Of a stretch of DNA of 53,357 nt, positions 1 through 53,357 are shown piece after piece. The stretch is from NCBI RefSeq assembly GCF_011745625.1, contig NW_027191500.1, positions 62,001 through 115,357 of the forward strand, in the 5' to 3' direction. The translations under genes were made by a program, and so were the position numbers. The stretch comes from Cladosporium halotolerans. Taxonomy: Eukaryota. Every line of letters starts with the position of its first letter. The first letter of the stretch is position 1. The notes beneath the pieces were generated by a model. That model worked only from the letters and a program-made list of their open reading frames with translations, had not been told where the DNA came from and searched no databases.

Positions 1-517
1 CGCGCCGAAAGACCGGAGCAGTACATGCTTGGACGGATGTTCCTTCAAGGCGCGTATGTCGTCGCCGACTATGAGCGACAGAACTTTTCGGTATCCCAAG
101 CTTTGTTTCCAGATGCCTCTCAAAAGTCCGGCAACACCATAGTACACGGGCCTGGAGAATGCTACTTCACTGAGCGCTGGAGACATCGCCGGCATCGTAG
201 TGGGTGCCGTAATAGCGATCTCGATCATAGCAGCCGGAATGCGGTGGTGTGCGCGTTGGCGGAAGACCAAGGCTATCGTCGTGAGTCAGGGGAAGCCAGA
301 GGGACCTCTGGTGGGAGACCACAAGCCTGGCATGGAGCTCGATGGACTCGACTCCCAGCGACATGAGCTAAGCTATTTGAAGGGCAATCTTGAGTTGGAC
401 GGAGTTCATATAGTGCTCACGGAGCTGGATCAGCAGACCGAGCGGCAAGTTGAGTTGGCTGGCAGTGATGCAGTTTCGATTGCGAGAGATTCCGCCCAGA
501 GACGTGAGCTGCCATAA
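1..517 (+). pseudogene. 3' end of a membrane-anchored aspartic protease (pepsin/yapsin-like) gene, apparently frameshifted; 5' part lies outside the window
   Basis: Frame 1 reads YMLGRMFLQGAYVVADYERQNFSVSQA, the typical C-terminal motif of fungal A1 proteases. The expected TM segment LSAGDIAGIVVGAVIAISIIAAG and a MELDG/ELDG-type cytoplasmic tail are in frame 2, which has a TAG at 140. No intron of plausible size joins the two frames. Confidence 0.55.
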
Positions 518-3500
518 GCGTGCAGAATTGTAGAAACACTGGAAATGTATCGTCGTTGTCGTGTCCTTGTCAAGAAAGCACAACGTCGTCGTAAGGACCT
601 GTCAAAGCGGGCATACCATCTAGTTACGTAGAGCCCACGTGGATTTGGATCCACGGAACGAGTGACGACCTAGTTGGCTGACCTTAACGAGATGCTACCA
701 GCGAGGCTTCAAGTGGAGAGACACGTGGAGAGACTTGAGCTGCCTTGAACGAGCACGCCACGGGTGACACGATAATAATGGCAACACCATTATGTCTTCG
801 CCAGGCAACAGAACACACCACCAAGAAATTGTCATGCACCCCGGATCAGACGATCCGTCTTGTCACTAGGGAGCCTCTCAGCCTTATGCGATCACATGAA
901 ATGCGCGCAAAGATGTCAGCCAAGCGGATAGAGGTCTTTGTCCTCCTGCCAGCCAAGATCATATTAGTCACGGCATTGATCGCGAAAATGGCAGGCAGCG
1001 GCACGCCCTTTGTATGCCGAGTGACGCTCGGTATGCCGCTGAGGCTTGCTGATTTTGGAGCACCCCCGTAGTCTTGTGTATAGGCCCGACATGAGCATTG
1101 TCCAGGAGGCCTGGACCGTTAAAAGCCTTGGAAGACGTATTGACAGGGAGATACAAGCGGCCGGTCTTGCGATAGCGAGAAGTATAGATGAATCTTTCCG
1201 TCCTTTCAAGCTCGTGAGCACGTTTACCAAGAAAGCGGCAGGTCGATTGTGCTTCGCTGGGGCAAAGCCGAGCCCTGGCGCTTGCGTGTCGGGCTTGCCT
1301 ACAATTGACCCTTGCGCCGAGAAACTGCGCCTCTAGTCGACGAGTAGCGCGAGGGCCGCTGAGGCTTCGTCGTCCACGGCTTCAGAGGTCAGCCACGGAG
1401 CAATTGAGAGGGCCTTTCCGTGGAGCCATGCTTGATCGCTGGGCTGATCCTGCAACACGTGTGGTGGCTGCCTTGGCGGAGGTCGTCCCTCCGCTGGCCA
1501 TTAAGACTGGCATCGTATAGGGGTGCCATGAGCCTCAGACCACAATCCATTCAGCGCTGTAAATTGCCGCTTCCAATTCTTTCACCTGCGGAAAAAACTG
1601 TTGCGCCATCCGTGGTACTTATCCGGCCGGTTGTAGGCCCGTAGGCAATATTTGTGGACGCCAGTCAGCCTCTTCACGGCGCGCCGGATCAAGTAGCATG
1701 AACGATTCGCTGGGACAGATGGCACGCGGTCCAAGCAAGCCAAGCCAATACGCTCGCCGCCGAAGTCGCACGGCGAGCAAGATAACGGACCGAACAACGC
1801 ACGCCGTGGCTTGGATGGAGAGAAGCCAACACGAGGCGAAGTCTCTAGGCCCAAGCACCAAGCACGCATTGCTTGGACGGAGCGCCGCGCCCACTTGGCA
1901 ACAAGCATCTTGTGGGGAGCGGTCGAAGCAAGCAACACGTCTGGTGGGCGGCCGATAAGCTTAACCGGCACTTGGTTTGGCGCGACCCCGCCCAAAGCGA
2001 GTCGGCGTCGCTCTTGTGGCTTGGCTTTACTTCATTTTCGCGTGGGAGTGGGGCCACCGATGCACGGTAAGACCCCTTCTGGGCGTCTTTTCGACTCGTC
2101 TGGATCCGCAGGTTCCGAGGTGATTTCTTGGACGATAAACTGGTTGGCGATAGAGGGCGACACCTGTCCACTTGTCTGCCGTTCTCGGGAGGAGAAGCCC
2201 TCTACTCGCTGCGAGAAGATGCAAGGCCATTATGGCCAGAGCGAAAGGATCCCGAGCCGTGCAGCATCAGCTGCGGATCAGCACATAAGCATAAACCCCG
2301 GAAAGGCGGAGAGATTGTCCTGGCAGGTGCAGGTCGGTGGGCTGAGCGCCAAGTCATACTCACGCGAGCGTTGGCCACGGAAACTGCCACAGGTGCCCCC
2401 AGACGAAGTGACAAGCCATGCTAAGAGAAGGCGAGCAGAGGGCGTGGCGCACCCATCAGCTGATGACGAGGCTGTGTTTCTCGCTATACGCAGCGCCCAA
2501 GACTCCCGCCAGAGCGAAAAAGGATCGCCATGAGCCGTGGCTTGCTCGGCCGGCCAGGTTCGGGATAAGCTTGAAGTGCCAAGCACGACTATCAGCTTGG
2601 CCAAGGCGCGGCCCGCATATCATAGCGAGCTGGGAAGGTGTGTCTCAGGCCGCGGACGAGCATGAGGGCGGGAAGGCCATGCAGAAATGCTCGATGGCAG
2701 CGGGAGAAGTCTGCCATCTGTGCTGCGGGCTATCGGCGTGCGTGCCGAGAGATGGTGATAGACGGCACGACGTGTCCCTTGAGCTACACGATCCTCCGCG
2801 GCAAGCTTGGACGAGCCAAGCTTACACAAGAAGCTTGGAACCTTGCGCCAACGATAGTGGCTTGGTGAGGGTCTTGGGCGGGCTTGTCGAGACCCCGGTC
2901 CGTTTCGCCTGGGGAAGCGAAGCCTGGGTCTCACACGGCTTGGCCCTGGGGGCAGGTGTGTAGATGTGTACAGGTACCTTGGTTGGCAGAGGGCGTGTAT
3001 GGTGTGCGCTCCCGAGCGGTCACGGCCATACATACTGGCTGCCAAGGGGCGTGGTGCGACAACGCCGGAGCTGCCGGCATGTCTATGTGGGTGTGCGATG
3101 CGCTTGCGAGGGCTCGCGTGTCGGTGCCAACGATCTGTATGGCCAGCCCAACCGCAGCCGTGGAGGGCAGACAGCGGCGCCCGTTGGCTGGCGGAGAGTT
3201 TGCCCGCCGAGAGCGCCTGGACGCCAAGCAAATTTAGAGGGCATCGATTTAGAGTTAGTTTTTAGCGCGCATGGGGCGTGAATCGCATTCCTCGGCTCGC
3301 TCTTGTGCGGTCATCAACGACCTGATTTTGCTTCCCTCCGCCCAACGCTGTTGCCGCTCGTCTTTTCTCACACTCACCAAGGTCCTGCCATCCGTGACTT
3401 GATCCACAGCCTAAGTGACGAGACGACTGTTTGTCCGGCTGGGGCCTCGCAATACTACGGACACATATACACCACCCACGTGGCGCCTTCTCCATCCTGG

Positions 3501-3557
3501 GACTCCAGTACACAAGAGGTGCGACTCCTTCTGCCTGCCGCTCTGGCGATGCACGCT

Positions 3558-3574
3558 TACTAACGCGCCTCTAG
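3558..3574 (+). promoter_or_regulatory. Branch point and 3' splice site of a probable 5'-UTR intron of the Gti1/Pac2 gene
   Basis: Perfect TACTAAC at 3558-3564 followed by CTAG at 3571-3574, 65 nt upstream of the ATG at 3639. Donor not identified with certainty. Confidence 0.5.
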
Positions 3575-3638
3575 TTGCTTCTCACAAACTGTTTTCTTTC
3601 TCGATTGCACTAGCAGATCCTCAGACTGCTCGGTAGCA

Positions 3639-5033
3639 ATGGAGACATATAACGGGCACGTCCGCACTCCTGCGGACGCGATCATTCTCTTTGAAGCATG
3701 CCGTATCGGTCTCCTTCCGCGTGTTCAGAGGCGCCTTTCTGAGAAGGAAAGGCAATCGATCAAATCTGGCTCTGTCTTCGTCTGGGATGAGCGCGAGGCT
3801 GGCATGCGCAGATGGACTGATGGCAAATCCTGGAGTGCCAGCCGTGTTTCGGGCAGCTTTCTCACCTATCGCGAAATGGAGGGCAAGCGTGGAGGCAGCA
3901 GCTTCGATAAGAACGCCAGCCGAGAAGCCGCTCAAGCCAGCAACGAGCAAGACTCTGACGGCGGGCCTGACGGTTACCGCTACAAGCCTGACGGCTTGAT
4001 GAAGCAGTCTTTCTCCATCACCACGAACAACAACCAGCATCTGCACCTCATCAGCTACTACTCTCGCTCTTCGCAACAAGCACAGCACTTGATGCAGCCG
4101 ACAAATGACCCTCAGCTTCGCCACATTCGCCCCGAGAAGGGCATGTACCCCGAGTCCACAGTTCACGAACAGAGCACAATTCCTGCCGTCACTCGTGGAC
4201 CAATGGGCTCGCCTGGGTACACCCACGCAGCACACCAGCCTCCCATGTACGCACGCCCTGGCTATGGCTACCCGCCGCACCCTGCTGCTTGGGCGCCTCC
4301 CAGTCCGATGCACACGCCGCCGCCTCACCCTCACTACGGCCCTTACTACCAGCACCCCGGACATCCAGGCTACCCGCCCCACATGGGATACCCGCCTCAC
4401 CCTGCGTATGGACCGACTGCTTACGACCGACCGCCTCCTCACATGCCTGGCCACGGTCTGCCTCCGCCTCCACACTATGGACATGGCCCGCCACCGGCAG
4501 GCATGCCAGGACCTGGCTACCCGCCTTCATATCCTCCTCCTTACGCAGGCTACGGATCTTACCCGCCTCCTCCTGTCAGCTCTGCTGCTGCTTACACACC
4601 TTCGACTGCTCCTGCTTCAGCACCTCCAGCGCCCGCTCTCCCCAAAGGCGACTCTCGTCCCGTTCCTCCGCCAGTCGCCATCCCGGAGCCGAAGAAGGAC
4701 GAACGCCAGGACTCCCACCAGAGCCAACTCAAGTCGCCCGCGCAATCCACTCCGGAAGCCCAAACTCAAGCTGGCGCGCAATCGCAGTCCTCCGGTCCGC
4801 CTTCGGCCTCAGGAGCCGCAGCTCCCGCCACCAGCTCTGGCCAGACAATCCCCAGCATCCATGCCATGCTCAACGCGGGCGAAAATGGGCAGCCTCCAGT
4901 TCGCTCCAGCAGCCGCAGCCCGGGCGGTAGCCGCATGGCGTCCGACATTCCCATGCACAAGCTGGGCTTCGAGGCGAGCCGCGATGTGCAGGCGCTTAGG
5001 AACCTGGACAAGACCACTTTCAAGGCGTACTAG
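3639..5033 (+). CDS. pac2: Gti1/Pac2 (WOPR) family transcription regulator, Pac2-type
   Basis: 464-aa ORF. N-terminus METYNGHVRTPADAIILFEAC...GSVFVWDEREAGMRRWTDGKSWSASRVSGSFLTYRE and GYRYKPDGLMKQSFS...HLISYY are the two WOPR subdomains. Pro/Tyr/His-rich low-complexity C-terminal half. Confidence 0.93.
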   Translation: METYNGHVRTPADAIILFEACRIGLLPRVQRRLSEKERQSIKSGSVFVWDEREAGMRRWTDGKSWSASRVSGSFLTYREMEGKRGGSSFDKNASREAAQASNEQDSDGGPDGYRYKPDGLMKQSFSITTNNNQHLHLISYYSRSSQQAQHLMQPTNDPQLRHIRPEKGMYPESTVHEQSTIPAVTRGPMGSPGYTHAAHQPPMYARPGYGYPPHPAAWAPPSPMHTPPPHPHYGPYYQHPGHPGYPPHMGYPPHPAYGPTAYDRPPPHMPGHGLPPPPHYGHGPPPAGMPGPGYPPSYPPPYAGYGSYPPPPVSSAAAYTPSTAPASAPPAPALPKGDSRPVPPPVAIPEPKKDERQDSHQSQLKSPAQSTPEAQTQAGAQSQSSGPPSASGAAAPATSSGQTIPSIHAMLNAGENGQPPVRSSSRSPGGSRMASDIPMHKLGFEASRDVQALRNLDKTTFKAY

Positions 5034-5745
5034 ATGCGGCATTAAGACGCATGTTTGATTTTCATCATTGCTGGGGTTTTAGCGAGGGCGTTCAAATGGC
5101 GTGTGAAGCCGATACGCCCGGTCAAGCGGGCTGGCTAGTTTTTCTGCTTTTTAGCTTTATGTTCATGATCGAGATGAGGATTGATATCGCTTATGTAGCT
5201 GCTGCTGTTGATATCGAATATCAACGAAAACACTTTCTCACATCACATCCATCTTACGCCCTGAATCACAAGTCCACATCTATTTCAAAGTCAACCATGA
5301 CTGGCTGCACAGCACGAATGAACGTACGATAGGTCTTAAACCATTGCATTGACTGGTATCTGAATGCCATTCGTAATTTCCCGTGAGCAGCAAATACTCG
5401 TTGCGCCTGCCACTTCGTCCATACAGCATGACCTTGCAGGACGTGCCACTGATAACCCGCCTGATAGCCCAGCCATTGCATGCATCCTCATCCAATTCTC
5501 AGCGTCAAGGCGGAAAATCATCGAGTCCCGGTGGACGCGATTCCGTCCTCCCGAGAAGTGCCTCATGAATCAACTGCAAGCTCGCTAGAGAAAGACCAGG
5601 CGCTGCCGTACTCGGAGAATCTCGCTAAGAGAGGTAAAGACCCAAGCGCCATTCGCGTCTATCAGCCATTTCGCCAGGAGCCGGTCTAGATGGAATATGA
5701 AAGCCGTTTGATCAATCTGCCTGCCTCCTTTTCCCTGGAGCAGGT

Positions 5746-6161
5746 TTACTGCCTCGAGCGAGAGCCCGAAGTCGTGCGCGTCGAATTCGGGCGAGGCGAA
5801 AGACCAGGGTTGGCCTCGTTCCAAGTATTCACGAGCACTCTGCGCATCGCCAAAGATCAGCATTCTGTCCACGTCTTGAGCCGTGCGCGACATCACACCC
5901 CCGTCCATGCCCTCGCTCCCATGACTCGGAAAACCCCAGGACTCACCTCTGCGTGCGATCCGCGTACTCCTCCGCATTCATCTCCTTGACCCCGACTTTC
6001 AGCCCGCCCTCTTTCGTGAAGCTCATGTGCTTCTTCTCCATGTGCTTCTGCCCGCGGTCCGCCAGCTCGTTGCTCCACAGGTAGATCTGGTAGCCGAAGT
6101 AAGCGGCGGCGCCGACGACGGCGAAGAGCACGACGAGCGGGAGGAGAGACGTGATGCCCAT
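5746..6161 (-). CDS. Small single-TM conserved fungal hypothetical protein (2 exons)
   Basis: Exon 1 6161-5947 (N-terminal hydrophobic helix, then KHMEKKHMSFTKEGGLKVGVKE). Intron 5946-5840 (GTGAGT...GCTGAT...CAG). Exon 2 reads RVLVNTWNEANPG...SRQ to a TAA at 5748-5746. Confidence 0.75.
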
Positions 6162-6936
6162 GGCGAGTGAGTGTTTCGTGCTGCGGTGGCTGGCGAAGTG
6201 GGATGTCGGGGGTTTGTCTTGCTCGTAAGGGATGGAATGCTGGTCGGGGAGCGGCAGAGCGAGTGGATGACCGCGTCAGTTGGGCAACAGTACGTGTATC
6301 GCTGCGCCACGGAGAGCGAACGGTCGCGTGGTGGGGGAGACGACGTCGTGAGAGGGTGTGGAGAGGGGATCGTGGAGACGGGCGACGCTTGGCGAGACCC
6401 TTGAGCTGGGATGTGGGTGAGACGCTGGAGCAAAGCAAGCTTCCAGCCTGAAACATCGTCTACGCGCTATATTACGAGAACGGACGATATTGGTCGGCCT
6501 TATGGCGGTGTCACGGTACGAATTCCTTGCTGGATCTGAAACGGACTGATGCACTTGGATTCGAATAAATCAGTCGCTGCTACGCTACAGCGCGGAAGGA
6601 TCTTTGAACGGCGCTCTTGCTGCCGATTTCTGCATTTCAGCAACGTCCTCGAGTTGATCTGATCTTCCTGCGCTGTGCTGGTCTACTTCGGTCTGGATCT
6701 CAGCCATCCTGGCTTCGATGCCCAGTCACTGGCAGCGCTGCGCTCAGTCTAATCTCTCAGAGCTGACAAAGAGCATTGCAAGAAATGCCTGCGTTCCTCT
6801 GTGTTGGTGCGCGGGATTATGTGAACCTTCGGGAGAGAGGGACTCCGCCTGCTTTCAGGTCCATGCACTTCCGAGTCTCTCATTGATTCACATGTGATCG
6901 CTTTCCCCATTAATCCGTCCAGATCTGCTCCATGAC

Positions 6937-7714
6937 TCAATCGTCCACCCAGGTAGTGAATCTCCAAGACCCGTTGCTCGGACTCACGGTCAAGCGCAGA
7001 CGTTCGACAAACCATTCATCGTACATGCGACTCGCTGCCCGCATCGCAAGAGCGTGACCTGGGCCAGCGCCGCCACGACGTGCATCTGAGCGATCTCTCC
7101 AGAGGCCTGAGACTCATCAGCATCGATTCATCGGAAAACCTCTACAACTTACAGGTGGCTAGGTTCCTGCCCAAGTCATTAGGCGTGCCAAACCAGTACT
7201 TCAGCAGCCCGCCACCCTCCACGGCTTCAAGGTGTGCCGCCTTGTCGAGCTCACCGAGCAGCTTTCTGTCGGCGGTCTTGTTTACCCGGGAGCGGAAAAC
7301 AATGACGTAAAGATGAAGATCCTCTTGCGTAGCATCAGGCTGCTCTGCCAGCATTGAGCGACAGAAAACATCGACGATCGAATCCCAATTGAATGCCTGC
7401 GGATATGGAGCGGTGGCATAGTCTTGTGTGATCCATCGCATGTTTGTGAGGGCCTTTGCGAAGAGTTGAAGAGGTCTGTCGAGAGTGGTGAGGTCGAGGT
7501 GGTGTGCGGGCTCCCCGTATGGCGATGATTGAAGGAGATGGCGGTTTGTAAGGGGTGCTGTGAACGAAGCTATCTCTACGGCCGTAAACTTCTTTGTTTG
7601 GGAGAGCTTTTTCTTTTTGGTAGGACTTGGTAGGTCTGCAGTTTCAACATGAAGGACGTCGTCTTTCATTGTCCAGTTTGGATCAAGCGTTGCGACATCC
7701 AGGCCCGGCGCCAT
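6937..7714 (-). CDS. UPF0643-like conserved fungal protein (2 exons)
   Basis: Motifs PYPQAFNW, YVIVFRS, LDKAAHLEAVEGGGLLKYWFGTP and NLATC|LWRDRSDARRGGAGPGH...MYDEW. Intron 7152-7107 (GTAAGT...CTGAT...CAG). Stop at 6939-6937. Start codon uncertain. Confidence 0.8.
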
Positions 7715-8187
7715 CGTCAAAAACGCGGCTCGGTTTGTAAATGCGTGACTTGGAGTGCTTGAATTGACAAAAATTTACAGAGGTACCTTATCGAAGAGGA
7801 ATGTCCCCGTACGACATTGAATAATTGCATTGTTGAGAAATGATGACCTTTACCGCTCGCGAAACCGTCGTTCTATTGCGCGAGATGGCGTGATGAAGCA
7901 CGCAAGCAATCGCGCCTGGCTCAACGGCGCACCGCTGGAACAACGCCCTCCATACAGCATCCAAGAAATGAAATATCGTCTGAGATCTGTTTTGCAATGA
8001 TATGACATGATCAAGACAGTTGGATCGACCGCAAAAGATAGTACTGATCCGGCTTTCGTTGAAGTCCAGACCCTGCCGTGCTTTGCGAGCCTCACGAAAT
8101 TGCTCTGCGCACATGAATGCGCGCGACTCTTTACATCCGGAATGTTCCTGAATGCGATCATACAACCAGGATCTCATACGCATAATA

Positions 8188-9286
8188 CTACTCTTCGAAG
8201 TAACTAGAGTATGCATTGAGCGCAGGCTGTCCGCCGAGGTGAACGTACAGGACATTGCTACCGGCGGCAATGCTTCCCTCCTTGATCAGCTGGACCATTC
8301 CCGCCATACTCTTACCCTCATACACTGGATCAGTGATTAGCGCATCTGTGCGGGCAGCAAGCTTCATGGCTTCTGATGTGGTCGGACCCGGGATGCCATA
8401 GATACCCTCGTGGAAGCGTTCGTCTAGGACGACCGCTTCGTCGGGGATTTTCAGCTCGGGATCAAGCAAAGCAGCAGTCGCACGAGCGATGCGAGTGACT
8501 TGTTCCTTCGTCTCCGCAGGTTTCGCTGAGGCATCGATACCGATAACTTTACGCCCTTTGCCTTCGGCCACCGCACCGACGATAAGGCCTGCGTGCGACG
8601 AGCCTGTCACGCTGCAAACGACGAGGGTGTCAAAGAAGACACCGAGCTGATTCTCCTGCTCTGCGAGCTCGACAACGAAGTTCGTAAACCCAAGACCTCC
8701 GAGCTCGTGGTCCGAAGCGCCAGCAGGCACATAGTAGGGCTTGCCTCCCTTCTGGGCCACATCGTCCATAGCCTGCTTCGTCGCAGTCTTATGGCCAATG
8801 TGGAACGGCTCATTGTTGAGTCGGACGTCGCCACCCATGAGCCGGGACAAGAGAATGTTGCCGGTCTTGTCGTAGAGGGGAGGATCGATTGGGACCCATT
8901 TTTCTTGGACGGTGACGGCTTTGAGTCCAGACGCTGTCGCAACGGCTGTCACGGCGCGAGTGTGGTTGCTCTGCACTCCACCGACAGATACGAGGGTGTC
9001 GCAGCCCTTAGAGATGGCATCCGCTACCAAGAACTCCAGCTTGCGGACTTTGTTACCACCGTATGCTAGGCCACTGAGACGTTGTTAATGAGCTTTTCGG
9101 TGGATGAGTGACGGAGCTAGGATACCTGTTGCAATCATCGCGTTTTGCCCAGATCTTGACATCGCCAGCTGGCGACACTTCTTTAGATAGCCTCGGGAGG
9201 AACTGTATAGGTGATGGGCCGAACAAGAAGGTCTGCTTCGGAATGCTTCGCAACTTCTTGACGTAAGTCGGTTCGGTCTCAGGCAT
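8188..9286 (-). CDS. acdS: 1-aminocyclopropane-1-carboxylate (ACC) deaminase, PLP-dependent (2 exons)
   Basis: Removing intron 9125-9074 gives [24 protein letters not shown] (PLP lysine motif). Also GGVQSNHTR, CSVTGSSHAG, TDPVYEGKS and HLGG; the Glu and Leu in the last two motifs distinguish ACC deaminases from D-cysteine desulfhydrases. Confidence 0.95.
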
Positions 9287-9719
9287 TTTGGAAGGATGTT
9301 AATGATGATCAGTGTGGTAAATCTGGTCAATCTTCAATCTGGTTCAGACAGCAGTGGAATACAATCGTTCAGTAGTAGTAATGCCAATGTACCATGTGAC
9401 ATGTGGATCCTCGGCCGGCGTTTGAACCCACCAAGCCGACATCGCTGCTTTGCCTATCGTACAGATAGCGCAACTCTGCCCAGCTATAGGCATGACACAT
9501 TACAAGATACCCAACCTCGGATAAAGAATCCTTGTTTTAATCCGTGTAAACTTCGGCATTCGTTGAAGCTGATATCTTCGTTTGGACCACAACACTAGAC
9601 TGCTTGCATCTCAATCCGAGGTCTTATCGTCTCATGGTGGGGGCCTCTCACAGTAGCAATATATGCTGGAGGAAGCTCAGTCCAGAAAACAGCTTCGATG
9701 GGCAGGACAAGTGTGGAGA

Positions 9720-11295
9720 TTACTTGACTTTATCAAACCAGATGAGCTCCTCCAATTCTGCCTCCAAATGCAAGCCCATGCTCACAGCCCGTTCGCCCTC
9801 CAGCTTGAACTCTGCGGCTATGCAATCATCGTTACCCTCTAACATCAAAGTGAGACGTGCTATGAACTTGGTCTGCTGACCAACATGCTCGAAGTGTACA
9901 ACAAAGCCACCCGATGTGCGGTCCGTCGCGTCGACGAAAAGCTCGCCATCCTTGACTGTCACCACCATCTCGTGATACCCACGGCTGGTATACGTACCTG
10001 TATACGCGCCAAGCGGTAGGCTGTGCTCCTCTGAGTTTCTCTGACCCAGGCCTAATTTCTCAAGAACCTGGTTGATGTCGCTCTCTCCATCAAGTGGTCC
10101 CTCGGCAAGGCTGGCCTGATGGTCAGACCATTGCGGCCGCTCAGATCGAGGTACCTGAAGAGCCTCATCGATTAGCTCTCTCGACAACACTGCAGCAAGA
10201 TCCCAAGCGCCACTCGCATTACCAAGTATGACGCCGCCGAACTTCTGCTCCGGTAGAAAGAATTGCGTTGAGCCGAACCCTGCAATCGAGCCATCGTGAG
10301 TGACAACCATGCTGCCGCGGTACCAATATATTTCCAAACCGCTGGCACAGACGGTAGGAGAGCACATCGGGGCTATCGAAGCTGCGTGCGGATCCGGCTC
10401 GATGAACATGCGCATTTTGACAATGCCCTCGTAGACTTCGGATGTGACAGGCCCTTCGCGGTTCAGCAGCGCTTTCACCCAGAGAAGGTAGTCTTCAGCC
10501 GTAGTGATGATCGAGCCTGCTCCCTGGCACTCGGGACTATCCCAAGCTGAGAAGCTCCGATACTTCTGTGCTTCGTCATCCCAGACGTGCCCTGCAGCCA
10601 TTCGATTGCTGAAGCCTTTCTCAATGGCTTGAGAGGGCTGCAAGCTCGTCGAGGTCATTCCTAACGGCTTGAAGATTCTCTGGCTGAGGAAATCTGAGAA
10701 GCTCAAGCCGCTAATTGATTCGACGAGGTATGAGGCGACGGTATACATCATGTTGCAGTATATGTACTTCGTCCGAGGCGGCGCCGCCATTGCGAGATTA
10801 CGAAGATTCCTTGTCACGGACTTGGGCGTGTCGGCTTTCATGGCAGTCGGGCCCATGTACGAGTCGTCATGGCTTGGAAGCATCAGTATATGAACGAGTG
10901 CATTAACCCTTCGGGACCATGGCCACTCACTTCGGCAACCCGCTCCTATGGCTCAGAATATCTTCCACTGTGACTTCGTTGGTGTATCTTACATCCGAGA
11001 GCACGAAGTCGTCAGGCAACAGCTTCGCGACAGGAGTGTCCCATTGGACTTCTGGGTGTTCTTCATCCATAACCAAGATCGCAACTGCAGCTGCTGTCAA
11101 CGACTTTGATGAAGATGCGATGTCAAACAATGTTGAGGGCGTGCATGGCGACTTCGGATCGATCGATGCCTCTCCGAAGCATTTTGATGATATTTCGCCG
11201 CCATCTATGATTGCTAATGAGACGCCAGGGACATGATGTGAAAGCAGGAGCTCGTTTACGCGCTCGGAGAGTTTGTCAGACTCGAAGAATTCCAT
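9720..11295 (-). CDS. Beta-lactamase/AmpC-family serine hydrolase with C-terminal DUF3471-like domain (2 exons)
   Basis: FDIASSSKS (SxxK), DILSHRSGLP, YCN (YxN) and HDGS motifs; C-terminal YTGTYTSRGYHEM. Intron 10930-10873. Likely start MEFFES at 11295. Confidence 0.92.
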
Positions 11296-11452
11296 GACCA
11301 AGGGAAGGGACGCGAGCCACCTAATGCACGGCGAATTACCAAAGAGGAATGCAGAAATGATCGTGCTGCGATGTTGGATAGGAAGAAAATCTGAGCTGAG
11401 ATTTTGTTGTATTATACAAGGTGACTCAACCCGAGCCGGCCTCACCGGAGGC

Positions 11453-12400
11453 CTATTCGCACAGTCTCAGCTCCAGCTGCTTCAGCTGACACCAGAAATC
11501 CCACGCCGCTCGGCTTTGCAGCGCAACGGTGGAAGTCAAAGCGAATACGATGCTGCCGACATCCGTAGGATGAATCCACCCCACATTACCATTCCAAGCG
11601 CTGACTGAAAACAGGATGAAATTCCAGGTTCCATGATATCCCACCGGCCTTGCGAGCACCCGCCACATGGAGAGATTTTCGCCTCGAGAATCTCGGCGGA
11701 TTGATTGCAGACTTGTCAAGAGTGCCATGATGGTATGGCCCGTTGCCGAGAAAATGGCGCGCTCGAAAAGCATGAGAGCAATCATGCTGCTCTTCTCGCC
11801 CTTCTCGACCGAAGCGTAGGTGACAAGAATGTTTTCGATGGTGCCGAATCCCAAGCCAGCTGCAGCGGCGTAGATGAGGTATTCATGCTCTTGCTTTGGT
11901 TGGGCACGCCAGACTGCGAAGCGAAGTGCAAAATATTTCAGTCCTTCCTCGACTGCACTTGCCCCAACATAAGACAGAATAACGAGGATCAAGGAGTATC
12001 GCGGGTTCCACGCCATCTGCCTTCGCACGTCGATTGCCTCCGTTGACAGCCCTTCAACAGTCACGCGTTGGAGTTCTCTCATGTATGATTGACTGTGAGA
12101 TCCGAAAAGTAGCTTGAAGAAGACGTGGCACAGCGACAACTGGATTGCACCAGCAATGGCGGGACCGAGAATGCTAGTCCCCAAATAAGTCCATGCTGTG
12201 ACTTCAGTATTACCGGAATCTTGGTGTGGCAATCTGCGAAGCTTCCATGCCGCAATGATCGTTGGCGATAGCAGCAGCGGAGTCAGAGCAGCAGTGGGGG
12301 GAGAGCAATATGCCAGGCCGGCGAAACTGGCAGGCAAGCCAACAGTGTAGAGTAGACGCATCGGCAAAGATGATCGAGGGGTCGGAGCAGGTGAAGTCAT
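11453..12400 (-). CDS. PrsW-family intramembrane glutamic/metalloprotease, intronless
   Basis: Multi-TM ORF with VEEGLK (EExxK), AAGLGFGTIENI (FxxxEN), a conserved H (TGH) and HGTWN (HxxxN/D), the four PrsW motifs. Confidence 0.88.
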   Translation of the reverse strand: MTSPAPTPRSSLPMRLLYTVGLPASFAGLAYCSPPTAALTPLLLSPTIIAAWKLRRLPHQDSGNTEVTAWTYLGTSILGPAIAGAIQLSLCHVFFKLLFGSHSQSYMRELQRVTVEGLSTEAIDVRRQMAWNPRYSLILVILSYVGASAVEEGLKYFALRFAVWRAQPKQEHEYLIYAAAAGLGFGTIENILVTYASVEKGEKSSMIALMLFERAIFSATGHTIMALLTSLQSIRRDSRGENLSMWRVLARPVGYHGTWNFILFSVSAWNGNVGWIHPTDVGSIVFALTSTVALQSRAAWDFWCQLKQLELRLCE

Positions 12401-13152
12401 ATTCAAGCAGTGCAAACGTGTTTGGCGGACTTCAAGTGGACTCAGCGTCAAATGATGAGTGACTTGCTCGTCCTCCTTGTCATGCGTGTTGTGTAGATTT
12501 CAAGAATGGCGAACAGATGGAACCGTCTAATAATGTCAAGAACAGGAGCATAGAGTCTCGACAGTCTCCTCGATCTAATCAGCGAGAGGTATGGGTCACA
12601 CGTCTCGGCGCCTAGTAGAATCGAAGCTCAGAGGATTGCTTGGGGATTTTTTTTAGCGAACGCGAAGTGCGGGTCGCATGCGTGCCAAAGTCCAGATCGC
12701 GAGACATTCTGAAAGCATTCACAAGCCATGCGAGGCAGGACTATTGTACTTTCGCCCTGCGTGGGAGAAGAATAGCTCAGACAACGGAGGCATGAGGAAA
12801 GCCAACAGTTAGATCGAATCGCGTGCGAATAGCGAATACTGCTGGAAGGCTCGCTCTCGACATACCTGGGTACTCTTTGGGGGTCTCGGAGATCATTTTC
12901 CATTCTACTGTCTCCATCTCTAATTGCCGGACTCAGTTTCTGTATCGATATGGTCTTAATTTGTCGAGAACAGAGAAAAGAAATGGCACCCATCGTAAAT
13001 GGGATGCAACAAACGCCGAGACAGAGCACCATTCGCCGAAGGCTGCGGGTCTGATCGTGGCGCTAGGCCGCATTAGGCACCCGAGGAACTTCTTTGAAGA
13101 TCAGCCATTAAATCTTTCAAGTCGCAAACCCCGCCATACAGAACCCCGTAAA

Positions 13153-14052
13153 ATGTCCGACAGCGATTCTGAGCAGGCCGGTGTGCCTTTGATTGAAGAC
13201 CTCTCTGACTCCGACGCTCCAGCACCCACCAACGGCGGCAAGAGAAAGCGAGAGAACGATGCGGCGACCGAATCGAAGCGAGCGGCGAAGCGAAAGAAGG
13301 CGAAGAAGCCTAAGGATGTGCAAGACGATGCATTGGATGAGGAAAAGGGCGTAAACCATGCGATTGCGCATATGGATAGCAGCCTTATGGCGGATCACAT
13401 TGCGCAGCGTACAAAGAGATTCAGGCCTGATGTGAGCTTGGTGGAGGCGGAGGATCTGCATGTACCCTGTAAGACTTGAGAATACTGCTGTGATGACAGT
13501 GGGGATATGCTGACATTGGATACAGCGAGTGCGATCTTGGACACTACAAGTAATACCGAGACGAGAACGACAGATCAGCTTCCGGGATTCCTCGAGCAGT
13601 TTGCCGGACCGAGGAGGAGTAAGAAGGGCAGCAAACTTATGAATGCCCCAGAAGCCAAGGGTTCACCACATACCTTGGTGGTTGCCGCTGGAGGCTTACG
13701 TGCAGCCGACTTGACACGAGCGCTGCGTAAGTTTCAGACGAAGGAGAGCATGGTCGCGAAGCTGTTCGCAAAGCACATCAAGTTAAAGGAAGCGATTGAG
13801 ACGGTCAAGAAGATGAGGATGGGAGTCGGTGTTGGTACACCACAGAGAATCATCGACTTGCTCAATGACGGTGCTCTCAAGGCGGACTGCATTGAGCGTA
13901 TTGTCATTGATGCTTCACACATCGATATGAAAAAGCGCGGGATTTTGGACATGAAGGAAACTCAAATCCCTTTGGTCGATCTGCTGACTAGAGCTGATCT
14001 GAAGGATAGATTTGGTCACGGTGAGGGCAAGATCGAGCTGCTTTTCTTTTGA
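13153..14052 (+). CDS. CMS1: Cms1, 90S pre-ribosome-associated protein (2 exons)
   Basis: Acidic/basic N-terminus; GSPHTLVVAAGGLRAADLTRALR, AKLFAKHIKL, VGTPQRIIDL, IDASHIDMKKRGILDM. Intron 13469-13525. Confidence 0.92.
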
Positions 14053-14564
14053 TGGAGCGGCAATGCTACAAGTGTGCGACTCATTGATACCCTGCCTAGT
14101 GAAGGTTCTGTACCAATAAATCCAAGTAACTCGGCCCTGCCATTCTCAGTGAGCAAACACGGTCTATTGCCGGAGTTTTATAGATCACAGTGACGACATC
14201 CCCAAAGGTTCTTGCTAGTCGTCGTATGCTACTGAAACTGAGCCTAGCACTGCAGCGAAGCCACGTATTTGGTGTGGATCATCTGAATGATTGCCGTAGT
14301 GCAAGTGAAGTCATCCAAGTCATGCCAACGCTCGCGCCTTCCACGTGTGGTAAGATGGAGGGGCACCTGCCACACCTGTGTACAACTCACCCACGATAAC
14401 TGATGAGCAGGTTTCTTATCACCACCGACCTTTTCCGCACTCTTTCACGGACGGCAATACTCTTTCTTCTGTCATAGCCTTTGCGACAGGCTCACCAAGA
14501 CGCCACAGCGCCACCGGCGACCAAGCCAAGCAAGCTATACAAGAAGCAGATAGCCAGCATCCTC

Positions 14565-15833
14565 ATGGCTTCATTCCCGCGCCTCATCATTCTGCTGCAC
14601 CTTGTGGTGGCAGCATTGCTCACGATCGCACCACAAGCCAGCGCTCTTGGTCGTGAGTGAAGAATTTCCAAGGTCATTTGCTCCTAGTCTGACCCTTGGC
14701 TATAGTGTGTGCCAAAGCCTGCTACATGAAGTACGCTCACAGATTATCCGAATGCGATGGCTTCGTTCGCGGCATCGACTGCCTTTGCCAGAAGGGCGAG
14801 GTACCGGAGGTAGGTTTTATCGCGCCCTTCCACCGACCAATGTCTGACAGATTGACAGCAACTTGTTTCTCTCTGCCATGCCAGGTGCACCGACGGTGTC
14901 TGGGACGCTGTTTTGGATTCAAAACCATGCGCCTCCTCTGGAAATGGTGTCACTGAGCTGAAGTTAATCACCCACCTTGCCTCCACGAGCACCAACGCCC
15001 GCCAAGCCAGTCTCAGCCACGGCGTCAACGTTCAGGAGGTAATGAAGACGGAAAGATTCCATCAAGGCTATGCCACAGACCGAGAAGCGCGTCAGCAAAG
15101 GCGCGCGATCATCGCCAACAGCAGATTTGCTCGTCAGGTTGGGCACGCGGAGCTGAAGTCCTATCCCGTGACCCAGGGGGCATCACCAGTGTCTAAAGAC
15201 GACCCTCACCGCAAAGGCGGCGAACCAAATGATGGACCTCATTGGGCACTTAACTCCTGCGGGTTGCCAGGAGAGTCCTGCGCCGGCAGCAGCAGTGGTG
15301 GTGCCAAGAATAAACGTAGCCTCCAGTCGGAGAAGCCGGGAGACCTGAAAGCCACTCCTGTGATCAAGCCTGACCCAACACTGGTGAGGCGCGCAGCAAC
15401 GACTCGCCCGGCCTTCACCTGGAATCCAACGCTGTGCACTGCTCCTGGTATTCCTTGTGCTGGGGGCGCCGCCCTCAACGGTCTGGCCAAGTTTGCCGAA
15501 GACGCCAAAGTCGAGAGTACCACGCAAGATGACTCTCCCGAAGTGGTGAAGCGCGATCTGAGTTCCCGCAAAGCTACCCGCGATGACAAAGGATGGAGAC
15601 CAACGCTTTGCGGAGTGCCAGGCATCTCTTGTGCTGGATCCGGCAATGGTGATGGCACTCGCACGAAGCGAAGCACACCGCTCACCGACAGCCCCAACGC
15701 AGCGCCACTTCGTCCTGATGCTAGGTTGATGATCCAGGCGCATGAGCCGAAGGTACACAAGGCCGAGGCTGGCCATGGCAGTGCTTTCGAAGCCAGCGTC
15801 CACGCCGACTTTGAGGCTTCAGATGGCCAATAA
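14565..15833 (+). CDS. Secreted protein: signal peptide + CFEM-like 8-Cys domain + three Cys-Pro-Gly peptide repeats flanked by dibasic sites (3 exons)
   Basis: Exon 1 14565-14652 (MASFPRLIILLHLVVAALLTIAPQASA, signal peptide). Introns 14653-14705 and 14810-14858 (alternative donor at 14801) are phase-compatible. The spliced product contains CAKAC-x10-C-x8-CLC-x12-CHARC-x13-C and continues into the 14913-15833 ORF. Confidence 0.8.
15243..15638 (+). repeat. Three copies of the peptide motif W-x4-C-x2-P-G-x2-C-A-G at 58-59 codon spacing
   Basis: WALNSCGLPGESCAG (15243), WNPTLCTAPGIPCAG (15420), WRPTLCGVPGISCAG (15594). Confidence 0.9.
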
Positions 15834-16373
15834 GATGGCTGCGTTCAAGTCGAACTTGCCCACTCACCAACGAGAAGGGTGTCGCAGGGGACATTTACGA
15901 AGGGTTATGGCGTCGGAAATGTGGGAGGTTTATGATGGGTCTGAGTTCAACAAAGTGAATTCTGCTGCTCGACATGAGCAGCAAACCTACATATAGCTAC
16001 ATGGAATTACGTCCCTGATGGCGATGATAACGCTGTAGAGTCGAGTAGCTTTCTTTGATGCGTTCGGATTGCTTTCGGTTGGCACGTCCAATCGCCGCTG
16101 CTCCATCGCAACGGGGGCCTTCATTCGGCAAGCTGAGTTGGTCGAAGGCCTAGATTCTATTCCGCTGTCCTTCATTAACAGATCGACAGAGGCGGCCGAG
16201 CGCTTGCTGAGGGTAGGCACACAGCAGGGGGCCGCTGCGGACTCCTATGTGAAAGCTTGGACGGCTGTCAAGCTGGCTAAGCGACTCAGAGCGCACAGCC
16301 AGATTGCTGGCATCCTGGAGCTGAGAGCCGGTCAAACCGGCAGTTCGATTTTCAAGATTCTCTCGCCCTTCTC

Positions 16374-18182
16374 TCAGCCGATCCAGACGCCACCGCCACC
16401 TGAGCCGCGGTGCTTGTAGATATCATCACCAATCGACTCCTTCGCTACCCTCTCCTTCAACTTCTCAACCTCTTGCATCTCGGCCTCGAGCACGCCCACA
16501 CGCGCCTCGTCGAGCGTCTGCCCTTTCACGCCACCGTTGCCGCCAAACCAGCCGCGCCACTCGAACCATCCTGCGCTCTGCCCGCCTTCTCTAGCGCGCA
16601 GGTCGACATTCGTGTCGGCGAGCTTGAGGAGCATGGCTTCCCAATTCGACGCACCAGCGCGAAGGCAGGATTTGCACTGCTGCTTCTCTTCGGGCGTAAG
16701 GTAGTGCTGGCCTTTGCTGGCGTCCAAATTCGCCTCGGCAATTTGCGTCGCTTGCTTCGTCCAGCTGAGTCCTTCTGCGGAGTTGGGCGAGCTCGCGAAG
16801 AGAATCTCGCCGATGTACAGCATCAGCTCGCCTTCATCGCAGGTCGAGAGAGGAGTCTCGCGCACGAACGGTCTGTCGCCAGATGGTGGTTGAGAGGGGA
16901 AGACAGGGGCGCGGAAAAGGCTGGAGATCATGGAGACGGCGGCATCGAGGTCGGAGCCACCTTCGGATTGCTTGGATGGTGCAATGCGTCGGGCAGGATT
17001 AGGCGAGACAGGTGCGGAGCGTCGCGCACGGAGGACAGAGAGAAAGATTGGGAGGGCAAAGGCTACATCGCCATCGCGGGCGCGGTGTGTGGCTAGTTTC
17101 GTGACGGCATCGAGTATGTTCGGGGTTGCTGTTTCAGCGCCTGCCATCGCTGCTGCGTTGCTGGTCTGTCGATCCTTGAGGACCAACGTTTTCGGGTCAA
17201 GCACAGCATCCGGAGTTTGCAGAGCGGATTTCGCAATGTCGACGCCCCATTTGTACATTTCTTCGGCACTGTCGTTGAGACCCGTCTGCTCCAGCCATGC
17301 AGCGTATTTCCACGCAGCTTCAAGGCGCTGCTTGGTAGTGAAGCCTTTGCCGGTCAGCACGCGCATGTAGAAGCTCTCCGGCGTGTCGAACGCTCTAGTA
17401 GTGTTCTCTTCCAGAGGTGGAGTCCCCATGTAAGCTGCTGGCGGCCTCGGATCCGGGTTCGAGGGTCCGATCACGACCTCTTTCGGGAAAACAAGGCGTC
17501 GCGTAGTATCCAAGACCATGTCGTTCAAATGCTCAGCAGTCTCCGCACAGCCCATCAGCACCTCGAAGTACCCAGCTCGCCACTCCCAGCTCTTGTTAGA
17601 AATGTCCAGGCCTGCCTTCCCAACATCGGGTATCACGATGCCTTCCCCATCTGCTTGTTCCATCACATCTTTTCCATCGGTCGATCCCTCCAGTCGCAAA
17701 AGTGCTTTCATGTAGTCCGACCCGACCATCGCCCAGTCCACAAGGCCTATCCTGCTGCGGTCTTCTCTTGCGAATCTGGCTCCTCGCACATAGTTCTTCG
17801 TCCAGAAAGTCCATTCCGCAGGAGTAGGGTTGTTTCGCTCGTCAATCGCAATCTGTATGCCGAACCAGGAAATACCGGCGAGCGCTAGAAATGTCCAGCC
17901 GATCAGAGTCCATCGCGCCGCGAGCACGGTCTGGTCCTTGACATAGCGCTTGGTCTCCGTACTGAGCAGACGCAGCACTTGCTGATCGAGAGGCGACAAT
18001 CGACGCGCAAGGTGAGGCTGTGAGAGATATGGGAGCTGTGGACGAATCGTGTGCCTCGTGAGCACGAGGAGCTTGCTGTTCTGCGTGAATGCGCGCGGTC
18101 GTGGGAGGATTCCATTTGCGGTCGGTGATCGATGAGCTCGAATTGCTGGCAACCGGCCTCCTGCCGCTGCTCTTGACAACAT
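16374..18182 (-). CDS. Conserved fungal hypothetical protein, probably mitochondrial (presequence, one TM, TPR-like helical region)
   Basis: About 600-aa intronless ORF. Arg/Ser/Leu-rich N-terminus lacking acidic residues; hydrophobic segment WTLIGWTFLALAGISWFGI; motif FPKEVVIGPSNPDPRP. Confidence 0.8.
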   Translation of the reverse strand: MLSRAAAGGRLPAIRAHRSPTANGILPRPRAFTQNSKLLVLTRHTIRPQLPYLSQPHLARRLSPLDQQVLRLLSTETKRYVKDQTVLAARWTLIGWTFLALAGISWFGIQIAIDERNNPTPAEWTFWTKNYVRGARFAREDRSRIGLVDWAMVGSDYMKALLRLEGSTDGKDVMEQADGEGIVIPDVGKAGLDISNKSWEWRAGYFEVLMGCAETAEHLNDMVLDTTRRLVFPKEVVIGPSNPDPRPPAAYMGTPPLEENTTRAFDTPESFYMRVLTGKGFTTKQRLEAAWKYAAWLEQTGLNDSAEEMYKWGVDIAKSALQTPDAVLDPKTLVLKDRQTSNAAAMAGAETATPNILDAVTKLATHRARDGDVAFALPIFLSVLRARRSAPVSPNPARRIAPSKQSEGGSDLDAAVSMISSLFRAPVFPSQPPSGDRPFVRETPLSTCDEGELMLYIGEILFASSPNSAEGLSWTKQATQIAEANLDASKGQHYLTPEEKQQCKSCLRAGASNWEAMLLKLADTNVDLRAREGGQSAGWFEWRGWFGGNGGVKGQTLDEARVGVLEAEMQEVEKLKERVAKESIGDDIYKHRGSGGGGVWIG

Positions 18183-18405
18183 CGTTGGAGGTTGCAATAG
18201 CTGTGCTTCTCGCTAATGACTGCCTTCGTCCCGCTGCTATAGGACTTGATGATGCGCGGCTGGTGTCCCCGCGCTCCGCAACTTGCCCTTCCCTTTTGGG
18301 ACTAGCTTCAATACATCGTGCTGTGAGTTATGCTACATGTTGCTGCCGACTCATTGCGCAAGGACATGATTTTAGGAAGACGAAGTTTGAAGTGGCATAT
18401 CAAGA

Positions 18406-19149
18406 ATGGAGACCCCAGGGCCGGAGAGCGTCACATTGAAACCCTCCGACCAGACCCTCGCGGAGCTGGAAGACCGGCTGGACAATCTCTGGGAAACGTA
18501 CCTGGCGCTTTTGGACAAGTACACGAAAGCACAAGATGAGCTCAAGAAGCATCTGACTTCTGGCTTCTTATCCTTGGCAAAAGCGCAGTCCAGCGCGCCG
18601 CTTGGTAGACGCTACGGCCAGGATTGGTACGACGAGCGAATGAAGGCTGCTCGACGCGTTCAGGTATCGACCGATCCATCCCAACAGAGCAAAGGCTCGG
18701 AGATGGCACGCATTGGGAATCTCAGGATCTCCATGGTGACAGCGAAATCGCAACCTGACAATGAAGAGCCACCTGTGGAATCGAGCGAGAAGCAGCCAGC
18801 GCAACAGCCTTCGCCACCAAGCACGCCAGAACCTGAAGTGTCAGCCGAGCAAACCGATGACGAACTGCCAAATCACGAGGAGAAGACACGCGCCTCTGAT
18901 TCATTGAAATGGTATGGCATCTTGGTGCCATCTGAGCTCAGGAAAGCCCAGGCGTCATTTTCTGCCATTCTTTCACACAATGGCACTACCAGCGAGGCTG
19001 AGGATCCTGCTGGCGAACAAAATCTAGTCACGGATGCCGTCAACGCCAGCCGAGGTCTGAGAGAAATGGAGACCGAGATCCGGAAGGTCAGGAAGGCAGT
19101 GAAAAAGGCGGAGAAGACAGAAAAGGCTAAGATTGCTGCTGTTGCTTGA
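18406..19149 (+). CDS. VMA22: V-ATPase assembly factor Vma22/CCDC115 family
   Basis: LDNLWETYLALLDKY...GFLSLAKAQ...RRYGQDWYDERMKA and LKWYGILVPSELRKAQASF motifs; C-terminal coiled coil. Confidence 0.85.
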   Translation: METPGPESVTLKPSDQTLAELEDRLDNLWETYLALLDKYTKAQDELKKHLTSGFLSLAKAQSSAPLGRRYGQDWYDERMKAARRVQVSTDPSQQSKGSEMARIGNLRISMVTAKSQPDNEEPPVESSEKQPAQQPSPPSTPEPEVSAEQTDDELPNHEEKTRASDSLKWYGILVPSELRKAQASFSAILSHNGTTSEAEDPAGEQNLVTDAVNASRGLREMETEIRKVRKAVKKAEKTEKAKIAAVA

Positions 19150-19478
19150 GATACTCACATGCCTTGACAACTCACATGCTGAGTTATCTGATCACTTTTC
19201 ACCGTCCTAGCAGACTTCTATGTTCTTCGAAAGCTTGTTGGCAGTCGGTCTCATGAGCGTAAGCCATTTGTGACGATGCGGTGTTTGCTCGTCAGGCCTT
19301 GCTTCCCCGCCATATATATCTGCTATGTACGTTTCCCTTGGGCTTCGAGTTCGATTCATGTTCAGTTCCTGCACGATCAGATCCAACACCTACGAAGCTG
19401 CTGTTTCTCTTCATTTGTATCGATACCACCAACCTAACTCCGTTGCCTTGACTGCAATCCAGGCGGAAGCTTGCAAGT

Positions 19479-22400
19479 ATGAGAGCACGGCGCTCGTGCG
19501 GTCATGCGCTACCAAGCCTGTTACTTTTCCAGCTTCTCGTGCTTTTCAATTTCTGGGGTGTCATAGCAAAAGTACACTTACCTCAAAACGTCGGGGAGCA
19601 ACCGGAACATGTATTGGCACGGCACGAGAGCATCCCTCCAGCCTCGTCATCCGTATCAGAGATCCAGTGTACTTCTACAGAACTCCAAGGCCATGGCTGC
19701 CAGGGTGCTCAAAGGTGCCCTCCGTCGCGGAAACTGGCTCACCACTCGGAGCATGACGATCCAAGAGCTTTACTGAAGACGAACGGAACCCTTTTCCCAC
19801 GCCAGGATAATGACGATGACAAAAGAGACTGGCAAGCATGGGTGAGCAAAGGGAAAGATCTTCTTGACATGCTTACATGTGGTACTGGTCCCCAAAGTAA
19901 GTGGACTTCCTTCGACGATTTGAAGACATGGGGTTGGTCACGAAAGGAAAAGAAAGTCGACTACCCAGGATTCCTCCCCAAAGACGTGCCAAAATACCTG
20001 GGGGATCCAGTCTTAGCGGACGAGCTTTGGGAAGTTGTCGACGAGCACACGAAGACTACGATCAATGACGATACGCTGTATTATGCAACCGATGCGATGT
20101 ATGGAAACTTTTACAGCTCTTCACTTATCATATCGGACACCAATTATGGCCCCGAAACCGAGGGCCCATCCCAAAATCCGCCGGTGGATGGCGAGAGGTA
20201 CCCGTTCCCAAAACTTGGTCGACTCAGCGATGTCCTTTTTCTAGAATTTCAAGAACGCATGGAAGTTCTCGAGAAGCCGACAAACAAACTCAAAGGACAC
20301 CTCAGAGCAGGCATCGTCAACCGGCATACCAAAACCATCGTCAAAAAGGCCCTCAATGATGACGGCAAAATATGGCCCAGTTGGCCAGGCCGCGACTTCA
20401 CACCGGACACAGAAGGATTTTCTGCTCTCTTGGCGAGTCCTAACGGGCGAGGTATGTTGATTGATACATCTCCTTTAGTTGAAATGATCTCACGCTGATA
20501 TTGTAGGGGTTGCGTGGTTCCTCGGAACCCACGTTGAACAGCTGGGCCACAAAACCATATCCAATATACGAGTACTTGGCCAGGGTGCCAAGCTTCACAT
20601 CCTGTTCGTCTTTGAGGATGTCGCCAGATCGCAGGATGATAAGCAGTCCACAAGCGAAACATTGGAGCAAACCCCCGAAGCAAATCCTACCAGCTTCGCG
20701 CACGCGCACGGTAACAGCCTTGCAGAGCATCCTGCAATTTTTATACGCAGCGACACCAAGCCTTCACCAACACAGTCTCCAACTGTTGTTGAATCTGGAG
20801 TGCCACGAGATTGGGAGCAATGGGTTTCCAAAGGTAAAGCTTACCTCGAGATGCTGAACTGTGGCACTGGCGAGCAGAGTATATGGAAATCGTACGACAA
20901 CTTGGAGGAGAATGGCTGGGAGCAAGCGCGGGTGCGACACCCGGTTTATATATACGACACGTCGGCCCTCAAGAGAGTCATGAGGCTTCTCAAAGTATCT
21001 TCGGAACCGCAAGACCAATGGGTTGTGTCCAGTAAGCATCTCAAAAAGACGACTAAGGATGGCAAGGTATACTATCCGACTGGAGCGAAGTACGAAAACA
21101 AATACAACATGGAGCTGATAACGGCGGAATCGAACTTCGGACCTCAGAACGAAGGCCCGAAGCAGAAAGAACCTCCTGTGACGGGTGATCCAAACCCCTT
21201 CCCTCCATTGAAACAGCAGAGCGACGTGATATACTTGGAGTTCACGCGGCTGATGAAGCTTAACAAAAAGCCTATTGACAAACTTAAGGGCTTCTTTCGG
21301 CCTTATATTGTCAACTCGGAAACTCGAAGTATTGTAGCGAAGGCATTGGGAATTCCTGTGGATCAATTTAGCATGATTCCAGAGTGGCCCGGCCACGACT
21401 TCGAGCCGGGTTCAGACGAGTTTGCGGCATTGCTCGCAAGCCCCAACGGGAGAGGCGTCGCCTGGTTTCTCGCTACACACAAGGATTTGGGACATAAGAC
21501 CATATCCAGCATCAAGGTGTTCAAGGATTTTGGACTTTGTATCCTGTTTGTCTTTGAAGACGTCAGAGGTGGACTCGACCAACAACAGCCTTCAAGCTCG
21601 GGATCTAGTGAGCTTATACGGAGACATTCAGCATTCGAGCTGAAGCGTCGAGCACTCTCTGATAGCCAGCGTAAAAAGTTCGTCACAAAAGGCAGAGATC
21701 TTCTGGCAGCTCTCGAATCTGAGTCTCATTGTTTCCCCGAGGCAACCTTCACAAACTATCAGGACCTGGACGACTGGGGCTGGACGGTTTTTATAGAGCG
21801 CGAAGGACTTGGCGCTATCAAGGAGTCTGCAACCCAGGTATACGACCTTTTAGGGGCTTCAATGGAGCCAGCGGAAAACATCATTGTTACTGATGACCAT
21901 GATGAGGCGAGGGAGAAAGGCTCAACCACCTATCATCCTACCGGAGCGTTGTACCTGAATCTTTACAATCCAAATCTAATAACGGCTATTTCGAATGATG
22001 GTCCAGCATCAGCAGGGAGACGGAAGGACCCTCCGGTTACGGGATCACCAGCAATGCCTTTCCCGATCTTGTCACACTCGTCGGACGTCATGTTTCTCGA
22101 ATTCCAAAGGACCATGGCAGAGATGAATCAACCAATGACGAAGCTGAAAGGCATCTGGCGAAATAATGTGATCAACGAAGAAACGGAGGAACTTGCGATT
22201 AGCATATCAAGCTCAACTGATGATATTTTCGGTATTCCTCGGTGGCCTGGCGTCGACATAGCCGCCAACAGCGACGAGCTGGCGGCTTTGGTTGCGGCAC
22301 CGAACGGTCTAGCAGTCGCATACCTCATGCTCCAGCACCGTCGACAATTGGGCTGGAAGACCGTCACTTCGGCCAAAATCTGGTACGAGAACTACAAATT

Positions 22401-25317
22401 CCACGTGCTATACTTGATCGGAGATGTTTCGAACACGCCGGACGAGTCTCTTGAGGCTGGCTCTGAACAGGCCGGTCGTCAAGACCACGGATCGGCTTCC
22501 TCTACACGACGTGTAGGTGGGCATTTCAGACCTATCAAACGTGCCAGGCTGCATTCAGATTACGATGACTATGCAGTGAAAGGAAAGGCTCTACTCTTGG
22601 CCCTCGAGTCCAGAACAGAGTGCGCAGCTCAAAGCGAGTGGATCAAAGACGAAGCGCTCTCTACTTGGGGTTGGCGTAGCATTCGAAATGCCAAAGTGGG
22701 CCCTGCATCTTCCGACATGGCCATGAAGCAGGTCTTCGAATATGTTGGGGCGTCTATGGAAGATGGGACGAACCACCAAGCGTACACTTCCCATTTGGAT
22801 GCCGAAGTCATTGATGGAACCACATACCGCAGGACGGATGCCGAGTTCAATAACAGATACAATCCAGCTATGATCATAGCGGAGACCATCTATGGGGTGG
22901 AGTACCAAGGGCAAACTCAAAAACCACCCGTGACTGGCAAGCCCGATCCATTTCCGAAGTTGAGATTCTGGTCGGACGTTACCTTTTTGGAGTATCAGAA
23001 CTTCATGAAATCTTCTAGCCAGTCTTTGGAATCCTTGAAGGCCGTTTGGCATTCGGCCGTCATCAACGAGGAGACTCAAGACCTCGCTGCAAGCTTCTTC
23101 GGAGTGGAGGAATGGACTGACATATCCGGCTGGCCCGGCAAAGACTTCACTTCAGGGTCAAAAGAGCTCGACGCACTGGTTGGTTCTGCTAATGGTAAAA
23201 GCGTGGCCTTTCTGTTATTGGAACATCGTAAGCAACTTGGGAATAAGGTCATCAACAAAGCCCGTGTCTGGAAGAACGAGACCCTGCACGTCCTGTACAC
23301 AATCGAAGACGCTCACACATGTGTCGATGATGATTCTAACAACTCTAAGGCACATGATCGGAGGCTTATCCGTCGAGTAGGCGAGACCGGTGCTACTTCA
23401 GTTGCGAAAGCTAAGAATGCTGGTTTGTTCTTCGTCTCGGCGCAAGATTCGCCTACCGATATCCTGGAGAGCTGTTTGAGGATCAGGCAAAGCAGTTTCG
23501 TAAGAATAAAGCAACTCAGGGACTCTGGCTGGACCCAGGTCGGCTCTGATCGCCAAGAAGCTGTTGAAGAAGAAAAGGATCGTGCCACCTTCGATTCCTG
23601 GCTGGATCTCAACTTGGATCTAAGAGCAGGCAGAAATCACAGGATATCATACCAACATCTTCGAAAGACCACGGGCAGCGACGTGAAAGCCTATCACCCA
23701 TCAGGTGCCTACTACAACAATCTCTTCACTGAAGGAGGTATCGTTGCTCTGGACAACGCAAGCCCGTGGGCGACAGGTCGCAGTATGAATCCGCAAGTGG
23801 ACGGAAACCGCAATCCATTCCCGCCGTTGAAGCAATGGAGTGACGGAGCATTCCTCGTGTATCAGGACATCTGCAGGGGCGACGCGAAAGCAATGAAGTC
23901 GCTCAGAGGTGTTCTTAGACACACCGTCACGAACACTCCAACAAGAGCAGCTCTCCAGGAGTACTTAGGCAAACAAGGCGAACTCGAGGCCAATATACCG
24001 AAACCATGGCCAGGCACGTTGTACACGTTGAAGGATGAGGGTTTCGTCATCGCACTTGGCACACCCAGCGGCAAGGGTGTGGCATACTTGCTCGCCACGC
24101 ATCGCGAGAGTCTGGGCTGGAAAGAGATCTACCAAATCCGCATTTTCAGTGCGGACTGGAGCTCGCCTTACAACATCCTGTACTACATCAGAGACCACAG
24201 GACCAACCCAGCACGCCTCCGTTCTCGAGCGCTCCTTGCGAGCGGTGGCTCCGGTTCATCTGCCTCTCCGTCTTGCGACACCCACCAGCTCGTGCGCAGG
24301 AACGTCTCCGTCACCTCATCCAGCCTTGCCAAAGATTCACATTCGCCCGGTACCAGCAACGACGCAGAATACAACCGCGCCCTCGAACGCGGCGCCCGCC
24401 TCCTCTGCGAACTCTACGCCAGCCCCAGCCAAGTCGACCAAAGCTCCTGGACAGACCCTTCCTCCCTCGCCACCCACGGCTGGGTCGAAACAACTAAATC
24501 TCCCACGGACACCAACTTCCAGCCCTTCAGCGCCATCGGCGCCGCCCTCAAGGATCTGAAAATCTCCACTGCGCCCGAAGACAACATCCTGCAAGCCTTC
24601 GTCCACGCAAAAGAATCCACACACGCGGGCCACACCTACCCTGCCACGAACGCCAGCTACAGCAACGTCTTCAACGCCAAAGCAGGCGCCATAATCGCCG
24701 ACTCCAACACGCCGCCCAGGAACCCAGCAATTAACAACCCCTTCCCCCTTTCCCAATACTCCGACGTCGTCTTCCTCGCCTGTCTAGCCGCCGCCGGCCC
24801 CTCAGCCAAAAACCTCAGATACATCTTCCGCGGCCCCGTCGCGGACCCCAGCACCCTCGCCATCGCTCAGCGCGCGCTAGCTAACCGCGGCAAAGACCTC
24901 GCCGCTTGGCCGGGCGAGAAAATCGGCATGGCGGAGGCGGACGCGCAGGCGCTTCTGGGCTCGCCGAGTGTGTTGGGAGTCGGCTATTTGCTGGCGCAGC
25001 ATAAGGATGTGCTTCGAGTGAAGGTTGTTGAGAGTGTTACGGTTTTTGAGGCGGATGGGGCGGTGGGGTTGTGTTTTTGGATTGGTGATGTTGCGGACGG
25101 AGCGGAGGGTGGGCTGCTGCCGACTGGCTTGATGGGGGAGTTGGCGGCGGCCGCGGAGGAGCAGCATGATGCTGTGCGTGTGAAACGCGCTGAAGTTGGT
25201 GTGGTTGGCAATTCGACTGGTTCGATGGTGCCGGAGGTCTACTCGACGTGGACGGCGGTTGTTAGAAAGCGTTTCAGTAACGCGGCGGGCAAGGCTTGGT
25301 CTGCTTTTCGGTTGTGA
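19479..25317 (+). CDS. Large secreted polyprotein (1927 aa) with six tandem homologous ~250-aa domains of unknown function (2 exons)
   Basis: Signal peptide LLLFQLLVLFNFWGVIA. Intron 20452-20506 (GTATGT...GCTGAT...TAG) joins ORF 19479-20498 in frame to ORF 20662-25317 and restores ALLASPNGR-GVAWFL, identical to the motif in the next repeat. Confidence 0.9.
19827..25092 (+). repeat. Six divergent intragenic domain repeats
   Basis: Approximate spans 19827-20622, 20809-21564, 21655-22428, 22555-23310, 23398-24195 and 24361-25092. Each has GW, Y-x-x-T/S-x-A-x-Y/F-x-N, PFP..SD.x(F/Y)L, WPG, an AL..(S/T/A)P(N/S)G-like segment and H..(.)L.xK motifs. Confidence 0.92.
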
Positions 25318-25845
25318 TAGACTTGTGAATGCGGTATCTGTGACGGGCTATGTTCTGTGGTCAAGCCTGCTAATGTATTAATTAGTATGTTCTCTAATGG
25401 AGTAATCTTTCAGGTGGCATCAACTTTATTGGCACTCGCATGACCTCTTACCTTCAATCATGCTGAGTCTCACTGAGATCTTGCACAGCCTACGTTCCAA
25501 CCTTATGGCAATTTGGGGGGTGAATGCATCTTGACCAGACCATAGGAAAGCAACTGTGTGAGAGGGGGAGTTCCATTTCATTGATTAAGTACACAAAAGG
25601 CTAGCTACTTTGTACCTGTACGGCAGTAGTTCGCTGCCTTGAGAAGAGTAGACACTACGAGGACCGCCACGAAACGCTCAGTTCGACGTCCATGTTGGGC
25701 GGACTCGTTCAAGAAAGGAATGGAAAAGAGAATGGAGGTCGGCATGCGCGCAGTCAGGCTGCGCGTCAGCCAGAGGTAGTGCGTGCAAGGCCTGATGCAA
25801 GGCTCGCACGACAGCGGCAGCAACGTATCATCCATGCACACACAT

Positions 25846-27773
25846 TTACCAAGCACCAGGAGCGGCGGCAGAAGGAGCCTCATCGGCAGTGGATCCAGTA
25901 CCAGCATCGGCAGAGAAGTCGGCAGCATCAGAGGTGAAAGCGGTATCCGCGGCGGCCACATCGTCCTCATCGTCCTCATCGTCGGATTCGTCGTCGAAAA
26001 CAGCTTGGCCATCCGCAGGAACAAATTCAGCCAGGAAGTCCGGGATCTCGCACTTTTGCTCGAGCAGAATGTTGACGAGGGCAGAGGCGATGTCCTGATC
26101 ACGCTCGGCGTCATAGAACGAGGTCGCACGACCTTCGTTACCGATGCGACCGGTCCTGCCAATTCTGTGGACGCATTCGGTGATGCCACCATACGCGGTG
26201 GACGGCAAGTCGAAGTTAATGACGTGCATAATGCCTGCGACGTCGAGGCCGCGAGCGGAAACGCCAGTCGCGACCAGGATGGGGATTTCTCCATGACGGA
26301 AGGCGCGCAGGGAGAACTCGCGCTCACGTTGACCTCTGTTCGAGTGGATGGCAGTGACAGGCAAGTGGCGCTGGTAGAGGTATGCGTCTAAGGCGTCGAC
26401 AGTGTGCTTTGCGTTGCAAAAGATGAGTGTCCTCACTTTCGGCCCGTCGAGCAGAAGGTCGAAGCAGGCCTTCATCTTCAGGTACCCGGCAACGTTGATG
26501 ACGTCTTGCGTAATGTTCATGTGCGTTGAGCCAGGACGACCCACGGCCAGACGGTAGTGATCGGAGGTCAAGTACTCACGGGCCACCTTGCGAATCTCTT
26601 TGGGAAACGTCGCAGAGAACATCATGTAGACGTGGTCGGCGTCCTCATTGGCGTCGCCGCCACCCAGAATCTTCGACATCTCCGTCTCCCAATCCCCATG
26701 AAGCATCTCATCTGCCTCATCGATGATGGTGTAGAGAACACGAGACATAGAAAGAACTTCAGGCCTGTTGATGAGGTCGCAGAGACGGCCAGGGGTCGAA
26801 ATCAGAATGTCCGCGCCTCTGCTGAGCTGGTCAAGGGTAACACCCATGTGCTGACCACCGCAGGTGAAGACAGGCCGCAGCATGCTGCGATAGCAAAAGC
26901 GGCGGCATTCATGGAAGACCTGCGCGGCCAATTCCTGCGTGGGAACGACAATCACCACGATTGGCTCGGCCTTCACGCGGTGATTACGGACGTCACCACT
27001 GGTGGAAGAAAACTTCGGGCGCGGAGCGCAGACCTGCTTCGCCTTGCCCATCAGGCGAGAGATGACTGGAACCAAGTACGCAGCTGTCTTGCCTGAGCCT
27101 GCCATAGGTGTCAGTAGGAGCTTGTAACAAAACGCGCAGGAGACGTACCAGTCTGCGAAACGGCGACCACATCATTGCCAGAGAGCACGGCTGGGATGGT
27201 GTAAGCCTGGATCGCAGTGGTCCTGTTCCAGCCGATCTTGTTGGTGATGGTGTCGAGCACTAGCGGGTGCAAGCCAGCGGCGGCGAACTGGGAACGAAGT
27301 CAGTAATAGATCACCGGTGAATGGACTATGGGATGGCTTACGGTGCGGACATGGAAGAGCTTGAGAGGACCTTCCACTGAGCAAGGCAGATCAAGATTGT
27401 CGAGCTTTTCTCCCTCGCGCGTGCGAAACGGGTCGTTGAAGAGTTGCTTCTCCAGCTCCGGCTGCTCAGGGCCAACCTCGCCATATTCATCGTCCCACTC
27501 GTAGACCGCATGGTGCTTCGCGTGCTCGGCGAAGGCGTCATCGTGAGTTTGGTGATAGTTCATGTTAGAGGGAACCGCGCTCCAACCAGCAGCCTTAGCC
27601 TTCTCACGAAAGGCTTCATCTTCCTCAACGGTCATGTTGCCAGCGAGAGCGGTGACCTGCTCGATTGCGGCGTCGTCATTGGCGTCAGTCTCGATATGAC
27701 CGGCGTGGTCGAGATCGTTGGTCGCGGCAAAGTCACCATTGGCGCTGCCGTTCTGATGGTAGTCGGCCATCAT
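25846..27773 (-). CDS. DEAD-box RNA helicase, Ded1/DDX3-like paralog (3 exons)
   Basis: Introns 27341-27288 and 27148-27099 restore the Q motif and SQT-GSGKT. Also PTQELA, TPGRL, DEAD, SAT, ARGLD and HRIGRTGR; N-terminal YEWDDEYGEVGP motif. Confidence 0.93.
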
Positions 27774-28366
27774 GAAGGTCTTGCAAGCTGTGCAGCGAGA
27801 GCAGGGAGCTTGTGCGAGGGCGTGAGAGTGGCTTCGAGGCAGATAGAGGCCACAGTGCAGTGGGCGGCGTCAGGGAGGGATGGTGGTAGAAGAAGGAGGG
27901 GGGAGGGAGGTTGGAAGCGGGAAAGAGAAAGTCTTCAGGGCGCTGAGCAGGTTTAGGCAGCCATTTGGCAGTGAGTGAGGAAGGCGCGCGGAGCGAAGCC
28001 GCGAAATGTGCATGTGAAGGAAGGAGCGACCCCGGTGAGCCCGGCCACGCTGCGAAACAGGCTTCACTGGGCTCAAGGTCTGCCTGAGATGCCAGAGTGA
28101 GGCCTTGAGGTTGCATGTGAAGCCATTGAAATAAGGTAGGTATGCTGAATGAGGATGGCATGTGTGTTTCAGGCATCTTAATGGCACGTGATCAGCGTGA
28201 GGCAAGGTGAAACCAAGTCGAGCAGGCAAGAGGGGTGAGATCGTGGCGGTATCGCGGTGTTGTGGTTTGATCAGAAGTAAGCGAGGCGCAAATGCTATCA
28301 TACTCATCCTTTTCATACATTTTCATTAACGTCGTTACATCCAAGTGCTGGAGACTCGGCCTCTTC

Positions 28367-29845
28367 TCAAAACGACCACACGCCTGCCATCTTCGCCCAG
28401 TCCGCCTTCTCGTACTCTTCCCTGTCCATGTCTGCGAAGACGCCCTCTCTGTTCTCCCAGTCGCGCTTGCTCCCTTCCTGTAGCGCCTCGCTCAAGGCTT
28501 CGGCGTCTGCAGACGTGGAATTGCTATGCCAGTGAAGAGACTTTGTCACCCGCACAACCCTCAGCCGCGGCAGGGTGCATTCGTCTAGGGCGATCATGAT
28601 GTCGATGGGACTGATCTTGTCCTCAACATTGGGATGCCCGGAGTTTGTGAGCTCGAGAGTGTGTAGGTGTTCGTGCTTGAGCGGGTTGCCGTAAGGAGGG
28701 TGATGCGAATTGTCCACGCCGGCTATGAGCGGCTCGCGGAAATGGCTGAAATGGCCCTCGTCGAACATAGCAGGAGTGATGTAGTCAACGCTGATGCTGA
28801 GCTTCTTGATCTGCGGCAGGAGGAACAATATGTCGTCCATTGCGTGCGCACTTAAACGTGGTAAGTGGGCGATTCTGACGTACACGAGGTTTTGCAAGGG
28901 CTGGACAGCGACTCGTAGGAGATGACTGACAGCGTATCCCTTCGCGAGCGGGCAGTGCTCGATGTTGATGCTACGGAGGGTCTGCGGAAATCCGACGACA
29001 CCGTGAAGGAAGTGTGCGTCGATGCCACCGCTGAGAGCAAGGTCTTCTAAATTGGGAGGCCAGGCAATTGCGGTGCCATTGTGGTGCACCCCGAAGCCGG
29101 ATGACCTGGGAAGCCGGAAGCTATGGAGGCTTTCGAGATGAGATACCGTACGAAATAACTCGGGCAGCGGAGGAGATTCGGATACCAAAGAGAGATCTAG
29201 CGAGCGAAGCTTGTGGCATTTGGCCAGAGCCGGTAGGCAATTCACCGCGAAGGATGCCTGGGGCGCGCGGAACTCCTCCAAAGAGTCTTTTGTTCTCCCC
29301 AGCAATCTTGCTGTGACACTCTTGCTACCCTGATGTACCAACCGGCTCATGTCCAGCACCTTCACTAGCTTCGACAACGGGCTCTTTCGAACGTGCAGGT
29401 TGATCGACGGACATATTGACTTGCAGAACTTGTCAAAGTTGCTGCCGTAGAGGTCCGGGTACCGATACAGGTAGGGGACAGCAGCGCTGTACCATTGATG
29501 GGAGAGACGGCAAACGGCTGCTAGCGAGTACTGGCTATCGGGTCCGCGGGCGAGGTATTCAAGGATCTGAAGGACAACCTCATCGGGGAGATAGATCGGC
29601 TCGGTGGTCCATGTGTTGCTCGATGTCCCATCTTCGCCCCTGTGCGGTGAAGAGGCAGGTATGTGAACATCGACATCCTTGTTAATGCCCTTGCTCTTGC
29701 CATAGTCGAGTTGGACCTTGGCCAGGTTGTCAGCCATCATGATGTCCCAGTTGGACTGCTGGTCCAACGCCATGACTGCCGAGCGCCACTGCTGAGCAAT
29801 GCGGCCCGAGCTGTTCTGGGAAGCGTTATGGAGACTGACCCGCAT
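28367..29845 (-). CDS. F-box protein with leucine-rich-repeat-like (RNI-like) C-terminus
   Basis: LPDEVVLQILEYL...LAAVCRLSHQWYSAAVPYLY F-box; repeated LxxLxL units. The start could be a downstream Met. Confidence 0.88.
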   Translation of the reverse strand: MRVSLHNASQNSSGRIAQQWRSAVMALDQQSNWDIMMADNLAKVQLDYGKSKGINKDVDVHIPASSPHRGEDGTSSNTWTTEPIYLPDEVVLQILEYLARGPDSQYSLAAVCRLSHQWYSAAVPYLYRYPDLYGSNFDKFCKSICPSINLHVRKSPLSKLVKVLDMSRLVHQGSKSVTARLLGRTKDSLEEFRAPQASFAVNCLPALAKCHKLRSLDLSLVSESPPLPELFRTVSHLESLHSFRLPRSSGFGVHHNGTAIAWPPNLEDLALSGGIDAHFLHGVVGFPQTLRSINIEHCPLAKGYAVSHLLRVAVQPLQNLVYVRIAHLPRLSAHAMDDILFLLPQIKKLSISVDYITPAMFDEGHFSHFREPLIAGVDNSHHPPYGNPLKHEHLHTLELTNSGHPNVEDKISPIDIMIALDECTLPRLRVVRVTKSLHWHSNSTSADAEALSEALQEGSKRDWENREGVFADMDREEYEKADWAKMAGVWSF

Positions 29846-30348
29846 GCATGGTCAGCCGTTTCAAGGTAGCGCGTATCCACGGAACATTGCCACGCCCTTC
29901 GGTTGCAGGAGGATAGAAGCTTGATGCGCCAGCGTTGAAGTTTGAGGTATGACGCTCGCTGTTGCTAGGATCGGCACTTGGGCGGACGGCCCGAGCGGGC
30001 GCTAAAGCATCGCTCGGGACAACTGCCAGCCACGCGCAAACGCCGAGGCTCCCCAGACTTTTGGGCGCGCGCTGACACCTCCTCCGCCTGGTGTTCGCTG
30101 CCCAAAGCACCAATGTGTGCTGGACGATTGCACGCAGGTTCGGACGGCAGCACAGCAGCGCCGTACACCGCCAGACACGTAGCACGAGCTCCACGTAGGT
30201 ATCCATCTCCCCATACCGCTATCTTGCCGCAGCCACGTATGCCGGCCGCGAAACGCTGCTATATTTGCCATACCCACCCGTCCAGCCTCCTCCCAGCCTT
30301 CGCGGCCGCTGGTCTGCAGCCACCCATTGACCGCTGCGCCCATGTACC

Positions 30349-33343
30349 ATGACAATGTCTTTCTTCCACTCCAGCACCCCGGAATCGCTCTCCACTTCCT
30401 CCAGCACTGTTGCTAGACACGGTGTCTGAGTGAGGGCGCAATGTCTTTCGCTAATCCGCCACCGAGCGCCCACGACAGGCTTCTTGCCATACGCAACACA
30501 AACGGTACGCGCAACCGCATAGCTTTGCCACCAACTATTCAGGCACTGACCCAGGTAATTTTGCAGTTTCAAATCCCAGCATAGTACACAGACGGTCAGA
30601 GCAGTCCATCACCGCCTCCGAAGACTACTATTCCCTCTCGCCCTCTTCCTCCTCATCCACCACCTACATCCCTCGTCACGTCAACGACCCTTCCAATCCA
30701 GCACACTCCGAGGCAACCATCATCCGATACTCGACACCGCCCTCTCGGTACCGCACTCCAGCACAGTCACGCGAGCAACTCGTTCAAGTAGATGACGGCA
30801 CCCTTGGCCCGGCGCCGCTGAGAGGCCTCGGGCAACGACGACAGAGCGCCGACAGCTCTAGCTCAAGGGAACGACAGCTCGCCATGCCGGCACCACTCAA
30901 CTTGCGAAGCGACAGCGGGCTTCGAAGAAAGCCTGTACCGAGTACTGTCATGGAAAATCCGAATTCACCCATCCAAGCTCAGAGCTCCGTTGTCGCCGAC
31001 CGCAGCCACTTCAGCTCGCCACCTACTCCAGGACCACATGACGAGCAGTATGTCCGCTTCGCTCTCGACCAGCTCACTAGAGACGAAGAAGTGAGAGGCT
31101 CGAAACGGTATGGCAACTCGGAAGGACGCGGCGTACACGCCCTCTACCCGGTCACTGGCGGAGTATCACAACCGCTTTTGCAACCAACGCCGAACGCCCC
31201 CATCCACAGCAACGAGAGCCGAAGAATGACGCCTTCTGGCGTGCCACCTCTCATCACACGGCATCGTTCCAAGGCCGAGCAGATTTTGGGCGAAGACCCG
31301 ACGTTGGATGACGAACCGATTTCGCCAGAAATCCCTACTCGTAGTCCACATCGGATATCGACGCCGCAGTTTCTCGGCCGCGAACCGTTAGCCACCCCAC
31401 AAGGACCCGACGTCTTTCTCCCGTGTGCGGCCGACTCTTCAAGGCCACTGCATTTCTTGCCTGGCATATTGCGTCCTGGAAGACTTGGGCTTTTCATTGC
31501 ACTGGTCTTCCTGTACTTGGTCGCCCTGATCTTCACCGCAGTCTGGTCTGTGGTGAACACAGGGCTGTGGGACTACACTGGCTTTGGCAAAGGAAGATAT
31601 TTTGTCTTCAACTATCTGCCGACTCTCCTCGGCACCGTCCTGCTTCTTTGGCTTTTCCAGATCCAGATTGCAGTGGCCCGCATCTCCCCTTTCCTCGCGC
31701 TCAGCTCAGCATCGCAGCGCGCCCGCGAAGAAGGTGCAGACCTGCCGCTGTACAAAACGAACTTCCTGTTGCCTTCGCTTTCGCACTTCCGCGCAGGCCA
31801 AACGATGCTCGGCTTTTTCGCGATCGTAGCATGGCTCCAATTGTTCACACTGCCGCTTCTGGCTTCAGCGTTCAACGTGTACTTCGCTGGCTCCCCTGAC
31901 ACTGGCGAGTGGAGATGGATCGCAACACAAGGTGTCATTTGGCCCGTCATTGGCCTCTACGCTTTTCTACTGATTGCCTCTATTGCGCTTCTTGTGTACT
32001 TCATGCGTCTGCGGGAAACTGGCATGAAATGGGATCCTCGCAGCCTAGCGGACCTGATCGTCTTGTTGGAGCGCTCCAACGCCCTCGCGGAAGACGCAGA
32101 GCTCAGCGCCGAGACTGCAAGAGTAGGATTGTGGAGGACTAGCCACAGGCCGAACGAGGTTTTCCATGCGTACGGCCTTGCGGGAAGAGAAGTCAGGAAG
32201 TACAGCCTAGAAGATGGCAGGATAATGGAGAAGTCCTCAGCTCCGGTGCAGCAGAACACAGGTGTCCTCGTTGACCTGGAAGCCCAAAGGCCGGATACTG
32301 GAGCTTCACACGGAGCCTCCTACGAGAAGGAGCGTGACTCCAATGACGCGATGCTGCCACGCCGCACAGACTCATACTCTTCGCTGAACAGCAATTCGCT
32401 CATCTCGCTTCCGTGGTATCTTCGCCCGGTGTCAACCTCACTTTGGGCGATCACGGCTATTGTTCTCCTGCTGGCTTTCCTCATCGTCTCCTACCTGCCC
32501 TCGACGAGAGTAGCAGCCGGCTTCAACCCTTCCATCCCGGCACCGGTCAACAGGATGGGATACTCAGGCACCAACTTCCTCTACTCCTTCATCCCTGCCG
32601 TCCTCGGTGAGCTCTGCCTTCTCACCTGGCTCAGCTTCGACCTCGCCCACCGCCGCCTCATGCCCTTCTTCGCCCTCTCCGAGCCCTCAGGCGAAACAGC
32701 CGAGCGCTCCCTCCTCCTATCCTACCACGCCGACCTCCCTTTCCACGCCCCTCTCGTCGCGGCCGCAAACGCACACTACCGCACCGCCTGGCTCGCCATC
32801 GTCACCCTCCTAGCCGCCACCCTCCCCACGCTCGCGGGCGGCGTGTTCTGGGCGCAATTCTTCGTCCCCACGCAATCCATCCGCATCTCGGCGCACATGC
32901 CCGCCTTCTACGCCCTGACGGTCTTCTTCACGCTCTACGCGCTGTCTCACCTCCTCCTTCTCCCCCTCTCGCCCGCTGAGCGCCGCCTCGCCCACGCCTC
33001 CAGCGCCAACAACCCCGCCCGCACCTTCGCCGACGTCCTCTCGCTCGTCCGCCACAGCCGTATCCTCGACGACGTCGCTTTCCACTCGCCCGTGTCCAAG
33101 ATCGACCTCGTAACGCGCTTGCTCTCCGCTCCCGTCGGCGCTTCGCTCGCGGGCCGCGAGAGCAGGCTCGGTGAGGCGGGCGCGAGTTTCACGAGCCTGG
33201 CGGATTCGATCCGTGGATTCGGGGACGCGAGGCAGAGGGCTATTGGGGGCTTGGGCGTGATGGAGATCCCGAGGTATTCGCTGGGGAGGTTCACGGGGAG
33301 GAATGGGAGGGAGTTTGGGGGTATTGGGAGGGTGAGGGCTTGA
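30349..33343 (+). CDS. Multi-pass membrane protein with two DUF3433-like repeats
   Basis: 819-aa ORF 30884-33343 whose frame stays open upstream to about 30555 (SEQSITASEDYYSL). Probable short first exon 30349-30421 with a weak donor. Two blocks of TM helices with FNYLPTLLG / YSFIPAVLG motifs. Confidence 0.8.
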
Positions 33344-33957
33344 GATCCTTATGGAAGCAGAGAAGGACGCGATGATGATGGCCTCGCTGCTTCGTCAGCA
33401 CTAACACCACGATTACCACCCCGCCTCACCAAAGGCCAAAGCACCGCGCCCAGCGGCGCAACGGACACACACAACAACCTCGCCCCAAAGGCGAACACAA
33501 CACAAACTGTACAGCCACCGCATCACGGAGTTCAAGCGGAGCATACAGCAGGAGTCACAACAACGGCCGGCGCATTCTTGGTTTTGCTTTTTTCCTTTTC
33601 CAAGCGAAGCGGAACCTGTTTTGGGTTTCTCTTTTTACGATCAAACGGACTTTCACGAGACATTTGGGATCACGATTCGAGGAATGGAACGGAACGATGC
33701 ATTATGTACAGACTCGAGAAAGAGATTGGCGTTTTCTCTCCACCCAGAGGGAGAGGAAGGGTGTGTATAGAATAGGAGGATAGTAATAGCAAGACGCGCG
33801 AGATTCTTGTGCATACCTCACCTACTGCTCGCTTGGTTTCAGTCTGTACGATCGTGAAAATGTGCTCTGCTCGGGAAAGACGCTTGGTGATACAAGCTCA
33901 TACATGCCAGCCGTAACAGCCTATGTAAAACGCCAGTCGCTATGAAGTATACAAGGA

Positions 33958-36900
33958 TCAAGTGTAGTAATGCCAATCGTTCTCGCCGCTATCGGGCGTT
34001 TCCTCCAACGTGACCTTTTTGCTGCTGGCGCTTTGGCCCGATGTGTTCTCGCCACGCTCGCCTATTTTGCTCTTCCCGGCAGGTGCATCGGCGGTGTCCA
34101 CGATCTCAATCCCTCCTGATCCCGTCTTCTCTCGCTTCGTTTTCCCGTCGTCGACGGGAGGTGTGGTCGCGGCAGGCGCCGCTGGGACCTGCTGCTCCAG
34201 AGGCGGCTGAGAAGCAATGGTGGAAGATTCGCCCTGTGGGTTTTCGAGCTGGCTCTCTGCAGACTTGATCTCCGCCTCTTCGAACTGCTTGTTCTGGCGC
34301 TCGTGGGGTCGCATGGGTAGCTCAGGCGCTCGTTTTCGTCTCGCGGGTAGAGGAGGCGGCGGCGCTTTCTTTGTGGGACTGGCGTCCTGGTCGACGGCCG
34401 CAGTAAAGTCAATGAGATCGTTGTCGTGAGTCCTGAGATCGCGTGTCTTTGCGGCCACGTCGTCATGTTCCTCGCCGAAGTTCTCCCTCCACGGACCGAA
34501 TTCGTCTTCCTCGACACTGTGAGCGCTGGTGCCATCGCTTGCACGCTTTGCAGCGCTGCTGGTACCCGATTTGATGCTTGCGTTTGTCTCATCTTTCGAC
34601 GTATCCGTCCGAGCTTGCTCCGCAGCTGGTGGGCGGGTAGGCAGCACGGGTTTCCTCTTCACGCTCCCACCCGCGAAAGCGCTCCCGCCCCAGAGACTAG
34701 TCTTCGGGCCGGGTAGAGGCTGGCCGATCGGTGGTAGCGGCTGTCCTCTTCCTACAGGCTCTTGCGGTCCAGGTTTGTGGGAGCTTGGTGGTCTGAAAAT
34801 TGGCTGTCCTTGCTTGCGGTTTGCGACAGCGTTAAGCGTCCATTGCCTGGCTGCAGATGTCGCGGCCGCGGTAGCGGCGAAGAGCGCCTTGCCGCGGGGT
34901 TGACTTGTCTGAGAAGACTGCGTGGATGAGGCAGTGTCCGTTCGTGGGAGAGACTCGTAGCTGGGTGTTCTCGGTAGAGGGAGAGCGGTGTCCGAGACGT
35001 TTGGGTGAAGGCTCCCACTGGACTTGCTCCCAGCGCTTCCTCTACGCTCGGCCTCAAGCTCGTTCGGCTCTATACTCAGCAGTGCTGGGTCATCGTCGTC
35101 GCCGCCCTCTGCGACCGCTGTCGAAGCGCTCATGCCTGGGCTGCGCGGCGCAGTGTTGTCGTCTTTCCGCGCAGAGCGATCTTTCACTTCCCGAACTGCA
35201 TCCACTGCATCGCGCTTCGCTGCAGGTTGCGGCGATCGCCCTATCCAGCGTTTCGCTGGCGGTGGGGACTCGAGCCCTCTTACTGCATCAATGTTGGAGC
35301 CATCAATGGCTACGCTTGGCGTGGAAGGGAGTGGGGTGGTAAATGAAGGAGATCGGAGGCCTTTCGAGATATTGGTTGCCTTCTCTGCTGCTGCTTGAGC
35401 GGATTGTGAGGGTAATGCTGTAGCGGAACGGTGCTTGAGACTCTGGATTTGTTCGCCAGATTGATCCACCGTGACAGGTGTTTGAGCGCCGGAGGTTGTC
35501 GCAGACCCACCGCCAGAATTTGGTAGATTCGGCATCGACATCGTCTTTTCGTTTCTCGCGCTCAGCATGTCTTTCTCAGATGGCTCCGCCTGCCCCGTGC
35601 CCTGTTCTTCCGTCGGTTCAGGGTCTGGTTGCCAAATTCCGCCTCTGTATGTCTGCTTGTGCGTATCAAAGAATGGCACGTCATCCCAATTCGGCTTGAC
35701 CAGCGTCTCTCCGAATACCTCGCGGATTCTGTTTTCGATCTGGCGCAAGATGAAGTTGTACGTAATCTGGCGTGAGCTTACGATGGGCTCTACCTTGATC
35801 TCCATGTCCGGCATGTTCTCGAAGCAGAACCAGAGTCTGTTGCTTGGAGGTGGTTTCACGCGTACGAGCATGCGGCCCTGTAATCGCTGGAGACTTCCTG
35901 CCAGGACAAGGTCGACGGTGCGGACCTTGAAGCGCTGACCCAGATCCAATTTAGCCACGGCAGCAATGACTACTTTGATACCACCGGTGTACTTGACGTC
36001 CATAGATAGTATCATGTCGCCAGAAATATGTATGTCCTTGAGCCGTAGGTTCGAGAGAATGGGTCCGGCATCACCCAAGTCAATGCTCTGAACGCTCACG
36101 TAAGAGATGAAGGCTGGTTTCGCAACTCTTGAGATTTTCTTCTCAATTTTCTCGCGGACTAGATCTTCAAGAAACGGCGTGCGGTGTAAGGCAAGGAAAA
36201 TACGGTTTACGAGGGCGTTGAGAGCTCGGGTCTCTGGTGTCAAAGAATTCGAATGGATGCTCGACTGCAGCTTGATCGAGCTCGCAGAGTCCAAAGGTTG
36301 AGGCACAGGAGATTCCGGCTGTGCTGCGACAAGAGCATGGTAGAAGTCCTCCTTCTCGGAGCAGTTGGAGCTGAAGAGGTAGAATGGCTTCGGCTGCGAG
36401 TGCGTTCCTTGGGTCACGTCGCCACTTGCTGAAGAGGCATGCGGCTTGAGTACGATCGCCGTGCGCTTGATGAAGAGATCCGGCTCCAGCATATTCTCAT
36501 CGTCGCCATCGCCGTCTGTCAGCGAAACGGAATGGTGAGCCATACTTATGACATGCCGGACCTCCAGCTCAGCTGGCGAATCATATAACATGAGATGGCC
36601 GTGTCGGACTACGATATGGAACATGCTACCCACTGGGGCGCTCGGTTTACCTCGAGCTTGTGTGCCTGTCACAGGTTCGTCGGTGTCCGCCAGCGGATTC
36701 TTGTTCAGGGCCGTCCGGCTTCGGTCGAACACCGAGCGATACATGCTCTGGTACACTGACATCGACTCTTGACCGGGCGCTTCCGCTTGTCCCTCGCCAT
36801 TGCCTTGTGACGCGGCATTTGCCCTAGCATTCAAGGTGCTCAAAGCCGACTGGAAGTTGTAGGATCGCAGAACTGCAAACGTGGCATTCGCGGCCCCATC

Positions 36901-37104
36901 AGAAGAGAAATCGGCCTTGTGCGCGAGCTTGTCCTTTTCGGTATCCACTCCATCTTCAGCTGCCCTCTCTTTAACACTCGTTCCACCTTCATTCTGGGCA
37001 TGCGGTAGTGTAAACCAGGCGGTTATGGCAATCGTGATGAGCAGGAGCGGGAGGAAGGTGAGTCCGCCGAGGAGGTACGCGGATACGAGGGCTTTGAGGC
37101 TCAT
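33958..37104 (-). CDS. NVJ2: PH-domain + SMP-domain lipid-transfer protein (Nvj2/TEX2 family)
   Basis: N-terminal TM (AYLLGGLTFLPLL), PH domain (VVRHGHLMLYD...EKEDFYHAL), SMP domain (ALNALVNRIFL...KPPPSNRLWFCF...ETLVKPNWDDVPF), long disordered tail. Confidence 0.88.
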   Translation of the reverse strand: MSLKALVSAYLLGGLTFLPLLLITIAITAWFTLPHAQNEGGTSVKERAAEDGVDTEKDKLAHKADFSSDGAANATFAVLRSYNFQSALSTLNARANAASQGNGEGQAEAPGQESMSVYQSMYRSVFDRSRTALNKNPLADTDEPVTGTQARGKPSAPVGSMFHIVVRHGHLMLYDSPAELEVRHVISMAHHSVSLTDGDGDDENMLEPDLFIKRTAIVLKPHASSASGDVTQGTHSQPKPFYLFSSNCSEKEDFYHALVAAQPESPVPQPLDSASSIKLQSSIHSNSLTPETRALNALVNRIFLALHRTPFLEDLVREKIEKKISRVAKPAFISYVSVQSIDLGDAGPILSNLRLKDIHISGDMILSMDVKYTGGIKVVIAAVAKLDLGQRFKVRTVDLVLAGSLQRLQGRMLVRVKPPPSNRLWFCFENMPDMEIKVEPIVSSRQITYNFILRQIENRIREVFGETLVKPNWDDVPFFDTHKQTYRGGIWQPDPEPTEEQGTGQAEPSEKDMLSARNEKTMSMPNLPNSGGGSATTSGAQTPVTVDQSGEQIQSLKHRSATALPSQSAQAAAEKATNISKGLRSPSFTTPLPSTPSVAIDGSNIDAVRGLESPPPAKRWIGRSPQPAAKRDAVDAVREVKDRSARKDDNTAPRSPGMSASTAVAEGGDDDDPALLSIEPNELEAERRGSAGSKSSGSLHPNVSDTALPLPRTPSYESLPRTDTASSTQSSQTSQPRGKALFAATAAATSAARQWTLNAVANRKQGQPIFRPPSSHKPGPQEPVGRGQPLPPIGQPLPGPKTSLWGGSAFAGGSVKRKPVLPTRPPAAEQARTDTSKDETNASIKSGTSSAAKRASDGTSAHSVEEDEFGPWRENFGEEHDDVAAKTRDLRTHDNDLIDFTAAVDQDASPTKKAPPPPLPARRKRAPELPMRPHERQNKQFEEAEIKSAESQLENPQGESSTIASQPPLEQQVPAAPAATTPPVDDGKTKREKTGSGGIEIVDTADAPAGKSKIGERGENTSGQSASSKKVTLEETPDSGENDWHYYT

Positions 37105-38222
37105 TGTCCCGCATGTCGCTTGGCCACGCGCATGACACTCCGAAGAACAATGGTGTCAAGGCCCTTTAAGAGAAAAAGATGATTGGTGTCCTAATGCGTT
37201 TCGAGTTAAGCACCCAAGACCAGATCAGCCGAAGTCAACAACTGCACGTCATTGCTTGGCGCAGATCCGGAGATGGTGGAGACTCTGCCCATCCATTTTA
37301 TGTACATCTCGCAGCAGTAGCAGAAACACAGCTGGCCATGCATTCACCCGGGTACTGTTTCGCCATAAGAGGGTGAGCATAAAGCGTATCTCTAAATATA
37401 TCTGAGGATGCTCACAGCTGAAAGGGCTCCGCGTCTTCTCTCCTCTCCGCTCAACAATGTCAGCCAGACGTGTCGAACGGTCATTCAAGGGCAGAATGGA
37501 TTGGAACGTACATGGAGGGTGTTCGCCAGCCTCGTCCCAACGCATGTAGCCCTTATGGAGCTGTTGGTCTGCCTGTCAAATGCTGTTGCTTAGATTCACA
37601 GCGTGATGCCAATGTGAGCTCTATCACTGCGATGCTACGGATACGCAAGCGAACAGTACAGTCGGGAACCGCATTCTTTGATGGCTCGCAATTGTGACCT
37701 ATACACGGCTCGAATCCTTTACGTGCCTTTGTCTGACCTGCGTCCTGGCATTATCCAGTCCTACGACCAGGCTCCACAGCGAAAAGCGGCCCCTTCATCA
37801 TTATGATTATTGCACCCAAGGGCAAGTCACCATTAGACACATCTACAACACCCCAGCCGATAACACACTTCCAGCATTCTAGCTGCTTCGTCATGGCTGG
37901 GATTGGCTTCCCCCTGTAGATGACGAGACATGGTAAAGCTTCCAGCGCACGTCTTGCCAGGCGAGAGAGCCATGTTTCGTAACACCTAGCAGACAGACGA
38001 CAGGCGAATTTTAGAACCACCAGCCGAATAGAAAAGAAGGGAAAGGATTTCCCTTTACGTATGGAATCTGGCCCCACGACTCTGTGCTTGCCGCATTCTC
38101 CGCATCCTCCAGAGCTTTGACTTTGCCTGCGCAGATTTTGTGGGCGCCCCATCGAAGTCAAGACAAGCAAGTCTACATGGTTCAAAGAACGATGGTGCTA
38201 GTCAGGTCGTCGATAAATTCAG

Positions 38223-39423
38223 AATACGCCCACCATCTCGTTTCCCTGCGCTCGGCCGAATGCTTGGTCTGCGGAGATCAGATCTGCTTGCGCTTTGACA
38301 CGTCAGTGGCAGGCTTTCCTTCGTACAAGTCTTGAAGAATCCGCGATCAAGGCCTTCCTTCAATTGCCACTCAATTCTACGGACATGTCTTCCTACGCGA
38401 CCCTAGTATGGGACGACCGTCATACATCTTCATTTTATGTACGAAGCGGTCGGCAAAAACTCGTAAAGCCACCAGTAGTAGATCTTGGAAGTTTTCAAGC
38501 AGCTTGCGACAACAGCCAGATGAGCGCTCCATCACACCCTTTGCATTTGAGAGCTCCGGCTTCACATCTCTCAGCATGTCGGGACAAGACTGCGGCTCTA
38601 AGACTAGGGGTTCTTCGCGCCAGGAAGGTCCGCGAGAGGATCTGCTCTATCTTATCTAGAAGTTCGCAATGGTTGGTGACGCATTCTGCGAGCATGTTGC
38701 GGTGAGTCACATGGAGCTGTCCTCAACTGCATTGCTATCAGATGGCACGTAGTCGCTCATTCTGCCAGTGTTTTCAGAGTGGCTCGGCGTCCGCCAAAAT
38801 TCGCGTGAGATTCTCGCGCGAAGAAAAGGCCCGCGTAGATGGGAGCTGGCACGATGGAGATCATTTTCTTGGCGATGATCCACTCTTTGAAACAAAGGCC
38901 ACGGTCATGATCATCCCTGTCGGGGAAGTGCGGAGATGAGGAGGAGTCGTGGCGCTGACTTGTATTTGCGGGATGGCCAGTAGACGATATATCCACATTC
39001 AACAGGACTTCGATCATAGAGTCGGCAGGAAATTGGCACCTATTTAGGCTCACGAATAGGAGAACAAGGTTTCAGATCTGAATTCTGTGGTACGCGGTGG
39101 ACCCAGAGGATTCCAGGGTGACATAGCGCTAGCGCTATACAAAGCTTGTCTCAACGTCCTCTCTCACGTGCGCACCTCGCTTGTTCAACGAAGTAGACAA
39201 AGCATCGCAAGATGGCGAAACAAAGAAAATCTCGCCATTTCGAATTGCCTGGAGAGTATGTGGCCTGTCAGAAATGTGGTTGGCGGTCGGCTGCTTGCGT
39301 TCTGGAATGAGACAAGCATTTCAGGACAAAGCCGCATTCCGCGAGCTGAGTGTCATACGGCAACCAATGATCGCCGAAAGCAGGGCGCATGGCAGCAATG
39401 TCGCTGTGCCGTGCGTTCTCTGA
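38223..39423 (+). other. Candidate additional MAT-associated multi-exon ORF or gene relic
   Basis: Open frame 38217-38701 followed by a phase-compatible intron 38702-38752 (GTGAGT...TAG) into the 38742-38939 frame; a further open frame at 39133-39423. No complete start-to-stop model could be built. Confidence 0.3.
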
Positions 39424-39432
39424 ACGCTTCAG

Positions 39433-40451
39433 CTAGTCCATTGCTTCGTCGATGACCGGGTCCTTCTTCCCTGTGGCGGCGTCTTGGACTTCACCATCTC
39501 CGCTCGGATTCTCGTTTGACCCTCCCGTTTGTGCTTCTTCCCCAGAGCCAGCCTGCTCAAGAATCTCCTCGCGAAGCCCTTCCAAAATCCTGGTGCGCGC
39601 TGGTTGCGTCAAGGAGGCCAGATAGCCTTTGGCGAGGCCTTCTTCTTGCTTCTTGCTCAACTTCAGCGTCGTGCTACGCACGCGATTGATCGCATCGTTT
39701 TGGGCATTTCTTTCTCTGACTATAAAATGTCAGCATTTTCCCTTTGACCTATTACCAGCCAGACTGAAGCTTACACCATTCGTACAGTGTTTCCAAGTCA
39801 ACTCGAAGAAACTCCTGGAGCATCTCGAACTCCTCGTCGTTCGGCGGTCCGCGCTTCCTAAACCAATCCTGCAACCAACATTCGTGGTCCTTTTCTGGAA
39901 GCAATCTGTGCGTCGTGGATGGTCCAGAGTTGTACACCGTATCAGTCTCGAAGGTCGACTCATCGGTCAATCTATCACGGTTATTTAGCAACTCAGTGGT
40001 ATGACCGGGTCGTTGGAACTCACGCGTGGACTCTCTCTCGTAACGCTTGAAGCATGGTGAGCTTCTCTTCCACCGGAAAGAATCCAGGATCTTCAGGCGT
40101 ATTGCTATTGATCGCGCTGAATTGGAAATTCACCAACCCCTCTTGGGCCTCGTTCAAAAGCTTGGCTTCAGCAGCATAAAGCTCGTTCAAGTTCACAAGG
40201 TCTTTCACCTGCAATCGAGCATTTGTAGACACGTCGATACGACGTGTTTGGTCCGCGAAGTGTACATTTTCGATAGCTGGCGTAGGGTCTGGCGTTGTGG
40301 GTTCACCGAGATCGACGAGCCAGTCGTCCAAGTCAGAAAGGATATCATCAAGAAGCTCGCCGCTTTTCTTTCTGGCTTCTTGCTCCTCAGGGCCCGACAG
40401 CTCAAGTAGGACCTCCCAGGTCTGGCTGTGAATGTTCGCATTTCGAGACAT
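39433..40451 (-). CDS. MAT-associated gene encoding a 303-aa protein with a homeodomain-like segment (3 exons)
   Basis: Exons 40451-40024, 39971-39775 and 39719-39433 total 912 nt. Introns GTGAGT..CTAAA..TAG and GTAAGC..CTGAC..TAG. The spliced sequence includes WLQDWFRKRGPPNDEEFEMLQEFLRVDLETLYEWFRERNA. Confidence 0.8.
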
Positions 40452-40823
40452 CTTTGAGAAGGCTGAGAAAGTCGAAGTTGCGAGGACTTTGTTGCTGGGT
40501 CGATTCCTCTCTCCCACTTTCGAGTCGCAAAGGTCAGTCAACTCTCTTATTCAGTCAGTCACATGCATTCACTTGTCGGCGAAGCTTGGGCCGCGAGCGC
40601 GGGGCAAAGCGCTGCCTCTTTGGACGCTTTCACAGGCCCCAGCCACCTCAATTGCGCGCCGCACAGACGGTGGGTTGCGATGCCAAGGCTTCCGTATCCC
40701 ACGACATCCACGAAGCTCTTCGCACCTTCCTCGTGAGCGACAATCTGCACTCGCACTGCCGACATTTTCTTTTCCCCTGTTTCACACACTCCAACACAAA
40801 TCCAGCACCTTATCTGACCGAAG

Positions 40824-42355
40824 ATGTCAGCCTCGGCTGCGGCGTTTCCTGGCAGCGCGCCGCCGTTGCGCGACAAGAGCATTAACACTCCCCTCGATTT
40901 CAAGCTCGTCAAGGAGCTGGACGACGGCAACTGCGTCGTCAGCGTCTCCTTCGTAGCCGCAAGCAAGGCTTGCGGAAACAACCTTGAGCACCTCAAGTCT
41001 GCTATGGCGTGAGTGTGTCTCTTCAACGAAATCAAGCTCCTTGCTAACTGTCGCAGTGAGCACTTCAGCCAGCGCCTACAGACTCCTGTTCATCAAGTGG
41101 AGTTGAGCATCAACGCTTTTGAGAACAACATCATGGCTACTCCGGCCAAGGAGTGCGTCCTCGAAACTGCCGGCAACTCCGGCACGCTTCCAGCCAGCGA
41201 TGTCATCTGCGATGAAGATGTGAATGAGAGTGCCTCGAAGAAGGCGCCGAAGAAGGTTCCCCGTCCTCCGAACGCCTTCATCATCTACAGAAAGGAGTGG
41301 CACCCAATCATGGTCGCAAAGAACCCCGGAGCTCATAACAACACGATCTGTGAGTCTGCGCTCCCCTCTAATGTCTTCCTGAATTTGACTGACTTCGTGT
41401 AGCGATGATCATTGGCAACCAGTGGAGAAACGAAAGCCAAGAGGTGAAGGACAAGTACCAGCAGAAGGCCGCTGAGGCCAAGTACAATCACTCAATCGCA
41501 AACCCGGGCTATCAATACCAGCCTCGCAAGCCTTCCGAGAAGAAGAAGCGCATGACGAAGAACAAGCTGGCCAAACTCGCGGCAAATTCTTCCAACGCCC
41601 CGGAGGCTGATAACGGCGAGTTCAGTGATGTCCTGGACCTCCCGGACCCTCTGCTCACTTATGATTCCACAAAGAATCAAGTCTCTTTCTTTGCCGGGCA
41701 CGGAACCGCTGATCAGCTTACTGAGGAGCTAAACGGCTTCAACAACTACATGTGGCCTGACCAACAGCCGGCGAACAACCCGACCCCGGCGACCAACCCG
41801 ACCATGGCGACCAACCCGACCATGGCGACCAACGTGACCCCGGCTACCAACCTGAACCCGGCGTTCCTGACCACTCAGGCTACTGGCCAGCTCCCAGTCA
41901 TTCCGGGATTTAACACTACGGCCGCTCAGCCTGCCGGGCAGTTGCCCCTCAACCCAGCTTCTGCGCTCCCGTTCGTTCAGCCTGCTCCTCCGCAGCCTGC
42001 TCTTTCGCTGCCCATTCTTCCGGCTTCTATGTTCCCAGCTGCCCAGTCTACCGAGGTAGTCGCTGACCAATTTGGCGTCGACAATGTTCCGTACTACCCG
42101 CTCGGCTCCACTGCTTCGAACATGGCTGCTCACAACTCGTACAACTTCTTTGAACTGGATTTCATTGAGGAGCTCCTGGCGTACGAGAATAACGGAAAGG
42201 TTGGCAACCCGAAAGGTCACTTCGGTGAAGCCCAAAGCCTTGGTGCGACGCCGCAAAAGCTTCCTCCCCCCAGCGAAGGGTTCCGCCAGACTTCTCTCCA
42301 TGGTGGGCTTTCCGAGTTTGGCATGAATGCCTTCTTCGACTTCGACAACTATTAG
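40824..42355 (+). CDS. MAT1-2-1: Mating-type HMG-box protein MAT1-2-1 (3 exons, 476 aa)
   Basis: KKVPRPPNAFIIYRKEWHP...NPGAHNNTIS|MIIGNQWRNE...KYQQKA...H...NPGYQYQPRKPSEKKKR. Intron 41350-41402 splits the conserved Ser codon of the HMG box; first intron 41009-41056; adjacent to APN2. Confidence 0.96.
41777..41866 (+). repeat. 18-bp in-frame minisatellite (5 units) inside MAT1-2-1
   Basis: aacccgaccccggcgacc / aacccgaccatggcgacc x2 / aacgtgaccccggctacc / aacctgaacccggcgttc, encoding NPTPAT-NPTMAT-NPTMAT-NVTPAT-NLNPAF. Confidence 0.9.
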
Positions 42356-42998
42356 GTCTTTACCTCACCAACATTGAACACGAGTGTCTACGCTGATCAT
42401 AAAGACGCTAGCCAATGCCCATCGCTCAATGTGCGCAGAAGGACTCCGGGAAGTGACATGCACGAAGCACAAAATTGCAGTGCTCTTAAATAGGACTTTT
42501 CAGTACGTAGCTGGTATGAAATTGAAGTCTCCCCTGAGCCGTGATTGAAACCATGACACCCGACTTCGGTCCCTATGCCGTCCTCAAAGATAGTTTTTCT
42601 TGAAAGCTACCTATGTAACGTGGGTGTGCACCCATCCAAAAAGTCGGAAGACCCTGACCCACTGCATTTGGGCCTAATAGATCTAAGCCTTGAATCAACC
42701 GAGGATCTATGTAATCTAGTCTGCGAAATGACAACTGTTCAGCATCCCCAACACAAAGTTTCCGAGCTCCATCGTCTTCTGGAGTCGCAAAAACCCCGCT
42801 GCGCCACGTTCTAAGCCCGTGCGCACTGCGCACGAACATAGGCGGTCCAGTCAGCACGCAAGGCGGAGTTCACATGCTCGAGAACAATAGGACATGAAAC
42901 AGGGGTCTATTAGTCACGCCCTACCTATTGTCCCAGCCTCCCAGCTATTCACGCCCGGACCTCCTCCAATCACATGGCGCGAAACATCAAAACGTCCT

Positions 42999-44975
42999 TC
43001 ACCCATCCTCCTTCCTGCCGTTCTGCCAGTCACTGCACCATATGAAAGTCCCACACCTCCACTCTGTGCCCTTCTCTTTCTGCCCGCTGGGCCCGAGCGG
43101 CCGCGCGCACATCCAGAAGCTCCGCCCTTGGTTGCTGCCCTTCTTCTTCGTCTGCATTGACTTGCAGGGCTCGGCGTGGTCTTCGCACAGGGGCGCGACG
43201 GGGCGGGAGAAGAGCGCAGACCAGGATTGCGAGGTCGCAGAGCGCGCTTCGAGGTTGTCGAAGGATTGTGTGGGCGAGGGCGGATCGGTGCGTACTGTGC
43301 GGGCAGAGGTTGGGGTTGCTGATGTTTGACTCGGGATGGGCGTACTTGGCTCATTAATGTTTGTGGTTCCGGAGGGAGTGGTGGTTGTGCTATCCTGGAG
43401 CAGCGTCGATGTGTTCGAGCGTGACCTTTCGCCTGCCCCGGATGTCTCTTGATGATCCGCAGAGCTGTGTCCGTTTTCTTGCGCAGTAGCGGTAGCGGTT
43501 TTGCTCGCGCTAGTAGTTCTGGGCTGGAAGAAACCTCGAAGGCTCTGTTGCCCTTTCCCCGTCGAACCGTTCGATGTTGCGTTCCCCTCGGACTTCTGCC
43601 GCTTTGCAGCCACTGGCTTGGAGGATGTTGAAGCTTTTCGCTTCGTGTCCGGGCTAGCCGCAGCTGTGTCGATCGTCGAGGGCGGAGCTTTGGTAGCTAC
43701 TGCAGGCTCTTCCGTCTTTTGCGCTTCGTTTGGTGTTCCTACGGGACTGGCATTGCTAGCTGCTGGCTTTGGCTTCGGCGCCGCAAACATCGACTTTATG
43801 CTTCTGCGCTTGTCGAATTCTTGCAGACGCTTTCCAGAAAACGCAGGGATGTCTTGTACTTTCCATTCACGCTTGCGATCCCCATCCACGAACGTTCCGG
43901 GTGGGCTCATGATGTCGAGGAGTTTCACATCGCCGTTCTCAGTACTCACAAGATCATGGAAGTCGACGAAGACAGGGCAATGATCGCTACCGAGTAAGCC
44001 TTCTTGGATGTTTGCATCTTTTATCCAGGACCGCATAGACTCAGCTACAAGGACAAAGTCGATGCGAGAGCCAAAGTTGCCCGGCCGGGCATTTATCTTC
44101 TGCTCCCAGTGTGTGTACATGCCCGCCCTGTCCGGGTGGAAGCCCCTTGTAGTGTCCCAAAGAACCCCTCGTTCCCTGCCTTCGTCTCTTTCTCCAACAA
44201 CCTCGCCACCGACGAGCAGCTGGTTAAAGATCCTGCGGTTGGGAGTAGAGATATAGTCTTCGTGGCTGATGCCATGTTTCCTCATGTCGTCCGCCGATGA
44301 GGCTGTATCCAGCTCATGTCGAGAGACGTTCAGGTCGCCAACAAGCACGACTCGCTTGCCCCTCCGGGCCAAGTTGCGGATTCGGCAGTCAAGAGCACAG
44401 ACGAAACCATATCGAAAGTCGTCGCGCAGGCCGTTGCTGTTCGCTGGGGAGTAGACACCCAACAGGACGAACGCTGGGAACTCAAGGATGAGACAGCGGC
44501 CTTCGGCATCAAGAAGGGCAGCGTCGACGCCGAGCTCGGCGATCTGGAATTCGCTAGGATATCCACCAATGCACTGGTCGTCTGGCAGCTCGCGATAAGG
44601 AGTGCCGGAAGGCGAAGGCAACACCCCGAGCAATCCTTCTTCCGCCCGAATGGGAGCGCAGGTTGCGTTCCTTGTGTAGATCCCAACACCGGAGTAGCCT
44701 TTCTTGTGCTTCGGCAAGCTAAAGTAGCAGTCCCATCCATCCAGTATCACCATATCATCTCGCAAGTCTTTGCGCTGGATCTTCAACTCTTGCATGACGA
44801 TGATGTCGCTCTCCAGAATATCGAACATAGCCGGAAAGCTGCGAGCAGCGTTCCATGGTGGATAGGAGAAAGGGTTTCGAATACCGTTGACATTCCTGGA
44901 AGTAGATCAATCAGCATATTATCCTTCAGACAGCCCGGTAAGGCGCGTTCCATCTTACCATGTAGTGAGCCTCAT
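42999..44975 (-). CDS. APN2: AP endonuclease 2 / DNA lyase (2 exons)
   Basis: Intron 44958-44896 gives MRLTTWNVNGIRNPF. Also QELK, GYSGV, GDLNV, SRIDF and GSDHCPV; PIP box QQSLRGFF; C-terminal GRF zinc finger (C..H.EPC...GRSFWMC...C..F.W). Confidence 0.96.
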
Positions 44976-45184
44976 TGTTGTGATTTTTCGAGCATTGTCT
45001 CGCGTCCACGGTCCCTTGCTTTTCGGCTGTCTGGTGGACACGAGAAATGCTCTCGCGGAACTCAACTCATTTCTCAAGCTGGCTTCTTCGCGCCGCACTT
45101 TTCAGAAAGGATCCAGCTGATTCCAAGCGTGGCATCCAGAGGGTCTCATGCCTCTAAAGGTTTCCCATGTCATGGAATGACGTC

Positions 45185-45223
45185 TGCGACGCGGGCGGTT
45201 TCCGCGTCGCAGGCGCGTCGCGT
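45185..45223. promoter_or_regulatory. Cluster of MCB-like CGCG elements with a 10-bp inverted repeat in the divergent APN2/APC5 promoter
   Basis: TGCGACGCGG (45185-45194) and CCGCGTCGCA (45202-45211) are exact reverse complements, followed by GCGCGTCGCGT. Confidence 0.5.
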
Positions 45224-45403
45224 TTCTCCAGCTTCCAAACGCTCAGGCGCTGGAAGCCAAGGGATTGGCCGTATTGGGAAGTTGCACAACACATCCGTGA
45301 ATCAGGATTCTAGGACAAGGAATAGCTTCCGGTCTCACTTGTAGAACTTCACAAGCTCACTTGAAAGTATGCGGCTGCGACCAGGTGGTTGAACGAATTA
45401 GCT

Positions 45404-48129
45404 ATGGCCCGCTACTTGACTCCCGCGAAGATCTGCACCCTAATCCTGGTCGAATCATATCTTCAAAATAGAGAGAATCCGGACGTTGATGTCAAACTGC
45501 TGGATATCATCACAAATCAATTGGTCGACAACACGACCAACGTGCTATACGACAAGGAACACAGCCCAATCGCGGGCACAACAACCAATGTCGGCCCACC
45601 AGAAGATGCGTCGGCATTCGCCTCGCCTCTAGCAGCGATTCCCTCAGATATTCCAGGACGAACCTACTACGATGTCTTCATCCAAGCAGCGTGGATAATA
45701 GCAGATCTGGATCAACTGCACCAACTGTTCGATCGCGCGTATTCAATCCTCAATCCTGAGGATCCTGCCGAAAGAAAGCTCACGCCTGCTTCTCCCGTCG
45801 GTCACTTCGTTCGCCGCTGTAATGTGGAATGGACCCGTCTTCGCTTCGCGGATTCGCTCGCGTTGTTCAATGCGTACAAGATTTACATCTTGTCCACCTG
45901 GGATTCTTGGACTCGGACACAGCCCGAAGCGGCGAAGGCATACGCTTCCAAGGCAGCCAACAATGAAAGCGTCCCAGGCGCTGAGTCTACGGCATCTTTG
46001 ACTACCACTCCAATGATCAGCAACGACGATATCGACATCGCTCTGAGCATATCTATACACTCTCTTCAGAAACGTGGAGCTCGCGTCCCTCCAGAATTAA
46101 GAGCAAAACTACGGTCTTGGCTGCTGCATCGCCAGAGTACAGACACGCAGAGCTTGCACCACTTCATGGACTTTTTCGAAGCCTGGAGAGCGGGACAATA
46201 CACATTGGCTCTGGAGGAGCTGCATCGATATTTCGACTACAGCATTGCTGCCAAGGGAGCCGCGACTGACGGTGTGAAGACATACTATCAGATCGCCTTA
46301 CTCCACTTGAGTGTCCTGCACGCCGATTTTGAGAGATGGGAAGATTCTTTGGGAGCGATGGAGGAGTGTATTGCGACTGGTATGCGCAAGCTTCCCTGTC
46401 ACAGCGGCAATCTCCTAGATTATTTTGCGACTGGTAAGCTAACGCATGCACAGCTCGAGAGAACCAGGACACTGCGTGCCTCAACTTTGCACTCTCGTGG
46501 CTACTCTACCTTCGTCAAGCTCACAATCTTCCTACCCTGTCATCTCTTCGCTCTCTCTCCGCGTTGGCTGGGGATGGCGGAAGCGAGCAGGACGAACTAG
46601 CGTTTCTCAAGACCAAAGCGAAGGAGGGAAAACACTGGAGTCTTGTCAGCAGTACCTTGCTCGAAGAATCGAAACTCGAGCTCAGACATGTGCGTCATTC
46701 TCATCAACTGACAGACCAGGGAGTCCCAGTTAGTCGCTGGCTAAGTGTGACTGACTTCGTTACAGACTGGCGTCAGCCCAAAAGCGCTCGAGCACGTCGT
46801 GCAGTCGGCCCATCTCAACGTTCAACATGCATCATACTCATTGATGCCTGCCGTCACGATCTTCCAAGGATCGATCTACGCTCGTCTCGGTTCGTACTCG
46901 CTATCAAATATCTTACGCACAAGCTTTCAGAGGGCTTGAGAGCTTTTCGGCTCTGCAAGTCTTCGACACGCTGAGAACGCAGTGCTGACCCAAATCAGGC
47001 CAGTCACACATAGCTTCGCAACTATATTCCGCTATCGACATCGTTCAAGGCAAAGAATGCTCTCTCGGCGACCGCGTACGCTCACAATGTCGACTAGCAT
47101 TTTCGATGGCTCAAAACGGCGCATACTCCGCCGCCCAAGACTCCCTTTCCACCCTCTACAAACAGGTCAGAGGAACTCTCAAGCTAGAGCAGCGAGTCAA
47201 CGCCTTTGCAAGACTCATCGCGCTCCTCCAATCCATTAGAAGGTAGCCCTCTCTGCCCTCCCTCTCCCCAACTCAGAACTAACCACCCTCTCCTCCCCAG
47301 CGACAACCTCCCCGCCGCAACCCACCACCTCCACCTCCTGCGCTCCTCCCACCCAACCTCCGACCCCGACCTCACGCACGAAACCTCCCTCCTCGAAATA
47401 GCATTCCTCATTCGCTCCCTCCAGCTACCCGCCGCGCTCTCCAAAATCTCCGCCCTCCTGTCCGCCCCGAGCGCAGACCTCGCGCAGACCCTGCACCTCC
47501 TGGCGCTCAAAGCGAGCGTCTTCGCCGCCGCCGGCAAGCCGGAGAAAGGCTTCGGCGTCGCCGTGCGGGCAGCCAGCCGCGCTGAGAGAGCGGGCCTCGT
47601 GCCGGTCTTGCTCGAGGCGCTGGTGCAGCTGGCGGGGATTTTGAATAATGTGGGGGAGTTTGGGGCCGCGAGGGAGTTGGTTGAGGCGGCGTTGCCGCAG
47701 GTGAGTTTGTTCTACTCTTTCTCGCGAGGTGATTGCTGACGCTCGCGCAAGGCTTTGGAGTGTGGGCCGCCGGACTTGCCGGCGCGGTTCTTCGTGCTGT
47801 TGACGTCTTCGTTCGCGGGCCTGGCGAATCCAGCTGTCACGCCCGGCGAGGCTGAGCGCCAGAAGCATTTGCGGGAGGCGCTTCGGTGGGCTGAGAGGGC
47901 GAGAGAAGGTGAGTGGCGGAATGCCTAATCCAGCCGTATGTTTGGGCACACTCGCTGACTGGTTCACGCAGTTTCTTCGCGCTTGGCCGACCACAGCGGC
48001 CAACTTACAGCTCTGGTCATGAAGGCCGCGCTCAGCGCCGAGCTCGAGGATGAATCGGGCGTGCAAGAAGCAGAGGCGAGGCATGAGCAGTTGCTGGCGG
48101 ATCACGAAGCGATGATGAACGCTCGCTGA
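45404..48129 (+). CDS. APC5: Anaphase-promoting complex subunit 5 (7 exons)
   Basis: MARYLTPAKI start; FFEAWRAGQYTLALEELHRYFDY and YQIALLHLSVLHADF...EECIATARENQD motifs. Six canonical introns can be spliced to a continuous frame ending in TGA at 48127-48129. Confidence 0.92.
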
Positions 48130-48307
48130 GCGCCGAGAGAAGAGAGCTAGGCGGTTGTATGTGTGCTTTCTGTACAGAGGGTTTCTTTGCTACATAGGAA
48201 AGATATCACGGCCCGCCTCGGCGAGCAAGGCTTGCTTGCGTACCGGCTGGCTTCTACTGCTCCTTCGTCTAATCCATCTGCTCTGCCTTTCTTCTCCTGT
48301 GTATTCC

Positions 48308-49063
48308 TTACTCGTCCTTCTTGTGGTAGTTGACCTTGGGGTTCCAGAAAAGGGTCTGAAGCGCGTTGAATGTCAGCCACGCATTCTCGCATGCACGCAA
48401 GCTGCGGTTGCGCGGAAGAAATAGAAGGGATCTCGCATACCTTGTCACCGTCGCCCCAGAAGTAGTTCTTGGTCCTGATGTTCTGGAAGGGGTACTCGAC
48501 CTTGTCCTCGAGCGCAGGGCCGTGAGCCCAGTGCTCCCAGTGCTCGTTCCAAAGACGGTAGGCGTTGACGCCGGCGAGGATAATGGAGGGGATCACGACG
48601 CTGTTGGCGGATGCGGTCAGTATGTTTGGTTGTGACGTAGTCGTGACTCTTGGGGGGGAGAGCTTTACTAGATGGAGAGCTTGCGCCAGGTGCCTATCAC
48701 GGTCAAAGGTTAGCGAATTGTCCATGTTTTGATCCTCCGAAATGTTCGAGAGATTCGCCCTCCTCTTGCTTTGCTCCGTAGTTCCAGCTTCTTACAAGCC
48801 AATGGCTCTGTCTCCAAATCCGCCTTCGTCCGTCTCTTCCTCACTCCTACCCCACGACCTCCAGTACCCTCCCAATATTCCCAAGACTCACCAGAAGTGT
48901 CAGCAGCGTGCTGCTTAACGGCAGCCCTCTCACGGTTGAAGGCGTTGTCGGCAGGGCCCTCGAGGCCTTTGGCGCCAATGCCGGAAGTCCAGCGGCGGGC
49001 GGCCTGGTTGCGGAAAGCGGGGAGCGCGGTCGAGGCGCGCGCGGCGGTGCGGAGGCCGAGCAT
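48308..49063 (-). CDS. COX13: Cytochrome c oxidase subunit VIa (4 exons, including a ~25-nt microexon)
   Basis: DNAFNRERAAVKQHAADTS | GTWRKLSIY | VVIPSIILAGVNAYRLWNEHWEH...EYPFQNIRTKNYFWGDGDK | TLFWNPKVNYHKKDE*. Confidence 0.95.
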
Positions 49064-49606
49064 TATTGCGATTGTGCTGTTGATTGTTTGGAGCGGAGAG
49101 TGGAGGGTTGGCGCGGTCGGTCCTTGACTGGGAGCTCTCTGGCTCTGAGGTTGGAGGTTCGTCGCGGTCGGTTCCGCGCGCCAAGCGGATTGGCTTCTTG
49201 CTGACCGGGGCTGCGGGATGTGAGGTGCTGTGTGGGATGAATCGTACGCCTGAGGCGTTTGGGAATTTGAGCAACGGCTTTTGGGAACAAGAACACTGTA
49301 CTCGTCTTGAGTGTGATGGTGTTTTGCTGGGACTAAAATTAGCTGTTTCTCACATTGCACTGGCTTGTCATCATTTTTAGAATCAACAAGGATGCGAGCG
49401 TGATGGAGGAAGAACGTGTTCATAGAAGCAAAGAGGTAGGTCTATTCTAAGCGTCCAGGATCCCGTCAGACATAGGACCACGACCTGCATCATCCGTTAC
49501 AGAAATCGAGGCTAGCTCAGTAGGTCTTTGTCACAGGCTGTGAACTTTCAACCCTTCCAAATTCTGCCTAGCCAATCTCAGGTCCAATAGCCCATCTTTC
49601 GAAGCC

Positions 49607-50725
49607 TCAAACAGTCTCCTTCGGAGTAGGAGTAGGTACAATGGGCGCGGCATGGTCAGCATCCTGACCAGTCGCACCATAGGCCTCGTACTCCAGCGCT
49701 TTAATGACTCTGTAGGCAGTCAGTGATCAGATTCGACAATCTCTGTTCTCCGGAAGCGAATCTTTACCTGTACGCAAAGACAGCCAGGAGCGAGCCAAGC
49801 AGAGGTCCCACCCAGTATATCCAGTGATGGCTCTCAAAGCTTCCCGTGACTACGTCAGGTCCAAAAGAGCGGGCCGGGTTGAGGGATGCTGTGGATCGTA
49901 TATCAGCTCGCGCTCGCTGGTCTGAAGAGGCATTCGAGGATAACTTACCTCCGGTGAAGCGAACGCCGGCAAGATGGGCAATGAACAGAGCAAGCCCGAT
50001 GCCGATTGGCGCGATGAATGTGGCGCGGTGCTTCTCGGCGGCCAGCAAGAAGATTGTGAAGACCAGCATCGCCGTCAGAAACATCTCAATGAACAAGCCG
50101 CGGGCGAGCGATGTATCTTCTGCCAGACTGGTCTTGACGGCAAATTTCTGCAGCAGTCAGCATCCGGAATGAGAAAACCATCAATAGTAAATCCTGAACT
50201 CACGTTCGGAAACAAAGCAGACACCACGCCAGCGCTCGCGATGGCGCCGAGTATCTGTGCGACCAACACAACCGCCGCACGAATGTAGCTCAGGCATCCG
50301 ATGAGCATCAGGCCGAATGTTACAGCGGGGTTGAAGAGACCGCCACTGATGCGGAAGAAAACCCATGCATTGACGGCGAGACTGAAGCCGAAGGCGAGAG
50401 CGATGTACAACAACGTCCCAACCGACGGTGTGGACTCGCCTGCGTTGGCCGATGCTTCGTTGGCGACCTGAGCGCCGGCGAATGCGAAGAACAAGAAGAG
50501 GAAGGTTCCTAGAAACTCGCCAATGGCCTGCACGCATGTCAATTGGCTGATCTCCCAATGATGTTTAGGGTGTGTTGCACGTACAGCGACTACATGGCCG
50601 CGAACTGGATGCGGTTTGCCCGCGGGAACGAGGGAGGGTTTGCGGTCACCGGGTGTCTCAACAGCATTGCGCTTGAGGTTCGGAAGGACGATGAGCTGGT
50701 CTTTGACGGGAGGCTGGACGTTCAT
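49607..50725 (-). CDS. Aquaporin (MIP family), multi-exon
   Basis: GEFLGTFLFLFFAF, ISGGLFNPAVT and SLNPARSFGP (both NPA motifs), HWIYWVGPLLG. Last exon VIKALEYE...ETV* with stop at 49609-49607. Confidence 0.93.
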
Positions 50726-51531
50726 TTTTGCGTAGGAGTTTTTTTTCTTCTAAGTTTTTTTGTGATTTTGGGTTTCTTCCGCGGAAATGATAACGATGTT
50801 AGTGATATCTGTCGCGATGGCTGCGGCGGAGATAGACTGATTGTTCGCATGCAGAGGGAAGAAAGCAGAAGAGGAGACGGTAAGGGACAGATAGAATCTC
50901 ATTTTCCCTCTGATCACAGGCTTGCAAGAGCGATTGTTGCACGTGGCGGGAAAGTGAGGTTCTGCGGGCGCCTGTAAAGGCAGGAATAGGTGTTCGAGAG
51001 CGGCAGTAGCGAGCAAGAGCATCTTTGCAAAGTTTCCGACAGGGCGAGAAGAAGAATCCGTGAGGTTGTCATTATTTCCGAAGTCCCGATTAAAATCTAT
51101 ATTATAGGATTACCAAATACTTCGTCTTACCGATGGCCAACACGATGCTTTCTTGATAGCGATGGCTTACATTGACACCTGCAATTGGATGGGTGCCAGT
51201 TGCTGTCAGCGACGCCATCCCGGTAGCGACCACCATGCGAGTTTTATCTCTGGTTAGGGCCTGAGGAATCTTTTGTACGAGGCGCAAAAGTATCAATCAT
51301 CTTCATGCGTGGTAAACACCGAGTTTCCAGAAGGGTGAAGCTCAAGTTCAAGGCAAAGCCAATGGCAGATCAGATCGTCGGCGCTGGGTGCGAATTTCTC
51401 CGACTTCGCAAAGACTCATCACATGGCGAAGGCATCGCGCTGCGCTCCACCACTAAGCACTGCAGAACAACCCGCCATCGAAAGGTATTCGATCTTTTCA
51501 ACCTATCTTTTCATATCTTACATTCACGAAA

Positions 51532-52752
51532 ATGGCTTCATCGAACGCTGTCACCACGGTTGACCTGAGCCAATACGACATCAAGAAGATCGCATCTGGC
51601 AAGGTCCGCGAGATTTTCGAGATCGATGAGCAGACGCTGCTTTTCGTGGCAACAGACCGTATTTCGGCGTACGATGTCATTCTGAACAACGTAAGTATTG
51701 AAACATGTGGAATGATCATGTTCCTAATATTCCTGCTCGGTATCCGGAACGCGGCTGCCATGCATCTGTTGCGCAAGCCGGCAAACAACGATCGCATGTA
51801 AACGATGCTTTCGGGTACCAGAAATTGAAAAGACGCTTTGTATCAACCACACAAAATCGATTCTAACGGATGTCTCAGGGCATTCCCTCCAAAGGCGCCC
51901 TCCTTACTCAACTCTCAGCACACTGGTTCGACTTGATCTCCACCTGGCTGCCCTCCCTCAAGACCCATTTCGTCAGCACCTCTCTGCCCTCCAACATCCC
52001 CTCAGCAGCCCAGTCTCAGCTCGAAAAGCGCAGCATGCAAGTTCGTCGCCACGCCATCGTGCCCCTGGAGTCTATCGTGCGTGGCTACATCACCGGTTCG
52101 GCGTGGTCCGAGTACAAGAAGCACGGCACTGTGCACGGCATGCCGATGCCGGCTGGTCTGCAGGAGTCGCAGAGGCTTGAAAAGCCGATCTGGACCCCGT
52201 CCACGAAGGCCGAGCAGGGTGAGCACGATGAGAACATTTCTCGCGACAAGGCTGTGGAGATTGTTGGCGAGGACGTGGCGAAGAAGGTTGAGGAGGCGAG
52301 CTTGCTAATTTACGAGAAGGTATGCATTGTCGTGTTATTACTCCGTTATAGACGGTTGGGGCCGAGCTAACTTTGACTTCCTTCCGTAGGCGAGGCAGTA
52401 CGCCGAAGAGCGCGGCATCATCATTGCTGACACAAAATTCGAGTTTGGACTTGACAAGGCGTCCGGCGAGATCGTGCTGGTTGATGAGGTCCTGACTCCG
52501 GACAGCTCCCGCTTCTGGCCGGCAGACAAGTACGAAATTGGCAAGGGCCAGTCCTCATACGACAAGGTATGCATGAACGCAGTATCCGTTCGGGTCATCA
52601 CTAACATTGAATAGCAATACCTCCGCGACTGGCTGACCAACTCCGGCCTTAAGGGCAAAGATGATGTGAGCATGCCCGAAGAGGTTGTCGCGGAGACTGC
52701 CAGCAAATACCGCGAGGCTTTCGAGAAGATCACTGGAAAGAGCAGTCTCTAA
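51532..52752 (+). CDS. ADE1: SAICAR synthetase (phosphoribosylaminoimidazole-succinocarboxamide synthase), 4 exons
   Basis: [64 protein letters not shown]. Introns 51691-51878, 52320-52389, 52567-52614. Confidence 0.97.
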
Positions 52753-52833
52753 GAAAACCTGCTCTTGGGAATCAAAGGCCTGATGCCGTATGTACAATCT
52801 ATGCCCACGAAAATAAAAAACAGAACGTCTCTA

Positions 52834-53357
52834 TCAAAGCGCAACTCCTCCCTCTTCGCCATCATCCACATCATCTTGCAGCCTCTCAGTCTCTCCCCTC
52901 CTCGCTTCACCAACGCCCCGCCTCTCATCCCCCTTCTTGCCACCATTACCCTTCTCCTTCTTCTTCTTCTTCGGCACAATCTCCTCCTCCTCATCAACAA
53001 CCACAACCTCCAACCCAGGCCAAGCCTCCCTCGCCCTCCCCGCCAAATACCCAATCCCCCAACTCTCACAAACCCTATGCCCCACACAAATCACCAACAT
53101 CCCCCTCTCCCTCGCAGCCCTCAACCCCTCCTCCCTAACCGCCCCAGTCAAATAAACCACCTCCCCACCACAACCACCACCCACCTCCCCCACCGCCGCC
53201 GCAACCCTCTCCACCTCCTCAGGATGAAAAGCATTCATACACGCCAACACCCCCACCTCCCTCTCCAGCACCCCCCACTCCTCAAAGCCAAACACCCCCT
53301 CCCCCGTCCCCCCAAACTCCCCCTCCACCCGCCCCCCAACCACCCCAACCGGCACCC
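52834..53357 (-). CDS. 3' part of a NIF3 (NGG1-interacting factor 3)-like protein; truncated by the window edge
   Basis: ACMNAF...VYLTGAVRE...VICVGHRVCESWGIGYL, a GH-x2-x-E metal-binding C-terminal motif typical of NIF3-like proteins. Confidence 0.65.
   Translation of the reverse strand, partial: VPVGVVGGRVEGEFGGTGEGVFGFEEWGVLEREVGVLACMNAFHPEEVERVAAAVGEVGGGCGGEVVYLTGAVREEGLRAARERGMLVICVGHRVCESWGIGYLAGRAREAWPGLEVVVVDEEEEIVPKKKKKEKGNGGKKGDERRGVGEARRGETERLQDDVDDGEEGGVAL

Follow-up and report, generated by a model that had tools for sequence, protein, structure and literature searches.

Proteins are counted as Kex2-processed repeat proteins (KEPs) when they have a signal peptide but no transmembrane segment, three or more internal repeats, and KR or RR (or KK) pairs between these repeats (available sections of PMC6339444). 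For alpha-type pheromones, the sections of PMC10569646 at hand give mature repeats of 9-14 residues, with X-A or X-P directly before and KR or RR directly after them; WCGRPGQPC is an example of a mature repeat from Leotiomycetes. The pro-domains of K2PP effectors are typically devoid of secondary structure, according to the part of PMC8528282 that was available. The consensus for the eight cysteines of the CFEM domain includes a leading Pro, an Asp before the fourth cysteine, and 15-16 residues before the eighth (PMC4530338).

The window analysed here is a stretch of 53,357 nt from Cladosporium halotolerans (contig NW_027191500.1, positions 62,001 to 115,357, forward strand), and all coordinates below refer to it. 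Cladosporium-like moulds rank with the most frequent fungi of the air and of plant surfaces. To our knowledge, their sexual and chemical communication has remained almost unknown. A sequence-only reading of the window had proposed a secreted CFEM-like protein fused to three alpha-pheromone-like peptide repeats at 14565-15833.

Gene structure and splicing

Judged from its sequence, the locus 14565-15833 (forward strand) is a real three-exon fungal gene which encodes a fast-evolving secreted protein. The spliced coding sequence (14565-14652 + 14706-14809 + 14859-15833) is an open frame of 1167 nt which codes for 388 residues, from the ATG at 14565 to the TAA at 15831-15833. Exon 1 (14565..14652, 88 nt) contains the start codon and the signal sequence, exon 2 (14706..14809, 104 nt) the first five cysteines of a Cys-rich domain, and exon 3 (14859..15833, 975 nt including the TAA) the last three cysteines of this domain, a linker, three loop units, and a tail. 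Intron 1 (14653..14705, 53 nt, phase 1) reads GTGAGT...TAG; intron 2 (14810..14858, 49 nt, phase 0) reads GTAGGT...CAG and carries a CTGAC motif resembling a branch point. These features, and all those described below, are on the forward strand unless stated otherwise.

Both introns are found at the same positions and in the same phases (1 and 0; 52-54 nt) in all four related loci whose sequence covers the 5' end (L001, L002, L003, and L005); L004, which begins within exon 2, was left out of this comparison. Genomic contigs were also available from relatives at 95-99% identity (X1-X4), with introns retained and thus without exon joints. In three of these near-identical contigs (X1-X3), the indels of exon 2 amount to a net in-frame deletion of 6 nt, and intron 1 of X1 has two deletions of 1 nt each. 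The conserved position and phase of the introns in relatives, together with frame-preserving indels in exon 2 as opposed to non-triplet indels in intron 1, support the splicing of both introns indirectly. The three-exon model of the sequence-only reading is thus backed by an open frame, canonical splice signals, and introns that recur in relatives.

The forward frame of exon 3 matches all five related loci and is the sole ORF of the stretch, on either strand, to do so. Two antisense ORFs (15183-15818 and 15239-15844, reverse strand) match none of the related loci and were rejected as coding sequences.

The absence of an annotated protein from the databases searched would be expected if the locus were a chance ORF or a pseudogene and no functional gene. 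We regard this as hardly credible, given that the frame is intact, that intron positions and motifs are kept in orthologues down to approximately 25% identity, and that the loop cores are conserved far above background.

A small family downstream of CMS1

Sequence comparison indicates that the gene is a member of a small, unnamed family which is located directly downstream of CMS1 in Cladosporium-like Dothideomycetes. An hmmsearch against 1.84 billion representatives returned 10 matches at E<=1e-3, nine of which (P0002-P0010) have a common architecture. The tenth (P0011, 863 aa, E=8e-4) is a long repeat protein devoid of the loops and was dropped as a chance match. The scan for related loci used the alignment of the closer subgroup A3. 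Family members consist of a Cys-rich head, an invariant R-x-[QK]-R-R, two to five loop units, and an acidic tail. Their loops follow the pattern [KP]-W-x-P-x2-C-x2-[PFR]-G-x2-C and are embedded in units of about 50-60 residues. When exon 3 and eight relatives were compared with Pfam, no family was assigned, and only chance-level rows for a Sina zinc finger were obtained (E 0.09-0.21). Six family loop motifs were not found in the literature full texts searched.

CMS1 is directly upstream in L002, L003, and L005, where it shows 66-82% identity; the gene itself is only about 25% identical there. In a strain at about 97% nucleotide identity, 11 synonymous and 19 non-synonymous changes were counted among the 39 differences listed of 41.

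Signal sequence and Cys-rich domain

The protein has one strongly hydrophobic segment, with a core at aa 7-21 (Kyte-Doolittle 2.96); the next highest segment reaches only 1.28. This hydropathy test agrees with the secretion signal proposed earlier. Applied by eye, the -3/-1 rule points to A-S-A at aa 25-27 as a likely place of cleavage by signal peptidase.

The Cys-rich N-terminal domain (aa 31-88, 14708..14930) is interrupted by intron 2 and appears distantly CFEM-like. As the sequence-only reading had noted, the spliced protein has eight cysteines here (residues 31, 35, 46, 55, 57, 70, 74, and 88), with the spacing C-x3-C-x10-C-x8-C-x-C-x12-C-x3-C-x13-C. A CFEM pattern restricted to the cysteines fits up to the seventh, and six of the seven distances between cysteines are within published ranges. 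The strict consensus (PMC4530338) is broken at three points: P-x-C is lacking, the Asp stands in the wrong place, and only 13 residues separate the last two cysteines, where 15-16 are required. Against the Pfam CFEM profile (PF05730), exon 2 by itself reaches 17.5 bits (17.1 bits in a repeat; E=0.0042), which is below the gathering cut-off of 22, and it aligns to positions 8-36 of 66. The part of the domain encoded by exon 3 does not match this profile when scored alone, and a PDB sequence search with exon 2 gave no matches at E<=10.

Orthologues L001, L002, and L005 retain five of the eight domain cysteines, and exon 2 matches Pfam CFEM in none of the three. The relatives have these five cysteines in the N-terminal domain and one extra cysteine between loops 1 and 2. 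The description as CFEM-like thus holds for the eight cysteines and most of their spacings; it does not extend to the profile score of exon 2 alone, the strict consensus, or the orthologues, and as a label for this domain CFEM is weak.

An alternative reading is that of a secreted or wall-associated protein which remains uncut. The CFEM-like head would be the working part, with a proposed role such as ligand, haem or surface binding; the looped region would be a flexible stalk, and the dibasic pairs would be incidental or structural. We consider this reading unlikely, though it has to be reckoned with. The sub-threshold CFEM match of exon 2 speaks for it, as does the extra cysteine of the relatives, which gives an even cysteine count only if the N-terminal domain pairs with the repeat region. 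The lack of conservation of the CFEM features in orthologues speaks against it.

Loop units and C-terminal tail

Three units of the form W-x4-C-x2-PG-x2-C-A-G start at aa 193, 252, and 310, and are thus 59 and 58 residues apart. Their cores are at 15243..15287 (unit 1, aa 193-207), 15420..15464 (unit 2, aa 252-266), and 15594..15638 (unit 3, aa 310-324), and each loop contains the turn dipeptide PG. Three C-x2-PG-x2-C motifs were reached in none of 5000 residue shuffles (mean 0.003). The three evenly spaced peptides were thus found exactly as quoted in the sequence-only reading, and they are conserved in orthologues.

The three 15-residue cores differ among themselves, and across species each core is conserved at its own position. 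Between the window gene and P0002, the cores agree at 44 of 45 residues, compared to 180 of 261 (69%) elsewhere. At the DNA level, the cores of units 2 and 3 are 73% identical over 44 nt. Relatives carry two to five loop units per protein, the inner ones having been duplicated in a lineage-specific manner.

The C-terminal tail (aa 336-388, 15672..15830) has an acidic end and is devoid of a hydrophobic end of the GPI type. An acidic motif that distant relatives conserve at their C-termini, D-D-[DE]-G-x-x-[VI]-x-[IV]-E, aligns with this tail.

The repeat region is rich in A, G, S, and P; it is of low complexity and probably unstructured. AlphaFold2 modelling of exon 3 from an 11-sequence alignment was of low confidence (mean pLDDT 38.8), and an ESM Atlas search with exon 3 gave no usable match. 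The low pLDDT and the composition of the repeat region fit a precursor and prove nothing.

Several of these features bear on whether the protein stays whole. Units which are non-identical and each conserved by position would suit an intact protein, as would the conserved tail and the conserved helix around R-x-[QK]-R-R. The missing GPI-type hydrophobic C-terminus, the absence of a Ser/Thr-rich stalk, and the absence of any N-glycosylation sequon from the protein argue against it.

Dibasic sites and putative processing

All dibasic pairs listed in the sequence-only reading are present (RK183, KR217, RR242, KR296, RK302, and KR335). Two of them are unconserved even in close orthologues, with HRK replaced by HHK in P0001 and VVKR by VTER in P0002. 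A further pair, RR146, did not appear in that list.

RR146 (R81 and R82 in exon-3 numbering) is part of R-Q-Q-R-R (aa 142-146, 15090..15104), where a Kex2 cut between the Cys-rich domain and the repeat region is proposed. Among the dibasic sites, it alone is invariant across the 11 aligned members of the family, and it is within the sole helix predicted in the AlphaFold model (pLDDT about 62). Candidate Kex2 sites follow unit 1 (K216-R217, 15312..15317) and unit 3 (K334-R335, 15666..15671); both are kept in P0001 and P0002. The same holds for R241-R242 (15387..15392) in L-V-R-R, which has Leu at P4 and the most favourable Kex2 context of all sites in this sequence; the P4 preference was taken from the available part of PMC8528282. 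K295-R296 (15549..15554) has Val at P4 and is unconserved, with T-E-R in P0002.

Both inter-loop spacers of the window gene contain KR or RR. Throughout the family, this applies to 29 of 37 inter-loop spacers, compared to a shuffle mean of 11.6, and none of 2000 shuffles reached 29, although these counts are drawn from related sequences and hence are non-independent. X-A or X-P comes next after 20 of 36 such KR/RR sites, with E-A-Q-P the most frequent sequence; the KR-E-A-x-P type recurs in the relatives. The residues after the KR/RR sites of the window gene are AIIA, SLQS, AATT, DLSS, and STPL, with no E-A-x-P, and only two of the five sites have an aliphatic P4 residue. These sites are about 10-30 residues away from the cores, and the KR-E-A-x-P sites of the relatives are also distant from theirs. 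The loop fragments bounded by KR or RR in the window gene have 71, 54, and 39 residues.

The more general proposal of the sequence-only reading, that of a Kex2-type precursor of several peptides, gains from the spacer enrichment and from the KR-E-A-x-P sites of the relatives. Compared in silico with the KEP definition in the available sections of PMC6339444, the window gene shows one N-terminal hydrophobic segment, three repeats, and KR or RR between the repeats. The reading we favour, with confidence about evenly balanced, is that the gene encodes a KEP which releases different disulfide-loop peptides of 39-71 residues as extracellular signals or effectors. The protein would enter the ER, where each C-x6-C pair would close a small disulfide loop. 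A Kex2-type protease in the Golgi would then cut after RR146, KR217, RR242, KR296, and KR335. Besides the tail, this would yield the Cys-rich domain with aa 28-146 and, prior to trimming by Kex1, three different loop peptides that span aa 147-217, 243-296, and 297-335.

Several points run against processing as a KEP. The processing sites are poorer in the clade of the window gene than in the relatives, and KR296 is lost in P0002. KR and RR are absent from 8 of the 37 inter-loop spacers, so that some units would remain joined. Non-identical, positionally orthologous units would also fit an uncut multi-loop protein, a disulfide formed by the extra cysteine of the relatives could tie the N-terminal domain to the repeat region, and the modelled helix around RR146 may limit protease access. 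The poor Kex2 contexts in this clade likewise favour a protein that stays intact. The strong enrichment of KR and RR exactly between the loops and the recurrent KR-E-A-x-P of the relatives count against such a protein.

Genomic neighbourhood

An HMG-box ORF (MAT1-2-1-like) is located at 41393-42355 and adjoins APN2-like and APC5 genes. It is 25.6 kb from the stop codon of the gene, close to the earlier estimate of about 24 kb from MAT. The flanks in relatives L002 and L005 carry CMS1, a gene for a Gal80-like oxidoreductase, and an SMP-domain gene. The SMP-domain gene abuts the family gene in relatives and is about 4 kb from MAT in the window.

As a KEP-like precursor with repeated cores, the protein could also give rise to a RiPP of the dikaritin or ustiloxin type, in which a ribosomal peptide is heavily modified. 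None of the 25 window ORFs scanned codes for a UstYa/DUF3328 protein, a tyrosinase, or a methyltransferase, and the neighbours of the gene in the window are housekeeping genes. The flanks in L002 and L005, which consist of the genes named above, are equally devoid of UstYa/DUF3328 and tailoring genes. The conserved units are also much longer than known cores. We thus judge an origin as a RiPP precursor to be highly improbable.

Relation to alpha-type pheromones

The resemblance of the protein to a mating pheromone precursor appears superficial on sequence criteria. As worded, the alpha-pheromone proposal of the sequence-only reading is not supported: the units have 39-71 rather than 9-14 residues, their cores differ and are conserved by position, the protein has extra conserved parts, and two of the dibasic pairs invoked are unconserved. 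In a modified version, this lineage would have an atypical alpha-type (Ste2-activating) pheromone precursor, marked by long spacers and a pro-domain rich in cysteine. We consider this improbable, although a number of features are in its favour. C-x2-PG-x2-C has the C-x6-C spacing and the turn dipeptide of the Leotiomycete repeats, and of the GQ or PG dipeptide named in the definition of PMC10569646, as far as available, PG is found in all three loops. A signal peptide, a varying number of repeats, spacers of the Kex2 and Ste13 type in relatives, and fast evolution would likewise be in keeping with a pheromone precursor. The same is true of the genomic position, 25.6 kb from the HMG-box MAT gene in the window and, in relatives, next to an SMP-domain gene that in the window is about 4 kb from MAT. 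Moreover, the genome paper on Cladosporium sphaerospermum reports, in the sections available, that no pheromone genes were predicted (PMC4886633).

On the other side, the putative fragments have 71, 54, and 39 residues, and their sites are about 10-30 residues from the cores. In the definition of PMC10569646, as far as available, Ste13 dipeptides directly precede the repeats and KEX1/2 sites directly follow them; neither arrangement is found in the window gene. The cores differ and are positionally orthologous instead of homogenised, and the conserved N-terminal domain, helix, and tail are without counterpart in pheromone precursors. According to the available sections of PMC6339444, alpha-type genes with two conserved cysteines occur in 13 non-Pleosporales Dothideomycetes and in Cladosporium fulvum. 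No yeast-type pheromone-response element or HMG-box site was found in any of three upstream regions, although this is a weak test. On the pheromone genes of Dothideomycetes, Cladosporium, and Capnodiales, the literature consulted, in the sections available, contained only general statements (PMC6339444, PMC4886633).

The family might even be an unrecognised MAT-proximal alpha-type sexual signal of Cladosporium-like fungi, with a pro-domain cut at RR and different loop peptides sensed by a Ste2-type receptor. This is a long shot; if it applied, it would explain the absence of a pheromone gene prediction in a Cladosporium genome (PMC4886633, available sections).

Significance and comparison with known systems

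In our favoured reading as a KEP, the gene extends the Kex2-processed peptide precursors by a conserved and rapidly evolving family, one that was unnamed and unannotated in the searches made. The layout of this family is unusual in that the loop peptides behind the Cys-rich head are non-identical and each keeps its place from species to species. If released, the loop peptides would be candidates for extracellular signals or effectors, open to direct synthesis and testing. With its pheromone-like loop and its fixed location next to CMS1, within the wider surroundings of MAT, the family also offers a means of testing whether these supposedly asexual fungi possess an alpha-type pheromone.

CFEM proteins share with the protein described here that they are fungal, secreted, and have eight cysteines. 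They differ in that the score of exon 2 alone is below the Pfam cut-off and that the orthologues have five cysteines and no CFEM match. With ppg1 precursors, as described in the available sources, the protein shares secretion, repeated C-x6-C loops with a PG turn, rapid divergence and, in relatives, spacers of the Kex2/Ste13 type; unlike there, the sites do not abut the cores, and the protein additionally has a Cys-rich domain as well as a helix and a tail that are both conserved. K2PP effectors, in the available description, are secreted fungal proteins in which a comparable conserved dibasic site sets off the N-terminal part; here, in contrast, the N-terminal part is Cys-rich and probably folded, and the C-terminal part is of low predicted order.

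The term CFEM does not occur in the main texts of the two KEP studies (Le Marquer et al. 2019, PMC6339444; Umemura 2020, PMC7329392). As far as KEPs are described in the sections available of these studies, the window gene differs from them by a folded-looking Cys-rich domain before the repeats, by long units (about 50-60 residues) which are non-identical, positionally orthologous, and each provided with a C-x6-C loop, and by the lack of a site in some spacers. It shares with them the signal peptide, at least three repeats, KR or RR in the spacers, a repeat number that varies between species and, in its relatives, Ste13-type X-A or X-P after KR.

Gene structure and splicing

Enumeration of splice sites across positions 14200-16200 left a single stop-free model for the gene (14565-15833, + strand). 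Exon 1 (14565-14652) starts with the ATG at 14565 and is followed by exon 2 (14706-14809) and exon 3 (14859-15833), which ends with TAA. Intron 1 has 53 nt (GTGAGT...TAG); intron 2 has 49 nt (GTAGGT...CAG) and contains CTGAC, which resembles a branch point. The spliced product has 388 residues.

The three-exon splicing proposed in the sequence-only reading is supported by this open model and by the intron layout of relatives, and three good, if indirect, lines point to it. No RNA run was found to contain this stretch, and the four sequencing runs covering the gene (X1-X4) are represented by genomic contigs from strains with 95-99% identity, the introns being retained in the DNA. In these strains, 2 and 4 nt are deleted from exon 2, which keeps the frame (net 6), and single nucleotides are missing at two separate places in intron 1. 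Scanning metagenome contigs with the sub-family alignment yielded five related loci (L001-L005). Four of them reach the 5' end (L001, L002, L003, L005; proteins ca. 25% identical to the window protein), and in each of these a model with two introns of 52-54 nt is the only consistent open one. As in the window, their intron 1 directly follows the signal sequence in phase 1 and their intron 2 interrupts the Cys-rich domain in phase 0. Finally, of the ORFs of 80 aa or more on either strand of window 5-26 kb, none matched these loci apart from the + frame of exon 3 and the adjacent upstream CMS1 region. Conservation thus establishes the gene model. Long antisense ORFs over exon 3 were rejected as coding because, unlike the + frame, they have no match in these loci.

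Protein architecture

Residues 1 to 27-29 form a classical secretion signal (Kyte-Doolittle mean 2.96 at aa 7-21), so that hydropathy supports the signal peptide predicted earlier. There is no second hydrophobic segment (none above 1.3) and the C-terminus is hydrophilic; the protein would be secreted. The spliced protein has all eight Cys of the proposed domain ahead of the repeats (positions 31, 35, 46, 55, 57, 70, 74, and 88). Another six Cys are arranged as three C-x6-C pairs, within units at aa 193, 252, and 310 (spacing 59 and 58 residues), exactly the three evenly spaced peptides that had been quoted; disulfides would close these loops. When the mature protein was shuffled 5000 times, no shuffle reached three C-x2-PG-x2-C motifs (mean 0.003). 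The core DNA of units 2 and 3 is 73% identical over 44 nt, which marks the repeats as products of old rather than recent duplication. Every dibasic pair on the earlier list was found; RR146 was absent from that list, yet is the best conserved. AlphaFold2 with the family alignment gave a mean pLDDT of 38.8, with only a helix around R-Q-Q-R-R reaching ca. 62, which we read solely as the absence of a confidently predicted fold.

The eight-Cys head had been called CFEM-like. Exon 2 alone matches Pfam CFEM with E=0.0042 and 17.5 bits (17.1 in a repeat; profile positions 8-36 of 66), below the cut-off of 22 bits, the spliced domain having been scored as separate exons; the exon-3 part alone gave no match. 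The Cys spacings agree through C7 with the CFEM consensus as excerpted from PMC4530338, which has a leading Pro, a placed Asp, and a last spacing of 15-16. The window protein lacks the leading Pro, has its Asp out of place, and has a last spacing of 13. Orthologues keep five of the eight head Cys, and exon 2 of none of three orthologues matched CFEM. The head may be termed "distantly CFEM-like" at most.

A small, fast-evolving family

A word-indexed protein search found just two close relatives, P0001 (93% identity) and P0002 (73%), each an ORF of exon 3 called prokaryote-style in an assembled read set. When 1.84 billion representatives were searched with a profile, 10 proteins came up at E<=1e-3; nine have a common architecture, and P0011, a long repeat protein with no relation to them, was dropped. 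A second profile search returned 8 proteins, all from read-set or metagenome sources, with no Pfam domain and no name other than "hypothetical protein". Exon 3 has no match in Pfam, PDB sequences, or the ESM Atlas, and six of the family's loop motifs were absent from the literature text searched by motif.

An alignment of 11 sequences retains the final N-domain Cys, R-x-[QK]-R-R as an invariant motif (RR146 in 11/11), the C-x2-[PFR]-G-x2-C loops with [KP]-W-x-P ahead, and an acidic motif at the C-terminus. Family proteins have 2 to 5 loop units, which are positionally orthologous: unit 1 resembles unit 1 of other species, and the last unit likewise. Some lineages have duplicated inner or last units (P0004 units 3-5, P0006 units 2-3, P0007 units 1-3). 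L001, L002, and L005 have just five Cys in the N-terminal domain and an additional one in the spacer that separates loops 1 and 2; their total is therefore even only with a disulfide between head and repeat region.

The cores are under selective constraint. Between the window protein and P0002, 44/45 core residues are identical, compared to 180/261 (69%) elsewhere. For strain X1, 39 of 41 differences are listed, of which 30 are in the CDS (11 synonymous, 19 non-synonymous); a single non-synonymous change among those listed falls within the three cores. This is a real, unannotated, fast-evolving gene for a secreted protein, and its family is small and unnamed.

In run X4, several short contigs of differing likeness cover the repeat region (window 15265-15632), and one contig diverges along 67 nt (15719-15787). 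The pattern points to several alleles or strains in the sample, or to collapsed repeats.

Candidate processing sites

The in silico definition of KEPs (Kex2-processed repeat proteins) excerpted from Le Marquer et al. (PMC6339444) comprises a signal peptide, three or more internal repeats, and KR or RR between repeats. The window protein has all three. In the family, KR/RR is enriched between loops: it occurs in 29 of 37 spacers (spacer-shuffle mean 11.6; 29 reached in 0/2000 shuffles), counts that are non-independent as the sequences are related. X-A or X-P follows 20 of 36 KR/RR sites, mostly as E-A-Q-P, which at the sequence level is the signature of Kex2 plus Ste13.

Sites are poorer in the window's own clade; in the window protein, AIIA, SLQS, AATT, DLSS, and STPL come next after KR/RR. 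Kex2 favours an aliphatic P4 according to the text excerpted from PMC8528282; the window has one only at L-V-R-R242 and V-V-K-R296. KR296 is replaced by T-E-R in P0002, and H-R-K ahead of unit 1 by H-H-K in P0001. The main alternative is that the secreted protein stays uncut: the units are non-identical and conserved by position, 8/37 spacers are devoid of KR/RR, and the five head Cys of relatives, together with the extra one between loops 1 and 2, could link head to tail. We consider this rather unlikely, though a serious competitor.

Processing by Kex2 is the best-supported reading, which we hold with middling confidence. Cut at every KR/RR in silico, the precursor would release the Cys-rich domain (aa 28-146), unit 1 (147-217), a loop-free fragment (218-242), unit 2 (243-296), unit 3 (297-335), and the tail (336-388). 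Such peptides might be bioactive.

Genomic neighbourhood

Pfam annotation of 25 window ORFs placed CMS1 (+) directly upstream of the gene and a PrsW-type intramembrane metalloprotease (11453-12499, -) 2 kb upstream. Downstream, a convergent 612-aa ORF without Pfam family (16374-18212, -) is followed by Vma22, and then, among further genes, by a DEAD-box helicase, an F-box protein, and a DUF3433 protein. A 1609-aa ORF (20488-25317, +) also has no Pfam family. A gene with PH and MMM1/SMP domains (33958-37155, -) lies only ca. 4 kb from an HMG-box ORF (41393-42355, +), beside which are genes for an APN2-like endonuclease (42999-44906, -) and APC5 (45365-46600, +). A MAT1-2 idiomorph and its flank are usually laid out in this way. 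None of the 25 ORFs is a RiPP-tailoring gene.

CMS1 is also directly upstream in L002, L003, and L005, which are therefore positional orthologues. Its identity of 66-82%, against ca. 25% for the gene itself, means far faster evolution in the gene than in CMS1. In L002 (5550-8120) and L005 (5693-8872), the SMP-domain orthologue (65% identity) is directly downstream; ca. 18 kb (window 16.0-33.9 kb) are therefore absent there. This segment, with ca. 7 Pfam-scanned ORFs, is inserted or rearranged in the window relative to these loci, and the 612-aa ORF has no counterpart in either. If MAT synteny holds, the family gene would be much nearer to MAT in those fungi. At the relatives' loci, the gene ahead of CMS1 is for a Gal80-like oxidoreductase and the PrsW-type ORF was not seen; the latter is therefore probably unrelated.

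Upstream of the gene, L002 and L005 share with the window a conserved block at 14332-14378 (around ...GGGGC.CCTGCC...), other intergenic DNA aligning poorly; this block is a candidate shared regulatory element.

Comparison with pheromone precursors and KEPs

The sequence-only reading saw in the gene either a divergent alpha-type pheromone precursor or a new peptide-signal or effector precursor. The loop has the C-x6-C spacing and PG turn of mature Leotiomycete pheromone repeats (e.g., WCGRPGQPC; excerpted from PMC10569646), and the portion consulted of a Cladosporium genome paper gives zero predicted pheromone genes (PMC4886633). However, the same PMC10569646 excerpt defines alpha-pheromones by identical or near-identical repeats of 9-14 residues with X-A/X-P directly before and KR/RR after, from which the window protein departs in both repeats and flanking sites, and the family has additional conserved parts. 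Furthermore, two-cysteine alpha-type genes are noted for 13 non-Pleosporales Dothideomycetes and C. fulvum (PMC6339444, in excerpt); these may represent a separate canonical gene or, conceivably, the family studied here. We thus consider a pheromone precursor improbable. Neither the pheromone-like loop nor the MAT-side location is evidence of a pheromone, although each merits one decisive experiment. Among known systems, the gene is best filed in the KEP class, as a new member with an unusual Cys-rich head.

What the first reader, a model, noticed from the sequence alone, without database searches (positions are those of the whole stretch)
19479..25317. Six-domain secreted polyprotein with Kex2-type linkers: a candidate multi-effector cassette
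Seen: one 1927-aa product (two ORFs joined by intron 20452-20506) with a signal peptide and six diverged ~250-aa domains. They share PFP..SD..(F/Y)L (PFPKLGRLSDVLFL, PFPPLKQQSDVIYL, PFPILSHSSDVMFL, PFPKLRFWSDVTFL, PFPPLKQWSDGAFL, PFPLSQYSDVVFL), WPG, a mostly conserved PNG segment and an invariant His. Low-complexity linkers end in basic sites: DKR|DW, VPR|DW, LKRR|A, IKR|A, LIRR|V, LVRR|N, and VKR|A after the last domain. I recognise no named domain. Inference: Kex2 releases up to six paralogous globular proteins from one gene. Invariant Asp, His and Asn/Tyr residues suggest an enzyme or toxin fold, with surface divergence giving different targets.
Basis: partly seen in the sequence, partly recalled or inferred. 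Interest (0 to 1): 0.8.

Follow-up and report, generated by a model that had tools for sequence, protein, structure and literature searches.

The report
Six-domain secreted fungal polyprotein gene
One fungal gene encodes a secreted chain of six related copies of a widespread but uncharacterised protein domain, joined by floppy linkers that carry conserved protease cutting sites, so the cell probably releases six separate proteins whose job is still unknown.

Summary
A 55-nt canonical intron (20452-20506) joins two exons into a 1927-aa product. It has a hydrophobic leader and six diverged ~260-aa repeats (23-50% pairwise identity).

The repeat belongs to a large family with no name. A profile found 2726 cluster representatives at E<=1e-3, and 0 of 95 members hit a relevant Pfam family. 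Every source name I looked up is 'hypothetical' or 'uncharacterized', except one UniRef label 'Fucose-specific lectin'. Named members come from Dothideomycetes and Eurotiomycetes. Most members have one domain; relatives carry up to seven.

Linkers are disordered and poorly conserved (0-35% identity against 33-62% for domains, apart from one 11-residue linker that is mostly the site itself). They still keep Kex2-type sites, roughly L-x-[K/R/P]-R then Ala. Among 49 internal linkers, 26 have this motif against 6.6+-2.4 in shuffles.

Processing into six ~31-35 kDa proteins plus a conserved C-terminal peptide is therefore well supported by comparison but not shown. A host-directed 'effector cassette' role is not supported. 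This is a new variant of Kex2-processed repeat proteins.

The parts
19479..20451 (+). Exon 1: start codon, hydrophobic leader (about residues 1-30), 86-aa pro-region ending in DKR (residues 31-116), and most of domain 1
20452..20506 (+). 55-nt intron (GTATGT ... CTGAT ... TAG) inside domain 1
   Evidence: sequence; the repeat profile continues across it in another frame; the unspliced frame stops at 20496-20498.
20507..25317 (+). Exon 2: end of domain 1, domains 2-6, linkers, C-terminal peptide and stop codon
19827..20649 (+). Domain 1 (residues 117-372, spans the intron)
20812..21603 (+). Domain 2 (residues 427-690). This copy was modelled: pLDDT 94.7, pTM 0.91.
21649..22458 (+). Domain 3 (residues 706-975)
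22459..22542 (+). Linker 3/4 (residues 976-1003) with two basic sites (RR 992-993, KR 1002-1003). It lies within the segment modelled with pLDDT < 50.
22543..23343 (+). Domain 4 (residues 1004-1270)
23377..24243 (+). Domain 5 (residues 1282-1570). It is 53-62% identical to the more distant orthologs, the highest range of the six.
24301..25173 (+). Domain 6 (residues 1590-1880). In the tree it groups with single-domain family members.
25189..25314 (+). C-terminal 42-aa peptide after VKR (residues 1886-1927). It has an N-x-T sequon, an internal RKR and a basic Trp-containing end that recurs in orthologs.

Best explanation
The gene encodes a secretory-pathway polyprotein. It consists of a signal peptide, an 86-aa pro-region, six paralogous ~260-aa globular domains of an uncharacterised family of filamentous ascomycetes, and a conserved 42-aa C-terminal peptide.

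The domains are joined by disordered linkers of low conservation. Each linker ends in a Kex2-type site, roughly L-x-[K/R/P]-R followed by Ala, and often has a second dibasic site a few residues upstream.

The inferred mechanism is that the kexin (Kex2) of the late Golgi cuts after these arginines. This would release up to six separate proteins of about 31-35 kDa (before glycosylation), short spacer peptides and the C-terminal peptide, all made in equal numbers from one transcript.

Each domain has an alpha/beta fold that most resembles GNAT-type acyltransferases. It also keeps a constellation of conserved polar residues: His76, Tyr87, Asn99, Asn108, Ser137-Asp138, Arg163, Asn168, His223 and Lys229 in domain-2 numbering. 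I therefore take each unit to be an enzyme or small-molecule-binding module acting in the secretory lumen, at the wall or outside the cell. The six positions would have become specialised.

Shown: gene structure, repeats, family size, the confident fold model, linker disorder, and site enrichment and conservation. Inferred: actual cleavage, secretion, and any activity.
For: Architecture.

Family. 2726 cluster representatives at E<=1e-3, 1408 at <=1e-10 and 154 at <=1e-30. There is no Pfam family: 0 relevant hits in 95 members and none precomputed on the 19 longer relatives. In my sample of 169 family proteins that matched the repeat profile, 120 have one domain and 49 have two to seven.

Secretory leader. 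Of 88 M-start members with at least 45 aa before the first domain, 61 have a strongly hydrophobic 15-mer there, against 0 of 244 control windows.

Sites around domain starts. In the 30 aa before a domain start through its first 4 residues, dibasic pairs occur in 65 of 126 cases against 89 of 747 interior windows. [LIV]-x-[KRP]-R occurs in 51 of 126 against 37 of 747.

Sites in internal linkers. In 49 non-redundant internal linkers, dibasic pairs occur in 35 against 21.0+-3.0 in composition-preserving shuffles (0 of 1000 reach the observed value). [LIV]-x-[KRP]-R occurs in 26 against 6.6+-2.4 (0 of 1000). The residue after the last Arg is Ala in 23 of 45.

Orthologs. Colinear relatives are 47% (P0014) and 44.5% (P0015) identical. 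They keep the P1 Arg at the aligned junctions in most rows, for example L-x-R-R in 8 of 9 aligned rows at junction 4/5 (a tenth starts inside the motif), and mostly L-x-P-R then Ala at junction 3/4. Linker identity is only 0-35%, apart from the 11-residue linker 4/5 (18-73%), against 33-62% for domains (these ranges leave out the close relative P0206).

Tree. Positional orthology of domains 2-6 with SH-aLRT support of 95 or more.

Structure. The tandem model of domains 3-4 has both domains folded and the linker holding both sites at pLDDT < 50. The single-domain model has pLDDT 94.7 and pTM 0.91. GNAT-type proteins head three fold libraries.

Kex2 specificity (P1 Arg, tolerant P2, aliphatic P4) is taken from passages of PMC8528282.
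Against: There is no direct evidence of cleavage, secretion or expression. The laid contigs all cross the intron unspliced and are probably DNA.

One junction in the window (VPR before domain 2) is not dibasic, and several ortholog junctions have Ala, Ser or Leu at P2.

Dibasic enrichment outside domains is not significant in two relatives (P0015 p = 0.06; P0031 p = 0.37).

Dibasic pairs are not depleted inside domains (180 observed against 197+-12.6 in shuffles), so some could be cut or none.

The Arg-Ala pair may partly be a structural feature of the start of the first helix rather than a protease site.

The samples contain related proteins, so the counts are not fully independent.
Confidence: 0.55

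Rival explanations
1. The protein is secreted or wall-bound largely intact, as a beads-on-a-string array of six domains, perhaps after removal of the pro-region only. The linkers act as flexible tethers that raise the local concentration or avidity of six related modules. The basic motifs are used rarely or for something else.
For: The multidomain architecture has been kept colinear in relatives only about 45% identical, with positional orthology. That would also be expected if physical linkage mattered. The tandem model has pTM 0.65, which neither shows nor excludes some packing between neighbours. One window junction and several ortholog junctions lack a canonical dibasic pair.
Against: Motif-level enrichment in linkers goes beyond composition: 0 of 1000 shuffles reach the observed counts. 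The P1 Arg is conserved in otherwise free-drifting linkers. Paired sites that would excise 4-10-aa spacers are typical of processed precursors. Most family members are single-domain and have the same kind of site before the domain, so the unit works alone.
Confidence: 0.25
2. The six released proteins are host-directed effectors or toxins of a plant pathogen, and their surface divergence gives them different host targets.
For: Family members occur in plant pathogens such as Fulvia fulva, Cercospora zeae-maydis and Alternaria. Kex2-processed pro-domains are common among fungal effectors (PMC8528282, passages). The six copies have diverged to 23-50% identity while keeping core residues.
Against: Named members also come from rock-inhabiting fungi (Meristemomyces, Recurvomyces), a lichen-associated fungus (Bogoriella), and the genera Penicillium, Paecilomyces, Penicilliopsis and Cladosporium. 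That these are mainly saprobes or extremotolerant fungi is my own knowledge. The gene sits between Vma22-type and DEAD-box helicase genes in an ordinary housekeeping region. The domains are large and have only 0-2 cysteines each (16 in the whole protein), unlike typical apoplastic effectors. No toxin or effector fold was matched.
Confidence: 0.1
3. The domains are true GNAT acyltransferases. They use an acyl-CoA inside the secretory pathway, or in a target cell, to acylate proteins, wall polymers or small molecules. The six copies would have six specificities.
For: GNAT-type acetyl/acyltransferases and their relatives fill nearly all top rows in PDB and in viral models: Rtt109, NatD, Gcn5, malonyl-CoA decarboxylase, FemX and the ICL2 C-terminal domain. 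The family has conserved polar residues and a conserved T-P-N-G-x-G segment that resembles the GNAT motif Q/R-x-x-G-x-G/A (the GNAT motif is recalled, not tested by a tool).
Confidence: 0.25

Closest known systems
KEX2-processed repeat proteins (KEPs), for example the alpha-factor precursor, Ustilago Rep1, Candida Ece1 and dikaritin RiPP precursors
   Same: A signal peptide, three or more repeats in one precursor, and repeats separated by KR/RR-type sites that the Golgi kexin would cut. The survey in PMC6339444 (sections 6 and 24 read) defines KEPs this way and reports repeat sizes of 3-352 aa.
   Different: Characterised KEPs give short peptides; the commonest size class in Dikarya is 9-24 aa. 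Here each unit is a folded ~260-aa domain of a family that mostly exists as single-domain proteins. The copies are only 23-50% identical, and several sites are L-x-x-R rather than dibasic. I could not tell whether this family is among that survey's large-repeat cases: a supplement search for four motifs found nothing, and the held supplement text may not contain sequences.
Kex2-processed pro-domain (K2PP) effectors, for example SnTox3 and ToxA
   Same: A disordered N-terminal pro-region ending in KR/RR/LxxR directly before a folded secreted domain (PMC8528282, passages). Single-domain family members and the window's residues 31-116 look like this.
   Different: K2PP proteins have one pro-domain and one mature domain. 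Here the unit 'linker plus site plus domain' is repeated six times. No effector role is indicated.
Nematode polyprotein allergens/antigens (for example ABA-1) and multi-domain plant proteinase-inhibitor precursors (recalled, no call)
   Same: A precursor of many tandem folded units is cut at basic sites by a furin/kexin-type convertase into separate small proteins.
   Different: Different kingdoms, unrelated folds and much smaller units (about 15 kDa and about 6 kDa). Their copies are usually more alike.
GNAT / acyl-CoA N-acyltransferase-like fold superfamily, including Rtt109/p300, malonyl-CoA decarboxylase and FemX; and Aquifex AQ1966 (PDB 2ARH, function unknown)
   Different: No sequence-level relation. 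Identity in the structural alignments is 1-12%. The model has about 100 residues of extra elements, including a long N-terminal helix and a Pro-rich loop. The canonical cofactor loop is not in the expected place. The location is secretory rather than cytosolic or nuclear.

Membership tests
KEX2-processed repeat proteins (KEPs; definition of PMC6339444) | Signal peptide and no further membrane span | tested here: inconclusive
   The hydrophobic N-terminal leader was judged by Kyte-Doolittle windows and by eye. No SignalP or TMHMM was available.
KEX2-processed repeat proteins (KEPs; definition of PMC6339444) | At least three similar fragments delimited by KR/RR (or KK) sites | tested here: met
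   Six similar domains. KR/RR sites precede domains 1, 3, 4, 5 and 6 and follow domain 6; the site before domain 2 is PR. Whether that paper's motif search (Fimo) would join fragments only 23-50% identical was not tested.
KEX2-processed repeat proteins (KEPs; definition of PMC6339444) | Repeats occupy at least 15% of the protein | tested here: met
   Domains cover 1629 of 1927 residues.
KEX2-processed repeat proteins (KEPs; definition of PMC6339444) | Actual cleavage by Kex2 and release of the units | not testable with these tools
   Only indirect support: linker disorder and conservation and enrichment of the sites.
GNAT (GCN5-related N-acetyltransferase) superfamily | Sequence match to a GNAT family model | tested here: not met
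   No acetyltransferase family among the Pfam hits of 95 members at E<=0.01 or of the window protein at E<=1. PDB sequence-profile searches found no GNAT.
GNAT (GCN5-related N-acetyltransferase) superfamily | GNAT core fold (mixed sheet with helices, beta1-alpha1-alpha2-beta2-4-alpha3-beta5-alpha4-beta6) | tested here: inconclusive
GNAT (GCN5-related N-acetyltransferase) superfamily | Pyrophosphate-binding loop Q/R-x-x-G-x-G/A between beta4 and alpha3 (motif recalled) | tested here: inconclusive
   A conserved T-P-N-G-x-G exists, but the model places it between two helices. The loop before the helix I map to alpha3 carries W-S-D and no glycine. The mapping was made without coordinates.
GNAT (GCN5-related N-acetyltransferase) superfamily | Binds acyl-CoA and transfers the acyl group | not testable with these tools
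   Needs biochemistry.
Kex2-processed pro-domain (K2PP) proteins | Disordered N-terminal pro-region followed by KR, RR or LxxR before the folded domain | tested here: met
   Residues 31-116 precede domain 1 and end in DKR. The same layout is seen in single-domain relatives. Disorder of this particular stretch was not modelled.

The most novel reading that the evidence does not exclude
The polyprotein works like an operon within one protein chain. Kexin cutting delivers equal numbers of six specialised paralogues of a new secreted enzyme family with a GNAT-like fold. These act together, either as a hetero-oligomeric extracellular or wall-modifying machine or as a six-step or six-specificity acylation toolkit. 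A conserved basic C-terminal peptide would be a seventh product. Positional orthology of each copy in relatives only about 45% identical fits specialised, non-interchangeable units.
Probability: 0.12. Interest if true: 0.85.

Novelty: new variant of a known kind. Interest (0 to 1): 0.6.

Why it matters
Kexin-processed precursors in fungi are known as sources of short peptides: pheromones, repellents, candidalysin and RiPP cores. A precursor that yields six different folded ~30 kDa proteins would extend that principle to whole enzymes or binding proteins. It would also be a way to co-express paralogues in fixed ratio in a eukaryote.

Separately, the domain defines a large secretory family of filamentous ascomycetes: 2726 representatives of 50%-identity clusters. 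It has a confident predicted structure but no Pfam entry and no literature that I could find. It is a clear target for family curation and for a first biochemical assignment. If it proves to be an acyltransferase working outside the cytosol, that would be unusual for fungi.

Tried and rejected
RNA evidence for splicing or expression. The look-up of sequencing runs listed no holder on record as RNA. Four runs were laid (X1-X4). No joints were found, and contigs from all four cross the intron unspliced. Some of these runs hold contigs of 17-130 kb and are probably DNA. This gives no information either way.

Complex prediction, meant to test whether domains 3 and 4 bind each other, was not available. 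Hetero-oligomer formation was therefore not tested.

ESM Atlas. No usable hit for domain 2. For relative P0059 the Atlas's own model is poor (pLDDT 0.29), so its structure neighbours are meaningless.

PDB sequence and profile searches gave only chance-level rows: designed TIM barrels at E 0.27 and 6, and hnRNP Q at E 1.1.

Pfam gave only a sub-threshold LSU hit (E 0.061, 13.8 bits against a cut-off of 30), plus YjcQ and LSU in one member each of 95. I rejected these as chance.

Whole-genome search: no genome is held for this window. Presence in bacteria was therefore not tested directly, and the profile-search library carries no taxonomy.

Earlier findings of this scan: none by place or by sequence.

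Literature. Six locus tags of relatives gave 0 papers. '2ARH/AQ1966' returned only chemistry papers. GNAT + secretome + AlphaFold + fungal + effector returned one irrelevant review. Kex2 + polyprotein searches found nothing on this family. PMC9816061 does not mention GNAT or acetyltransferase.

Depletion of dibasic pairs inside domains is not significant.

A bacterial promoter/terminator scan upstream of the gene is irrelevant for a fungus.

GPI anchoring was rejected by inspection: the last 22 residues have a mean hydropathy of -0.11.

Full report
**1. Observation**

The stop-to-stop frames 19452-20498 and 20488-25317 are joined by a 55-nt intron at 20452-20506. It has canonical fungal signals: GTATGT at the 5' end, a CTGAT branch site and a TAG 3' end. 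Splicing gives a 5784-nt CDS and a 1927-aa product with no internal stop. Unspliced, the frame ends at 20496-20498.

A profile built from the six copies supports the intron independently. When run over the six-frame translation, it matches copy 1 as two pieces that abut at the intron: profile positions 5-222 end at 20453, and positions 220-270 start at 20500 in another frame. It finds no further copy in the window.

These are six PFP...SD...(F/Y)L strings, six WPG motifs and the seven basic sites. The six copies are 23.3-50.2% identical pairwise. There is no DNA-level tandem repeat, so the array is old.

**2. The domain is a large family with no name**

Pfam finds nothing in the window protein and nothing relevant in 95 family members. 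PDB sequence searches find nothing.

A profile of copies 2-6, searched against 1.84 billion cluster representatives, found 2726 proteins at E<=1e-3. Of these, 1408 are at <=1e-10 and 154 at <=1e-30.

Every source name I looked up is 'hypothetical' or 'uncharacterized', except one UniRef label, 'Fucose-specific lectin', on a Cercospora protein; I take that to be a cluster-naming accident. The named organisms fall in two classes:
- Dothideomycetes: Cladosporium fusiforme, Fulvia fulva, Recurvomyces, Meristemomyces, Alternaria, Cercospora, Amniculicola, Trichodelitschia, Ampelomyces and Bogoriella.
- Eurotiomycetes: Penicilliopsis, Paecilomyces and Penicillium.

In my sample of 169 family proteins, 120 have one domain. 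The rest have two (31), three (9), four (4), six (4, including the window protein and two near-identical Fulvia entries) or seven (1). Nineteen longer relatives carry no other Pfam domain, so no fusion partner hints at a function.

Of 88 members that start with Met and have at least 45 residues before the first domain, 61 have a strongly hydrophobic leader. The figure for control windows is 0 of 244. Several of the other 27 look like weaker signal peptides or truncated gene calls. The family therefore belongs to the secretory pathway.

**3. Fold**

AlphaFold2 was run on copy 2 with a 95-sequence alignment. It gave pLDDT 94.7 and pTM 0.91. The model is an alpha/beta domain with a long N-terminal helix.
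- Foldseek against PDB gave no match at E<=1e-3. The best rows (E 0.036-0.1) are mainly acetyltransferases and GNAT-like proteins: NatD, the CurA GNAT-like domain, malonyl-CoA decarboxylase, Gcn5/PCAF and Rtt109.
- Predicted viral structures again put NAT_SF/GNAT proteins first, at E>=0.01.

Across the 95 sequences, Asp138 is invariant. His223, Gly35, Leu142, Gly227, Ser137, Leu133, Leu220 and Gly8 are present in 92% or more. His76, Tyr87, Thr90, Asn99, Asn108, Arg163, Asn168, Thr171, Asn212, Gln222 and Lys229 are present in 64-89% (domain-2 numbering). The Ser-Asp pair and both histidines are kept in all six window copies, so none looks degenerate. Such a dense polar constellation fits a catalytic or ligand-binding site.

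**4. Linkers and processing**

*Within the window protein.* Dibasic pairs are 11 in 298 residues outside domains and 5 in 1629 inside (p = 2e-6). The relatives P0014 and P0016 show the same (p = 5e-5 each) and P0022 more weakly (p = 0.008). P0015 (p = 0.06) and P0031 (p = 0.37) do not reach significance.

*Across the sample.* I examined the stretch from 30 residues before a domain start through its first 4 residues. It contains a dibasic pair in 65 of 126 cases, against 89 of 747 interior windows. It contains [LIV]-x-x-R in 93 of 126 against 156 of 747, and [LIV]-x-[KRP]-R in 51 of 126 against 37 of 747.

*Composition control.* Linkers differ from domains in composition, so I shuffled each of 49 non-redundant internal linkers. 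Ten near-duplicate proteins and linkers over 120 aa were dropped first.
- Dibasic pairs occur in 35 linkers against 21.0+-3.0 in shuffles.
- [LIV]-x-x-R occurs in 38 against 23.7+-3.2.
- [LIV]-x-[KRP]-R occurs in 26 against 6.6+-2.4.

None of 1000 shuffles reaches the observed value for any of the three. The residue after the last Arg is Ala in 23 of 45.

*Orthologs.* The window protein was aligned with ten multi-domain relatives. In most aligned rows the P1 Arg is kept at the junctions:
- Junction 4/5: L-x-R-R in 8 of 9 aligned rows (a tenth row starts inside the motif); one row has L-V-L-R.
- Junction 3/4: mostly L-x-P-R followed by Ala.
- Junction 5/6: Arg-Ala in most rows.
- After domain 6: K-R followed by Ser or Ala in several rows.

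Leaving out the close relative P0206 (89-99% identical in the domains it covers), the remaining relatives are 33-62% identical in the domains and 0-35% in the linkers. The exception is the 11-residue linker 4/5, which is mostly the site itself (18-73%).

This pattern of P1 Arg, K/R/P at P2 and an aliphatic P4 is the extended Kex2 motif described in PMC8528282 (passages read).

*Structure and products.* In a tandem model of domains 3-4 (pLDDT 86.1), both domains fold as copy 2 does. The 40 residues between them, which hold both basic sites, have pLDDT below 50. The pTM of 0.65 gives no clear sign of fixed packing.

Three window linkers carry two sites that would excise spacers of 9, 10 and 4 residues. 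The predicted products are 34.5, 30.9, 31.7, 30.8, 34.2 and 31.0 kDa, plus a 4.5-kDa C-terminal peptide.

*Against.* Dibasic pairs are not depleted inside domains. One window junction is P-R. Nothing here shows cleavage directly.

**5. Age of the array**

The window protein is colinear with a 2213-aa Cladosporium fusiforme protein (47% identity; seven domains) and with an unnamed 1833-aa protein (44.5%; six domains).

I built a quick maximum-likelihood tree of 44 domains from 18 proteins; domains that matched less than 180 profile positions were left out. The careful search did not finish, so support values are SH-aLRT only. Window domains 3, 4, 5 and 6 each group with the equivalent-position domain of those relatives (97, 98, 100 and 97). 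Domain 2 does so with one relative (95). Domain 1 is unresolved within the domain 1/2 group. Domain 6 lies nearer to single-domain proteins than to domains 1-5.

The array is therefore ancient, and each position is conserved separately.

**6. Context**

Flanking genes are ordinary fungal housekeeping genes. A Vma22-type gene lies upstream at 18391-19149 and a DEAD-box helicase downstream at 25846-27171 on the minus strand. Also in the window are Gti1/Pac2, an F-box gene, an MMM1-like gene and APC5. I saw no biosynthetic or effector cluster.

**7. Verdict**

The processing inference is well supported by comparison but unproven. The effector-cassette reading is not supported.

The closest known kind is the KEX2-processed repeat protein. 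Its published definition already spans repeats of 3-352 aa (PMC6339444, sections 6 and 24). Its characterised members, however, yield peptides, not folded paralogous domains. I found no paper on this family (searches; PMC9816061 checked). Supplements of the KEP survey that may list large-repeat cases could only be searched as held text, without a hit.

Noticed in passing
window 25189-25314 (residues 1886-1927), and the C-termini of P0015, P0018, P0019, P0032, P0202 and P0204: After the last KR site the orthologs share a C-terminal peptide: an N-x-T sequon, then a basic stretch (roughly E-R-L-x-R-A-I-x-x-R), then a Trp-containing end such as ...W..LRLF. The window version has an internal RKR. 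It is not hydrophobic enough for a GPI signal. Its function is unknown; it could be a sorting signal or a bioactive peptide.
   Followed up: partly
single-domain relatives, for example P0053, P0074, P0098 and P0121: Many single-domain members start with a charged N-terminus followed by a long hydrophobic span that looks like an uncleaved type II signal anchor. A spacer and a KR site then precede the domain. This suggests release from a membrane-anchored precursor by kexin.
   Followed up: no
P0203, P0210, P0212 and P0005: These relatives carry an extra Cys- and Phe-rich hydrophobic segment of about 40 aa inside the domain 2/3 linker. It may be an unspliced intron in automated gene calls or a real insertion.
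   Followed up: no
P0016 residues about 943-1293: This five-stretch relative has a long Thr/Ser/Ala/Glu-rich low-complexity region and what looks like a degenerate extra copy between its third and last domains. Copies can therefore decay within arrays.
   Followed up: no
window 3564-5033 (+): A Gti1/Pac2 (Wor1/Sge1-type) regulator homolog (Pfam E 6.9e-45).
   Followed up: no
window 9720-12499 (-): A beta-lactamase-fold protein with DUF3471 (9720-10952) lies next to a PrsW-type intramembrane protease homolog (11453-12499). The latter family is mainly bacterial, which I state from recall.
   Followed up: no
window 16374-18212 (-) and 14856-15833 (+): Two long open frames (612 aa and 325 aa) with no Pfam match at E<=1e-3.
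   Followed up: no

Follow-up and report, generated by a model that had tools for sequence, protein, structure and literature searches.

The mating-type (MAT) locus of Cladosporium halotolerans raises the question of whether a homeodomain protein can belong to a system that, to our knowledge, is thought to rest in Pezizomycotina on alpha-box and HMG genes only. In the window, that is the whole stretch of 53,357 nucleotides analysed here, a minus-strand gene, called the edge gene in the following, had been read in a first-pass annotation as an atypical homeodomain factor co-regulated with the adjacent MAT1-2-1 and pairing with a counterpart from MAT1-1. Accessory genes of ascomycete MAT loci are often reported and almost never understood, and the present one offers handles on the problem: a module under strong constraint, possibly a homeodomain blind to DNA; a border of the locus lying within the coding region, whereby the two mating types share the body of the gene but differ in promoter and N-terminus; and a long leader of MAT1-2-1 that crosses the gene in antisense and whose splicing removes the annotated MAT1-2-1 start codon. 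Moulds of the genus Cladosporium are ubiquitous, and for most of the species we know of no documented sexual cycle; a MAT-linked gene under selection in both mating types bears on cryptic sex in the genus. Should the homeodomain reading fail, one more fast-evolving MAT-flanking gene with no assigned function is left.

Direct reading of the minus strand bore out the annotated join of three open reading frames by two canonical introns into a protein of 303 aa, from the ATG at 40451 to the stop at 39433, with a spliced frame of 912 nt in total and its sole stop at the very end. Exon 1 (40024..40451, 428 nt or 142 codons plus 2 nt) encodes a helical N-terminal region for which relatives are found by HMMER, and is followed by intron 1 (39972..40023, 52 nt, phase 2, GTGAGT...CTAAAT...TAG). 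Exon 2 (39775..39971, 197 nt) encodes an SGP-x-x-TH motif, the first two helices and the beginning of helix 3, its last letters being TGG T, and intron 2 (39720..39774, 55 nt, phase 1, GTAAGC...CTGAC...TAG) splits the Phe codon after this conserved Trp. The Trp-Phe pair that had been read across the junction (TGG T before and TC after the intron) is there in the window and is also kept across intron 2 in six relatives. Exon 3 (39433..39719, 287 nt including the stop 39435..39433) supplies the remainder of helix 3, a long helix, an acidic tail and a C-terminal P-x-I-D-x-x-M-D. The whole protein is acidic (K+R 31 versus D+E 61, pI 4.5). As annotated, 372 bp (40452..40823) separate the edge-gene ATG from the MAT1-2-1 ATG at 40824 on the opposite strand, and this spacer holds sequence blocks shared with the MAT1-2 contigs L001 and L006.

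The edge gene is confirmed as a genuine, conserved protein-coding gene by its relatives in metagenome loci. Exon 1 has relatives in all eight loci compared and exon 2 in six of them, at 48-50% identity, the contigs of the other two stopping short of exon 2. Both introns occur at the same place and phase in the six examinable loci (6/6), including the split codon; the intron 1 candidates of the relatives, chosen by the analyst among those that keep the frame, measure 52-54 nt, and intron 2, present in 6/6 loci, measures 51-53 nt. In the four relatives that are complete (280-314 aa), collinearity with the window protein extends through to the C-terminal motif. Exon 3 was located via gene models only, as tblastn with exon 3 gave a hit in 0/8 loci at E 0.01 or better. 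Among 1.84 billion representatives the family had 4 matches, and 15 when a profile search was used, with no named MAT protein among the matches of these two large searches; the sole named match was P0015, a hypothetical protein of Cladosporium fusiforme, and the others were unnamed. Word-index searches of longer proteins with exon 1, and with alignment A1 against targets of 316-2000 residues only, gave no match, both being weak evidence. The small gene family has so far been seen only in Cladosporium and close relatives.

In six pairwise comparisons among four relatives, dN/dS was 0.03-0.09 for exon 2, 0.26-0.58 for exon 1 and 0.21-0.49 for exon 3. As judged from these substitution patterns, the gene is under purifying selection, strongest over a 60-residue acidic module encoded across intron 2. 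Between strains, the differences listed comprised 11 in the exons (7 synonymous and 4 nonsynonymous), none of them in exon 2, and, over the predicted introns (107 nt), 6 substitutions and a single 1-nt deletion, with 3 substitutions in intron 1 and 3 substitutions with the deletion in intron 2; these counts cover the differences listed, 12 further ones occurring in the 3.1-kb stretch.

The neighbour of the edge gene is an HMG-box gene (Pfam PF00505, E 4.5e-07 and 4.6e-06 on two exon pieces), namely MAT1-2-1 at 40824..42355 on the plus strand, with 476 aa, an HMG box from residue 130 and introns at 41009-41056 and 41350-41402. Among the relatives, L001, L005 and L006 have pieces of MAT1-2-1 upstream of the edge gene on the opposite strand, and L007 has an alpha-box gene (PF04769, E 2.7e-23) upstream on the same strand. 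L004 is 96.4% identical to L007 over 941 nt, and L008 was assigned to the MAT1-1 side by its upstream sequence. Among the relatives the edge gene accordingly stands head to head with MAT1-2-1 in some and in tandem with MAT1-1-1 in others. Confinement to one mating type and to the idiomorph, by which an idiomorph-specific accessory MAT gene (MAT1-2-x naming) is recognised, was not found in these relatives, which are other species than that of the window. An allele is present beside MAT1-1-1 in the relatives, so that the gene is not peculiar to MAT1-2.

The border between the idiomorphs was mapped in these other species by comparing L001 (MAT1-2) with L007 (MAT1-1), two contigs of the same species that both end before exon 2. 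Upstream of the ATG they could not be aligned, windows of 100 columns being about 36-50% identical; identity rose to 74-83% over the first ~250 nt of coding sequence and to 96-100% beyond, and the APN2-side flank was 96% identical. Within codons 9-90 the two alleles share 60 of 82 residues (dS 0.69, dN/dS 0.21), and within codons 91-140 they share 50 of 50 (dS 0.03). In this one same-species pair the idiomorph border runs through exon 1, upstream of the homeodomain-like module, and codons 9-90 are anciently diverged yet still constrained in both haplotypes. By analogy, codons 1 to about 90 of exon 1 (to about 40182) would be the mating-type-specific part of the window gene. Since the same gene lies beside MAT1-1-1 and codons 91-140 are identical, there is no distinct homeodomain counterpart in the other idiomorph of the relatives. 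The homeodomain partner proposed from MAT1-1 falls away there; only the promoter and the first ~90 codons differ. Neither were the two classes HD1 and HD2 found, a single gene class being seen in the relatives, and the exon 2 copies linked to MAT1-1 (L004 and L008) differ little from the other copies. As a side observation, runs X9-X14 contained 0.12-0.32 of the sampled words and might represent MAT1-1 strains that share the gene body alone.

The conserved hydrophobic core of a homeodomain involves positions 16, 20, 34, 40, 45, 48 and 49, and DNA contact depends on Asn51, Arg53, a basic N-terminal arm and a net positive charge. The homeodomain-like module of the edge gene (39685..39919 on the minus strand, residues 161-220, with intron 2 inside) aligns without gaps with homeodomain core positions 16, 26, 34, 38, 40, 45, 48 and 49, Trp208 taking position 48. 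Throughout the 60-residue gap-free alignment of eight family members, L16, L34, V40, I/L45 and W48 are invariant; F49 occurs in seven of the eight, P0015 having Cys instead, and at position 20 the window protein has F and the other seven have A. The module shows the conserved hydrophobic core of the homeodomain (PF00046). The DNA-contact residues are missing in all eight members, in agreement with the Glu first noticed in place of Asn51: position 51 is E, A or Q (E in the window protein), position 53 is N, H or K (N in the window protein), the arm leading into helix 1 is acidic, and over the module K+R residues number 3-8 and D+E residues 9-14, at pI 4.1-5.5.

Profile searches were negative. 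Pfam gave no match at E up to 10, PF00046 included, for the window's three exon translations, and none at E up to 10 for P0015 and three exon pieces of L002 and L004; of these queries only P0015 held the whole module, helix 3 of the window being split by intron 2. Family profiles A5 and A10, searched against all PDB sequences with E up to 10, picked up no homeodomain, the sole matches being DnaJ (E 0.068) and SdhE (E 1.4). Because there is no Pfam or PDB profile match, membership of the homeodomain family is not shown. Of the homeodomain pattern noted at first, the part that stood is the motif itself, which is the most constrained part of the protein and fits the core positions; the homeodomain profile match did not follow.

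The AlphaFold model of P0015 has helices at 131-144, 149-159 and 163-183 and is of low confidence (mean pLDDT 45, and 51-60 over the module); P0015 is 50% identical to the window in exon 2, and its annotated junction is short of ~4 residues found in relatives. The model superposes on many homeodomains at 2.1-2.4 Å over 46-55 residues, with Foldseek E 0.7 or worse throughout, and homeodomains made up 28 of the 44 Foldseek rows listed, among them DUX4 HD2 (2.2 Å over 49 residues, target-normalised TM 0.71), MATa1/alpha2 (2.1 Å over 46) and mouse homeodomain-only protein HOP (3.0 Å over 51). As a control, the equally low-confidence exon 1 model (helices 10-18, 21-47, 82-114 and 127-141, mean pLDDT 53) gave 0 homeodomains in 40 rows and no coherent match. 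In VIA-align the P0015 model matched engrailed 1du0_A with Z 5.1 and 2.3 Å over 53/53 residues (128-180 onto 7-59), a register that puts Trp169 of P0015 at homeodomain position 48, in agreement with the sequence motif. The Z of 5.0-5.3 for homeodomains was tied with unrelated helical proteins (top NuA4, Z 5.5), a range common for helical models. The nearest named ESM cluster was homeodomain-only protein for both P0015 residues 105-225 (0.77) and window exon 2 (0.78), below the 0.9 lead threshold and below the level where shuffled sequences stop scoring. Taken as a whole, the homeodomain reading is only partly supported; the module may fold like a homeodomain lacking the usual DNA-contact residues.

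Transcripts across the edge gene were seen in run X5, a single cDNA-like run (its contigs are spliced, with both MAT1-2-1 introns removed) from a set in which no run is on record as RNA. One 1265-nt contig covers 39300..40532 on the plus strand and extends left past 39300; it omits 39729-39787 (joint 39728>39788, GT..AG on the plus strand) and spans the predicted intron 1 of the edge gene unspliced. This antisense stretch is linked to MAT1-2-1 by a leader intron at 40533..40830 (joint 40530>40829, likewise GT..AG on the plus strand, GTCAGT...CTGAC-N11-AG), which takes out the annotated MAT1-2-1 ATG (40824-40826). The joint was carried by one contig at depth 17.9 with 28 nt on its shorter side, the unspliced path having depth 6.9, and the arrangement of donor and branch-ATG-AG is also present in L001 and L006. 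The co-regulation proposed from a shared bidirectional promoter was not borne out; the transcript across the gene in X5 is from the opposite strand and spliced into MAT1-2-1. None of the X5 contigs listed has the minus-strand junctions 40024/39971 and 39775/39719; contigs show presence and not absence, so these missing junctions say nothing about expression of the edge gene. Separately, coding on the plus strand was rejected, as the frame joining MAT1-2-1 runs for 83 Met-less codons up to the junction and the remaining plus frames are short.

The account that we favour, on which we stand evenly balanced, is that of a MAT-edge family gene with a homeodomain-like, DNA-blind protein-binding module, a mating-type-specific promoter and N-terminus, and an antisense leader. 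The constrained module would be a homeodomain-like three-helix unit devoid of DNA-reading residues and would act in protein binding, like HOP. The idiomorph would give each mating type its own promoter and N-terminus of the edge-gene protein, so that the amount or the partners of the protein would depend on mating type, and in MAT1-2 strains the long spliced leader of MAT1-2-1, antisense through the edge gene, could interfere with its expression. Our best guess is that the product serves as an adaptor that does not bind DNA and is expressed according to mating type.

The alternative that survives best, rather unlikely as we judge it, is a flanking gene of the ordinary kind that the non-recombining mating-type region is taking in, in which case the helices would form a generic bundle unrelated to homeodomains, the gene would have no role in mating and the 5' divergence would simply follow from linkage to the idiomorph. 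With this agree the lack of a profile match to any family, the weak structural matches tied with unrelated helical proteins, the 5' alleles, which cluster by species and not by mating type, and the occurrence in other Dothideomycetes of flanking genes with idiomorph-specific versions, such as PIM of Phyllosticta in the accessible text of 10.1101/2020.04.14.040725. It is however at odds with the proportion of homeodomains among the listed Foldseek rows (28/44 versus 0/40 for the control model), with a structural register agreeing with the sequence motif, with the same ESM lead being obtained from two family members 50% identical in exon 2, and with purifying selection on the diverged 5' part in both haplotypes (dN/dS 0.21).

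It is improbable that a true mating-type homeodomain survived in degenerate form as this module at the Cladosporiales MAT locus, with the diverged N-termini as self/non-self determinants whose products pair after fusion as in bE/bW; if true, a homeodomain-type compatibility factor would exist in Pezizomycotina. Like the homeodomain mating proteins a1/alpha2, Pi and bE/bW, the edge gene is linked to the mating-type locus, and MATa1/alpha2 is among its Foldseek rows. In bE/bW the N-terminal part varies between mating types and the homeodomain part is constant, and the N-terminal part of the edge gene likewise differs between mating types (L001 versus L007) while codons 91-140 are constant. These mating proteins, however, bind DNA, keep Asn51 and Arg53 and form two distinct pairing classes, whereas the edge gene is of one class, its contact residues are gone and its module is acidic. 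Complex prediction that paired the N-terminal region of the MAT1-2 allele with that of the MAT1-1 allele gave no verdict, with a score of 0.00 and an uncertain partner fold.

A DNA-binding atypical homeodomain factor that shares a promoter with MAT1-2-1 and pairs with a different homeodomain protein of MAT1-1 is very improbable: the head-to-head layout with its 372-bp spacer, the conserved blocks within that spacer and the homeodomain-like core pattern speak for it, but the residues at positions 51 (E/A/Q) and 53 (N/H/K), the acidic arm and the module pI of 4.1-5.5 speak against it, as do the same gene in the relatives' MAT1-1 haplotype (exon 1 of L001 and L007 being identical from codon 91), the MAT1-1-linked exon 2 copies, which differ so little that no second protein class is seen, and a spliced transcript across the gene that is of the other strand. 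That no protein is made, the frames being incidental and the plus-strand MAT1-2-1 leader the functional product, would suit the plus-strand form being the sole spliced one over the stretch in X5 but is scarcely credible against a frame, intron positions and stop kept among species that differ at most synonymous sites, an exon 2 dN/dS of 0.03-0.09, strain differences that are mostly synonymous and enriched in predicted introns, and a gene that also adjoins MAT1-1-1, where the leader cannot be the same.

The favoured reading, a MAT-edge gene with a DNA-blind module, was compared with known systems. MATORF1/2 of Pseudocercospora are accessory MAT genes, and such genes of Dothideomycetes have reportedly been described by Aylward et al. 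2022, Stergiopoulos et al. 2007 and Havenga et al. 2020. Others are MAT1-1-10/MAT1-2-12 of Teratosphaeria, ORF1-1-2/ORF1-2-2 of Cladosporium (Fulvia) fulvum and MAT1-1-8/MAT1-2-5 of Botryosphaeriales (PMC7513301, PMC9453070, 10.1101/2020.04.14.040725, as far as their accessible text goes). Shared with these, going by that text, is a small gene directly beside MAT1-2-1 or MAT1-1-1 that evolves fast outside one domain; by their descriptions and not their sequences, they are two unrelated idiomorph-specific genes, whereas here one gene with the border inside it serves both mating types. The literature searched, subscription papers and supplements excepted, held no account of the MAT locus of true Cladosporium or of a homeodomain-like MAT-linked gene in Dothideomycetes. 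HOP/HOPX has a homeodomain fold, lacks the usual DNA binding and acts through protein contacts. Two family members have it as their nearest named ESM cluster (below the 0.9 threshold) and mouse HOP is among the Foldseek rows, but HOP/HOPX is an animal protein of ~70 residues with no detectable sequence relationship, and the module here belongs to a longer protein (303 residues) whose N-terminal region is helical and whose tail is acidic.

MAT leaders of Cochliobolus heterostrophus are long and spliced and start in flanking DNA. Locus-edge genes with two mating-type-specific versions include PIM in Phyllosticta and the COX13 versions in Coccidioides (10.1101/2020.04.14.040725, accessible part). 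The edge gene resembles both in this respect but differs, from what that part describes, in that the change from divergence to identity falls within its coding region, at ~codon 90, and its promoter is wholly idiomorph-specific. More than one transcript form is described for the MAT genes of C. heterostrophus in the accessible part of PMC3574095, and MAT1-2-1 of the window is likewise a Dothideomycete MAT gene with more than one transcript form; unlike what is given there, its leader crosses the neighbouring gene antisense and the last leader intron removes the annotated start codon.

The accessory gene adjoining MAT1-2-1 reads directly from an ATG at 40451 on the minus strand as three exons (40451..40024, 39971..39775 and 39719..39433), parted by a 52-nt intron (GTGAGT...CTAAAT...TAG) and a 55-nt one (GTAAGC...CTGAC...TAG). 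Scripted joining of the exons gives 912 nt with a single terminal stop, coding for an acidic protein of 303 aa (K+R 31, D+E 61, pI 4.5), and the codon split at the second junction, TGG T/TC, yields Trp-Phe as the first-pass annotation had proposed. The 372 bp that it gave between the ATG of this gene and that of the plus-strand neighbour (40824) were likewise found in the window. This neighbour is an HMG-box gene, with PF00505 matched in Pfam on both exon pieces, which codes for 476 aa once two introns are removed and is followed by APN2 (42999-44906; Exo_endo_phos and GRF finger in Pfam); by this gene order the window holds the MAT1-2 locus. On the other side, a stretch of about 2.2 kb that has no long open frame (37200-39400) separates the accessory gene from a 1065-aa gene at 33958-37155. 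This gap is not conserved with the corresponding 2-kb gap of the metagenome locus L002, and the left end of a contig from the public sequencing run X5 falls in it, near 39209.

A full HMMER pass with exon 1 over 1.84 billion representatives gave four proteins, one 98% identical and three 28-35%, and a profile search gave 15, of which 14 are unnamed single-exon ORF calls and the only named one is P0015, a 252-aa NCBI hypothetical protein of Cladosporium fusiforme (order Cladosporiales). The deposited model of P0015 (Q7P37_006406) looks mis-spliced when set against P0014 and P0004, relatives known at ORF level: a stretch of exon 1 present in both is missing, and at the second junction a Cys stands where the relatives have Phe and four further residues. 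Scanning of metagenome contigs yielded eight loci (L001-L008), all with exon 1 (31-37% identity) and six with exon 2 (48-50%), the contigs of the other two stopping 64-67 nt past exon 1. Both introns lie at the same position and phase in all six loci reaching that far. Intron 2 of the relatives is unambiguous (GTAAGT or GTGAGT donor, 51-53 nt, acceptor CAG before TC), and the split Trp-Phe codon is therefore conserved; for intron 1 the candidate chosen (52-54 nt, GTNNGT donor, CAG acceptor) is one of several that keep the frame. Four relative models reach a stop, giving 309, 309 and 314 aa and, on a contig truncated at the 5′ end, 280 aa, and are collinear with the window protein to a common C-terminal P-x-I-D-x-x-M-D.

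Among these four relatives (6 pairs) dN/dS was 0.26-0.58 in exon 1, 0.03-0.09 in exon 2 and 0.21-0.49 in exon 3, while in comparisons of the window with relatives synonymous sites were near saturation. Strain differences were taken from four public runs against the window; among those listed, with 12 more in the 3.1-kb stretch beyond them, at least 11 are exonic in the accessory gene (7 synonymous, 4 not), none falls in exon 2, and the 107 nt of predicted introns hold at least six substitutions and one 1-nt deletion. The gene and its exon structure, first proposed from the bare sequence, are well supported by this comparative evidence without need of RNA, and such a conserved gene at the edge of the locus is almost certainly real.

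The strongly constrained part is an acidic module of 60 residues (161-220), coded across intron 2, which ends 12 residues past a conserved Trp and is gap-free in eight family members. With this Trp set at homeodomain position 48, all eight have Leu16, Pro26, Leu34, Ile/Leu38, Val40, Ile/Leu45 and Trp48, seven have Phe49, and only the window has Phe20. Positions 51 and 53 of homeodomains contact DNA; in the module they are Glu, Ala or Gln and Asn, His or Lys, respectively, the segment ahead of helix 1 is acidic and the pI is 4.1-5.5. The absence of the DNA-contacting Asn51, remarked on earlier for the window, where Glu takes its place, extends to the family, and these features make canonical DNA binding by the module unlikely. 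In Pfam no match up to E 10 was found for the three exon translations of the window, for P0015 or for exon pieces of relatives, and family profiles against all PDB sequences returned no homeodomain, only a DnaJ domain (E 0.068) and SdhE (E 1.4). In the ESM Atlas the nearest named cluster was homeodomain-only protein, both for P0015 105-225 (0.77, rank 4 overall) and for exon 2 of the window (0.78), with an ascomycete PF00046 cluster at 0.75; the two members queried are 50% identical in exon 2, and scores below 0.9, as all of these are, count as leads only.

For structure prediction the spliced homolog P0015 was used, aligned with the translated exons 2 and 3 of the window and of the loci. The resulting model is of low quality (mean pLDDT 45, module 51-60); its helices are at 131-144, 149-159 and 163-183, then a long one at 188-221. 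Foldseek against the PDB found nothing at E 0.001 or better, but 28 of the 44 rows listed, with best E-values above 0.001, were homeodomains, typically at 2.1-2.4 Å over 46-55 residues and a target-normalised TM of 0.66-0.71, including engrailed, NANOG, DUX4, TGIF1, MATa1/alpha2 and homeodomain-only protein HOP. VIA-align, which is independent of Foldseek and covered 48,161 chains, placed tandem engrailed at Z 5.3 and engrailed 1du0_A at Z 5.1 (2.3 Å, 53/53 residues, model 128-180 on chain 7-59), and 12 or 13 of the 50 rows listed were homeodomain proteins; the best-scoring row was a NuA4 chain that is not related (Z 5.5), and the listed rows all fall within one Z unit, a range described by the tool as common for helical models. 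The endpoints of the 1du0_A superposition put Trp169 of P0015 on position 48, which is the register of the sequence motif. A control model of exon 1, equally low in confidence (pLDDT 53), gave a mixed list with homeodomains in 0 of 40 rows. The homeodomain proposed in the first-pass annotation thus keeps its core pattern and has a low-confidence model that superposes on homeodomains, but finds no profile match in Pfam or the PDB; a homeodomain-type fold has about an even chance, and homology of the module to homeodomains less.

The same accessory gene adjoins either idiomorph, since MAT1-2-1 pieces lie upstream on the opposite strand in L001, L005 and L006, as in the window (L001 also has APN2 and APC5 in the same order), and an alpha-box gene lies upstream on the same strand in L007 (PF04769, E 2.7e-23). 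L004 and L007 are 96.4% identical over 941 nt, and L008 can be aligned with both in its upstream part. A separate MAT1-1 counterpart had been envisaged; in the relatives it is the gene itself that stands beside the alpha-box gene (L007, and by alignment L004 and L008). Idiomorph sequence on these MAT1-1 contigs covers L007 1733-3000 (+), L004 1-445 and L008 1-314. APN2 and the accessory gene share their strand with MAT1-1-1 but not with MAT1-2-1, and relative to the flanks the two MAT genes therefore have opposite orientations. Ahead of the ATG, sequences can be aligned among the MAT1-2 contigs and among the MAT1-1 contigs but not across the two groups; from about codon 9 on all of them align.

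L001 (MAT1-2) and L007 (MAT1-1), both from one metagenome, share 96% identity in the flank on the APN2 side. Their identity per 100-column window is 36-50% upstream of the ATG, 74-83% in the first ~250 nt of coding sequence and 96-100% in the remainder. Codons 9-90 share 60 of 82 residues (dS 0.69, dN/dS 0.21) and codons 91-140 all 50 (dS 0.03); in the 5′ part the alleles are 80.8% identical, as distant as different species (78-82%). By this profile of divergence the mating-type region of that species has its border within the accessory coding sequence, which gives each mating type a promoter of its own and a distinct stretch of ~90 N-terminal residues that is still under constraint; the layout very probably holds in relatives. 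The MAT1-1 allele that was sought is thus present in relatives, and in the pair L001 and L007 it differs in promoter and first ~90 codons and is identical over codons 91-140. Sequence is common to L001 and L007 from codon 91 of exon 1, and both contigs stop before exon 2; that both mating types share the module is suggested by exon 2 of the MAT1-1-linked L004, which has the same low dN/dS (0.03-0.09) against other relatives. A second candidate pair, L006 and L008, is diverged throughout (dS 0.24-0.27) and probably represents two species. Of the words sampled from 39300-42400, no more than 0.12-0.32 occur in the runs X9-X14, which might represent MAT1-1 strains of the window's species with just the body of the accessory gene in common.

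Accessory MAT genes are described for Teratosphaeria (MAT1-1-10 and MAT1-2-12, beside MAT1-1-1 and MAT1-2-1; PMC7513301, with a naming note in 10.1101/2020.12.18.423428), C. fulvum (ORF1-1-2 and ORF1-2-2; PMC9453070) and Botryosphaeriales (MAT1-1-8 and MAT1-2-5, with a flanking gene in two idiomorph-specific versions; 10.1101/2020.04.14.040725). These Dothideomycete genes likewise lie beside MAT1-1-1 and MAT1-2-1. A literature search, with subscription papers and supplements outside its scope, found no account of a true Cladosporium MAT locus and no homeodomain-like MAT-linked gene in Dothideomycetes. MAT-edge accessory genes are thus known; against the literature covered, the present one stands out by the locus border inside its coding region and, possibly, by a degenerate homeodomain.

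Three of the four runs compared over the region retain the MAT1-2-1 introns and behave as DNA. X5, labelled only "RNA?" as a guess, is exactly without both (41009-41056 and 41350-41402, GT..AG) and was therefore treated as cDNA. Its 1265-nt contig (depth 16) runs from left of 39300 to 39728 and then from 39788 to 40532, skipping 59 nt within the accessory gene with GT..AG ends on the plus strand and reading unspliced through intron 1 as predicted on the minus strand. Another joint, 40530>40829 (one contig, depth 17.9, 28 nt on the shorter side; unspliced path depth 6.9), is best placed as a plus-strand intron 40533-40830 (GTCAGT...CTGAC-N11-AG), which links the antisense stretch to the MAT1-2-1 coding region. 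The X5 sample, judged from the contigs of one run of unknown growth conditions, thus contains a plus-strand RNA of at least 1.2 kb that overlaps the accessory gene in antisense and is spliced into MAT1-2-1. Splicing of the leader intron takes out the MAT1-2-1 ATG (40824-40826), which lies between branch point and acceptor. The last 83 codons of the frame that leads in from the leader include no Met, 9 ATGs are present in the leader from 39300 on, and MAT1-2-1 has its next in-frame Met at codons 61 and 88, before the HMG box (130). L001 and L006 likewise have a GT donor at the corresponding position and the order branch point, ATG, AG. The leader fits the multiple MAT transcripts described for Cochliobolus heterostrophus (PMC3574095).

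The module may be a homeodomain-like unit that is blind to DNA and binds other proteins, with the idiomorph setting the timing and amount of the accessory protein and perhaps also the partners of its N-terminus; in MAT1-2 cells the accessory gene may be subject to interference from transcription of the long MAT1-2-1 leader. This composite of module, idiomorph-set expression and leader interference could as well fail as hold, and a role of the gene in mating is proposed tentatively, the balance leaning against it.

Several blocks of 8-15 nt are conserved between the spacers at 40452-40823 in the window, L001 6440-7012 (-) and L006 580-1125 (-), the flanking coding sequences being only 31-55% identical at protein level; the blocks could belong to a promoter or act as signals for the leader intron. 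Inside MAT1-2-1 an 18-nt tandem repeat of 5.3 copies (41768-41863) encodes a Pro/Thr/Asn-rich repeat, and in all four runs the assembly breaks up there into several short contigs whose summed depth is raised, which suggests that the copy number varies among strains.
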